Below, in pieces: positions 1 to 64,000 of a DNA stretch of 64,000 bases. Source of the DNA: Nemertoderma westbladi (Eukaryota > Animalia > Xenacoelomorpha); assembly GCA_032718475.1 (NCBI GenBank), contig JAUCBJ010009136.1, forward strand, positions 207,572-271,571, read 5' to 3'. Numbering within the stretch: position 1 is the first letter of the stretch; the number at the start of each line of letters is the position of its first letter. The notes under the pieces were generated by a model that saw only the letters and a list, made by a program, of their open reading frames with translations, was not told where the DNA came from and ran no database searches. A program made the position numbers and the translations under genes.

Positions 1-2757
1 CTGCTGGCAGCCACAGGTTGGTAGGTAACCAGCCTGCTGCTGGCAGCCACTAATATGGTAAGTCGGGTTGGTAGGTAACCAGCCTGCTGCTGGCAGCCAC
101 TAATATAGTCAGGTTGGTAGGTAACCAGCCTGCTGCTGGCAGCCACTAATATGGTAAGTCAGGTTGGTAGGTAACCAGCCTGCTGCTGGCAGCCACTAAT
201 ATGGTAAGTCAGGTTGGTAGGTAACCAGCCTGCTGCTGGCAGCCACTAATATAGTCAGGTTGGTAGGTAACCAGCCTGCTGCTGGCAGCCACTAATATGG
301 TAAGTCAGGTTGGTAGGTAACCAGCCTGCTGCTGGCAGCCACTAATATAGTCAGGTTGGTAGGTAACCAGCCTGCTGCTGGCAGCCACTAATATGGTAAG
401 TCAGGTTGGTAGGTAACCAGCCTGCTGCTGGCAGCCACTAATATGGTAAGTCAGGTTGGTAGGTAACCAGCCTGATGCTGGCAGCCACTAATATAGTCAG
501 GTTGGTAGGTAACCAGCCTGCTACTGGCAGCCACTAATATAGTCAGGTTGGTAGGTAACCAGCCTGCTGCTGGCAGCCACTAATATGGTAAGTCAGGTTG
601 GTAGGTAACCAGCCTGCTGCTGGCAGCCACTAATATAGTCAGGTTGTTAGGTAACCAGCCTGCTACTGGCAGCCACTAATATAGTCAGGTTGGTAGGTAA
701 CCAGCCTGCTACTGGCAGCCACTAATATAGTCAGGTTGGTAGGTAACCAGCCTGCTGCTGGCAGCCACTAATATGGTAAGTCAGGTTGGTAGGTAACCAG
801 CCTGCTGCTGGCAGCCACTAATATAGTCAGGTTGGTAGGTAACCAGCCTGCTGCTGGCAGCCACTAATATGGTAAGTCAGGTTGGTAGGTAACCAGCCTG
901 CTGCTGGCAGCCACTAATATAGTCAGGTTGGTAGGTAACCAGCCTGCTGCTGGCAGCCACTAATATAGTCAGGTTGGTAGGTAACCATCCTGCTGCTGGC
1001 AGCCACTAATATAGTCAGGTTGACCAGCCTGCTGCTGGCAGCCACTAATATAGTCAGGTTGGTAGGTAACCAGCCTGCTGCTGGCAGCCACTAATATGGT
1101 AAGTCAGGTTGGTAGGTAACCAGCCTGCTGCTGGCAGCCACTAATATAGTCAGGTTGATAGGTAACCAGCCTGCTGCTGGCAGCCACTAATATAGTCAGG
1201 TTGGTAGGTAACCATCCTGCTGCTGGCAGCCACTAATATAGTCAGGTTGACCAGCCTGCTGCTGGCAGCCACTAATATAGTCAGGTTGGTAGGTAACCAG
1301 CCTGCTGCTGGCAGCCACTAATATGGTAAGTCAGGTTGGTAGGTAACCAGCCTGCTGCTGGCAGCCACTAATATAGTCAGGTTGGTAGGTAACCAGCCTG
1401 CTGCTGGCAGCCACTAATATGGTAAGTCAGGTTGGTAGGTAACCATCCTGCTGCTGGCAGCCACTAATATAGTCAGGTTGACCAGCCTGCTGCTGGCAGC
1501 CACTAATATAGTCAGGTTGGTAGGTAACCAGCCTGCTGCTGGCAGCCACTAATATGGTAAGTCAGGTTGGTAGGTAACCAGCCTGCTGCTGGCAGCCACT
1601 AATATAGTCAGGTTGGTAGGTAACCAGCCTGCTGCTGGCAGCCACTAATATGGTAAGTCAGGTTGGTAGGTAACCAGCCTGCTGCTGGCAGCCACTAATA
1701 TAGTCAGGTTGGTAGGTAACCAGCCTGCTGCTGGCAGCCACTAATATAGTCAGGTTGGTAGGTAACCATCCTGCTGCTGGCAGCCACTAATATAGTCAGG
1801 TTGACCAGCCTGCTGCTGGCAGCCACTAATATAGTCAGGTTGGTAGGTAACCAGCCTGCTGCTGGCAGCCACTAATATGGTAAGTCAGGTTGGTAGGTAA
1901 CCAGCCTGCTGCTGGCAGCCACTAATATAGTCAGGTTGGTAGGTAACCATCCTGCTGCTGGCAGCCACTAATATAGTCAGGTTGACCAGCCTGCTGCTGG
2001 CAGCCACTAATATAGTCAGGTTGGTAGGTAACCAGCCTGCTGCTGGCAGCCACTAATATGGTAAGTCAGGTTGGTAGGTAACCAGCCTGCTGCTGGCAGC
2101 CACTAATATAGTCAGGTTGGTAGGTAACCAGCCTGCTGCTGGCAGCCACTAATATGGTAAGTCAGGTTGGTAGGTAACCAGCCTGCTGCTGGCAGCCACT
2201 AATATAGTCAGGTTGGTAGGTAACCAGCCTGCTGCTGGCAGCCACTAATATGGTAAGTCAGGTTGGTAGGTAACCAGCCTGCTGCTGGCAGCCACTAATA
2301 TAGTCAGGTTGGTAGGTAACCAGCCTGCTGCTGGCAGCCACTAATATAGTCAGGTTGGTAGGTAACCATCCTGCTGCTGGCAGCCACTAATATAGTCAGG
2401 TTGACCAGCCTGCTGCTGGCAGCCACTAATATAGTCAGGTTGGTAGGTAACCAGCCTGCTGCTGGCAGCCACTAATATGGTAAGTCAGGTTGGTAGGTAA
2501 CCAGCCTGCTGCTGGCAGCCACTAATATAGTCAGGTTGGTAGGTAACCATCCTGCTGCTGGCAGCCACTAATATAGTCAGGTTGACCAGCCTGCTGCTGG
2601 CAGCCACTAATATAGTCAGGTTGGTAGGTAACCAGCCTGCTGCTGGCAGCCACTAATATGGTAAGTCAGGTTGGTAGGTAACCAGCCTGCTGCTGGCAGC
2701 CACTAATATAGTCAAGTTGATAGGTAACCAGCCTGCTGCTGGCAGCCACTAATATAC
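1..2757. repeat. Tandem array 1, 46-bp unit with 51-bp and 39-bp variants (intronic, runs off the left edge)
   Basis: Unit ctgctgctggcagccactaatata(or tatggtaa)gtcaggttggtaggtaaccagc; ends about 25 bp before the myosin acceptor AG at 2781-2782. Confidence 0.97.
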
Positions 2758-2782
2758 ATGACTTTCTTCCTGTTCCCTTTAG

Positions 2783-2915
2783 AATCAACTGAAAGAACTT
2801 ACAGATAAACTCCAGAGTGCGGGTAACCACTTTGTGCGCTGCATTAAACCCAACTCTAGGATGAGTGTGCACAAGTACGAGGGGACCGGTGTTATTAGTC
2901 AATTACAATGCGCAG
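2783..2915 (+). CDS. MYO6: Myosin VI exon (motor domain)
   Basis: Pyrimidine tract + AG at 2781-2782, GT at 2916; reads NQLKELTDKLQSAGNHFVRCIKPNSRMSVHKYEGTGVISQLQCA(G), matching the myosin FIRCIKPN...SQLQCSG motif. Not in the ORF track. Confidence 0.93.
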
Positions 2916-3061
2916 GTAGGCGATAAATAAAATACTAAACCCAGGAACCATTGAATCCATAGCCATATTAGTTATAGTCGAGTCAATCTAGCAAAAAAAC
3001 CCATAAGAAATTCGCAATCAACCAAAACCAAATTTTTTAGGTTCTATATTATCTTGTTATT

Positions 3062-3806
3062 GCCCAAAAAAAGTCTATAAAAATATATTGCGGAACACAT
3101 TAACGTTGCTTGGTAACTGCTCAATAGAACAATTTCCTATTGCTAGTGATGTAATCACTAATTTTTAGACAAATCAACTACTGTACAACCACTTTATTAT
3201 TATGTAGTATTTTTCTTTAAACACTCTTTATGGGTTTGTATTAGCAAGGTGACTTTTTTAAACATTCAGTGCTGTTTATAAAATAATTTGAAGGTACTTT
3301 AAAATATATCCTAATCTTTTGTGATTGCTTTACAATTTTTTCAAGGCTAGAGAGAGTTCCGCATGCAGTCGCATTTGGTATTTTGATATTAATTAATGAA
3401 ATTATGTACTTTTTGCACAGTAATATCACCACTGAATCCATAGCTAATCGACTATCTAGTAATTTTTTAAAAGATGATTTATTAAATATTAACATTTTTT
3501 TTTATTTTATTATACATTCAATCAACATTGAATGTTCTAGAACATAATTATAAATAATTATTATAAATTTATTATAAATTAATATTATTGTAATTATAAA
3601 CAAATTATATCACCCCCCCCCCCCCTCAATTGTTTAAATAATATAATATTTATTTATTAAATTAAAAAAATAGTTATTGACTATTATTTATTAGTACGAA
3701 ATATATATATAACTACATCACTAACAATAGGAAATAGTTCTATTGAGCAGTTACCAAGCAACGTTAATGTGTTCCGTAACATATATTTTTATAGACCTTT
3801 TTTTGG
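3062..3806. repeat. AT-rich inverted repeat, arms of about 95 bp (MITE-like)
   Basis: cggaacacattaacgttgcttggtaactgctcaatagaac (near 3091) is inverted at about 3737-3776. Confidence 0.8.
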
Positions 3807-3816
3807 TAACAGTAAC

Positions 3817-4216
3817 AGAACTGCATTTTTCTAACATTAATCATTGTTACCATGGTAACAGTGAAGAGTTCTAGAACAAAAAATATATAATATACACTAT
3901 TCTAGAACAAAAATAAAATAAAAAAAATATTGTTCCAGAACATAATATAGCTAGTAAGTTTTTAAATTTAAAATATTTGGTAATAAAAAAAATTTATTTA
4001 TTTATTTATTAGAAAATTTATCTACCAAATTGAATATTTTTTTGAATTTACTAGCTATTTTAAAATAAAAAAAAAAATAGTTACTGTATATGTTCTAGAA
4101 CATTATATTTTATTTTATTTATGATCTAGAATATAGTGTATATTACTTTTCTATTGTTCTAGAACTCTACAATGTTGCCATAGTAACAAAGACATAAGTT
4201 ATAAAAATGCAGTTCT
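3817..4216. repeat. Second long imperfect palindrome, running into array 2
   Basis: agaactgcattttt...agagttctagaacaa pairs with ttgttctagaactct...aaaaatgcagttct. Confidence 0.7.
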
Positions 4217-7200
4217 ATACGGAACTCTATCCCTTTTTTGACTAGATTGGCAGTTCTATACGGAACTCTACCCCTTTTTTGACTAGATTGGCAGTTCTAT
4301 ACGGAACTCTATCCCTTTTTTGGCTAGATTGGCAGTTCTATACGGAACTCTATCCCTTTTTTGACTAGATTGGCAGTTCTATACGGAACTCTATCCCTTT
4401 TTTGACTAGATTGGCAGTTCTATACGGAACTCTATCCCTTTTTTGACTAGATTGGCAGTTCTATACGGAACTCTATCCCTTTTTTGGCTAGATTGGCAGT
4501 TCTATACGGAACTCTATCCCTTTTTTGACTAGATTGGCAGTTCTATACGGAACTCTATCCCTTTTTTGACTAGATTGGCAGTTCTATACGGAACTCTATC
4601 CCTTTTTTGGTTAGATTGGCAGTTCTATACGGAACTCTATCCCTTTTTTGACTAGATTGGCAGTTCTATACGGAACTCTACCCCTTTTTTGACTAGATTG
4701 GCAGTTCTATACGGAACTCTATCCATTTTTTGACTAGATTGGCAGTTCTATACGGAACTCTATCCCTTTTTTGACTAGATTGGCAGTTCTATACGGAACT
4801 CTACCCTTTTTTTTTGACTAGATTGGCAGTTCTATACGGAACTCTACCCCTTTTTTGACTAGATTGGCAGTTCTATACGGAACTCTACCCCTTTTTTGAC
4901 TAGATTGGCAGTTCTATACGGAACTCTATCCCTTTTTTGACTAGATTGGCAGTTCTATACGGAACTCTATCCATTTTTTGGCTAGATTGGCAGTTCTATA
5001 CGGAACTCTATCCCTTTTTTGGTTAGATTGGCAGTTCTATACGGAACTCTACCCCTTTTTTGACTAGATTGGCAGTTCTATACGGAACTCTATCCATTTT
5101 TTGACTAGATTGGCAGTTCTATACGGAACTCTATCCCTTTTTTGACTAGATTGGCAGTTCTATACGGAACTCTATCCATTTTTTGACTAGATTGGCAGTT
5201 CTATACGGAACTCTATCCCTTTTTTGACTAGATTGGCAGTTCTATACGGAACTCTATCCCTTTTTTGACTAGATTGGCAGTTCTATACGGAACTCTATCC
5301 CTTTTTTGGTTAGATTGGCAGTTCTATACGGAACTCTATCCCTTTTTTGACTAGATTGGCAGTTCTATACGGAACTCTATCCCTTTTTTGGCTAGATTGG
5401 CAGTTCTATACGGAACTCTATCCATTTTTTGACTAGATTGGCAGTTCTATACGGAACTCTATCCCTTTTTTGACTAGATTGGCAGTTCTATACGGAACTC
5501 TACCCCTTTTTTGACTAGATTGGCAGTTCTATACGGAACTCTATCCCTTTTTTGACTAGATTGGCAGTTCTATACGGAACTCTATCCCTTTTTTGGCTAG
5601 ATTGGCAGTTCTATACGGAACTCTATCCCTTTTTTGGTTAGATTGGCAGTTCTATACGGAACTCTACCCCTTTTTTGACTAGATTGGCAGTTCTATACGG
5701 AACTCTACCCCTTTTTTGACTAGATTGGCAGTTCTATACGGAACTCTATCCATTTTTTGGCTAGATTGGCAGTTCTATACGGACCTCTACCCCTTTTTTG
5801 ACTAGATTGGCAGTTCTATACGGACCTCTACCCCTTTTTTGACTAGATTGGCAGTTCTATACAGAACTCTACCCCTTTTTTGACTAGATTGGCAGTTCTA
5901 TACGGAACTCTATCCCTTTTTTGGCTAGATTGGCAGTTCTATACGGACCTCTATCCCTTTTTTGACTAGATTGGCAGTTCTATACGGAACTCTATCCATT
6001 TTTTGGCTAGATTGGCAGTTCTATACGGAACTCTATCCCTTTTTTGGTTAGATTGGCAGTTCTATACGGAACTCTACCCCTTTTTTGACTAGATTGGCAG
6101 TTCTATACGGAACTCTATCCATTTTTTGACTAGATTGGCAGTTCTATACGGAACTCTATCCCTTTTTTGACTATATTGGCAGTTCTATACGGAACTCTAT
6201 CCATTTTTTGACTAGATTGGCAGTTCTATACGGAACTCTATCCCTTTTTTGACTAGATTGGCAGTTCTATACGGAACTCTATCCCTTTTTTGACTAGATT
6301 GGCAGTTCTATACGGAACTCTATCCCTTTTTTGGTTAGATTGGCAGTTCTATACGGAACTCTATCCCTTTTTTGACTAGATTGGCAGTTCTATACGGAAC
6401 TCTATCCCTTTTTTGACTAGATTGGCAGTTCTATACGGAACTCTATCCATTTTTTGACTAGATTGGCAGTTCTATACGGAACTCTATCCCTTTTTTGACT
6501 AGATTGGCAGTTCTATACGGAACTCTACCCCTTTTTTGACTAGATTGGCAGTTCTATACGGAACTCTATCCCTTTTTTGACTAGATTGGCAGTTCTATAC
6601 GGAACTCTATCCATTTTGTGGCTAGATTGGCAGTTCTATACGGAACTCTATCCCTTTTTTGGTTAGATTGGCAGTTCTATACGGAACTCTACCCCTTTTT
6701 TGACTAGATTGGCAGTTCTATACGGAACTCTACCCCTTTTTTGACTAGATTGGCAGTTCTATACGGAACTCTATCCATTTTTTGGCTAGATTGGCAGTTC
6801 TATACGGACCTCTACCCCTTTTTTGACTAGATTGGCAGTTCTATACGGACCTCTACCCCTTTTTTGACTAGATTGGCAGTTCTATACAGAACTCTACCCC
6901 TTTTTTGACTAGATTGGCAGTTCTATACGGAACTCTACCCCTTTTTTTTTACTAGATTGGCAGTTCTATACGGACCTCTACCCCTTTTTTGGCTAGATTG
7001 GCAGTTCTATACGGACCTCTACCCCTTTTTTGACTAGATTGGCAGTTCTATACGCAACTCTACCCCTTTTTTGACTAGATTGGCAGTTCTATACGGAACT
7101 CTACCCCTTTTTTGTCTAGATTGGCAGTTCTATACGGAACTCTATCCCTTTTTTGACTAGATTGGCAGTTCTATACGGAACTCTATCCATTTTTTGACTA

Positions 7201-10200
7201 GATTGGCAGTTCTATACGGAACTCTATCCCTTTTTTGGCTAGATTGGCAGTTCTATACGGAACTCTATCCCTTTTTTGACTAGATTGGCGGTTCTATACG
7301 GAACTCTATCCCTTTTTTGGCTAGATTGGCAGTTCTATACGGACCTCTACCCCTTTTTTGACTAGATTGGCAGTTCTATATGGAACTCTATCCCTTTTTT
7401 GACTAGATTGACAGTTCTATACGGAACTCTACCCCTTTTTTGATTAGATTGGCAGTTCTATACGGAACTCTATCCATTTTTTGGCTAGATTGGCAGTTCT
7501 ATACGGAACTCTATCCCTTTTTTGACTAGATTGGCAGTTCTATACAGAACTCTACCCCTTTTTTGACTAGATTGGCAGTTCTATACGGAACTCTACCCCT
7601 TTTTTGACTAGATTGGCAGTTCTATACGGAACTCTATCCATTTTTTGGCTAGATTGGCAGTTCTATACGGACCTCTACCCCTTTTTTGACTAGATTGGCA
7701 GTTCTACGGACCTCTACCCCTTTTTTGACTAGATTGGCAGTTCTATACAGAACTCTACCCCTTTTTTGACTAGATTGGCAGTTCTATACGGAACTCTATC
7801 CCTTTTTTGGCTAGATTGGCAGTTCTATACGGACCTCTACCCCTTTTTTGACTAGATTGGCAGTTCTATACGGAACTCTACCCCTTTTTTGACTAGATTG
7901 GCAGTTCTATACGGAACTCTACCCATTTTTTGAATAGATTGGCAGTTCTATACGGAACTCTATCCATTTTTTGGCTAGATTGGCAGTTCTATACGGAACT
8001 CTATCCCTTTTTTGGTTAGATTGGCAGTTCTATACGGAACTCTATCCCTTTTTTGACTAGATTGGCAGTTCTATACGGAACTCTAGCCCTTTTTTTTTGC
8101 TAGATTGGCAGTTCTATACGGAACTCTACCCCTTTTTTGACTAGATTGGCAGTTCTATACGGAACTCTACCCCTTTTTTGACTAGATTGGCAGTTCTATA
8201 CGGACCTCTACCCCTTTTTTTGACTAGATTGGCAGTTCTATACGGAACACTATCCCTTTTTTGGCTAGATTGGCAGTTCTATACGGAACTCTATCCCTTT
8301 TTTGGCTAGATTGGCAGTTCTATACGGAACTCTATCCCTTTTTTGGCTAGATTGGCAGTTCTATACGGAACTCTACCCCTTTTTTGTCTAGATTGGCAGT
8401 TCTATACGGAACTCTATCCATTTTTTGACTAGATTGGCAGTTCTATACGGAACTCTACCCCTTTTTTGACTAGATTGGCAGTTCTATACGGACCTCTACC
8501 CCTTTTTTTGACTAGATTGGCAGTTCTATACGGAACACTATCCCTTTTTTGGCTAGATTGGCAGTTCTATACGGAACTCTATCCCTTTTTTGGCTAGATT
8601 GGCAGTTCTATACGGAACTCTATCCCTTTTTTGGCTAGATTGGCAGTTCTATACGGAACTCTACCCCTTTTTTGTCTAGATTGGCAGTTCTATACGGAAC
8701 TCTATCCCTTTTTTGACTAGATTGGCAGTTCTATACGGAACTCTACCCCTTTTTTGGCTAGATTGGCAGTTCTATACGGAACTCTATCCCTTTTTTGGTT
8801 AGATTGGCAGTTCTATACGGACCTCTACCCCTTTTTTGACTAGATTGGCAGTTCTATACGGAACTCTATCCATTTTTTGACTTGATTGGCAGTTCTATAC
8901 GGAACTCTATCCCTTTTTTGACTAGATTGGCAGTTCTATACGGAACTCTATCCATTTTTTGACTAGATTGGCAGTTCTATACGGAACTCTATCCCTTTTT
9001 TGACTAGATTGGCAGTTCTATACGGAACTCTACCCCTTTTTTGGCTAGATTGGCAGTTCTATACGGAACTCTATCCCTTTTTTGACTAGATTGGCAGTTC
9101 TATACGGAACTCTACCCCTTTTTTGGCTAGATTGGCAGTTCTATACGGAACTCTACCCCTTTTTTGGCTAGATTGGCAGTTCTATACGGAACTCTACCCC
9201 TTTTTTGACTAGATTGGCAGTTCTATACGGAACTCTACCCCTTTTTTGACTAGATTGGCAGTTCTATACGGAACTCTATCCCTTTTTTGGCTAGATTGGC
9301 AGTTCTATACGGAACTCGACCCCTTTTTTTGACTAGATTTGCAGTTCTATACGGAACTCTATCCCTTTTTTGACTAGATTGGCAGTTCTATACGGAACTC
9401 TATCCATTTTTTGACTAGATTGGCAGTTCTATACGGAACTCTATCCCTTTTTTGGCTAGATTGGCAGTTCTATACGGAACTCTATCCCTTTTTTGACTAG
9501 ATTCGCAGTTCTATACGGAACTCTATCCATTTTTTGACTAGATTGGCAGTTCTATACGGAACTCTATCCATTTTTTGACTAGATTGGCAGTTCTATACGG
9601 AACTCTATCCATTTTTTGACTAGATTGGCAGTTCTATACGGAACTCTATCCATTTTTTGACTAGATTGGCAGTTCTATACGGAACTCTATCCATTTTTTG
9701 ACTAGATTGGCAGTTCTATACGGAACTCTATCCATTTTTTGACTAGATTGGCAGTTCTATACGGAACTCTATCCATTTTTTGACTAGATTGGCAGTTCTA
9801 TACGGAACTCTATCCCTTTTTTGGCTAGATTGGCAGTTCTATACGGAACTCTATCCCTTTTTTGACTAGATTGGCAGTTCTATACGGAACTCTATCCATT
9901 TTTTGACTAGATTGGCAGTTCTATACGGAACTCTACCCCTTTTTTGACTAGATTGGCAGTTCAATACGGAACTCTACCCCTTTTTTGACTAGATTGGCAG
10001 TTCTATACGGAACTCTATCCCTTTTTTGACTAGATTGGCAGTTCTATACGGAACTCTATCCCTTTTTTGGCTAGATTGGCAGTTCTATACGGAACTCTAT
10101 CCCTTTTTTGACTAGATTGGCAGTTCTATACGGAACTCTACCCCTTTTTTGACTAGATTGGCAGTTCAATACGGAACTCTACCCCTTTTTTGACTAGATT

Positions 10201-11941
10201 GGCAGTTCTATACGGAACTCTATCCCTTTTTTGACTAGATTGGCAGTTCTATACGGAACTCTATCCCTTTTTTGGCTAGATTGGCAGTTCTATACGGAAC
10301 TCTACCCCTTTTTTGACTAGATTGGCAGTTCTATACGAAACTCTATCCATTTTTTGACTAGATTGGCAGTTCTATACGGAACTCTATCCCTTTTTTGACT
10401 AGATTGGCAGTTCTATACGGAACTCTATCCCTTTTTTGGTTAGATTGGCAGTTCTATACGGAACTCTACCCCTTTTTTGACTAGATTGGCAGTTCTATAC
10501 GGAACTCTACCCCTTTTTTGACTAGATTGGCAGTTCTATACGGAACTCTATCCCTTTTTTGACTAGATTGGCAGTTCTATACGGAACTCTATCCCTTTTT
10601 TGACTATATTGGCAGTTCTATACGGAACTCTATCCATTTTTTGACTAGATTGGCAGTTCTATACGGAACTCTACCCCTTTTTTGGCTAGATTGGCAGTTC
10701 TATACGGAACTCTACCCCTTTTTTGGCTAGATTGGCAGTTCTATACGGAACTCTACCCCTTTTTTGACTAGATTGGCAGTTCTATACGGAACTCTACCCC
10801 TTTTTTGGCTAGATTGGCAGTTCTATACGGAACTCTATCCCTTTTTTGGCTAGATTGGCAGTTCTATACGGAACTCTATCCCTTTTTTTACTAGATTGGC
10901 AGTTCTATACGGAACTCTATCCATTTTTTGACTAGATTGGCAGTTCTATACGGAACTCTATCCCTTTTTTGGCTAGATTGGCAGTTCTATACGGAACTCT
11001 ATCCCTTTTTTGACTAGATTGGCAGTTCTATACGGAACTCTATCCATTTTTTGACTAGATTGGCAGTTCTATACGGAACTCTATATCCCTTTTTTGACTA
11101 GATTGGCAGTTCTATACGGAACTCTACCCCTTTTTTGACTAGATTGGCAGTTCAATACGGAACTCTATCCCTTTTTTGGCTAGATTGGCAGTTCTATACG
11201 GAACTCTACCCCTTTTTTGGCTAGATTGGCAGTTCTATACGGAACTCTATCCCTTTTTTGACTAGATTGGCAGTTCTATACGGAACTCTACCCCTTTTTT
11301 GGCTAGATTGGCAGTTCTATACGGAACTCTATCCCGCAGTTCTATACGGAACTCTACCCCTTTTTTGGCTAGATTGGCAGTTCTATACGGAACTCTATCC
11401 CTTTTTTGACTAGATTGGCAGTTCAATACGGAACTCTATCCCTTTTTTGGCTAGATTGGCAGTTCTATACGGAACTCTACCCCTTTTTTGGCTAGATTGG
11501 CAGTTCTATACGGAACTCTATCCCTTTTTTGACTAGATTGGCAGTTCTATACGGAACTCTACCCCTTTTTTGGCTAGATTGGCAGCTCTATACGGAACTC
11601 TATCCTTTTTTTGACTAGATTGGCAGTTCTATACGGAACTCTATCCCTTTTTTGACTAGATTGGCAGTTCTATACGGAACTCTATCCCTTTTTTGACTAG
11701 ATTGGCAGTTCTATACGGAACTCGATCCCTTTTTTGACTAGATTGGCAGTTCTATACGGAACTCTACCCTTTTTTTGGCTAGATTGGCAGTTCTATACGG
11801 AACTCTATCCCTTTTTTGGCTAGATTGGCAGTTCTATACGGAACTCTATCCCTTTTTTGACTAGATTGGCAGTTCTATACGGAACTCTACCCTTTTTTTG
11901 GCTAGATTGGCAGTTCTATACGGAACTCTATCCCTTTTTTG
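4209..11941. repeat. Tandem array 2, 41-bp unit, roughly 188 copies
   Basis: Unit gcagttctatacggaactctatcccttttttgactagattg; period 41 measured 4209 to 4250. Confidence 0.98.
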
Positions 11942-12207
11942 GGCCTTTTTTTAACGAGATAATATAGAACCTAAAAACCTTTTGGTTGATTGCGAATTTC
12001 TACCCCTTTTAATTCATTTTTTCATGTATTTTTTTTTGCTTTTGGGGATTGGCGTAGATTTTATTACATTATGTAAACGGTAATACGGGGAATATAATTG
12101 CCACTATTATTAGTGTTCGTTACTCACAAATGTATCAAATCAGTATTACATTATTATAAAGGTATAGCACTTCAAAGTCAGTGCGACTAGATTATACTGC
12201 GATGGTT

Positions 12208-13983
12208 TCATAAAAACCATAAGAGACCTCCTTTCTTTACTCCCATCTGTTTCGCAATCATTTTTGCGTCGCTAGCGTCCCGCACTAACGTTTCCATGGC
12301 AATGAGTTCCTCGGCTACCCGAGTGGCGATGGGCGACGCGGGTTTAACGTTCCAGAACGCGGCGCCGACCAGTCGCTTACCGTCGTCCACATAGAGTAGA
12401 ACGCCGGAACGGATTTCCTCCTCGGGAACCCGATCCGAAGTCGCGGAGGATTCGTATACCCGAATCTGGCGATCGGAACCCCGGAAGACGCCGTAGGAGG
12501 CGAACCGGGAGGAGCTCCGGCCGACCCCGTGGAAGGAGGCCACCCACCCCGGGAGGCCGCCGGCCCAGCGGTCCGGGGACGCGAAGGGGGCGCGGTTCGT
12601 GTGGCCCAGCATCGCGCGACCCGCGTAGGACCCCATCGCCGCGGATACCGTCTCGGATTCCCGCCGTCGTCGACCGTGCGTCGCGTCGACGAACTCCGCG
12701 ACCGAGCCGGCGACGAACTCGTCGACGCGACCCGCGGCCCGGAGGAACTCGTCGGCGACGACGCCGCCGTTGGCGCGGCTGGTCGTGAGTCCGGCGCGCG
12801 CGGCGAGCTCGGCGTTGGGCCGGTTGGCGTCAACCAGGACGACCGCGTCCACGGTCAGCGAGGACCCGTCGTCCATCGCCAGGCAAACTCGTCCGTCGTC
12901 ATCCTTCGCCACGCCGGACACGTCGACCCCCGGGACCACCCGGACCCCGAGTCGCCGATCCAACCCCCCCGCTACCGCGTCTCCGAGGTACTTCGGGAAG
13001 GTTTCCGCGAGGCAACCCGCCCCCCGGAGGATCTGGTAAACCCGCAGCTCCCCCGTCGCTCGTCGCCTCCCTTTGTTCCGGATCGCCGCTGCCAACTCGG
13101 TTGCCACGATCCCGGATCCGACGATCGCCAAGGAATCCACGCGATCCGCCAACTCAACGACTCTATGAAACTCCTCGATTGTCCGGAAGGTTTGAACCGA
13201 TTCTGAGTCCAACTGACTCGGAATCTCCGGACGAACCCCCGTTGCAATCAGCAGCTTCTTGTATCCCAGAGTTTGGCCGGTCTGCAGCCGAATCGATTTA
13301 GCTTCGAGATCTATGGCGTCGACTCGGCAATCGGTGAGTAAACCGATCCGTCGCCCCCCGGAGCGGCCCAACTCGGAGGCGTCGACGAACTCGTTCTCCG
13401 TCGCGAGGAAGGTCGTCCGGTTAACGAGGAACCGCGAGAGGGCGTCCTTGTAGGTGAGTTCGGAGTCGCCGCGATGCCCCAACCACAGCTCGTAGGAGAG
13501 CGGCGCTCTTTGGTACGGACGGACCGATTCCTCGGTTACTATGAGGACCGGGGCGTCGGCGCGATGGCGACGTATTTCCCGCGCCGCGCTGTAGCCCGCC
13601 ACTCCGCCGCCGATTATCACGTAGTCGACAAGTTCCGGGAGGTCCGGAACTAGTCCCGAGGAAACCTCTGTCTCCTCCTCGACGGGTTTAGTCGCCGCGG
13701 CCGCCGTTGTAAATCCGCAGCGGTATTTGGTCCACGCAATGCCGGTCGCCACTAAAGCGGCCAAGGCACCGGGGGCGAGCCATCCGGGTTGGTGGTTACG
13801 TCCGCCATGTATTAATCGAAGGGGTAACCATCGCTTAGTAGTAGACATGAAACGCAAACAGCCACGGTGACTACCGGTACTGATGTTTGCGCGATATTGT
13901 ATTTGTCGCACAGAACACACCCATTGTTTACTGGCCCTTCCCACCATCCATCTCGCCCTTGTCGATTGACTGAGAGATATCAT
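12208..13983 (-). CDS. Intronless apoptosis-inducing factor (AIFM1-like) mitochondrial flavoprotein, divergent, nested antisense in a myosin VI intron
   Basis: 591 aa; Arg-rich presequence-like N-terminus, hydrophobic segment WLAPGALAALVATGIAW, YVIIGGGVAG..VLIVTEE..PYQRAPLSYELW, LLIATG, and C-terminal GVLLYVDDGKRLVGAAFWN resembling AIF GVIFYLRDKVVVGIVLWN. AATAAA on the minus strand at 12060-12065. Confidence 0.88.
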   Translation of the reverse strand: MISLSQSTRARWMVGRASKQWVCSVRQIQYRANISTGSHRGCLRFMSTTKRWLPLRLIHGGRNHQPGWLAPGALAALVATGIAWTKYRCGFTTAAAATKPVEEETEVSSGLVPDLPELVDYVIIGGGVAGYSAAREIRRHRADAPVLIVTEESVRPYQRAPLSYELWLGHRGDSELTYKDALSRFLVNRTTFLATENEFVDASELGRSGGRRIGLLTDCRVDAIDLEAKSIRLQTGQTLGYKKLLIATGVRPEIPSQLDSESVQTFRTIEEFHRVVELADRVDSLAIVGSGIVATELAAAIRNKGRRRATGELRVYQILRGAGCLAETFPKYLGDAVAGGLDRRLGVRVVPGVDVSGVAKDDDGRVCLAMDDGSSLTVDAVVLVDANRPNAELAARAGLTTSRANGGVVADEFLRAAGRVDEFVAGSVAEFVDATHGRRRRESETVSAAMGSYAGRAMLGHTNRAPFASPDRWAGGLPGWVASFHGVGRSSSRFASYGVFRGSDRQIRVYESSATSDRVPEEEIRSGVLLYVDDGKRLVGAAFWNVKPASPIATRVAEELIAMETLVRDASDAKMIAKQMGVKKGGLLWFL

Positions 13984-14576
13984 TGCCGGTTACCCGATCA
14001 GCTACCGGTCTGCGGTCTCTAACACTGCCCGTAGTTCAGTACTGAGGTAGTTCCGTCACCGCGTCGTGTCTGGCTGTCTGGAATAATTGAATATACTACT
14101 GTCAGACTGTAGCGTAGCTTAGGAACATTATAGATAGCTGGATAGGCCAAAACTGAAATAAAATGACAACTTGGGCCAAAACTGAAATAAACTGTCAACT
14201 TGCCGGTCCGGTATGGTGGCCCATTAGAGTCACCAAATAATCTGGAGAAAAATCAGTGTAATTTTTTGATTTTACAAATGTATAATAAAATTAACCGGTA
14301 CCTTGCAGCCTTGCAACATACACTACCGGTATCCATTTTCATGAAAGCAGGAAATAACGATTTAAATTTCCCGCGGTTCTATCTTTGATTAAGCTCTTAA
14401 TTTCTCAATCAATGAGGCGTTTTCTGTTCTTCTAAAATGAATTGAGCAGCGCCGCTGTTTAATCACAGAATTTCAGCCTGGCCTGCTCATCCGTTTCATT
14501 CAAAATAAATTAAAGGGAACACAAGTAAGTTTCTTCACTACCCGGGTGGGGTTTATAATTATTATGTTGTTCTTAG

Positions 14577-14704
14577 GAATGGTATCGGTACTGAAATTAA
14601 TGGAAGTTGGTTACCCAACCCGAACCTCTTACTCCGATCTGTATGATATGTATTACCGATATAGCAGGGAACTCTCACGTCTAGCTCCAATGTCTTTCTG
14701 CAGG
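14577..14704 (+). CDS. MYO6: Myosin VI exon (SH1 helix/converter start)
   Basis: AG at 14575-14576, GT at 14705; phase matches the previous exon; (G)MVSVLKLMEVGYPTRTSYSDLYDMYYRYSRELSRLAPMSFCR resembles myosin VI GMVSVLDLMQGGYPSR...RLDPRLFCK. Confidence 0.93.
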
Positions 14705-14874
14705 GTATAGAATTTCAATACATACCTCACATAAATGTCTGATCCATCCAATGCAATATCCCTTTTTGCCCTTTTAATGTCAACAATAAATTAATTTTCT
14801 ATGTGTCTATCCTATCAAACTTTCCGGTAAATAATTTAATGCATCTCTTTAAATTAAATATTTCTGTGGTGACC

Positions 14875-14947
14875 CGGGGGCGTACCCAGGTAATTACCCC
14901 CACTACCACCCCCCCCCCCCCCCCCCCCCCCCTTGGGTACGCCCCTG
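14875..14947. mobile_element. 73-bp hAT-type MITE remnant
   Basis: TIRs cgggggcgtacccagg / ccttgggtacgcccctg; 8-bp TSD tggtgacc at 14867-14874 and 14948-14955. Confidence 0.8.
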
Positions 14948-15424
14948 TGGTGACCTAACTGAGTGTGTGTAACGGAATATAGAATTGAACTTTTAACAGT
15001 TACTCACAGCTTTAGCGCCATCTATCGGCTATCTTTTGCAAGATAGAAACTGATATTTACATACTCTGGAAAAATATTGTTATATTATTATTTTATCCGG
15101 TAAAGACATAGATTCCCAAGCCACTACTGGGCGGGTTTCAATACCCGTACAATTAAAATACAAAGGAAAGTTTGATACCCTACGGTGGTGGTGAGAAACG
15201 GTCAGTTGAATTAGTAATAATTTAGTAAAATAATTTAGTTGTTCCTGTTTCCCTAACAAGTAACAATCATTAATTACAAAATTCTACGTTATATACTAAA
15301 ACTGCACTATATCCCTATTACGGCACCGTAGATATATGTAAAAAGGTAAAACAAGCGCGAAATCGCGGAGGCCCGCGTCTACTAAGTTATGAACCTACCT
15401 AATACAGTACCAAAAATAAGTAAC

Positions 15425-15497
15425 CGGAAAGTGGGATTGAACTCGGTACCTAGAGATTCCAAGTCCTACGCTTTAGCAACTTCGCCACTGCGCCGTA
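15425..15497 (-). other. tRNA-derived (SINE-head-like) sequence
   Basis: Minus strand reads ggcgcagtggcgaagttgctaaagcg...gagttcaatcccac, with degenerate A and B boxes and no intact cloverleaf. Confidence 0.5.
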
Positions 15498-15688
15498 TGA
15501 AGCCTTTTAAAACTAAAACCCAACTGGAAATTAACAACAACAACAACGCAGTGAATACTAGAGTCTCGCTACGCGGACCTACTAACGGAGTGAATACTAG
15601 AGGTCTCGCTACGCGGACCTAAAAAAATGTTAAAATGAAAGTAAAAAGGGAAATTATTTGCAAAAAAGTAATAAGAACGGAGATTGTC

Positions 15689-15760
15689 TTTCTCATCTCA
15701 CCACCGTTTCTCATCTCACCACCGTTTCTCATCCCACCACCGTTTCTCATCCCACCACTG
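15689..15760. repeat. 18-bp minisatellite, 4 copies
   Basis: tttctcatc(t/c)caccaccg repeated. Confidence 0.85.
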
Positions 15761-16063
15761 TAATATCCTGATAATGGCCGCGTCCTGCAGTGTACCATGC
15801 ATGTCATAATTATTATTCATTAACCTGTGTCGATGTATGTCAATTTTTATCCAACTTAATACTAATTATCCTTTATTATTTGTTAAACTCACTTTTTTGT
15901 CGACAAAAAAAGTTATGTTCGAATTATAAAGTAATTTTAATGACATTAATAATATATTGTATTAAAGTAATAATATTATATTCTAGAATATTATAAGGTC
16001 CCACATTACTTATTTTACTATTTCGCTTTATTTAACTCACGATTGAAGAAGCTACGATGGGCG

Positions 16064-16837
16064 GCTCCTCACCTCAGCTCATTAGAACATGCTGCTTCTA
16101 GTGTTGGTTTTCTTTTTAACTCCAGAAAAACCAAAATTTTGACAGTTAACTTTGAAAGTCCTCAGTAAGTATCTGATCGGATGAGCATAAGCTCAAAAGA
16201 TGGTATGCTTGAGCATGTGGATGACTTCTGTTACCTGGGATCATGGATCCGGAAGTCAGGTGAGGACCTTCGAATACGTAAGGGAAAGGCATGGGCAGCC
16301 TTGAATAGGCTTTCCAGGATTTGGAAGTCACCGAGAATTACTCGGAAACTTAAGGTCCGATTATTTAGAGCAGCAGTAGTTCCAGTACTCCTCTATGGGA
16401 GTCCATGCTGGGCTCTAACTGCTGAGGACACCAAATCTCTGGATGGCACATTCACAAGAATGCTACGCCGGGTTCATTGTGTCAAGTACAATGCACACAT
16501 CTCCAACCAGACACTATATAACATTGGAGGTGTCTCATTGGTTCCCCCAAGCTTGACACTAGAATAAAATCACCTCCGCATTGCAGGACATTGCTTTCGC
16601 CGTGAGGACCAGCCAGTGCATAATCTTGTACTTTGGCAGACTCTTGGAGTGAATAAACATGGTGGACAGCCCATGACTTTCTTGAGACGCATCTTAAAGG
16701 ACACTGCCTTGAAGATGCGGATGATCTAGCAAATGTCATAGGTGATAGGGAGTTGTGGCGGTGCAATTTTTTCGTTAAGCCGGCACAGCATTCTTAAAAA
16801 TGCAGCTGCAATGCAGCATGCCGATCCTAGTAGTAGT
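16064..16837 (+). mobile_element. 5'-truncated RTE-like LINE, decayed
   Basis: RT C-terminal motifs FCYLGS and VLLYGS; (tag)n tail; 9-bp TSD cgatgggcg at 16055-16063 and 16838-16846; same family as the copies near 51.3 kb and 62 kb. Confidence 0.9.
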
Positions 16838-16868
16838 CGATGGGCGATATCTATATTTTTTTTGTCTT

Positions 16869-19800
16869 GCTACACTCTCGAAATAATAATCGCTACACTC
16901 TCGAAATAATAATCGCCACACTCGAAATAATAATCGCTACACTCTCGAAATAATAATCACTACACTCTCGAAATAATAATCGCTACACTCTCGACATAAT
17001 AATCGCTATGCTCTTGAAATAATAATCGCTACGCTCTCGAAATAATAATTGCTATGCTCTCGAAATAATAATCGCTACGCTGTTGAAATAATAATCGCTA
17101 CGCTCTCGAAATAATAATCGCTACGCTGTTGAAATAATAATCGCTACACTCTCGAAATAATAATCGCTACGCTTTCGAAATAATAATCGCTACGCTCTCG
17201 AAATAATAATCGCTACGCTTTCGAAATAATAATCGCTACACTCTCGAAATAATAGTCGCTACGCTCTCGAAATAATAATCGCTATGCTCTCGAAATAATA
17301 ATCACTACACTCTCGAAATAATAATCGCTACGCTCTCGAAATAATAATCAATACGCTCTCGAAATAATAATCGCTACACTCTCGACATAATAATCGCTAT
17401 GCTCTTGAAATAATAATCGCTACGCTCTCGAAATAATAATTGCTATGCTCTCGAAATAATAATCGCTACGCTGTTGAAATAATAATCGCTACGCTCTCGA
17501 AATAATAATCACTACGCTCTCGAAATAATAATCGCTACGCTCTCGAAATAATAATCGCTACGCTCTCGAAATAATAATCACTACGCTCTCGAAATAATAA
17601 TCGCTACGCTCTCGAAATAATAATGCTACGCTCTTGAATTAATAATGCTACGCTCTCGAAATAATAATGCTACACTCTCGAAATAATAATCACTATGCTC
17701 TCGAAATAATAATCGCTACGCTCTCGAAATAATAATCGCTATGCTCTTGAATTAATAATGCTACGCTCTCGAAATAATAATGCTACACTCTTGAAATAAT
17801 AATCGCTATGCTCTCGAAATAATAATGCTACACTCTCGAAATAATAATCGCTACGCTCTCAAAATAATAATCGCTGCGCTCTCAAAATAATAATCGCTAC
17901 GCTCTCAAAATAATAATCGCTACGCTCTCGAAATAATAATGCTATGCTCTCGAAATAATAATTGCTACGCTCTCGAAATAATAATCGCTACACTCTCGAA
18001 ATAATAATCACTACGCTCTCGAAATAATAATCGCTACACTCTCGAAATAATAATCGCTATGCTCTCGAAATAATAATCGCTACGCTCTCGAAATAATAAT
18101 CGCTACGCTCTCGAAATAATAATGCTACACTCTCGAAATAATAATGCTACACTCTCGAAATAATAATTGCTACGCTCTCGAAATAATAATGCTACACTCT
18201 CAAAATAATAATCGCTACGCTCTCGAAATAATAATCGCTACGCTCTCAAAATAATAATCGCTACGCTCTCGAAATAATAATCGCTACGCTCTCAAAATAA
18301 TAATCGCTACGCTCTCGAAATAATAATTGCTACGCTCTCGAAATAATAATGCTACACTCTCGAAATAATAATCGCTACGCTCTCGAAATAATAATGCTAC
18401 ACTCTCAAAATAATAATCGCTACGCTCTCGAAATAATAATTGCTACACTCTCGAAATAATAATCACTACGCTCTCGAAATAATAATCACTACGCTCTCGA
18501 AATAATAATGCTATGCTCTCGAAATAATAATCGCTATGCTCTCGAAATAATAATCGCTACGCTCTCGAAATAATAATTGCTACGCTCTCGAAATAATAAT
18601 TGCTATGCTCTCGAAATAATAATCACTACACTCTCGAAATAATAATCACTACACTCTCAAAATAATAATCGCTATGCTCTCGAAATAATAATCGCTACGC
18701 TCTCGAAATAATAATGCTACACTCTCGAAATAATAATCGCTACGCTCTCGAAATAATAATGCTACACTCTCAAAATAATAATCGCTACGCTCTCGAAATA
18801 ATAATCGCTACACTCTCGAAATAATAATCACTACGCTCTCGACATAATAATCACTACGCTCTCGAAATAATAATTGCTACGCTCTCGAAATAATAATCGC
18901 TACACTCTCGAAATAATAATCACTACGCTCTCGAAATAATAATCACTATGCTCTCGAAATAATAATCACTACGCTCTCGAAATAATAATGCTACACTCTC
19001 GAAATAATAATCGCTACGCTTTCGAAATAATAATCGCTACACTCTAGAAATAATAATCACTACACTCTCGACATAATAATCGCTATGCTCTTGAAATAAT
19101 AATCGCTACGCTCTCGAAATAATAATTGCTATGCTCTCAAAATAATAATCACTACGCTCTCGAAATAATAATCACTACGCTGTTGAAATAATAATCGCTC
19201 GGCTCTCGAAATAATAATCGCTACGCTCTCGAAATAATAATCGCTACGCTTTCGAAATAATAATCGCTACACTCTCGAAATAATAATCGCTACACTCTCG
19301 ACATAATAATCGCTACGCTGTTGAAATAATAATCGCTCGGCTCTCGAAATAATAATCGCTACGCTCTCGAAATAATAATCGCTACGCTCTCGAAATAATA
19401 ATCACTACGCTCTCGAAATAATAATCACTACGCTGTTGAAATAATAATCGCTCAGCTCTCGAAATAATAATCGCTACGCTCTCGAAATAATCGCTACGCT
19501 TTCGAAATAATAATGCTATGCTCTCGAAATAATAATCGCTACGCTCTCGAAATAATAATCGCTATGCTCTCGAAATAATAATCACTACACTCTCGAAATA
19601 ATAATCACTACGCTGTTGAAATAATAATCGCTCGGCTCTCGAAATAATAATCGCTACACTCTCGACATAATAATCGCTATGCTCTTGAAATAATAATCGC
19701 TATGCTCTCGAAATAATAATCGCTACGCTCTCGAAATAATAATCGCTATGCTCTCGAAATAATAATCACTACACTCTCGAAATAATAATCGCTACGCTCT

Positions 19801-21951
19801 CGAAATAATAATTGCTATGCTCTCGAAATAATAATCGCTACACTCTCGAAATAATAATCGCTACGCTCTTGAAATAATAATCACTACACTCTCGAAATAA
19901 TAATCGCTATGCTCTCGAAATAATAATTGCTATGCTCTCGAAATAATAATCGCTACACTCTCGAAATAATAATCGCTACGCTCTCGAAATAATAATTGCT
20001 ATGCTCTCGAAATAATAATCGCTACACTCTCGAAATAATAATCGCTACGCTCTCGAAATAATAATCGCTACGCTGTTGAAATAATAATCGCTACACTCTC
20101 GAAATAATAATCGCTACGCTCTCGAAATAATAATCGCTACGCTGTTGAAATAATAATCACTACACTCTCGAAATAATAATCGCTACGCTCTCGAAATAAT
20201 AATTGCTATGCTCTCGAAATAATAATCGCTATGCTCTCGGAATGCTACGCTCTCGAAATAATAATCGCTACGCTCTCGAAATAATAATCGCTACACTGTT
20301 GAAATAATAATCGCTACACTCTCGAAATAATAATCACTACGCTGTTGAAATAATAATCGCTACACTCTCGAAATAATAATCACTATGCTGTTGAAATAAT
20401 AATCGCTACACTCTCGAAATAATAATCGCTATGCTCTCGAAATAATAATCGCTACGCTGTTGAAATAATAATCGCTACACTCTCGAAATAATAATCACTA
20501 CACTCTCGAAATAATAATCGCTACGCTCTCGAAATAATAATTGCTATGCTCTCGAAATAATAATCGCTACGCTCTCGAAATAATAATCGCTACGCTCTCG
20601 AAATAATAATCGCTATGCTCTCGAAATAATAATCACTACACTCTCGAAATAATAATCGCTACGCTCTCGAAATAATAATTGCTATGCTCTCGAAATAATA
20701 ATCGCTACACTCTCAAAATAATAATCGCTACGCTCTCGAAATAATAATTGCTATGCTCTCGAAATAATAATCGCTACACTCTCGAAATAATAATCGCTAC
20801 GCTCTCAAAATAATAATCGCTACGCTGTTGAAATAATAATCGCTACACTCTCGAAATAATAATCGCTACGCTCTCGAAATAATAATCGCTACGCTCTCGA
20901 AATAATAATCACTACGCTGTTGAAATAATAATCGCTCGGCTCTCGAAATAATAATCGCTACGCTCTCGAAATAATAATCGCTACGCTTTCGAAATAATAA
21001 TCGCTACACTCTCGAAATAATAATCGCTACACTCTCGAAATAATAATCGCTATGCTCTCGAAATAATAATCACTACACTCTCGAAATAATAATCGCTACG
21101 CTCTCGAAATAATAATCAATACGCTCTCGAAATAATAATCGCTACGCTCTCGAAATAATAATCGCTACGCTCTCGAAATAATAATCGCTACACTCTCGAA
21201 ATAATAATCGCTACACTCTCGAAATAATAATTGCTACACTCTCGAAATAATAATCGCTACGCTCTCGAAATAATAATCGCTACACTCTCGAAATAATAAT
21301 CGCTACACTCTCGACATAATTATCGCTATGCTCTTGAAATAATAATCGCTACGCTCTCGAAATAATAATTGCTATGCTCTCGAAATAATAATCGCTACGC
21401 TGTTGAAATAATAATCGCTACGCTCTCGAAATAATAATCACTACGCTCTCGAAATAATAATCGCTACGCTCTCGAAATAATAATCGCTACACTCTCGAAA
21501 TAATAATCGCTACACTCTCGAAATAATAATCGCTACGCTCTCGAAATAATAATCGCTACACTCTCGAAATAATAATCGCTACACTCTCGACATAATTATC
21601 GCTATGCTCTTGAAATAATAATCGCTACGCTCTCGAAATAATAATCGCTACGCTCTCGAAATAATAATCGCTACGCTCTCGAAATAATAATTGCTACACT
21701 CTCGAAATAATAATCGCTACACTCTCGAAATAATAATCGCTACACTCTCGAAATAATAATCGCTACGCTCTCGAAATAATAATCGCTACACTCTCGAAAT
21801 AATAATCGCTACACTCTCGACATAATTATCGCTATGCTCTTGAAATAATAATCGCTACGCTCTCGAAATAATAATTGCTATGCTCTCGAAATAATAATCG
21901 CTACGCTGTTGAAATAATAATCGCTACGCTCTCGAAATAATAATCACTACG
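16869..21951. repeat. Tandem array 3, 23-bp unit, left part
   Basis: Unit gctacgctctcgaaataataatc; interrupted by the LTR element and resumes at 40028. Confidence 0.98.
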
Positions 21952-22078
21952 TATAGAATTATATTCCCTAAATGCCGTGGATTTTCAAAATTTTTATTTT
22001 ATTCGGATTAACTTTGTAAAGATTGCTTTGAGTTCTCATTCGTATTGGTTCTATCATTTGTACATCTATCGGTCAAGT

Positions 22079-22165
22079 GGTTCAGTAGCTCAGTCGGTAG
22101 AGCGTTGGAAACTATATGTGTAGTAGGTATCGAGTTCGAATCCTAGTAAGTGCGAATTATTTTTT
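22079..22165 (+). ncRNA. tRNA-like Pol III unit in the 5' LTR
   Basis: A box with intact D-arm tagctcagtcggtagagc, B box gagttcgaatcc, T6 run at 22160-22165; anticodon and acceptor stems do not pair. Confidence 0.6.
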
Positions 22166-22222
22166 GTACAGAATTTCAACTCGTTTAAATTAACCGCTAC
22201 AAATTAATTGCATTTGTCTGTA

Positions 22223-22416
22223 CCAATGAGATTGTAGTTATTTTATTGTAACCAATGTCGTGCAAGTTATATATTAGCTGGACCAATAGCTATCTTTAAA
22301 ACCTTGTTAGAACCCATAGAACAATCGAGAATTTTCTCGATTGATTGCGGCACAAATTTGCTATAAAAAGGTGCGATTTGTTCATTAGTTATATATATTC
22401 TCTCAGTTATTCAGTT
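22223..22416 (+). promoter_or_regulatory. Putative LTR Pol II promoter
   Basis: CCAAT at 22223, 22252 and 22283 (about 30-bp spacing), TATAAAA at 22362, then TTAGTT/TCAGTT initiator-like motifs. Confidence 0.6.
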
Positions 22417-23561
22417 ATCTGATATTTGTTTATTCTGTCATTAGTTTTCAGATTACATTGTATTATAATTATATCTTCTGTAATAAAGTCAGAATATTCT
22501 CTCAGCTTTTCTATCTGTTTTACTATGGATTCACTACGGTGAACAAACTTAGGGACAGGATGGCCGGCTAGAGATCGGGCCGCAGCAATGAACGGGAACA
22601 TCACGGGAATGTAGACGAGAGACAACCCGCAATACCATTTAGAGTTATTCGCCCATCGCCTGAAAGGTTAGACAGCGTTCGACAGTGTCCATTGCATTAG
22701 AACTTGTAGGCTAGGGGGGTTGCTGTGTTTTCACCTGAATTGGGATTGTACCGTTCAGGCGGTAGGGCAGTTTACGTACTAGGCGCAAATAAATTGAGGC
22801 TATCAGGGATATACTAACATCTACCGTGTCCCCGCCAACGCCCTAATAGGAAGTTACCCGGACTACCTGGGTGACTAAAATTCTAGATAGGAGCCAGGAT
22901 AGCTATTAGTACCCGTACGCCTACAGTAGTAAACTAACACATCTCTTCTTAGTATCAGGGACCTGGTACCTAAAATTGCCGAATTCTGGGCGTAGTATTA
23001 ACCTTATGCCTGAATTTGAGTCCTGGAAATACGCAAGAGGGGAAGGAACCTTATCATTTGTGAGTATTGGACCTACAAGTTACAAAATTAGAATATTCGT
23101 AAAATGCACACCGTACCCAGTAATTATATATGTGAAGGAGCAAAACTGTTTTGACCGTTCAGAATTAACACACGCGCGTTAGAAATTATTTACACCTCGA
23201 AATATATAAAATTAACTTTGTCCGTACTGTGCTTTGCCCGCTAGTTAGACATCTCCAAATCTCTGCCTGTACCTAGCTAGCGTCTCTTCGCCCAACCATA
23301 TAAATCACACCGCGGCAAAGTATACGAGCCCCTTAGTCCGTCAGTGAGTCAGCCTGACTTTAGGATTCGCTGCGCGGGATTTGTTTTATCGAAGTTTGTC
23401 TGCTCGTAGACTGTTTTCTGCCTCACCGGTTATAAGAGATCGATACTGCAATATATTCGCTTACTTAGAGTTTACTGTTTTGGTGAGAAGGTCGGATTTA
23501 TGATTTGATTTACAAACTTTACAGTAGGATATTGCAGGTATTGTTACCGTCTCTTCCAATA

Positions 23562-23572
23562 GTAGGAATGTG
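23562..23572 (+). promoter_or_regulatory. Non-canonical primer-binding site candidate
   Basis: gtaggaatgtg abuts the 5' LTR, lacks TGG, and is the exact reverse complement of cacattcctac at 38993-39003. Confidence 0.6.
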
Positions 23573-24370
23573 TTTTACTGAACTACGGTTCGGTAGGACT
23601 AAAGTTTTTTGAAAATTTTGTATTTTGAGGTAAAAATTTGTATTTGATTAGCTAAGTGCTAATTTTTTGAAATAAAATTTGATTTGAACCGCGTGTAAAA
23701 TATTTTTGGAATTGAATACCGGTGTTTAAAAAAGGGTTTAAATACCATATTGTACCGGTACAAAATTTTCGTAAAGTAAAACCTAACTCTTTTGTTTTTC
23801 AGGATTCAGAACTCATTTCTAGACTGTAACGGGAGCAAGACCGTGTTTAGCAAGTTTGGGAGATAGATAACTCAACAACTTTGGTTGGGAAAATCGCGTT
23901 TCGTCCGCAACGTTAAAAACGGAAAGGTTCACGTTCGGTTTGTATCTGGGAATCTGTTTTTCTGGAGAATCATTGGAGTGGGTGAGTTTGAAAAGTTGCA
24001 TAAATAAGTTAGGCATTACCGTATTAGTTAAAATTATTGTGGGTTCCACTGTCTCAAGTATTTATGCATTCCGTATGATTTCTTTGTTCATTGCTGAATT
24101 AGTCCGTATTATTGTATTTAATTTATCTTTTGATAACGCATATCGTTATCCGATTTATTTGTTATAAAATTGGCCGCTAGGCTAATTTTATTATATACTT
24201 ATTCCGTGACATTTATTTGCTGTAAAATTGGCCGTTTAGGCTAATTTTATCCATCTGCTATAAAATCGGCCGGTAGGCTAATTTTATAAGACTGTAATTA
24301 GTACCGTTTTGTACAAATACGGTAAACTCGATACTTTGACACTCACTTTACTTGACTTACAACTACCGAA

Positions 24371-24583
24371 ATGAGTGACAAACAAGACTATACGAAAAAT
24401 ACACAAACCGACTATGACTCATGTGACGGAGATAAGTCAGCAGCGGAAGAACAACAGGGGAAGACTCGCGAGCCTACCGAACCTACACCGTGTGCGTCAC
24501 CAGTACATCCAACGGGAGTACCGGATGCCGTAGTACGAGGTGACGGCAGGACCGAGGACTTTCTAAGTGTTCCGCAACCTTGA
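24371..24583 (+). CDS. 70-aa ORF in frame with Gag-Pol (probable Gag N-terminus cut by TGA, or uORF)
   Basis: 24599-24371 = 228 = 76 codons; a single TGA at 24581-24583 separates the two ORFs. Confidence 0.5.
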   Translation: MSDKQDYTKNTQTDYDSCDGDKSAAEEQQGKTREPTEPTPCASPVHPTGVPDAVVRGDGRTEDFLSVPQP

Positions 24584-24598
24584 TATAGGGAAACGGAC

Positions 24599-27500
24599 AT
24601 GGTAAGTTCAGCAGGAAGCCAGGAAAGTGTGGTTAGAAGCGTCGGAGGTTACATGGCGCATATAACCAGGAGTATTGGAGAAGGTCATCGCATATTAGAC
24701 GGGTTGACCGCTCCGATGTCTCGATTCGAGTTCTACACCCTCCAGGTTAGGGTACAGAGTAAAGTATATAAGTCCGTAGATAATCTAGTTGGCCTACAAG
24801 ATCTAGCTAGACAGAGACAGGACATGGATACTCAACTTAGAATCCTCGAGAAACTAATGATCGCTAGAGAGAAACTGATCCAGTTTAAGTCGACGATTAG
24901 ACAGATACAACAGGAACAAGCGGACCAGTTGTTAGGTGAGTCAGTTTCGGACGAATTATTACAGCCCGAGGAAGAACAGGAATTGTACCGATTGGATGGA
25001 CAATTGAAACATTTGACGGACCACTTACGTATGTGCGGCGAAGACGTCAGCGATTCGGAAACCGTGCCGGAATATACGAGGGAAACTTCACCCGTACGAA
25101 TCGAATCGGCACCGGGAATACTGGACCAATCGTTAGTGAGTATTCGCAGCGAAATTGGCGAGATAAGTATAGTGACGTCAGAAATTTCCAGACAGCAACA
25201 ACAGCACGACAGACAACGACGAGAAGCGGAGGAACAAGCACAACTGTTGACGGCACAAGCAGCGATGCAAGAAGAGAAACTACGCGTTGCGAATGTTGCA
25301 AGAATCTCTCATCTGCAAGAACAAGCCGAGTTGGAAGCAGCCGAGATGGAAAGGTTGGAGCTAGAAATAGCACAGCGAACAGCGACAGCTGAGTTAGCGC
25401 AACAAGCGGCAGCAGCTGAGTTAGAACGACAAGCAGCAGCAGCGGAGTCGGAGCGACGAGCAGCAGCAGCGGAGTCGGAGCGACGAGCAGCAACAGCGGA
25501 ACTAGAGCGACGAGCAGCGGAGTTGGAAGAACACAAGCGAGTTTCGGAAGCAAGAGCTGAAATGAAAAAACGGCAAATAAAGGCTCAATCAGCGATAAGA
25601 CAAGCGGAGCTCGAGGCGCAACAACAACAGACGGAACAACGCGAGAAGGAAGTTAAACTTCATTTCGAACTCGGAAAGAAGGCGAGAGAATTAGCCAATG
25701 CGAAGGAAGATCTGGATCTACAAGCCCGCGATCGATCGATGAGATCTCGAGATGGACACGATCTAGACCAGTTAGAGGTAAGGCACCGCCAAATCCAGGA
25801 ACGAATGAAGGAAGGTTCGGTAGGGGCACCTGGACGAGAAAGACAATTAGTTAAGGACTTATGTCAAAGATTCCCTCAGGTAACTCCTATGTTTGCACCT
25901 GTTACGACTAAAGAACCTGTTTCGATTGCTGGTAGCAGTGATATCTCTCCTATCCATGGTGTGACGGAACACAGGTTTGTTATTCCGGACAAGTTTATAC
26001 CTTCAAGAGCAACGTCGTCGCCTATTCCGAAAGTCAAGGTAAGTAACCCGCCGATTACAGATCGTAGTAGTTTGTTGACTGGACCTGCACTACTGACGAC
26101 TAAACAGGTGAGTCCACCGTCGACCCCTAAACCTGTTACACACTACGCTTACCCAATGACGTTTCGACCAACAAGGCCTTTGGATTCAAAAGCGGTCATT
26201 CGCCCACCGATTCAGTTTACATCGCAATCTACGACTTCGAGGAAGACTTGTGAGCCTACCGAACAACGGAGAACAGTGGAGACGCGACCGTTCAACCAGT
26301 GTACATCGCAATCTACGACTTCGAGGAAGACTTGTGAGCCTACCGAACAACGGAGACTAGTGGATACGCGACCGTTCAACCAGTGTACATCGCAATCTAC
26401 GACTTCGAGGAAGACTTGTGAGCCTACCGAACAACGGAGAATAGTGGACGATGTTCCGAAACGGAACGTTAGAATTCGTACGACGCAACGAACGCGAGCA
26501 CGTCGACCACCATATCCAGATGATAGTAGTACTTCGAGCGAATCGGATTACCCGAAACGCGAGGTATTTAGAACAGGGGCGGCCGATGAATATAAACGCG
26601 AGCGTTCAGACAACTCCTTTGCAGACAATCCTCCACAGAATACACCAACACAGAAGGCGTTACAACCAACGGACGCAATTAGTACACAACAGTTCGCCGA
26701 CATCATGCGACCAGTTGTTAACAAGTTGGCTCAGATCGAGGAACGTCTGGAGGAAGGTTACACCGACAGTTCGAGAAATTCCGAATTCGAACACAATAGA
26801 CACCCGAAGGAACCACAAAGACCGGTACCTTCAAAACACACATCGTATCAGGGAAAGGCGCCAAGAAGGGAGAATATCAACCAGGTTACCAACCAAGGAC
26901 GCGAAACTCTGAACGTTGCCGAGGAGATAGCGAAATTCGCAGCCAGACAAGGATTGCCGGTACAACAACCACCGAAGTTTTCCGGTAGCTCAAAACACTG
27001 GCATACTTTCGTAGACTATATCGAATCCCAGATCGCCGTGTGCGCCTTTACATCACGGGAGAAGTTTAATTACCTGCTTCAAACGTTGTCAGGAGAACCT
27101 AAACGTTTGGCGGAGACTTTCGTCGGTGTACCGGACGCTTTCGAACTAGCGTACGATCGTTTAACTTCGATATACGGAGGTACAGTTAGTATGGCCAGGT
27201 CAGTAATAGAGGAACTCTGTAAGGGAGGGGCTATCACTAAACCCGTCGACTTACTAAAACTAGCTGACGAGATCAAGAACGCTATCACTACCTTAAGATC
27301 AATTGGACAACTTGATTACGGGAATACCCCTACAGTCCTATTAAAGATCATAGGACGACTCCACCATCGACTTCGTCGGGAGTGGAGGAAGGTCGAATAC
27401 CAGCGAGAAGAGCGGGGAGGATTCTTAAAATTAGAAGATGTGTACCTTTTAATATCCAGGGAGGCGGTAGTAGAAACTCGATCTAACTACACCGACCAGC

Positions 27501-30500
27501 ACATCGTGGCAGAAGGGATCACATTGCCATCCTCCAACCGACAAAAACCCCAGACAACATCCACTAAGACGGCCACTTACACCACACCGACGGAATCACG
27601 ACAATTCTCGGACGGAGGTAGGGTATCTGCGCCCATTGGGACAAAACAAACGAGACAGCAACTTGGTACCGACTTCAGTGGCTGCCAATACTGCGAGCAT
27701 CTAGGTAAGCGGTATATCGGTCACAAGTTACGAGGTTGTCGACAATTTCGCGAGTTGAACTCGGAAGAGCGACGGCTGCAAATACGGCCACTGGACTCTT
27801 GTTGGCGGTGTACGCGACACGGACACGTCCGTAAAGATTGCCCAAATACCGACACTTGTCCATCCTGTGGACGCAACCACGACGGTCTGCTCCACACAGA
27901 CAGCCACACGCCGACGAAACGCTTCGCCAGGGAACACCCGGAAGCAGCAGCGAGATGTGATGCGGCTTACCGAAAACGAGAATCGAAAACGACTCCAACC
28001 TTCGTGACCCATATTGAGGATTGCTTCTCAGAACAATCCGGATCGTCGGACGAAGAATCAGAAGACGACGAATATTCCAATGGAGACGAACAACCGTCGA
28101 TCGCGCTTCTGACCACTGACCAACTGAAGGGATTCAGTGTAATCCCGATTAAGATCACTGGCACAAAGGGGAGTAAGAGGATCTACGCGATTCTAGATTC
28201 AGCCTCATCTCATAGCTACGTGGATGAAAAGATAGCTGACGTAGTGACGGATCTTAAACAAGGTAAGCATGTCAGTTATACAGTAAGTAGTATGCACGGA
28301 CAGCGTGCAATACCAGTAACACGAGTTAAGTTGGACTTAGACTCTCTTCTTCCAAAATCGCAGCACAGCGAGAGGGAGAGGTCTTTGTTGCCCTTTAGAG
28401 ATCTAACCTTTGCGGCCACGAAGGACTTTAGTAACCTACTAGGTCCAGTGCCGGAACAATCTCTAGAGGACCGTAAGTATTTCAGACACCTTGGTGTACC
28501 CGAATGTCCTGTCAATTATAGATCGGTAGCCATGCTGATCGGGACGGACCAATTCAACCTACATCAGGTGTGGGAAACTAGACCATCGGCAGTTGTAGCG
28601 GGAAACGCATACGCCTGCAGAACGCCGATAGGGTGGTATACTCGAGCGCCTATGCGCACACTAGACGTAAGTGACGAGGAAGACGATGTACAGAGTACAT
28701 GTAGTTTATTAACTACAAATTCAATTCATTCCTTTTCACACGACGTGAACCATACTACACTACAGTCGACAAAACATAACAGACGTGTAACTAGTATGAT
28801 AAGTCACAAGGAGCAGCTAATTCACCAGGTGAGTTTAGAACTTGGGGAGAAGACGAGTCAGCTAGAGATTCCATCGACGACAGATGATAGGCTTGCGAGT
28901 CTACCTACCCCAATAACCTCAACAGTGCCCGTCGAGATCGATGATGATGCGTTGAGAAATCATCAGTTGGAACAAGCTGTACTAGACAAGGAATTAACGG
29001 AGAAGACTATCAGGTGGTTGGAACAAGATACAGCTGAACCTGGTAGCTACGAACCTTGTATGTCAGAACAGGAGAAACAATCTCTGAAGATCATGGAAGA
29101 TACTATCCGCCAGACGAAAGACGGACATTATGAGGTAGGGATGTTATGGCGTAGCCAAAGTCCTAAACTTATAAACAACTATCCACTAGCCTTGAGACGT
29201 CTACACTCAATACGGCAACGTCTATTAAAGGACGAGAAAGCCCATCTGCAGTATAACACTCAGATGGAGACGTATTTGACTAAGGGATACGCTATCCGAA
29301 TGACTAACCCAGAGATAGTGACTAACCAGACATACTACCTGCCACATCACTATGTGAGACATCCCGACAAACCAGATAAAGTACGCGTAGTCAATGATTG
29401 TGCGGCTCTATTTGAGGGAATGTCCCTCAATAGTGAGTTGATGGATGGACCAAACATGAATAATTATCTTATGGGGGTGATTATGCGCTTCCGTCAGCGA
29501 CAAGTAGCTTTTACTTGTGACGTTGAAGCGATGTTTCACCAAGTGAGAGCGTTAGAGCGAGACAGAGACAGTTTGCGGTTCCTCTGGTACCCGGAAGGAG
29601 ACTTAAGTCTACCACCGGCGACTTACCAAATGCAAGTTCGCGTTTTCGGTGCCAGAGACAGCCCAAATTGCACGATGTACGCCCTAAAGCAGGCCGCTAG
29701 AGATCAGAAACACCTGTATGACCCAGAGATAATTAGAATTGTGGAACGTGACTTTTATGTAGATGACGGTTTACAGAGTTGCGACACAGTAGAACGTGCT
29801 ACAACAGTAGCACATCAATTACGGGACTGCTTAGCGGGCGGAGGTTTTAACCTCACCAAATTCGCCTCAAACAGTGCCGAATTAGTAGACTCATTCGGGA
29901 CGACTGAGCGTGGAGGTGGTGACATAGACCTAGAGTTCGAACCACTACCGACGACTAAGGTGTTGGGGCTCTTTTGGGACCCAAACACAGACAACTTCCG
30001 AGTGAAAGTGAGACTGGACAGTCAAGAGAACACACTGACAAAGAGATCATGCTTGTCAAAGTTGAGCCGATTGTTCGATCCGTTAGGATTCATCAGTCCA
30101 GTGATACTGCAAGCCCGCATTTATATGCGCAGTATATGGAAGGATGGACTAACATGGGACGAGCCGATCTCATCAGACCAAGTGGACTTATGGAAGACCT
30201 GGGAGGCGGAATTATCTTCGCTAGAGGATTATTCCATACCCAGGGTTTACTTTCCATTACAAAGTACATTTCCTGACAACTTGGAACTACACTGTTTTTC
30301 TGACGCCAGTGACAACGGTTTTGGTGTGGCAGCGTACTTGCGCAGACAAGTAGAATCAGACGAGTTCGATGTTTCGCTCATTACTTCTAAGGCTAAGACC
30401 ATGCCTACTAAGTATATGACGACACCACGAGCCGAGCTACAAGCCGCAACCCTGTCAACCACCATCGTGAACCTCATACAGACAGAACTACAGTCGAGTT

Positions 30501-33100
30501 TACAGATATTTTATTGGACTGACGCAACGTTGGTTTTATTTTACATAAACAACGACACACTCGAATTCAAGACATTCGTAGCTAACCGTCGCGCAGAAAT
30601 TCTAGATCGTTCAATAAAAGAGGATTGGCGACATTGTCCCGGACCACAAAACCCAGCTGATATTGCGTCGCGAGGAATGATGCCTGAGGAATTCTGTAAA
30701 CCGGAGAACAAAGAATTTTGGCAACACGGACCCCAATTCTTGCAGAAATCGACACAAGATTGGCCTCCGTTATACGACAACAAATCTAACACTATCCCAA
30801 AGGACGCCGAAATCAAGAAACCAAAAAAGGGGAAGACAAAGAAAAAGACAACGGCGGCAAAACTCAAGAAGAAACCGAAGGCAAAATGGAAAGATATAAC
30901 TTCAAAGGTCAAGAGAGGAAGACTTGCGAGCCTTTCTACACCAGACATATCGCCAGACGGTCAACCAGACACGTTACTAGACGGTCAACCAGACATTCTA
31001 CCAGACATTAGTAACGCATTGACAAACAGTAAAGCCGCAGTTTCCCTATTGGAGCGGCCTTCTATTGACAAACAACCAGATACGTTACCAGACGTATCGC
31101 CAGACACATTACTAGACAGTCGACTAGACACTAGTAACGTACTGACAAATAGTGAAGCCGCAGTTTCTCTATTGGAGCGGCCTTGTATTGACAAACTACC
31201 AATTTTGACACACTTGAGCAACCATAAGCAAGGTGAAACCTCATGTATTACAGATGTGGGTAGTACCTACGCTAATGTAAATACAGGTGTTACTTTGCGC
31301 TCAAGAGACATACCGAACTTGCAACCTATGGTGAGACCTGGGATTAATGTCGGCAGGAAAATAAGTTTACCGAAACCTGCTGACCCCATAGAGTTCAAAC
31401 CACCATTAACGATCGACTTACAAAGTACTGACGATCAAGGTAAGAAGACGAAGAAGGACAAATTACTTGTAGACCCCGACGGATCAACAGTCAACAAGGG
31501 AATACTTACCGGCGGACCCGTGGGCCCTTCTAGTAATTCAAAACCTTCCAAAATCTCCATTGACTTACCTGATGACGTCACAAATACTCATGTCGACCGT
31601 ATTGTAAACCTAACAGATTCTTGGACAAACGCTTGCCGAAAATTAGCGTGGATTGTACGTTTTGTACAATACGTTAAAGGCAAACGTGACTTTACACGTC
31701 GACTTACATTGGCTGAGATTGACAGGTGTGAGATTAAATTAATTCGCCATTACCAACTGCGATATTTCGCGCGCGAATTCACATCCATAAATCAAGGTCA
31801 ACCAATCAAGTTGTCACCAATACTGAGTTGGAGTCCGATTATTTATAATGGCTTAATTTATCATAAATCTCGGCTTCAAAACATTGACTTTAACACAAAC
31901 TTTAGGTACCCAATAATAATACCGCAACACCACGAACTACAACGTGCAATGATACTGGACGCACATCTACATCTGAAACACGCTGGAAGACACCACTGTC
32001 TTTCCTACTTACGTACTAGATTTGTATTAATTAGACCCAGTAAAGCATTAAGTTCAGTGACACGTACGTGTATTATTTGTAAAAAGGTACATTCTAGAAT
32101 AGGTACCCAAGAAATGAGTGAACTACCACAAGCACGACTTCAAGCATTCAAACCACCTTTTACAGAGACTGGAATTGATTGCTTTGGTCCCATACATACG
32201 AAACGTGGACGTATACTAGTAAAACGCTGGGGACTGATTTTCACATGTATGTCCAGTAGGGCAGTTCATATTGAACGTGTGATGGATCTTTCCACCTACG
32301 CGTTTATACTAGCACTGCGGCGATTTATCGCTAGACGCGGACTAGTAAAATGCTTGTACTCAGACCAAGGGACAAACTTTGTTGGTGCTCGGAATGAGAT
32401 TGCTAGAGCCTTTAAGAAATTAGATCATGATCAAATCTCGAACGAACTACAACCTCACAAGATTGTTTGGAAGTTCAACCCTCCAGATAGTCCTTGGAGA
32501 GGCGGAGTCTGGGAGAGATTGATTAGATCTATAAAGACAGCCATGGCAAAGGTCATTCCAGTAAACCACATATTAACAGACGACCAACTGACAACATTGT
32601 TTGTTGAAATCGAGGCAATACTAAATACTAGACCAATAGTATTAGTACCCGATGACAAACAATCTCAATTTGCTTTAACACCAGCACACCTGCTAATGCA
32701 GGCACCGACTACTTTGACGCCGATTTCTATTCCAATAGAAAGCGACAGCTACGGTAGAAAAGCGTGGAAAATCACGCAACTACTAGCTAACAAATTCTGG
32801 GAAATATGGCAAAACCATTATTTGCCCTCTATTTCTGCCAGAACAACTTGGTACAATAACACCCGCGCATTAAAGCCGGGAGATCACGTGCTGTTGGCAG
32901 AAGTGAATCTAAAAAGACGCTTCTGGATAACAGGTGTAATTTTAGCCACACATCCATCTATGGATGGAGTGACAAGAACTGTGACGGTACGGACAATTGA
33001 CGGTCGTACAGTAGACAGACCGACTCAACGTCTCGTACTTCTTGAAGAGACTCGTAACGAGTCTGGAGACTACAAATCTCCACCTAATACTAGTAAATAA
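24599..33100 (+). CDS. BEL/Pao Gag-Pol polyprotein, 2833 aa
   Basis: Coiled coil; Gag PKFSG..W; three Cys/His knuckles ending CPSCGRNHDGLLH; protease ILDSAS; RT FTCDVEAMFHQ and FYVDD; RNase H HCFSDAS, WTDA, NPADIASRG; integrase GIDCFGP, SDQGTNF, GGVWERLI. Confidence 0.97.
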   Translation: MVSSAGSQESVVRSVGGYMAHITRSIGEGHRILDGLTAPMSRFEFYTLQVRVQSKVYKSVDNLVGLQDLARQRQDMDTQLRILEKLMIAREKLIQFKSTIRQIQQEQADQLLGESVSDELLQPEEEQELYRLDGQLKHLTDHLRMCGEDVSDSETVPEYTRETSPVRIESAPGILDQSLVSIRSEIGEISIVTSEISRQQQQHDRQRREAEEQAQLLTAQAAMQEEKLRVANVARISHLQEQAELEAAEMERLELEIAQRTATAELAQQAAAAELERQAAAAESERRAAAAESERRAATAELERRAAELEEHKRVSEARAEMKKRQIKAQSAIRQAELEAQQQQTEQREKEVKLHFELGKKARELANAKEDLDLQARDRSMRSRDGHDLDQLEVRHRQIQERMKEGSVGAPGRERQLVKDLCQRFPQVTPMFAPVTTKEPVSIAGSSDISPIHGVTEHRFVIPDKFIPSRATSSPIPKVKVSNPPITDRSSLLTGPALLTTKQVSPPSTPKPVTHYAYPMTFRPTRPLDSKAVIRPPIQFTSQSTTSRKTCEPTEQRRTVETRPFNQCTSQSTTSRKTCEPTEQRRLVDTRPFNQCTSQSTTSRKTCEPTEQRRIVDDVPKRNVRIRTTQRTRARRPPYPDDSSTSSESDYPKREVFRTGAADEYKRERSDNSFADNPPQNTPTQKALQPTDAISTQQFADIMRPVVNKLAQIEERLEEGYTDSSRNSEFEHNRHPKEPQRPVPSKHTSYQGKAPRRENINQVTNQGRETLNVAEEIAKFAARQGLPVQQPPKFSGSSKHWHTFVDYIESQIAVCAFTSREKFNYLLQTLSGEPKRLAETFVGVPDAFELAYDRLTSIYGGTVSMARSVIEELCKGGAITKPVDLLKLADEIKNAITTLRSIGQLDYGNTPTVLLKIIGRLHHRLRREWRKVEYQREERGGFLKLEDVYLLISREAVVETRSNYTDQHIVAEGITLPSSNRQKPQTTSTKTATYTTPTESRQFSDGGRVSAPIGTKQTRQQLGTDFSGCQYCEHLGKRYIGHKLRGCRQFRELNSEERRLQIRPLDSCWRCTRHGHVRKDCPNTDTCPSCGRNHDGLLHTDSHTPTKRFAREHPEAAARCDAAYRKRESKTTPTFVTHIEDCFSEQSGSSDEESEDDEYSNGDEQPSIALLTTDQLKGFSVIPIKITGTKGSKRIYAILDSASSHSYVDEKIADVVTDLKQGKHVSYTVSSMHGQRAIPVTRVKLDLDSLLPKSQHSERERSLLPFRDLTFAATKDFSNLLGPVPEQSLEDRKYFRHLGVPECPVNYRSVAMLIGTDQFNLHQVWETRPSAVVAGNAYACRTPIGWYTRAPMRTLDVSDEEDDVQSTCSLLTTNSIHSFSHDVNHTTLQSTKHNRRVTSMISHKEQLIHQVSLELGEKTSQLEIPSTTDDRLASLPTPITSTVPVEIDDDALRNHQLEQAVLDKELTEKTIRWLEQDTAEPGSYEPCMSEQEKQSLKIMEDTIRQTKDGHYEVGMLWRSQSPKLINNYPLALRRLHSIRQRLLKDEKAHLQYNTQMETYLTKGYAIRMTNPEIVTNQTYYLPHHYVRHPDKPDKVRVVNDCAALFEGMSLNSELMDGPNMNNYLMGVIMRFRQRQVAFTCDVEAMFHQVRALERDRDSLRFLWYPEGDLSLPPATYQMQVRVFGARDSPNCTMYALKQAARDQKHLYDPEIIRIVERDFYVDDGLQSCDTVERATTVAHQLRDCLAGGGFNLTKFASNSAELVDSFGTTERGGGDIDLEFEPLPTTKVLGLFWDPNTDNFRVKVRLDSQENTLTKRSCLSKLSRLFDPLGFISPVILQARIYMRSIWKDGLTWDEPISSDQVDLWKTWEAELSSLEDYSIPRVYFPLQSTFPDNLELHCFSDASDNGFGVAAYLRRQVESDEFDVSLITSKAKTMPTKYMTTPRAELQAATLSTTIVNLIQTELQSSLQIFYWTDATLVLFYINNDTLEFKTFVANRRAEILDRSIKEDWRHCPGPQNPADIASRGMMPEEFCKPENKEFWQHGPQFLQKSTQDWPPLYDNKSNTIPKDAEIKKPKKGKTKKKTTAAKLKKKPKAKWKDITSKVKRGRLASLSTPDISPDGQPDTLLDGQPDILPDISNALTNSKAAVSLLERPSIDKQPDTLPDVSPDTLLDSRLDTSNVLTNSEAAVSLLERPCIDKLPILTHLSNHKQGETSCITDVGSTYANVNTGVTLRSRDIPNLQPMVRPGINVGRKISLPKPADPIEFKPPLTIDLQSTDDQGKKTKKDKLLVDPDGSTVNKGILTGGPVGPSSNSKPSKISIDLPDDVTNTHVDRIVNLTDSWTNACRKLAWIVRFVQYVKGKRDFTRRLTLAEIDRCEIKLIRHYQLRYFAREFTSINQGQPIKLSPILSWSPIIYNGLIYHKSRLQNIDFNTNFRYPIIIPQHHELQRAMILDAHLHLKHAGRHHCLSYLRTRFVLIRPSKALSSVTRTCIICKKVHSRIGTQEMSELPQARLQAFKPPFTETGIDCFGPIHTKRGRILVKRWGLIFTCMSSRAVHIERVMDLSTYAFILALRRFIARRGLVKCLYSDQGTNFVGARNEIARAFKKLDHDQISNELQPHKIVWKFNPPDSPWRGGVWERLIRSIKTAMAKVIPVNHILTDDQLTTLFVEIEAILNTRPIVLVPDDKQSQFALTPAHLLMQAPTTLTPISIPIESDSYGRKAWKITQLLANKFWEIWQNHYLPSISARTTWYNNTRALKPGDHVLLAEVNLKRRFWITGVILATHPSMDGVTRTVTVRTIDGRTVDRPTQRLVLLEETRNESGDYKSPPNTSK

Positions 33101-33760
33101 TTAGGAGTTTACAAATAGATTTCCACGTACCTGTACACTGTAGTAAGGACAGCGGTAGAATTCCATTGTCTTTATATGTGAACATTGAGGGTAGTACCCT
33201 TATGTGTCACATAGGAGCGGGATTTGTAGGTATAAGAAATGGAATTCTACTTGGAACTCACAATATTGAGACATTTTCGAAATTTTAGACAATCCATTTG
33301 GATTTGAAAATTTTTAAAATTTTCTCCAGTGAATAGATTTCAGGGTACAGTCGGGTGGAACTTAAAATTAGAGAAACAAGAGAGGAAGACTTGCGAGCCT
33401 TTCTTAAAAATTTTAATTAAATTTTACACGGTCTTGTTTCAATAAGTTACGTCAATAAATAGACTCCCCTATATTTATTACTAATTCTTGACTGCTTATT
33501 TTCTGATAATAGTTTGGGATCAAAAAGTGAGTATTTTAGACTCACAGCCAGTTTAGCCCAAATTCGTTTTTACTTCGGCAAAAATTTTAGATAAGAAGCA
33601 GCGTGTCATTAAAGAAACCCTAGATCTTAGGCTATGGGTAGGAGGTTAGAGCGTTGTCGAAGCCCAAAGGGCAGACGAAACTCTCACGTCTCCTCACAAC
33701 TAACTACAAACTCTGTTGTATTCCCTCTAGTAGTAATGATTATGTAACTACACCCTAATT

Positions 33761-34936
33761 ATGGAGAAAGGGATACAAGGAGAGCCGAGATGGGGATATG
33801 ATATCCAAGAGGAGGCAGCAGCGCCATTCGAAAGATTTGGAGCCAAGGATTATACTATATTTGGTATAAAAGAATTATCGGAAAGTACAGCGAAACTCGC
33901 GAGAACTAAATATGACTCGAACGTATTAAAGAGAAGGCAAAACGCATTAAACGAAAGAATCGAAAGTTTGCGCCAAACCTTCAACGAACTTTACCCGTAC
34001 GATGCTTTGTGTGATACGGGAGACATTAGCGAAGACCCCGATACTGAAATTAGTCGTTTGTATCATACCATGCAATACCTAAAGGCGCACGAACCTATGC
34101 CCGCAGTACGCGATGAATTCGATGGAATGCATCTTTACAGACGAACTCGAGGGGACGATAGAGAAACCAAGGAAGCATTTTCAGTTTATAAACTTTATTA
34201 TCAATGCGGTTCTTGTATGCGCGAACAACGAAATGCGATTCCGATGCGTTTGAATAAGGAAAATCCCGAACCGATATTGGCGAGGTGTTCGAATCATCAA
34301 CAACTACGCTACCAGGAAGGAGGGTATCCTTTATCGAATCCATATCATTCATTTGCTATGACCGGACCAAAGGCGGGAGAAACTGTCATTTACCCACCTA
34401 AGGTTGTTGAACCCGATGTATTTGAACTTACGCTGGACGAGGCGAATCAGTCAACCCGCGAAAAGAAAGAAGCTCTTAGCCTATACAGAGCCTACAAGGC
34501 TTTCGAGAAAGGTGAGATGGAAGAATGGGGTGGAAGACTCGCGAGCCTACCTTGCCATTGGACGTCACACGATCAAACTTCAGCTAAGGAGATGACACCG
34601 GAAGTTTTCGAGAGCATAAACTTTGCTCAAAACGTTATTCAGAGATTACAGATTGCATCCCCGGAGAGGCCAAGAGAAATGCAACCGTATAGTACTTCAA
34701 CTACGAAACCATTGAGTACGACACTCAATTTCCCTATTAGTATACCAGTCCGACAGGATACGACGTACGAAATACCCATCGTGGATCATCCAGAAATCAT
34801 TTCAAACTTGGAGTTTCTTCCTGCAGTTGTTTTCAGCGATATGAGTAAGATATATGATTTATGTAGACATATTACTCAAAAGGTCGTGCGTTGTGCACGA
34901 GGTTCAAGATTTCAAGATTTTCAAGGAACTGGATAG
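33761..34936 (+). CDS. Accessory ORF2 of the retrotransposon, unknown function (391 aa)
   Basis: Long ATG-initiated ORF inside the element, preceded by a branch point and acceptor; contains CGSC...CSNH; no evident signal peptide or TM helix. Confidence 0.75.
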   Translation: MEKGIQGEPRWGYDIQEEAAAPFERFGAKDYTIFGIKELSESTAKLARTKYDSNVLKRRQNALNERIESLRQTFNELYPYDALCDTGDISEDPDTEISRLYHTMQYLKAHEPMPAVRDEFDGMHLYRRTRGDDRETKEAFSVYKLYYQCGSCMREQRNAIPMRLNKENPEPILARCSNHQQLRYQEGGYPLSNPYHSFAMTGPKAGETVIYPPKVVEPDVFELTLDEANQSTREKKEALSLYRAYKAFEKGEMEEWGGRLASLPCHWTSHDQTSAKEMTPEVFESINFAQNVIQRLQIASPERPREMQPYSTSTTKPLSTTLNFPISIPVRQDTTYEIPIVDHPEIISNLEFLPAVVFSDMSKIYDLCRHITQKVVRCARGSRFQDFQGTG

Positions 34937-37490
34937 AGCTGGTGCCGACATAGCTCCGAGTAATCTGAAAGGATATCTAACCAAGACGATTCGTTTATGG
35001 ATTGGAACCGGAACCTTCGAGTCGGATACAGATATTGCCGCAGATTGGCGAGGTAAGGTTATTCGTTTCGATGAGGATAAGGATATAGAGAAGATTTGGC
35101 AACCTTCGGAAGAATTGTTGGATGAATGGACTAGGACGTTTAGATCGTTTCAGGAAAACGGTTATATGTTTTACGATAACGAGGGCGGCAGTCATCAGCA
35201 GAGTTTGACTTCTAAGACTATACAGATTAGAGCGGCGGACGGAGTCCTGCACGTTTTCAGTAGACAGAGGAGCGACAAACGAATGCCGATACCTCCAGCG
35301 AATACAAAGCGACACCATCTTATCACCGATATAGTAAAGAAGATGGACCAAGCTTGTAATATTGACGCTAGAATGCTACCGAAGATGGTAAGAAACATGA
35401 TTTTAGATAAAACTGTTGTAAAGGTTGGATCAGGAGTAAGGGAGGATTTAATTAGCGACTTTGCCGGCATGACGGACAGCGATGACCGACTACCGACACC
35501 ATACGTCGACACTCGACCTCTTATTCTGTGGTCTATAGAACAGGGATATTTTCGTGAGTATAATACTCAGAAGACTGGAACTGGATACATTTCCTACCTG
35601 TTATTCAATTGGGATTATAAGGAAGGTAAAAGAAACAAGTATATTGAAACTTATGGAGAAGGTGATACTCCAGATATGAGTGAGTTTGAATCACAGCTTA
35701 AATGGAGAGGATGCGTGTATTGGGCTATTACGTCACCTCCAAGAGCGGTCTTACAATATTATTTAGCGATAGAGTCGTCAGTGAATGTTTGCCTAATCGC
35801 CGACATTGTGTCTCGGACTCTCAAAAGACATCCACTTTGTCTCGGAGAAGATCATACGTTCTACATGGAAGGGAGAATTCGTACCGACGTGTTTAGACGA
35901 TTCCTTGAACCCTTCTACAACTCCGACGCTCAGTGTAATGCCTTTACTCGAGCAGGATTTAGTATATTTCGAGACGTGTATCTTTGCTGTGCGGGATCTC
36001 TTATCGAAAGACCATCTATGTTTACATTGTTACCCTATGAAGGAGAACGTATCGTGGAAATTACGGATGAATCACGGCAGACGCGCGCGCCTATCGGTCA
36101 CCTTGGTGATGAATTCGAAGTAACTACTACGATCGCCGACGATCCTTTAGAGGAACTTCTTGAGATAGAAAGGAACCTCCCGAAGAAATCTCAGACGGAG
36201 ATTCGACAACTTGAAGCAACAGATGCTATAGTTTGTATACAACCTTCAGAAACCTACCAACCCATAGACCCAGATGATTATGATTATAGTGTGGGAGGAA
36301 GCGCTCGACCGATTGGAGATCTTATATACGAACGAGTGTGGTACCCTGCCAATACGATGTGTAGTAAATGTGGCGTCGCTGGACATCATATGGCAAAGTG
36401 CAGTGGAAAGCACATTACTACGACTCAGCTAATCTGTGGATGGTGTGGGGATCAAGGGTCTCATACCTTTTATACTTGCTGGAGATTTATGGCTCAATGT
36501 ACTTATTGCAATATAAAGGGACATCGAGCATCTGAATGCCAACTAAGAGACATACCTTATGAACACGAATCTGTAAAACTCGTGAGGAAGTTATTTGATG
36601 AGTGGGAAGATTTAGCCGACGAACATGTATCGGCACAAAGAAGACGGTTTCCGATGAGAGCGCATCTCGGATTTTGGGCGGTAAATCCTCAGACGATGAT
36701 GTCGGAAGGATATATCTCCGCTATGCCCCAATATGACGAACTTATCGAGGTTGTCGATATTTTGCCCCACGACAGCGGATTCCGAGTGGTGCGCGAGTAT
36801 CTGTTACAAATTCACCCGGATAACAAAAACACGTGGAATTTTCAGAAAGTCATTAATCGGATTACGTATGGTGAATTCGATCGTTTCCGAACTGAAAAGC
36901 GGAACAAGGGAGCTTGGTTAACCGTCGCATGGGCATACCGAGCCGCGTTTTACCACAAACGTATACGAGCGAGCGTATTCGAGGAAGAAGAGGTCCTAGA
37001 GGCGACAAATATACCAGCCACTCCGGTTGCGCCGTCTGCACGTCACCCTCGGGAGGACGGGCAGGGTAGGATCATACGGGTCCAAAAGGTGGGCCAACAA
37101 TTAAAGAAAATTATTAATGTAGAAGAACGCAAGGGAGTTGAGCCGACTATTCGAGTTACTCGGGATACGGTATCACTTCCAAGAGAACCAGTAGGAGGAT
37201 CGGGACATACACCAGCTGATCAACAGGGGGCGCAAGCTACTCTTGGGTCTGCGTCGTCCACTTCTCGCGCGTTCCCAGACGTTCTACCAACTGTAGTGAC
37301 GACTGATCGGTCACGAGGAATCGGTCGAGGTTTTGGGATGCTAAATAAACGAATTTGCGAGGAAATAGTCGCACCGTCTCTCAACGTCCCAAGTAAACCA
37401 GTGACTCGCCCCACAAGTCCCATATCGCGAGCAAAGTCACCTGTGCGCAGTTTTCGAGGACGCGGCAGGGCTCGATCCACTAAGCGATAA
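34854..37490 (+). CDS. Accessory ORF3: DEDDy (WRN/RNase D-like) 3'-5' exonuclease domain plus three zinc knuckles (878 aa)
   Basis: MFYDNEG (ExoI), TIQIR, LPKMVRNMILDKTVVKVGSGVREDL (ExoII), YVDTRPL, QYYLAIE (ExoIII-like); CSKCGVAGHHMAKC, CGWCGDQGSHTFYTC, CTYCNIKGHRASEC. Confidence 0.78.
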   Translation: MIYVDILLKRSCVVHEVQDFKIFKELDRAGADIAPSNLKGYLTKTIRLWIGTGTFESDTDIAADWRGKVIRFDEDKDIEKIWQPSEELLDEWTRTFRSFQENGYMFYDNEGGSHQQSLTSKTIQIRAADGVLHVFSRQRSDKRMPIPPANTKRHHLITDIVKKMDQACNIDARMLPKMVRNMILDKTVVKVGSGVREDLISDFAGMTDSDDRLPTPYVDTRPLILWSIEQGYFREYNTQKTGTGYISYLLFNWDYKEGKRNKYIETYGEGDTPDMSEFESQLKWRGCVYWAITSPPRAVLQYYLAIESSVNVCLIADIVSRTLKRHPLCLGEDHTFYMEGRIRTDVFRRFLEPFYNSDAQCNAFTRAGFSIFRDVYLCCAGSLIERPSMFTLLPYEGERIVEITDESRQTRAPIGHLGDEFEVTTTIADDPLEELLEIERNLPKKSQTEIRQLEATDAIVCIQPSETYQPIDPDDYDYSVGGSARPIGDLIYERVWYPANTMCSKCGVAGHHMAKCSGKHITTTQLICGWCGDQGSHTFYTCWRFMAQCTYCNIKGHRASECQLRDIPYEHESVKLVRKLFDEWEDLADEHVSAQRRRFPMRAHLGFWAVNPQTMMSEGYISAMPQYDELIEVVDILPHDSGFRVVREYLLQIHPDNKNTWNFQKVINRITYGEFDRFRTEKRNKGAWLTVAWAYRAAFYHKRIRASVFEEEEVLEATNIPATPVAPSARHPREDGQGRIIRVQKVGQQLKKIINVEERKGVEPTIRVTRDTVSLPREPVGGSGHTPADQQGAQATLGSASSTSRAFPDVLPTVVTTDRSRGIGRGFGMLNKRICEEIVAPSLNVPSKPVTRPTSPISRAKSPVRSFRGRGRARSTKR

Positions 37491-38140
37491 AAGGGAGGGC
37501 AAGGGTGGATGGAAGACTCGTGGGCCTTTCTTATGATTTGTGATTTATTTGAATTTATATTTATATTTGTGTTTATTCCGAACTTAAGCAATTTGTATTG
37601 TTCCGAATTTGTATTTAGAAAGTTTATATTTAAAAGGAACTTATATTTGAAAGATTTATGTTTCATATTTGAGATGCAAAGGAGTTTATATTATTCTAAA
37701 CTTATGCAGTTTATATTTAGTAAAGATTTATATTTAGTAAGAATTTATATTTTATATTTGTAATTATTCCGAACTTATGCAATTTATATTATTCCGAACT
37801 TATGCAATTTATATTGTTCCGAATATTATGTAATTTACATTTTATAGGCAGTATTTACAGTGAAATAGAAATAATTGTTTGAATTTATGTAATATTGAGA
37901 TGCAATAGATTTATATTGGTGAATTTAATTTAGATTTATATTGTACTTACTTAGTAAAGCCTTAAATACGTAAAGTTTGAATTTGTAATTATTTTGTATC
38001 GAATCATTACGTAGAAAGGAAGTATTGTTTGAAATTTAATTGTAAATATGTAAGTACGCCCTAAGTATTCTATAGTTTGATTGATTATTGGTGAAAACCG
38101 TATATTTTATGCACGATAATATCCTGTTTTCATGGAGCGG

Positions 38141-40027
38141 TATAGAATTATATTCCCTAAATGCCGTGGATTTTCAAAATTTTTATTTTATTCGGATTAA
38201 CTTTGTAAAGATTGCTTTGAGTTCTCATTCGTATTGGTTCTAACATTTGTACATCTATCGGTCAAGTGGTTCAGTAGCTCAGTCGGTAGAGCGTTGGAAA
38301 TTATATGTGTAGTAGGTATCGAGTTCGAATCCTAGTAAGTGCGAATTATTTTTTGTACAGAATTTCAACTCGTTTAAATTAACCGCTACAAATTAATTGC
38401 ATTTGTCTGTACCAATGAGATTGTAGTTATTTGATTGTAACCAATGTCGTGCAAGTTATATATTAGCTGGACCAATAGCTATCTTTAAAACCTTGTTAGA
38501 ACCCATAGAACAATCGAGAATTTTCTCGATTGATTGCGGCACAAATTTGCTATAAAAAGGTGCGATTTGTTCATTAGTTATATATATTCTCTCAGTTATT
38601 CAGTTATCTGATATTTGTTTATTCTGTCATTAGTTTTCAGATTACATTGTATTATAATTATATCTTCTGTAATAAAGTCAGAATATTCTCTCAGCTTTTC
38701 TATCTGTTTTACTATGGATTCACTACGGTGAACAAACTTAGGGACAGGATGGCCGGCTAGAGATCGGGCCGCAGCAATGAACGGGAACATCACGGGAATG
38801 TAGACGAGAGACAACCCGCAATACCATTTAGAGTTATTCGCCCATCGCCTGAAAGGTTAGACAGCGTTCGATCCTTGCTACCTAAGTATAAGACCAAAAG
38901 ATCAAAAGGTAGAAGTAGTGACACGCTGTAAGCCCAAAATTACATCATAGGGACTGTACTGTCTTGATTCAGGAAAACCCACAGTAGACCTTCACATTCC
39001 TACGGGGGAGGGAGAGCGCAGGCAGATACTAGTACGCAGATAGGACGTAGGCACACCGGTACAAGGCATACACATTGGTTAGGGTGCAGCAAACTGTACG
39101 CTTAACTCTTGCTAAGTACAGGTGCGTGTGCGACTATTTGCAGTACGACAGTGTCCATTGCATTAGAACTTGTAGGCTAGGGGGGTTGCTGTGTTTTCAC
39201 CTGAATTGGGATTGTACCGTTCAGGCGGTAGGGCAGTTTACGTACTAGGCGCAAATAAATTGAGGCTATCAGGGATATACTAACATCTACCGTGTCCCCG
39301 CCAACGCCCTAATAGGAAGTTACCCGGACTACCTGGGTGACTAAAATTCTAGATAGGAGCCAGGATAGCTATTAGTACCCGTACGCCTACAGTAGTAAAC
39401 TAACACATCTCTTCTTAGTATCAGGGACCTGGTACCTAAAATTGCCGAATTCTGGGCGTAGTATTAACCTTATGCCTGAATTTGAGTCCTGGAAATACGC
39501 AAGAGGGGAAGGAACCTTATCATTCGTGAGTATTGGACCTACAAGTTACAAAATTAGAATATTCGTAAAATGCACACCGTACCCAGTAATTATATATGTG
39601 AAGGAGCAAAACTGTTTTGACCGTTCAGAATTAACACACGCGCGTTAGAAATTATTTACACCTCGAAATATATAAAATTAACTTTGTCCGTACTGTGCTT
39701 TGCCCGCTAGTTAGACATCTCCAAATCTCTGCCTGTACCTAGCTAGCGTCTCTTCGCCCAACCATATAAATCACACCGCGGCAAAGTATACGAGCCCCTT
39801 AGTCCGTCAGTGAGTCAGCCTGACTTTAGGATTCGCTGCGCGGGATTTGTTTTATCGAAGTTTGTCTGCTCGTAGACTGTTTTCTGCCTCACCGGTTATA
39901 AGAGATCGATACTGCAATATATTCGCTTACTTAGAGTTTACTGTTTTGGTGAGAAGGTCGGATTTATGATTTGATTTACAAACTTTACAGTAGGATATTG
40001 CAGGTATTGTTACCGTCTCTTCCAATA
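38141..40027 (+). repeat. 3' LTR (1887 bp)
   Basis: Same sequence as the 5' LTR plus 38872-39148; preceded by a short purine-rich tract ggagcgg (weak PPT). Confidence 0.95.
38268..38354 (+). ncRNA. tRNA-like Pol III unit in the 3' LTR
   Basis: Copy of 22079-22165. Confidence 0.6.
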
Positions 40028-41032
40028 CTACGCTCTCGAAATAATAATCGCTACGCTCTCGAAATAATAATCGCTACGCTCTCGAAATAATAATCACTAC
40101 GCTCTTGAAATAATAATCGCTATGCTCTCGAAATAATAATCACTACACTCTCGAAATAATAATCGCTACGCTCTCGAAATAATAATCGCTACGCTCTCGA
40201 AATAATAATCACTACGCTCTCGAAATAATAATCGCTATGCTCTCGAAATAATAATCGCTACGCTCTCGAAATAATAATCACTACGCTCTCGAAATAATAA
40301 TCGCTATGCTCTCGAAATAATAATCGCTACGCTCTCGAAATAATAATCGCTACGCTGTTGAAATAATAATCGCTACACTCTCGAAATAATAATCGCTACG
40401 CTCTCGAAATAATAATCGCTACGCTCTCGAAATAATAATCACTATGCTCTCGAAATAGTAATCGCTACACTCTCGAAATAATAATCGCTACGCTGTTGAA
40501 ATAATAATCGCTACACTCTCGAAATAATAATCGCTACACTCTCGAAATAATAATCGCTATGCTCTCAAAATAATAATCGCTATGCTCTCGAAATAATCGC
40601 TACGCTTTCGAAATAATAATGCTATGCTCTCGAAATAATAATCGCTACGCTCTCGAAATAATAATCGCTATGCTCTCGAAATAATAATCACTATGCTCTC
40701 GAAATAATAATCGCTATGCTCTCAAAATAATAATCGCTATGCTCTCGAAATAATCGCTACGCTTTCGAAATAATAATGCTATGCTCTCGAAATAATAATC
40801 GCTACGCTCTCGAAATAATAATCACTACACTCTCGAAATAATAATCGCTACGCTCTCGAAATAATAATCAATACGCTCTCGAAATAATAATCGCTACACT
40901 CTCGACATAATTATCGCTATGCTCTTGAAATAATAATCGCTACGCTCTCGAAATAATAATTGCTATGCTCTCGAAATAATAATCGCTATGCTCTCAAAAT
41001 AATAATCGCTACGCTCTCGAAATAATAATCGC
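40028..41032. repeat. Tandem array 3, 23-bp unit, right part
   Basis: Same unit resumes in register after the TSD. Confidence 0.97.
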
Positions 41033-41086
41033 TCTACAAATATAGTCTACTTTTTCATTTAAATAGTAAATAATATGTCAGAAACG

Positions 41087-44000
41087 TATTGACCATTACA
41101 GTGCTATGTTGAGTGTAGACGCCCGCTTAGTGTAACGAAGCCGAAATAAAGTTATTAACCATTACAGTGCTATGTTGAGTGTAGATGCCTGTTTAGTGTA
41201 ACGAAAGTGAAAGGAAGTTATTGACCATTACAGTGCTATGTTGGGTGTAGACGCCCGCTTAGTGTAACAAAGGCGCAAGAAAGTTATTGACCATTACAGT
41301 GCTATGTTTAGTGTAGACGCCCGCTTAGTGTAACGAAGGCGAAAGAAAGTTATTGACCATTACAGTGCTATGTTGGGTGTAGACGCCTGCTTAGTGTAAC
41401 GAAGGCAAAAGAAAGTTATTGACCATTACTGTGCTATGTTGGGTGTAGTGTAGACGCCGCTTAGTGTAACGAAAGCGAAAGAAAGTTATTGACCATTACA
41501 GTGCTATGTTGGGTATAGACGCCCGCTTAGTGTAACGAAAGTGAAAGGAAGTTATTGACCATTACAGTGCTATGTTGGGTGTAGACGCCCGCTTAGTGTA
41601 ACAAAGGCGCAAGAAAGTTATTGACCATTACAGTGCTATGTTGAGTGTAGACGCCCGCTTAGTGTAACGAAAGCGAAAGAAAGTTATTGACCATTACAGT
41701 GCTATGTTGGGTGTAGACGCCTGCATAGTGTAACGAAGGCGAAAGAAAGTTATTGACCATTACTGTGCTATGTTGGGTGTAGTGTAGACGCCGCTTAGTG
41801 TAACGAAAGCGAAAGAAAGTTATTGACCATTACAGTGCTATGTTGGGTGTAGACGCCCGCTTAGTGTAACAAAGGCGCAAGAAAGTTATTGACCATTACA
41901 GTGCTATGTTGAGTGTAGACGCCCGCTTAGTGTAACGAAAACGAAAGAAAGTTATTGACCATTACAGTGCTATGTTGAGTGTAGACGCCCGCTTAGTGTA
42001 ACGAAAGTGAAAGAAAGTTATTGACCAGTACAGTGCTATGTTGGGTGTAGACGCCCGCTTAGTGTAACGAAACGAAAGAAAGTTTTGACCATTACAGTGC
42101 TATGTTGAGTGTAGACGCCCGCTTAGTGTAACAAAGGCGCAAGAAAGTTATTGACCATTACAGTGCTATGTTGAGTGTAGACGCCCGCTTAATGTAACGA
42201 AAACGAAAGAGAGTTATTGACCATTACAGTGCTATGTTGAGTGTAGACGCCCGCTTAGTGTAACAAAGGCGCAAGAAAGTTATTGACCATTACAGTGCTA
42301 TGTTGAGTGTAGACGCCCGCTTAATGTAACGAAAACGAAAGAAAGTTATTGACCATTACAGTGCTATGTTGAGTGTAGACGCCCGCTTAATGTAACGAAA
42401 ACGAAAGAAAGTTATTGACCATTACAGTGCTATGTTGAGTGTAGACGCCCGCTTAGTGTAACGAAAACGAAAGAAAGTTATTGACCATTACAGTGCTATG
42501 TTGAGTGTAGACGCCCGCTTAGTGTAACGAAAACGAAAGAAAGTTATTGACCATTACAGTGCTATGTTGAGTGTAGACGCCCGCTTAGTGTAACAAAGGC
42601 GCAAGAAAGTTATTGACCATTACAGTGCTATGTTGAGTGTAGACGCCCGCTTAATGTAACGAAAACGAAAGAAAGTTATTGACCATTACAGTGCTATGTT
42701 GAGTGTAGACGCCCGCTTAGTGTAACGAAAACGAAAGAAAGTTATTGACCATTACAGTGCTATGTTGAGTGTAGACGCCCGCTTAATGTAACGAAAACGA
42801 AAGAAAGTTATTGACCATTACAGTGCTATGTTGGGTGTAGACGCCCGCTTAGTGTAACAAAAGTGAAGGAAAGTTATTGACCATTACAGTGCTATGTTGG
42901 GTGTAGACGCCCGCTTAGTGTAACAAAAGTTAAGGAAAGTTATTGACAATTACAGTGCTATGTTGGGTGTAGACGCCCGCTTAGTGTAACGAAAACGAAA
43001 GAAAGTTATTGACCATTACAGTGCTATGTTGAGTGTAGGCGCCCGCTTAGTGTAACGAAAACGAAAGAAAGTTATTGACCATTACAGTGCTATGTTGAGT
43101 GTAGACGCCCGCTTAGTGTAACGAAAGCGAAAGAAAGTTATTGACCATTACAGTGCTATGTTGGGTGTAGACGCCCGCTTAGTGTAACAAAGGCGCAAGA
43201 AAGTTATTGACCATTACAGTGCTATGTTGAGTGTAGACGCCCACTTAGTGTAACGAAAACGAAAGAAAGTTATTGACCATTACAGTGCTATGTTTGGTGT
43301 AGTATAGACGCCCGCTTAGTGTAACGAAAGCGAAAGAAAGTTATTGACCATTACAGTGCTATGTTGGGTATAGACGCCTGCTTAGTGTAACGAAAGTGAA
43401 AGAAAGTTATTGACCATTACAGTGCTATGTTGGGTGTAGACGCCCGCTTAGTGTAACGAAGGCGAAAGAAAGTTATTGACCATTACAGTGCTATGTTGGG
43501 TGTAGACGCCCGCTCAGTGTAACGAAAACGAAAGAAAGTTATTGACCATTACAGTGCTATGTTGAGTGTAGACGCCCGCTTAGTGTAACGAAAACGAAAG
43601 AAAGTTATTGACCATTACAGTGCTATGTTGAGTGTAGACGCCCGCTTAGTGTAACAAAGGCGCAAGAAAGTTATTGACCATTACAGTGCTATGTTGAGTG
43701 TAGACGCCCGCTTAATGTAACGAAAACGAAAGAAAGTTATTGACCATTACAGTGCTATGTTGAGTGTAGACGCCCGCTTAGTGTAACAAAGGCGCGAGAA
43801 AGTTATTGATCATTACAGTGCTATGTTGAGTGTAGACGCCCGCTTAATGTAACGAAAACGAAAGAAAGTTATTGACCATTACAGTGCTATGTTGAGTGTA
43901 GACGCCCGCTTAATGTAACGAAAACGAAAGAAAGTTATTGACCATTACAGTGCTATGTTGAGTGTAGACGCCCGCTTAGTGTAACGAAAACGAAAGAAAG

Positions 44001-47000
44001 TTATTGACCATTACAGTGCTATGTTGAGTGTAGACGCCCGCTTAATGTAACGAAAACGAAAGAAAGTTATTGACCATTACAGTGCTATGTTGGGTGTAGA
44101 CGCCCGCTTAGTGTAACAAAAGTGAAGGAAAGTTATTGACCATTACAGTGCTATGTTGGGTGTAGACGCCCGCTTAGTGTAACAAAAGTGAAGGAAAGTT
44201 ATTGACCATTACAGTGCTATGTTGGGTGTAGACGCCCGCTTAGTGTAACGAAAACGAAAGAAAGTTATTGACCATTACAGTGCTATGTTGAGTGTAGGCG
44301 CCCGCTTAGTGTAACGAAAACGAAAGAAAGTTATTGACCATTACAGTGCTATGTTGAGTGTAGACGCCCGCTTAGTGTAACGAAAGCGAAAGAAAGTTAT
44401 TGACCATTACAGTGCTATGTTGGGTGTAGACGCCCGCTTAGTGTAACAAAGGCGCAAGAAAGTTATTGACCATTACAGTGCTATGTTGAGTGTAGACGCC
44501 CACTTAGTGTAACGAAAACGAAAGAAAGTTATTGACCATTACAGTGCTATGTTTGGTGTAGTATAGACGCCCGCTTAGTGTAACGAAAGCGAAAGAAAGT
44601 TATTGACCATTACAGTGCTATGTTGGGTATAGACGCCTGCTTAGTGTAACGAAAGTGAAAGAAAGTTATTGACCATTACAGTGCTATGTTGGGTGTAGAC
44701 GCCCGCTTAGTGTAACGAAGGCGAAAGAAAGTTATTGACCATTACAGTGCTATGTTGGGTGTAGACGCCCGCTTAGTGTAACGAAAGTGAAAGAAAGTTA
44801 TTGACCATTACAGTGCTATGTTGAGTGTATCCGCCCGCTTAGTGTAACGAAAGTGAAAGAAAGTTATTGACCATTACAGTGCTATGTTGGGTGTAGACGC
44901 CCGATTAGTGTAACAAAAGTGAAAGAAAGTTATTGACCATTACAGTGCTATGTTGAGTGTAGACGCCCGCTTAGTGTAACGAAAGTGAAAGGAAGTTATT
45001 GACCATTACAGTGCTATGTTGGGTGTAGACGCCCGCTTAGTGTAACAAAGGCGCAAGAAAGTTATTGACCATTACAGTGCTATGTTGAGTGTAGACGCCC
45101 GCTTAGTGTAACGAAAGCGAAAGAAAGTTATTGACCATTACAGTGCTATGTTGGGTGTAGACGCCTGCTTAGTGTAACGAAGGCGAAAGAAAGTTATTGA
45201 CCATTACTGTGCTATGTTGGGTGTAGTGTAGACGCCGCTTAGTGTAACGAAAGCGAAAGAAAGTTATTGACCATTACAGTGCTATGTTGGGTGTAGACGC
45301 CCGCTTAGTGTAACAAAGGCGCAAGAAAGTTATTGACCATTACAGTGCTATGTTGAGTGTAGACGCCCGCTTAGTGTAACGAAAACGAAAGAAAGTTATT
45401 GACCATTACAGTGCTATGTTGAGTGTAGACGCCCGCTTAGTGTAACGAAAGTGAAAGAAAGTTATTGACCAGTACAGTGCTATGTTGGGTGTAGACGCCC
45501 GCTTAGTGTAACGAAACGAAAGAAAGTTTTGACCATTACAGTGCTATGTTGAGTGTAGACGCCCGCTTAGTGTAACAAAGGCGCAAGAAAGTTATTGACC
45601 ATTACAGTGCTATGTTGAGTGTAGACGCCCGCTTAATGTAACGAAAACGAAAGAGAGTTATTGACCATTACAGTGCTATGTTGAGTGTAGACGCCCGCTT
45701 AGTGTAACAAAGGCGCAAGAAAGTTATTGACCATTACAGTGCTATGTTGAGTGTAGACGCCCGCTTAATGTAACGAAAACGAAAGAAAGTTATTGACCAT
45801 TACAGTGCTATGTTGAGTGTAGACGCCCGCTTAATGTAACGAAAACGAAAGAAAGTTATTGACCATTACAGTGCTATGTTGAGTGTAGACGCCCGCTTAG
45901 TGTAACGAAAACGAAAGAAAGTTATTGACCATTACAGTGCTATGTTGAGTGTAGACGCCCGCTTAGTGTAACGAAAACGAAAGAAAGTTATTGACCATTA
46001 CAGTGCTATGTTGAGTGTAGACGCCCGCTTAGTGTAACAAAGGCGCAAGAAAGTTATTGACCATTACAGTGCTATGTTCAGTGTAGACGCCCGCTTAATG
46101 TAACGAAAACGAAAGAAAGTTATTGACCATTACAGTGCTATGTTGAGTGTAGACGCCCGCTTAGTGTAACGAAAACGAAAGAAAGTTATTGACCATTACA
46201 GTGCTATGTTGAGTGTAGACGCCCGCTTAATGTAACGAAAACGAAAGAAAGTTATTGACCATTACAGTGCTATGTTGGGTGTAGACGCCCGCTTAGTGTA
46301 ACAAAAGTGAAGGAAAGTTATTGACCATTACAGTGCTATGTTGGGTGTAGACGCCCGCTTAGTGTAACAAAAGTGAAGGAAAGTTATTGACAATTACAGT
46401 GCTATGTTGGGTGTAGACGCCCGCTTAGTGTAACGAAAACGAAAGAAAGTTATTGACCATTACAGTGCTATGTTGAGTGTAGGCGCCCGCTTAGTGTAAC
46501 GAAAACGAAAGAAAGTTATTGACCATTACAGTGCTATGTTGAGTGTAGACGCCCGCTTAGTGTAACGAAAGCGAAAGAAAGTTATTGACCATTACAGTGC
46601 TATGTTGGGTGTAGACGCCCGCTTAGTGTAACAAAGGCGCAAGAAAGTTATTGACCATTACAGTGCTATGTTGAGTGTAGACGCCCACTTAGTGTAACGA
46701 AAACGAAAGAAAGTTATTGACCATTACAGTGCTATGTTTGGTGTAGTATAGACGCCCGCTTAGTGTAACGAAAGCGAAAGAAAGTTATTGACCATTACAG
46801 TGCTATGTTGGGTATAGACGCCTGCTTAGTGTAACGAAAGTGAAAGAAAGTTATTGACCATTACAGTGCTATGTTGGGTGTAGACGCCCGCTTAGTGTAA
46901 CGAAGGCGAAAGAAAGTTATTGACCATTACAGTGCTATGTTGGGTGTAGACGCCCGCTCAGTGTAACGAAAACGAAAGAAAGTTATTGACCATTACAGTG

Positions 47001-50000
47001 CTATGTTGAGTGTAGACGCCCGCTTAGTGTAACGAAAACGAAAGAAAGTTATTGACCATTACAGTGCTATGTTGAGTGTAGACGCCCGCTTAGTGTAACA
47101 AAGGCGCAAGAAAGTTATTGACCATTACAGTGCTATGTTGAGTGTAGACGCCCGCTTAATGTAACGAAAACGAAAGAAAGTTGTTGACCATTACAGTGCT
47201 ATGTTGAGTGTAGACGCCCGCTTAGTGTAACAAAGGCGCGAGAAAGTTATTGATCATTACAGTGCTATGTTGAGTGTAGACGCCCGCTTAATGTAACGAA
47301 AACGAAAGAAAGTTATTGACCATTACAGTGCTATGTTGAGTGTAGACGCCCGCTTAATGTAACGAAAACGAAAGAAAGTTATTGACCATTACAGTGCTAT
47401 GTTGAGTGTAGACGCCCGCTTAATGTAACGAAAACGAAAGAAAGTTATTGACCATTACAGTGCTATGTTGGGTGTAGACGCCCGCTTAGTGTAACAAAAG
47501 TGAAGGAAAGTTATTGACCATTACAGTGCTATGTTGGGTGTAGACGCCCGCTTAGTGTAACAAAAGTGAAGGAAAGTTATTGACCATTACAGTGCTATGT
47601 TGGGTGTAGACGCCCGCTTAGTGTAACGAAAACGAAAGAAAGTTATTGACCATTACAGTGCTATGTTGAGTGTAGGCGCCCGCTTAGTGTAACGAAAACG
47701 AAAGAAAGTTATTGACCATTACAGTGCTATGTTGAGTGTAGACGCCCGCTTAGTGTAACGAAAGCGAAAGAAAGTTATTGACCATTACAGTGCTATGTTG
47801 GGTGTAGACGCCCGCTTAGTGTAACAAAGGCGCAAGAAAGTTATTGACCATTACAGTGCTATGTTGAGTGTAGACGCCCACTTAGTGTAACGAAAACGAA
47901 AGAAAGTTATTGACCATTACAGTGCTATGTTTGGTGTAGTATAGACGCCCGCTTAGTGTAACGAAAGCGAAAGAAAGTTATTGACCATTACAGTGCTATG
48001 TTGGGTATAGACGCCTGCTTAGTGTAACGAAAGTGAAAGAAAGTTATTGACCATTACAGTGCTATGTTGGGTGTAGACGCCCGCTTAGTGTAACGAAGGC
48101 GAAAGAAAGTTATTGACCATTACAGTGCTATGTTGGGTGTAGACGCCCGCTTAGTGTAACGAAAGTGAAAGAAAGTTATTGACCATTACAGTGCTATGTT
48201 GAGTGTATCCGCCCGCTTAGTGTAACGAAAGTGAAAGAAAGTTATTGACCATTACAGTGCTATGTTGGGTGTAGACGCCCGATTAGTGTAACAAAAGTGA
48301 AAGAAAGTTATTGACCATTACAGTGCTATGTTGAGTGTAGACGCCCGCTTAGTGTAACGAAAGTGAAAGGAAGTTATTGACCATTACAGTGCTATGTTGA
48401 GTGTAGACCATTACAGTGCTATGTTGAGTGAAGACGCCCGCTTAGTGTAACGAAAGCGAAAGAAAGTTATTGACCATTACAGTGCTATGTTGGGTGTAGA
48501 CGCCCGCTTAGTGTAACGAAGGCAAAATAAAGTTATTGACCATTACAGTGCTATGTTGAGTGCAGACGCCCGCTTAGTGTAATGAAAGCGGAAGAAAATT
48601 ATTGACCATTACAGTGCTATGTTGGGTGTAGACGCCTGCTTAGTGTAACGAAGGCGAAAGAAAGTTATTGACCATTACTGTGCTATGTTGGGTGTAGTGT
48701 AGACGCCGCTTAGTGTAACGAAAGCGAAAGAAAGTTATTGACCATTACAGTGCTATGTTGGGTGTAGACGCCCGCTTAGTGTAACAAAGGCGCAAGAAAG
48801 TTATTGACCATTACAGTGCTATGTTGAGTGTAGACGCCCGCTTAGTGTAACGAAAACGAAAGAAAGTTATTGACCATTACAGTGCTATGTTGAGTGTAGA
48901 CGCCCGCTTAGTGTAACGAAAGTGAAAGAAAGTTATTGACCAGTACAGTGCTATGTTGGGTGTAGACGCCCGCTCAGTGTAACGAAAACGAAAGAAAGTT
49001 ATTGACCATTACAGTGCTATGTTGAGTGTAGACGCCCGCTTAGTGTAACGAAAACAAAAGAAAGTTATTGACCATTACAGTGCTATGTTGAGTGTAGACG
49101 TCCGCTCAGTGTAACGAAAACGAAAGAAAGTTATTGACCATTACAGTGCTATGTTGAGTGTAGACGCCCACTTAGTGTAACGAAAACGAAAGAAAGTTAT
49201 TGACCATTACAGTGCTATGTTGAGTGTAGACGCCCGCTTAGTGTAACAAAGGTGCAAGAAAGTTATTGACCATTACAGTGCTATGTTGAGTGTAGACACC
49301 CGCTTAATGTAACGAAAACGAAAGAGAGTTATTGACCATTACAGTGCTATGTTGAGTGTAGACGCCCGCTTAATGTAACGAAAACGAAAGAAAGTTATTG
49401 ACCATTACAGTGCTATGTTGAGTGTAGACGCCCGCTTAGTGTAACGAAAACGAAAGAAAGTTATTGACCATTACAGTGCTATGTTGAGTGTAGACGCCCG
49501 CTTAGTGTAACGAAAACGAAAGAAAGTTATTGACCATTACAGTGCTATGTTGAGTGTAGACGCCCGCTTAATGTAACGAAAACGAAAGAAAGTTATTGAC
49601 CATTACAGTGCTATGTTGAGTGTAGACGCCCGCTTAGTGTAACGAAAACGAAAGAAAGTTATTGACCATTACAGTGCTATGTTGAGTGTAGACGCCCGCT
49701 TAATGTAACGAAAACGAAAGAAAGTTATTGACCATTACAGTGCTATGTTGAGTGTAGACGCCCGCTTAGTGTAACGAAAACGAAAGAAAGTTATTGACCA
49801 TTACAGTGCTATGTTGAGTGTAGACGCCCGCTTAGTGTAACGAAAACGAAAGAAAGTTATTGACCATTACAGTGCTATGTTGAGTGTAGACGCCCGCTTA
49901 GTGTAACGAAAGCGAACGAAAGTTATTGACCATTACAGTGCTATGTTGGGTGTAGACGCCCGCTTAGTGTAACAAAGGCGCAAGAAAGTTATTGACCATT

Positions 50001-53000
50001 ACAGTGCTATGTTGAGTGTAGACGCCCACTTAGTGTAACGAAACGAAAGAAAGTTATTGACCATTACAGTGCTATGTTGAGTGTAGACGCCCGCTTAGTG
50101 TAACGAAAGTGAAAGAAAGTTATTGACCATTACAGTGCTATGTTTGGTGTAGTATAGACGCCCGCTTAGTGTAACGAAAGCGAAAGAAAGTTATTGACCA
50201 TTACAGTGCTATGTTGGGTATAGACGCCCGCTAAGTGTAACGAAAGTGAAAGAAAGTTATTGACCATTACAGTGTTATGTTGGGTGTAGTGTAGACGCCC
50301 GCTTAGTGTAACGAAAGCGCTAGAAAGTTATTGACCATTACAGTGCTATGTTGGGTGTAGACGCCCGCTTAGTGTAACGAAAGTGAAAGAAAGTTATTGA
50401 CCATTACAGTGCTATGTTGGGTGTAGACGCCCGCTTAGTGTAACGAAGGCGAAAGAAAGTTATTGACCATTACAGTGCTATGTTGGGTGTAGACGCCCGC
50501 TTAGTGTAACGAAAGCGAAAGAAAGTTATTGACCATTACAGTGCTATGTTGGGTGTAGTGTAGATGCCCGCTTAGTGTAACGAAAGCTAAAGAAAGTTAT
50601 TGACCATTACAGTGCTATGTTGGGTGTAGTGTAGATGCCCGCTTAGTGTAACGAAGGCGAAAGAAAGTTATTGACCATTACAGTGCTATGTTGGGTGTTG
50701 ACGCCCGCTTAGTGTAACAAAAGCGAAAGAAAGTTATTGACCATTACAGTGCTATGTTGGGTGTAGTGTAGATGCCCGCTTAGTGTAACGAAAACGAAAG
50801 AAAGTTATTGACCATTACAGTGCTATGTTGGGTGTAGATGCCCGCTTAGTGTAACGAAAGCGGAAGAAAGTTATTGACCATTACAGTGCTATGTTGGGTG
50901 TAGATGCCCGCTTAGTGTAACGAAAGCGGAAGAAAGTTATTGACCATTACAGTGCTATGTTGGGTGTAGACGCCCGCTTAGTGTAACGAAAGCGAAAGAA
51001 AGTTATTGACCATTACAGTGCTATGTTGGGTGTAGATGCCCGCTTAGTGTAACGAAAGCGGAAGAAAGTTATTGACCATTACAGTGCTATGTTGGGTGTA
51101 GACGCCCGCTTAGTGTAACGAAAGCGAAAGAAAGTTATTGACTATTACAGTGCTATGTTGGGTGTAGACGCCAGCTTAGTGTAACGAAAGCGAAAGAAAG
51201 TTATTGACCATTACAGTGCTATGTTGAGTGTAGACGCCCGCTTAGTGTAACGAAAGTGGATGGACTGGATGGCACATTCACAAGAATGCTACGCCGGATT
51301 CATTGTGTCAGGTACAATGCACACATCTCCAACCAGACACTATATAACATTGGAGGTGTCTCATTGGTTCCCCCAAGCTTGACACTAGAACAAAATTGCC
51401 TCCGCTTTGCAGGACATTGCTTTCGCCGTGAGGACCAGCCAGTGCATAATCTTGTACTTTGGCAGCCTCATGGAGTGAATAAGCATGGTGGACAGCCCAT
51501 GACTTTCTTGAGACGCATCTTAAAGGACACTGGCCTTGAAGATGCGGATGATCTAGCAAATGTCATGGGTGATAGGGAGTTGTGGCGGTGCAATTTTGTT
51601 GACAAGCCGGCACAGCATTCTTAAAAATGCAGCTGCAATGCAGCATGCCGATCCTAGTAGTAGTAGTAGTAGTAACGAAAGTGAAAGAAAGTTATTGACC
51701 ATTACAGTGCTATGTTGGGTGTAGACGCCCGCTTAGTGTAACAAAAGTGAAGGAAAGTTATTGACCATTACAGTGCTATGTTGGGTGTAGACGCCCGCTT
51801 AGTGTAACGAAAGTGAAAGAAAGTTATTGACCATTACAGTGCTATGTTGGGTGTAGACGCCCGCTTAGTGTAACAAAAGTGAAGGAAAGTTATTGACCAT
51901 TACAGTGCTATGTTGGGTGTAGACGCCCGCTTAGTGTAACGAAAGTGAAAGAAAGTTATTGACCATTACAGTGCTATGTTGGGTGTAGACGCCCGCTTAG
52001 TGTAACAAAAGTGAAGGAAAGTTATTGACCATTACAGTGCTATGTTGGGTGTAGACGCCCGCTTAGTGTAACGAAGGCGAAAGAAAGTTATTGACCATTA
52101 CAGTGCTATGTTGGGTGTATACGCCCGCTTAGTGTAACAAAAGTGAAGGAAAGTTATTGACCATTACAGTGCTATGTTGAGTGTAGACGCCCGCTTAGTG
52201 TAACGAAAACGAAAGAAAGTTATTGACCATTACAGTGCTATGTTGGGTGTAGACGCCCGCTTAGTGTAACGAAAGCGAAAGAAAGTTATTGACCATTACA
52301 GTGCTATGTTGGGTGTAGACGCCCGCTTAGTGTAACGAAAGTGAAAGAAAGTTATTGACCATTACAGTGTTATGTTGGGTGTAGACGCCCGCTTAGTGTA
52401 ACGGAAGTGAAAGAAAGTTATTGACCATTACAGTGCTATGTTGGGTGTAGACGCCCGCTTAGTGTATCAAAAGTGAAGGAAAGTTATTGACCATTACAGT
52501 GCTATGTTGGGTGTAGACGCCCGCTTAGTGTAACGAAAGTGAAAGAAAGTTATTGACCATTACAGTGCTATGTTGGGTGTAGACGCCCGCTTAGTGTAAC
52601 AAAAGTGAAGGAAAGTTATTGACCATTACAGTGCTATGTTGGGTGTAGACGCCCGCTTAGTGTAACGAAAGTGAAAGAAAGTTATTGACCATTACAGTGC
52701 TATGTTGGGTGTATACGCCCGCTTAGTGTAACAAAAGTGAAGGAAAGTTATTGACCATTACAGTGCTATGTTGGGTGTAGACGCCCGCTTAGTGTAACGA
52801 AAGCGAAAGAAAGTTATTGACCATTACAGTGCTATGTTGGGTGTAGACGCCCGCTTAGTGTAATGAAAGTGAAAGAAAGTTATTGACCATTACAGTGCTA
52901 TGTTGGGTGTAGACGCCCGCTTAGTGTAACAAAAGTGAAGGAAAGTTATTGACCATTACAGTGCTATGTTGAGTGTAGACGCCCGCTTAGTGTAACAAAA

Positions 53001-53418
53001 GTGAAGGAAAGTTATTGACCATTACAGTGCTATGTTGAGTGTAGACGCCCGCTTAGTGTAACGAAAGTGAAAGAAAGTTATTGACCATTACAGTGCTATG
53101 TTGGGTGTAGACGCCCTCTTAGTGTAACAAAAGTGAAGGAAAGTTATTGACCATTACAGTGCTATGTTGAGTGTAGACGCCCGCTTAGTGTAACGAAAGT
53201 GAAAGAAAGTTATTGACCATTACAGTGCTATGTTGAGTGTAGACGCCCGCTTAGTGTAACGAAAGTGAAAGAAAGTTATTGACCATTACAGTGCTATGTT
53301 GAGTGTAGACGCCCGCTTAGTGTAACGAAAGCGAAAGAAAGTTATTGACCATTACAGTGCTATGTTGGGTGTAGACCATTACAGTGCTATGTTGGGTGTA
53401 GACCATTACAGTGCTATG
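41087..53418. repeat. Tandem array 4, 66-bp unit, roughly 180 copies
   Basis: Unit ttattgaccattacagtgctatgttg(a/g)gtgtagacgcccgcttagtgtaacgaaagcgaaagaaag; period 66 measured 41091 to 41157. Confidence 0.98.
51259..51671 (+). mobile_element. 5'-truncated RTE-like LINE inserted in array 4
   Basis: RMLRRI...LRFAGHCFR...; (tag)n tail; 12-bp TSD gtaacgaaagtg at 51247-51258 and 51672-51683. Confidence 0.92.
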
Positions 53419-53604
53419 CCTATAACAAATACCTCGAAAAATACAGCTTGCCAACACATTGTTACTATCAATCTCTAAGACTTCTGTTACGCTATTGGGC
53501 AGGGCGTTCAGATTGCTATTCCACTGTACGCACTCGAGTTCGGGAAAATAGGGTATTTTTGCCTGGATTTGGGCTTTTGTTTTGCGGTGCTTGTTTGCTG
53601 TCCA

Positions 53605-55880
53605 AGCGATGGAGGCTGTCCGAGCGATGGAGGATGTCCCAGCGATGGAGGCTGTCCCAGCGATGGAGGCTGTCCCAGCGATGGAGGCTGTCCCGGCGAT
53701 GGCGGCTGTCCCAGCGATGGAGGCTGTCCCAGCAATGGAGGCTGTCCCAACAATGGAGGCTGTCCCAGCAATGGAGGCTGTCCCAGCGATGGAGGCTGTC
53801 CCAGCGATGGAGGCTGTCCCAGCGATGGAGGCCGTTCCAGCGATGGAGGCTGCCCCAGCAATGGAGGCTGTCCCCGCGATGGAGGCTGTGCCAGCGATGG
53901 AGGCTGTGCCAGCGATGGAGGCTGTCCCAGCGCTGGAGGCTGTCCCAGCGATGGAGGCTGTCCCAGCGATGGAGGCTGTCCCAGCGATGGAGGCTGTCCC
54001 AGCGATGGAGGCTGTCCCAGCGATGGAGGCTGTCCCAGCGATGGAGGCCGTCCCAGCGATGGAGGCTGTCCCAGCGATAGAGGCTGTCCCAGCGCTGGAG
54101 GCTGTCCCAGCGATGGAGGCTGTCCCAGCGATGGAGGCTGTCCCAGCGATGGAGGATGTCCCAGCGATGGAGGCTATCCCAGCGATGGAGGCTGTCCCAG
54201 CGATGGAGGCTGTCCCAGCGATGGAGGCCGTTCCAGCGATGGAGGCTGCCCCAGCAATGGAGGCTGTCCCAGCGATGGAGGCTGTGCCAGCGATGGAGGC
54301 TGTCCCAGCGATGGAGGCTGTCCCAGCGATGGAGGCTGTCCCAGCGATGGAGGCTGTCCCAGCGATGGAGGCTGTCCCAGCGATGGAGGCTGTCCCAGCG
54401 ATGGAGGCCGTCCCAGCGATGGAGGCTGTCCCAGCGATGGAGGCTGTCCCAGCGATGGAGGCTGTCCCAGCGATGGAGGCTGTCCCAGCGATGGAGGCTG
54501 TCCCAGCGATGGAGGCCGTCCCAGCGATGGAGGCTGTCCCAGCGATCGAGGCTGTCCCAGCGATGGAGGCTGTCCCAACAATGGAGGCTGTCCCAGCAAT
54601 GGAGGCTGTCCCAGCGATGGAGGCTGTCCCAGCGATGGAGGCTGTCCCAGCGATGGAGGCCGTTCCAGCGATGGAGGCTGCCCCAGCAATGGAGGCTGTC
54701 CCAGCGATGGAGGCTGTGCCAGCGATGGAGGCTGTGCCAGCGATGGAGGCTGTCCCAGCGCTGGAGGCTGTCCCAGCGATGGAGGCTGTCCCAGCGATGG
54801 AGGCCGTCCCAGCGATGGAGGCTGTCCCAGCGATGGAGGCCGTTCCAGCGATGGAGGCTGCCCCAGCAATGGAGGCTGTCCCAGCGATGGAGGCTGTCCC
54901 AGCGATGGAGGCTGTCCCGGCGATGGCGGCTGTCCCAGTGATGGAGGCTGTCCCAGCAATGGAGGCTGTCCCAACAATGGAGGCTGTCCCAGCAATGGAG
55001 GCTGTCCCAGCGATGGAGGCTGTCCCAGCGATGGAGGCTGTCCCAGCGATGGAGGCCGTTCCAGCGATGGAGGCTGCCCCAGCAATGGAGGCTGTCCCAG
55101 CGATGGAGGCTGTGCCAGCGATGGAGGCTGTCCCAGCGATGGAGGCCGTTCCAGCGATGGAGGCTGCCCCAGCAATGGAGGCTGTCCCAGCGATGGAGGC
55201 TGTGCCAGCGATGGAGGCTGTGCCAGCGATGGAGGCTGTCCCAGCGCTGGAGGCTGTACCAGCGATGGAGGATGTCCCAGCGATGGAGGCTGTCCCAGCG
55301 ATGGAGGCTGACCCAGCGATGGAGGCTGTCCCAGCGATGGAGGCTGTCCCAGCGATGGAGGCTGTCCCAGCGATGGAGGCCGCCCCAGCGATGGAGGCTG
55401 TCCCAGCGATAGAGGCTGTCCCAGCGATGGAGGCTTTTGCCAGCGATGGAGGCTGTGCCAGCGATGGAGGCTGTCCCAGCGCTGGAGGCTGTCCCAGCGA
55501 TGGAGGATGTCCCAGCGATGGAGGCTGTCCCAGCGATGGAGGCTGACCCAGCGATGGAGGCTGTCCCAGCGCTGGAGGCTGTCCCAGCGATGGAGGCTGT
55601 CCCAGCGATGGAGGCTGTCCCAGCGCTGGAGGCTGTCCCAGCGATGGAGGCTGTCCCAGCGATGGAGGCTGTCCCAGCGATGGAGGCTGTCCCAGCGATG
55701 GAGGCCGTCCCAGCGATGGAGGCTGACCCAGCGATGGAGGCTGTCCCAGCGCTGGAGGCTGTCCCAGCGATGGAGGCTGTCCCAGCGATGGAGGCTGTCC
55801 CAGCGATGGAGGCTGTCCCAGCGATGGAGGCCGTCCCAGCGATGGAGGCTGTCCCAGCGATAGAGGCTGTCCCAGCGATG
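53605..55880. repeat. Tandem array 5, GC-rich 18-bp unit, roughly 126 copies
   Basis: Unit ggaggctgtcccagcgat. Confidence 0.97.
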
Positions 55881-57771
55881 CGTTAAGTTATTTACATTTA
55901 CGCAAATATAATAAGTCTTACCTTCTCGAAAGATAAGTTTATTCTGCTGAACAGCAGCAATGAAGCCTTTGCTTCTATTAAATACGGCGGTACCTGTTAG
56001 GCTTTTACTGCAAGGGACACCAGACTCTTTAATTCTACGTCACCTTTAATATAGATCATGGCATAAAATACAACACCCAATTAACAAACGAGGCATACCT
56101 TCTTGGTAGTGACCGATAAATGACAAAACCCTGCAGCACCCTGCACTAAGGATTACACCCAAAAATTTTCGCCCAAAATCGATCCTTTAAATTTATGGCT
56201 CGTTTGAAAGGTTTTTTGAAGATCTTGAATATATTTATATTTAATAAATTAATTCTATTAAAAAATGATAATTTAAAAAATCTGATTGATAGCAGGTTCG
56301 AAGGTATCGTGTCAAAAAAAAGTTGGTTCCAAAAAATTTGGGGCTATATCAAGGGGCTGAGTTTTTAGTGAAATATTTAATTCCGCCACTCGCCGCTAGA
56401 GGGATGCTAAACATTTTCTAATTTCCATTTTTGTTGCTATTTGACCCCCCCCCCCCCCCCCCCATACCCTTCCACCCATTCTCCACATTTTTCCCCATTA
56501 GGAATGATTTCTACATTTCGACTTATGGAATCTGGTTTTCCCAGTCGCACGAATTTTTCCCGTCTGTACGACACGTATTCCCCAATCCTCCCAGCCAATC
56601 TGTTACGCCTGGATTCCAGACTATTTTGTAAGGTAGGCCCTCCCGTGGGACCATAACCCTCTATTGTAAATATTCTATATGTTTCTGGGTCCTACTACTC
56701 TATTGGAATAGCCTTCCTTATATATTTATATTTATAGTAGAATAACAGTGGTCCACTGTGGATGAATATGTAAAGCATATCAGGATACAGTCTGTCCTCA
56801 TAACACGAATTTTTGCTTACAAATATTGTTTTAAAAAAAGTTGCGATTTTCACACAAAATTTATCAAACTATGATTTCCTGAGTTATCTAACTCACTCAC
56901 AACTCATTTACCTTCACAACACATTCATTCTAATAGTTTGATGTAGCATGGTGATTTGTTGCATTGTATGTCTTCATACATACCTTACCCAGAATATGTT
57001 TATTTAAATTGGGCACCCCCCCCCCCCCCCCCCTCCTAATTTCTGTACACATTTGAAATAAATATAGTCTTCCAAATTTATGGTGGCTATACATATTTAC
57101 ACACAAGTGGCCAAACCACTTACTTACCTCCATCTATAATTATAGCGGACCGCAGCTATTATTTGTGAACCGATTGAGTTAGAACCTATGATTCTAATCC
57201 TATGTGCATCTGATTTTCGTTGATAAATTATTTATAGTGGAGGCGTTCGAAATTTCAACCGGCACTACTATGTTTTGGACACAACCGCCTACAAAAATTG
57301 TTTGCTTCAATATATTGATTATTTTACTATTGCATCTTGTTCTAGAACACATTTATCGTTAAAAAAAATGTTTTTATTATTTCTAGAACATTAGCTATTT
57401 TAGTACTAACTAAGAGCTAATATGGCTATGACGCAACCCATTATTGAATCCATTTAAATAGATATTTGTCATCAAAAAATGTACTAGAACATATTGTCTA
57501 TTAATTGTTTTTATTTATTTGTTTTAGAACAAATAATTGTTGTTCTAGAACAAAATTAATTAATTAGGTTTTTTGTTGTTATCAAAGCTAGTATTCCTTA
57601 CTTTTTAAAAATGGTCGTCATTCATTTTGGTAAAAAGTAATGTTCTAGAACAAATATTATTTGTTCTACCTGTTGTACTACTTTGTTCTACTAGTTGTTT
57701 TGATAAATTGTGGTGTTTTTTTATTTTTTATTTTTGTTAAAGAATAACTTTAGTGTAACTGATGAAATATT

Positions 57772-59118
57772 GACGGAGAGACATGTAGCTAAAGATTGAC
57801 GGAGAGACCTTCCGACGGACCAAACGCTTGTAGCTAAAGATTGACGGAGAGACCTTCCGATGGACCAAACACTTGTAGCTAAAGATTGACGAAGAGACCT
57901 TCCGACGGACAAACGCTTGTAGCTAAAGATTGACGAAGAGACCTTCCGATGGACCAAACACTTGTAGCTAAAGATTGACGGAGAGACCTTCCGATGGACA
58001 AACGCTTGTAGCTAAAGATTGACGGAGAGACCTTCCGACGGACAAACGCTTGTAGCTAAAGATTGACGGAGAGACCTTCCGATGGACCAAACGCTTGTAG
58101 CTAAAGATTGACGAAGAGACCTTCCGACGGACCAAACACTTGTAGCTAAAGATTGACGGAGAGACCTTCCGATGGACCAAACACTTGTAGCTAAAGATTG
58201 ACGAAGAGACCTTCCGACGGACCAAACGCTTGTAGCTAAAGATTGACGGAGAGACCTTCCGATGGACCAAACACTTGTAGCTAAAGATTGACGAAGAGAC
58301 CTTCCGACGGACCAAACGCTTGTAGCTAATGATTGACGAACAGACCTTCCGACGGACCAAACGCTTGTAGCTAAAGATTGACGAAGAGACCTTCCGACGG
58401 ACAAACGCTTGTAGCTAAAGATTGACGAAGAGACCTTCCGACGGACCAAACGCTTGTAGCTAAAGATTGACGAAGAGACCTTCCGACGGACCAAACGCTT
58501 GTAGCTAAAGATTGACGGAGAGACCTTCCGATGGACCAAACACTTGTAGCTAAAGATTGACGAAGAGACCTTCCGACGGACCAAACGCTTGTAGCTAAAG
58601 ATTGACGAAGAGACCTTCCGATGGACCAAACGCTTGTAGCTAAAGATTGACGGAGAGACCTTCCGACGGACCAAACGCTTGTAGCTAAAGATTGATGGAG
58701 AGACCTTCCGATGGACCAAACGCTTGTAGCTAAAGATTGACGGAGAGACCTTCCGATGGACCAAACGCTTGTAGCTAAAGATTGACGGAGAGACCTTCCG
58801 ACGGACCAAACGCTTGTAGCTAAAGATTGATGGAGAGACCTTCCGATGGACCAAACGCTTGTAGCTAAAGATTGACGGAGAGACCTTCCGACGGACCAAA
58901 CGCTTGTAGCTAAAGATTGATGGAGAGACCTTCCGATGGACCAAACGCTTGTAGCTAAAGATTGACGGAGAGACCTTCCGATGGACCAAACGCTTGTAGC
59001 TAAAGATTGACGGAGAGACCTTCCGATGGACCAAACGCTTGTAGCTAAAGATTGACGGAGAGACCTTCCGATGGACCAAACGCTTGTAGCTAAAGATTGA
59101 CGGAGAGACCGACGGAGA
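57772..59118. repeat. Tandem array 6, 45-bp unit, about 30 copies
   Basis: Unit gacggagagaccttccgatggaccaaacgcttgtagctaaagatt. Confidence 0.96.
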
Positions 59119-60051
59119 GGTGAATCTATCTCTGTTTCAAATTTTATCAGAAATGTCTCCAGGCGGAGAGATAGAAGAAACAAATTTCATATAATCTTAT
59201 TAAGATTTCTAGAAATTTAAATTTTAAAATTTTAGATTTTATAAATATAAATTTAGGGGGGTGGGTGTGGGGCAGGGGCAGGTACCTGAATAAAGACACT
59301 ATATTCCAGGACACTGTACCGTTGTTACGCAGCTACTTATGAAAAATTACACGTTCTAGAATTTTGTGTATTTATTAAATATAATAAATGGCCTCCAACG
59401 AACAATAATTCTTGCAATCTTTGAACGCCTATATCTCAGCTGTTTCCCAACGAAATTCAGATATTGTTACATATTTGGAATCCTTGCAACGCAAGCTTTC
59501 TAATGATATGAAACGATGATTACGACTAATGTGAAGAAAGGCTACGATACAGAGGGTGCGATTTCGCAAAATACACTTTTTTTTAACGCTTATAAAAAGG
59601 CCAAATCGAAAATACCCGCTTCATGGGGTCATCGACGGTGAGTTGAACTAGTTTCGTTTCAAATTCCAAGCAATATGATAAAATTTGTAGAAATGTTTGG
59701 GGGGGAGGGGGGGGGGGGACCGTCATCAGAAAATGGCACTATATTGCGGGTCATATGTAGTTATTTCGTTTGTAGATTATTTTGACTGTAACAACTAATT
59801 TCTGTTAGTTAGTTTACAAATCATAGCCTGAACACTTTGTGTTTTATTGTATTCATTCGATTATCAAATTAATAAAGATAATTAATGTAACATTTCAAAT
59901 TGATTTCCAAATTCAAATATTCACAGTAAACGTCGTTTCTTTTCAAACTTTGTAAGGATAATTGTAGAGGTTGAACCAGCGCATACTACGGACTCGATAC
60001 TGAACTACTGCGCTGTTCAACCCCCAGTGACCCTATTATATTATTGTGTAG

Positions 60052-60259
60052 GCGTTATTCCGAGCTTTGGGTCTGAACGAGAAAGACTTTAAGTTCGGTC
60101 TTACCAAGGCCTTCTTCCGGCCCGGTAAATTCGCCGAGTTCGATCAGATAATGAAGGCTGACCCGGAAAATCTGAAGGGATTAGTTGAGAAAGTTAGGAC
60201 TTGGTTGATATGCGCGAGATGGAAGAAAGCCCAATGGTGTACGCTCGCTACTATTAAAC
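60052..60259 (+). CDS. MYO6: Myosin VI exon (converter + insert-2)
   Basis: AG at 60050-60051, GTAAGT at 60260; [69 protein letters not shown] is diagnostic of class VI; continues directly in phase from the exon ending at 14704. Confidence 0.96.
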
Positions 60260-60459
60260 GTAAGTTTAACTGTAGGTTTTATGTAATATAACGAAGCTAT
60301 ATCTTGAAGCATCCTCTAATTAAAGTAGTGTTTATATTTATAATTACCGTTCGTAGAATTTACCCGGTATTGAGATGGAGGGATCAGGAATAGTTAATAA
60401 TATTTGCGGTTGATTAAGTTTTTCGAGCTATAATTATACCTGTTAAACTGTTTTTGCAG

Positions 60460-60612
60460 TAAAGAATAAGATTGAATTCCGAAACGCTGCGAGGAACGTA
60501 ATGCAGAAGTCTATACGTATGTTCCTTGTAATGAAACGAATACAACCCAAGGTGCAAGGCCTGCGCAAAGTTCAAGGATTGAAAGTGTTACTCAATAAAA
60601 TGGTGGATATAG
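60460..60612 (+). CDS. MYO6: Myosin VI exon (IQ motif, start of lever-arm extension)
   Basis: tttttgcAG at 60458-60459, GT at 60613; (L)KNKIEFRNAARNVMQKSIRMFLVMKRIQPKVQGLRKV resembles LKNKIKYR...MQKTIRMWL. Confidence 0.9.
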
Positions 60613-60869
60613 GTTAGTCCAGATAGTATTTGTTCGTGTGTTGAAAATTAGAGACTTAACCCGTTATTTCAAAATAACTCCGTCAGGCCTGAAAAATCTA
60701 ATAATGAGTACGTAACCTTGTGTTAATTCGCACTCCAATAAGACATGTTTTTCGGTTTGTACCGATAGACTATGTACATATAGCTCTGTTCGGTCGGACT
60801 CCATCGGCCCTTTTAAATTCTAAGGTTGACTGACATCAAGCGTAGTCTACTGAAACTGACACGCAAATA

Positions 60870-61300
60870 CACCATGTCCTGGAATATAGTGTCGTTATTC
60901 ATGTACCCCCCCACCCCCCCCCCCCCCCCCCCCCCACCCAAATTTGTCTTCAAATGTTAATGAGATTGCATGAAATTTGAAACAGAGTCAGTTTCACCTC
61001 CCTCCTCCTTGCTGGGTGAGCCAGAATCTTTATTTTCGCTTTCGTTCTTTAGCTACAAGCATTTAAAAAAAGTGTCTCCGTCGATATTGCACCAGTCCCA
61101 CCGCAGTTATTCTTTAAACATTTAGTGATAGTGGGTACTAGTGGAAAGCTGACCGCACAAGGATTTCAAATATGTAAAAATGAATGAATTGAATTTGGTT
61201 GGGAAATAGCTGATATATGGGCATTCGAATTTTGCATGTATTGGCTTCTGCTACGGGGCGTTTATTCTATTTAATAAATACACAATGTTCTAGAATATTT
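60870..61300. repeat. Dispersed repeat segments homologous, in inverted orientation, to parts of 57735-59510
   Basis: tgtcctggaatatagtgtc vs gacactatattccaggaca; aaatttgaaacagag vs ctctgtttcaaattt; ctttagctacaagc vs gcttgtagctaaag. Confidence 0.75.
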
Positions 61301-61871
61301 TGATTATGTATGAATATCCATATACTAGTATTATCATGTAGGCATTGCATTGTTGCCGATCTACTTATGAGATAAACAATATGTTCTAGAACATTGTGTA
61401 TTTATTTATTTTTTTATTATTTTTTTTAATTTAATAATGAATTCAATAATACTAATATATCAACACAGATTTAAGATATAACACTAATCTACCTGTTCTA
61501 GAAATAACGGCTGATTGAATAGAGTTTGCAAAGGGTACATCTAGTATTCCTCCTCTCCTTCCTCATCTTCGACTCCGCCACTGTCAACTCCGACCTCCTA
61601 CGAGCTACCCTGACTCCAGGCCGGCCGAGGAGACTGTCGATCGGATTCCCGTGTCCGCCAATCGTGCTACCCTCGTCCTGTGGGACCTAGATCCTCGGAT
61701 GCACATGCTGGCAGACCACAAAAGGGCGAAACTTAATCGGGTGCGCAACAAATTTATGGTTTCTGGGTAAGGGAATTTCCTCGCCGAAAACAACGGTGCC
61801 ATTCTCTTCAAGAGGGCATGAGCTGAACGGCCCCCTGTTGAACCCCCTGTTGCCGTGGGACCATGGAACCC

Positions 61872-63090
61872 ATTTTGGCAGTTAGAAGGATAATTGAAGA
61901 GTATCAAAAAAGAAAGACAGCATCTGGCTGTTATCTTTGTTGACTTCTTCAAGGCCTTTGATTCAGTCTCCCGCTCACGTATGTTCAGCATACTTTAATT
62001 ATATGGGATTCCTGATGAAATTATTGCAGCAATCAGATCAGTATACGATGGTTCGACAACATTTGTGTCTACTGTTGATGGTGACACAGAACCATTTGAA
62101 GTGTTATGGGGCGTCCTCCAGGGAGACACACTTGCACCATTCTTGTTCATAATTGTGGTTGACTATGTTCTACGCATGTCCTTAGATCATCATAATGATG
62201 ATGGGGTGATGATAACTCCACCTACTGGCTCCAGAAGTCGAGGAAATCCTGCCAAGTACCTAACTGATCTAGACTTTGCTGATGACTTAGGAGTACTCTC
62301 AGAATCACTAGAGGGAGCCCAACGGCTCCTCAGCTCATTAGAACATGCTGCTTCTAGTGTTGATCTTTTTATTAACTCCAGAAAGACCAAAATTTTGACA
62401 GTTAACTTTGAAAGTCCTCAGCAAGTCTCTGATCGGATGAGCATAAGCTCAAAGGATGGTATGCTTGAGCATGTGGACGACTTCTGTTACCTGGGATCAT
62501 GGATCCGGAAGTCAGGTGAGGACCTTCGAATACGTAAGGGAAAGGCATGGGCAGCCTTGAATAGGCTTTCCAGGATTTGGAAGTCACCGAGAATTAATCG
62601 GAAACTTAAGGTCCGATTATTTAGAGCAGCAGTAGTTCCAGTACTCCTCTATGGGAGTCCATGCTGGGTTCTAACTGCTGAGGACACCAAATCTCTGGAT
62701 GGCACATTCACAAGAATGCTACGCCGGGTTCATTGTGTCAAGTACAATGCACACATCTCCAACCAGACACTATACTGAACATTGGAGGTGTCTCATTGGT
62801 TCCCCCAAGCTTGACACTAGAACAAAATCGCCTCCGCTTTGCAGGACATTGCTTTCGCCGTGAGGACCAGCCAGTGCATAATCTTGTACTTTGGCAGCCC
62901 CATGGAGTGAATAAGCATGGTGGACAGCCCATGACTTTCTTGAGACGCATCTTAAAGGACACTGGTCTTGAAGATGCGGATGATCTAGAAAATGTCATGG
63001 GTGATAGGGAGTTGTGGCGGCGCAATTTTGTCGACAAGCCGGCACAGCATTCTTAAAAATGCAGCTGCAATGTAGCATGCCGATACTAGT
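61872..63090 (+). mobile_element. 5'-truncated RTE-like LINE, frameshifted reverse transcriptase
   Basis: IFVDFFKAFDSV, GVLQGDTLAPFLF, LDFADD, FCYLGS motifs across frames; 3' end shared with the other two copies. Confidence 0.92.
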
Positions 63091-64000
63091 ACTAGTCTCA
63101 AGAATCTTCGGCTAATTCAACTGATGGGGGAGAAATCTTATGAACAGTTACGGAAATTACCTGATGCTGATTTAAACAAACCAAGAACGCCTTGATGAAC
63201 AAATTTCAATACAAGTGAATATATTTGATACTTAACAACATTTTAGATCAAAAGCACCTTGATGATATTTTAGATTAAAACGAAATTAACAATTTTATTA
63301 TACATACCGTATTATATTTATTATTTATAGTCAAATACAGACAAATAAATACAGTACAGATACAAATACATTTCCAGGCAGGGTCAGATTAGGGCATAGC
63401 CGAAAATAGGCCATCATCCAAGTCAATGGATTTTTCAATGATGCGTCTCAAATTAAATCGGATCAATCGATTTACCCCGCGTACCCAGTGTAAAAAAAAG
63501 TATTTCGGAAAAAAAAACAAAAAGCTGCCAACATACAAACATTCCTACATGGGCCACATCCACTAGGATGGACCACCCGCCGGTCCTGCAACTCAACACC
63601 TCACAGTTCTCGATCAGCCATATAAACCCCTTTAATTCTTAATACTCTTCAATAGTGCCTGCAAGGTGTTACTTGGTTTTCTTAATAATACAGTACGTTA
63701 CAACCGAAGTTGTACAATACACCGCTTTTTAAGTGGCCATTGTATCTTACACCATTATGTATGTGCCATTGAGAGATGAGATCTTATGAACTACCTTATA
63801 CACAAAAAATTTTCAAATACTTATTAGCCCGTCCGTGTGATACATTAACAATCAACAGCATGAAATGTGCAGTATGTGTGATACATTGAACAAAGACTAC
63901 CGGTAATGATCATGTTTGTGATACACTATAACTACTGTATGAATAAATAGATTAAAGATGAAATATAAAAATGAATCTGAATTCATAAACAGTTGTGATT

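Follow-up and report, generated by a model that had tools for sequence, protein, structure and literature searches.

The closest described counterparts of the element analyzed here are Tf1 and Tf2 of S. pombe, which lack a tRNA site and instead contain a primer-binding site (PBS) of about 11 nt that is complementary to the RNA of their own LTR. In the available text on Tf1, the transcript's first 11 bases anneal to the PBS, with RNase H cleaving between bases 11 and 12 (PMC7175516). A flanking duplex involving the end of the LTR also appears in the accessible parts of this literature (PMC7175516; bioRxiv 10.1101/2022.12.06.519325), and our element may have one as well. Beyond the Tf1/sushi group, for which self-priming is reported, it has been predicted from PBS/LTR complementarity for the plant TAR (Copia) and the Tcn1 lineages; these belong to other superfamilies than our element, and the text at hand gives no intron-split or deep internal primer for them (PMC6317226).

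The ICTV profile of the Belpaoviridae, by contrast, gives an 18-nt PBS for host tRNA-Arg or tRNA-Gly, a size of 4-10 kb and LTRs of 0.2-1.2 kb, and BEL/Pao replication is called "poorly understood" (PMC8742986). A survey of BEL/Pao elements does not mention primer, PBS, tRNA, introns or splicing (PMC3118150), and the Sinbad paper does not mention tRNA, PBS or priming. The preliminary description of the present locus had called element-encoded priming in a BEL/Pao element not known to be described, and the literature that we searched, mainly titles and abstracts outside Repbase and GyDB, yielded no paper describing it, nor one describing a splice-made BEL/Pao primer. Cer7 of C. elegans reportedly encodes its own tRNA-like primer.

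The element and its primer-binding site

The window, i.e., the whole stretch of 64,000 nucleotides that was analyzed, harbors one LTR element (Table 1), which is inserted in a 23-bp satellite array and flanked by a target duplication of 5 bp. Tandem satellites, whose units measure 46, 41, 23, 66, 18 and 45 bp, make up most of the window (14-2756, 4209-11941, 16869-21951, 40028-41033, 41087-53376, 53597-55880, and 57784-59110). As only 5 of the 1616 aligned bases differ between the 5' and 3' LTRs, the insertion is young. Pao-type domains stand between the LTRs in the order protease-RT-RNase H-integrase, and the direct LTRs and the target-site duplication likewise agree with a BEL/Pao element. 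Three domains of the gag-pol ORF (PF03564, PF05380, and PF18701) exceeded the Pfam cut-off, and PF17921 (integrase zinc-binding) stayed below it. All of the best 120 homologues listed for gag-pol contain PF05380; the best ones are 39-44% identical in the RT-RNase H region, and the named homologues derive from marine invertebrates. In a quick, midpoint-rooted tree, in which the relatives are unnamed loci, the element lies on a long branch with a best identity of 44%, and we are unsure of its place among them. A search of viral contigs revealed no locus for the pol and none for the pattern of LTR end and PBS.

Judged by the sequence of its pol, we file the element as BEL/Pao-type and not as fitting the ICTV description. 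It shares LTRs and a gag-pol with Pao-type domains with the Belpaoviridae, whereas its size of 18.1 kb and its 1887-bp LTR lie outside the given ranges, an 18-nt PBS for a tRNA 3' end is absent, the ends are TA...TA, and there are two extra non-envelope ORFs (PMC8742986). The termini (21952-21953 and 40026-40027) are thus not TG...CA, which seemingly also applies to the relative L048. Tf1/sushi elements, with which our element shares a PBS complementary to its own LTR, are Ty3/gypsy chromoviruses and hence of a different superfamily; a chromodomain was not hit by Pfam in our element, whose pol is not of the Ty3/gypsy chromovirus type. The element, which would work by a form of self-priming like that of Tf1, stands outside the Tf1 group.

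Table 1. Positions of the features of the element in the window
Feature	Position	Strand	Remarks
5' target-site duplication CTACG	21947-21951	+	within 23-bp satellite array
BEL/Pao LTR element	21952-40027	+	18.1 kb; sole LTR element in the window
5' LTR	21952-23561	+	1610 bp, termini TA...TA
GT..AG intron, LTR donor to leader acceptor	22667-23802	+	joint in one X4 contig
Primer-binding site (PBS)	23562-23572	+	no TGG; complementary to 38993-39003
Predicted 12-bp hairpin, C(UACG)G loop	23572-23599	+	directly behind the PBS
70-codon ATG-started frame, TGA end	24371-24583	+	in frame, directly 5' of the gag-pol ORF
gag-pol ORF	24584-33100	+	2838 aa; PF03564, PF05380, PF18701
ORF2	33740-34936	+	398 aa; no family found
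ORF3	34845-37490	+	881 aa; region predicted as DEDD-type 3'-5' exonuclease, zinc-knuckle-like motifs
Short purine-rich stretch, presumed polypurine tract	38130-38140	+	5' of the 3' LTR; sequence only
3' LTR	38141-40027	+	1887 bp
TATAAA and initiator-like sequence, predicted promoter	38551-38600	+	predicted start near 38580
277-bp block without counterpart in the 5' LTR	~38872-39148	+	includes the LTR 11-mer
Putative self-primer	38993-39003	+	predicted 3' end C39003
Predicted second duplex, "pretzel"-like	39010-39030	+	would pair with LTR 3' end (23537-23557); weak statistical support
AATAAA, candidate poly(A) signal of packaged RNA	39254-39259	+	250 nt 3' of the primer end
3' target-site duplication CTACG	40028-40032	+	

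The end of the LTR is defined by the target duplication and by contigs of three sequencing runs that exit the LTR at 40027. Starting with the first base past this end (offset 0), the PBS GTAGGAATGTG is the exact reverse complement of CACATTCCTAC in the 3' LTR at 11 of 11 positions; each of the two 11-mers occurs once in the window, and the pairing ends at 11 nt on both sides. The expectation for such an 11-mer by chance is 0.00036 in the 1887-nt LTR and 0.0018 when five offsets are allowed, and none of 100 shuffled PBS controls reached 11 nt. A match to the CCA end of a host tRNA was excluded, as the PBS contains no TGG and the first TGG downstream of the LTR is found at position 23707. In these respects, the preliminary description proved accurate, as it had reported the perfect complementarity, the missing TGG, the 3' C of the LTR 11-mer opposite the base adjoining the LTR end, and a probability below 0.1% for an exact 11-mer in an LTR of about 1.9 kb. 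It had also placed the 11-mer about 400 nt behind a putative transcription start and in overlap with a C(UACG)G hairpin. The computed distance is about 410 nt, from a start that is predicted from the TATAAA at 38551, and there is indeed a hairpin across the 11-mer, albeit a weak one (-2.5 to -3.5 kcal/mol); a stronger one, predicted at -14.3 kcal/mol, adjoins the PBS. A splice-made primer was rejected for this element, since the best junction product pairs over 8 nt, below the contiguous 11.

In the sequenced copy, the match to the PBS exists only in the 3' LTR, since the 5' LTR, with a break point near 22682, lacks a 277-bp block that includes the 11-mer, a loss that the preliminary description had not mentioned. 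This copy is thus unable to make the primer from its own 5' LTR. The block is not an intron, as it has no GT..AG ends, but a deletion. As contigs of the runs X1, X3, and X4 cover the block, and X4 contigs exit the 5' LTR at both break edges carrying the letters of the block, the deletion is best read as private to the sequenced copy, in which case the 5' leader of the family would normally contain the 11-mer. Run X5 gave no cover at about 38823-39152, and the depth of the X4 contigs, which do not report RNA ends or levels, drops past about 38880 and once more beyond the PBS. The region 38860-39160 folds well (z -3.65), and a long hairpin is predicted at 39025-39157, just 3' of the putative primer and within the block. 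Among the listed variants of X4 and X5, none lies inside 23562-23572, apart from a loose end behind 23569. Having followed the PBS for 8 nt, two X4 contigs diverge into 7 other letters and then repeat the last 12 nt of the LTR. A loose end in X1 starts like these contigs exiting at 23569, pointing to a variant with a duplicated LTR end.

Pairing between PBS and LTR in distant relatives

Scanning metagenomes with an alignment of pol turned up 80 loci of 36-46% identity, 57 of which were examined. For a strict test, we used the 11 relatives whose LTR end is fixed by a second copy, leaving out L070 (repeat coding) and the duplicates L019, L032, and L037. In 8 of the 11, a PBS without TGG pairs perfectly with the LTR of the same element over 10-15 nt, beginning 0-4 nt from the LTR end, and at most 1 of 200 shuffles matched these positive relatives. 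Six different PBS sequences are represented among the eight. L010, L016, L034, and L039 are kin and have a common core. The complement is contiguous in L046, as in our element. With the other seven (L010, L016, L020, L022, L028, L034, and L067), it is found only after in silico removal of a predicted GT..AG intron of the LTR, and the primer end then lies 3-7 nt beyond the splice junction. This distinguishes most BEL/Pao relatives from Tf1, as described in the available text (PMC7175516), by a primer that would exist only after splicing; the preliminary description had not noted such an intron-split primer in relatives. Three of the 11 relatives failed: L058, the only one with a tRNA-type TGG site, has no complement in its own LTR, L048 has none either, and L039 needs one G:U pair.

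Exchanging the partners in silico demonstrated the specificity of the pairing. The PBS of our element reached a score of 11 with its own LTR and no more than 7 with the 11 other LTRs, other PBSs scored at most 8 on its LTR, and each PBS was best on its own LTR or that of close kin. As a few cells between unrelated families reached scores of 9-10, the 10-nt cases are marginal when taken alone. When the LTR end was withheld, complements exceeded all shuffles (0/30) in 9 of 17 regions; a second blind scan gave 11 of 35 regions at 0/20, with 6 regions repeated and many lacking a whole LTR. From 23 loci chosen as clear cases, we tallied 20 distinct primers, excluding duplicates and the ambiguous L007, L021, L038, and L060 and retaining L035, L053, and L075 for the context of their LTR end despite 6, 7, and 1 of 30 shuffles, respectively. 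The tallied primers end with AC (16/20), as does the putative primer of our element, or with AT (4/20), and all tallied duplexes start 0-4 nt from the LTR end.

This covariation of PBS and LTR is the decisive support for an element-encoded primer. The preliminary description had favored element-encoded priming independent of tRNA and had named covariation across related families as a check; the PBS of each family pairs with its own LTR RNA, which supports that reading of how the element would prime. The duplexes start 0-4 nt from the LTR end, covary, and end with a fixed dinucleotide, which is how a primer that sets the right end of the LTR should appear, and we consider it likely that the primer is encoded by the element.

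Two further aspects of the relatives concern the formation of the primer end. In 7 of the 8 positive relatives, AATAAA or ATTAAA is present 26-97 nt 3' of the primer end, and a cut at this end would therefore leave homology for strand transfer. The gap from the pol homology to the 3' LTR measures 24-672 nt in 22 of 22 relatives measured, and the lineage thus needs no extra nuclease gene. L032 and L039, in two contigs, are tandem elements with a common central LTR.

A possible route from LTR RNA to primer

In the route that we somewhat favor, a piece of its own LTR RNA would prime the element's reverse transcription. The cut in this RNA would fall just behind the duplex, after C39003, and the element's RNase H is its most likely agent. 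The complementarity of PBS and LTR 11-mer from the first base behind the LTR is found in the element itself, and the relatives demonstrate that the letters differ between families while the pairing is maintained. Unspliced RNA starting near 38580 could fold such that the 11-mer meets the PBS, which follows about 1 kb downstream. By analogy to Tf1, a cut behind the duplex would generate a 3'-OH on a long 5' fragment, from which the reverse transcriptase could copy back to the cut and then jump to the 3' copy of the LTR. This differs from Tf1 as described in the available text, where the first 11 nt of the transcript constitute the primer (PMC7175516), as the 11-mer of our element follows about 410 nt behind the predicted start.

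Such a jump would require that the packaged RNA ends past 39003, for example behind the candidate signal at 39254, instead of at the AATAAA found at 38671, which lies upstream of the primer 11-mer. This AATAAA is the main difficulty, because an RNA ending there and cut at 39003 would be left with no homology for strand transfer. Further points against the route are the absence of the 11-mer from the 5' LTR of the sequenced copy, the long branch, and the 3 of 11 relatives that fail. In favor of the route, X4 contigs run across the primer site at 38936-39124 and across the distal AATAAA at 39181-39595.

One X4 contig joins 22666 to 23803 across GT..AG. Its donor is situated in the LTR, upstream of the 11-mer, and its acceptor in the leader, so that this splice removes the primer and the PBS: along with the PBS, the intron takes out what remains of the LTR, and in copies with the 277-bp block the primer as well. 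The spliced RNA would thus be without primer and PBS and may serve translation only. The sequencing runs were available as contigs; none of them is recorded as RNA, and X4 is recorded as "DNA?". Nevertheless, X4 is probably RNA because of the GT..AG joint and of one contig that has 95 differences within 39183-39884, mostly A>G among those listed, which suggests A-to-I hyper-editing of LTR RNA.

A co-fold predicted a Tf1-like flanking duplex of 18 bp together with a local hairpin; the duplex is not significant, as 143 of 1000 shuffles and 26 of 1834 LTR windows were as good. In eight relatives, none of the flanking duplexes was significant, with 53-485 of 500 shuffles being as good.

ORF3, competing explanations, and further features

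ORF3 resembles a 3'-5' exonuclease of the DEDD type that carries zinc knuckles. It has acidic motifs near 35172, 35436, and 35757, which align with two unnamed proteins at D-x-E, D, and Y-x3-D/E (Exo I, II, and III), and three zinc-knuckle-like motifs at 36360-36560 follow the exonuclease-like region. By the Atlas features, residues 85-345 group with clusters of the exonuclease family PF01612 (score 0.93; 171 features; 24/30 matches). Pfam made no exonuclease domain call in ORF3, matches in the PDB were not significant (E 0.08-0.11), further homologue searches with ORF3 gave no match, and the two AlphaFold predictions had a pLDDT of 31. An additional ORF 3' of pol with DEDD-type motifs is also found in the rotifer elements Juno, Vesta, and Athena, whose ORF3 encodes a DEDDy exonuclease for which 3'-end processing has been suggested; that ORF is carried by other LTR lineages and by Penelope-like elements, and priming is not linked to it in the available text (PMC5408684). 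The RNase D of T. brucei (TbRND), a trimmer of guide RNAs, combines an exonuclease with CCHC knuckles as ORF3 would, although homology is statistically unsupported (PMC7797062, from the accessible text).

An element-encoded primer could also derive from another RNA end, if a transcript reading through the 3' LTR, or a separate one of the LTR, annealed to the PBS and the ORF3 exonuclease trimmed its 3' tail to the edge of the duplex at C39003. The motif alignment, the PF01612 score, and the architecture shared with the T. brucei enzyme argue for such trimming, which would also suit a copy with no primer in its 5' LTR and would leave the template uncut. We nevertheless regard it as unlikely, because none of the 22 measured relatives has room for such an ORF while many still keep the pairing, and because the exonuclease activity is only predicted, with no Pfam call and the weak PDB matches given above.

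Quite unlikely is an explanation that takes the pairing for a conserved structure with a role in regulation or packaging, which masks the LTR end or is coupled to splicing, and a host RNA or tRNA fragment for the primer. The ICTV describes the family as tRNA-primed (PMC8742986), and half-tRNA primers without TGG are given for Copia lineages in the available text of PMC6317226. However, at least 20 different PBS sequences, each specific for its own LTR, would need as many host RNAs, and in all tallied cases the duplex lies 0-4 nt from the LTR end and ends with A-C or A-U, as is expected of a primer by which the LTR end is set.

The plain Tf1 mechanism, in which a second start at 38993/38994 would make the first 10-11 nt of the RNA the primer, is rather improbable as well. 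The LTR 11-mer has exactly the length of the Tf1 primer, and its start lies in what we take to be an initiator-like pyrimidine-A context, which we counted for a second start site. In addition, alternative starts of Tf2 switch between copyable and non-copyable RNA, according to the available text (PMC5341516). Speaking against it, TATA-like hexamers are absent between 38551 and 39667, and the donor of the X4 joint is upstream of the 11-mer, matching the upstream promoter. Moreover, in several relatives (such as L034), the sole TATA is more than 100 nt upstream of the primer junction, although the first exon of L020 possibly comprises only a few nt. Chance or a local sequence accident, to which the long branch, the single family, and the lack of compensatory change within the family might point, is highly improbable in view of the expectation of 0.0018, the offset of 0, and the 3' dinucleotide common to 16 of 20 primers of relatives.

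A wider reading is that a broad lineage of animal BEL/Pao retrotransposons swapped tRNA priming for an internal LTR primer, with splicing as the switch and a captured DEDD exonuclease maturing the 3' end; splicing would then build the primer in most families and destroy it in the giant family of our element. As a whole, this appears doubtful to us. What our element adds is a deep contiguous putative primer, a splice that removes primer and PBS, and an exonuclease-like ORF. If the proposed priming is true, self-priming extends beyond transcript 5' ends and beyond Tf1-like and plant lineages, many annotations of the type "PBS not found" would be explained, and exonuclease ORFs carried by retroelements would have a first candidate role. 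The predictions of this priming are an RNA whose 3' end is C39003, strong-stop DNA that carries LTR-derived RNA, and a splice event on which the copying of an RNA depends.

With respect to RNA genes, ARAGORN found no tRNA gene, and Rfam gave no match and thus no ribozyme in 37500-40100 at E<=5. A tRNA-like stretch followed by a T-run is nevertheless visible in U3 at 38269-38355 (and at 22080-22166), for which neither program made a call at 38269-38355. It contains motifs that we take to be similar to A- and B-boxes, and presumably could represent a Pol III unit or a SINE head within the LTR. The 70-codon frame in front of gag-pol may be due to a lesion or may be an upstream ORF, between which we are undecided. 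ORF2 and ORF3 lie in different frames, and their overlap of 92 nt would be compatible with a frameshift, an intron, or separate genes.
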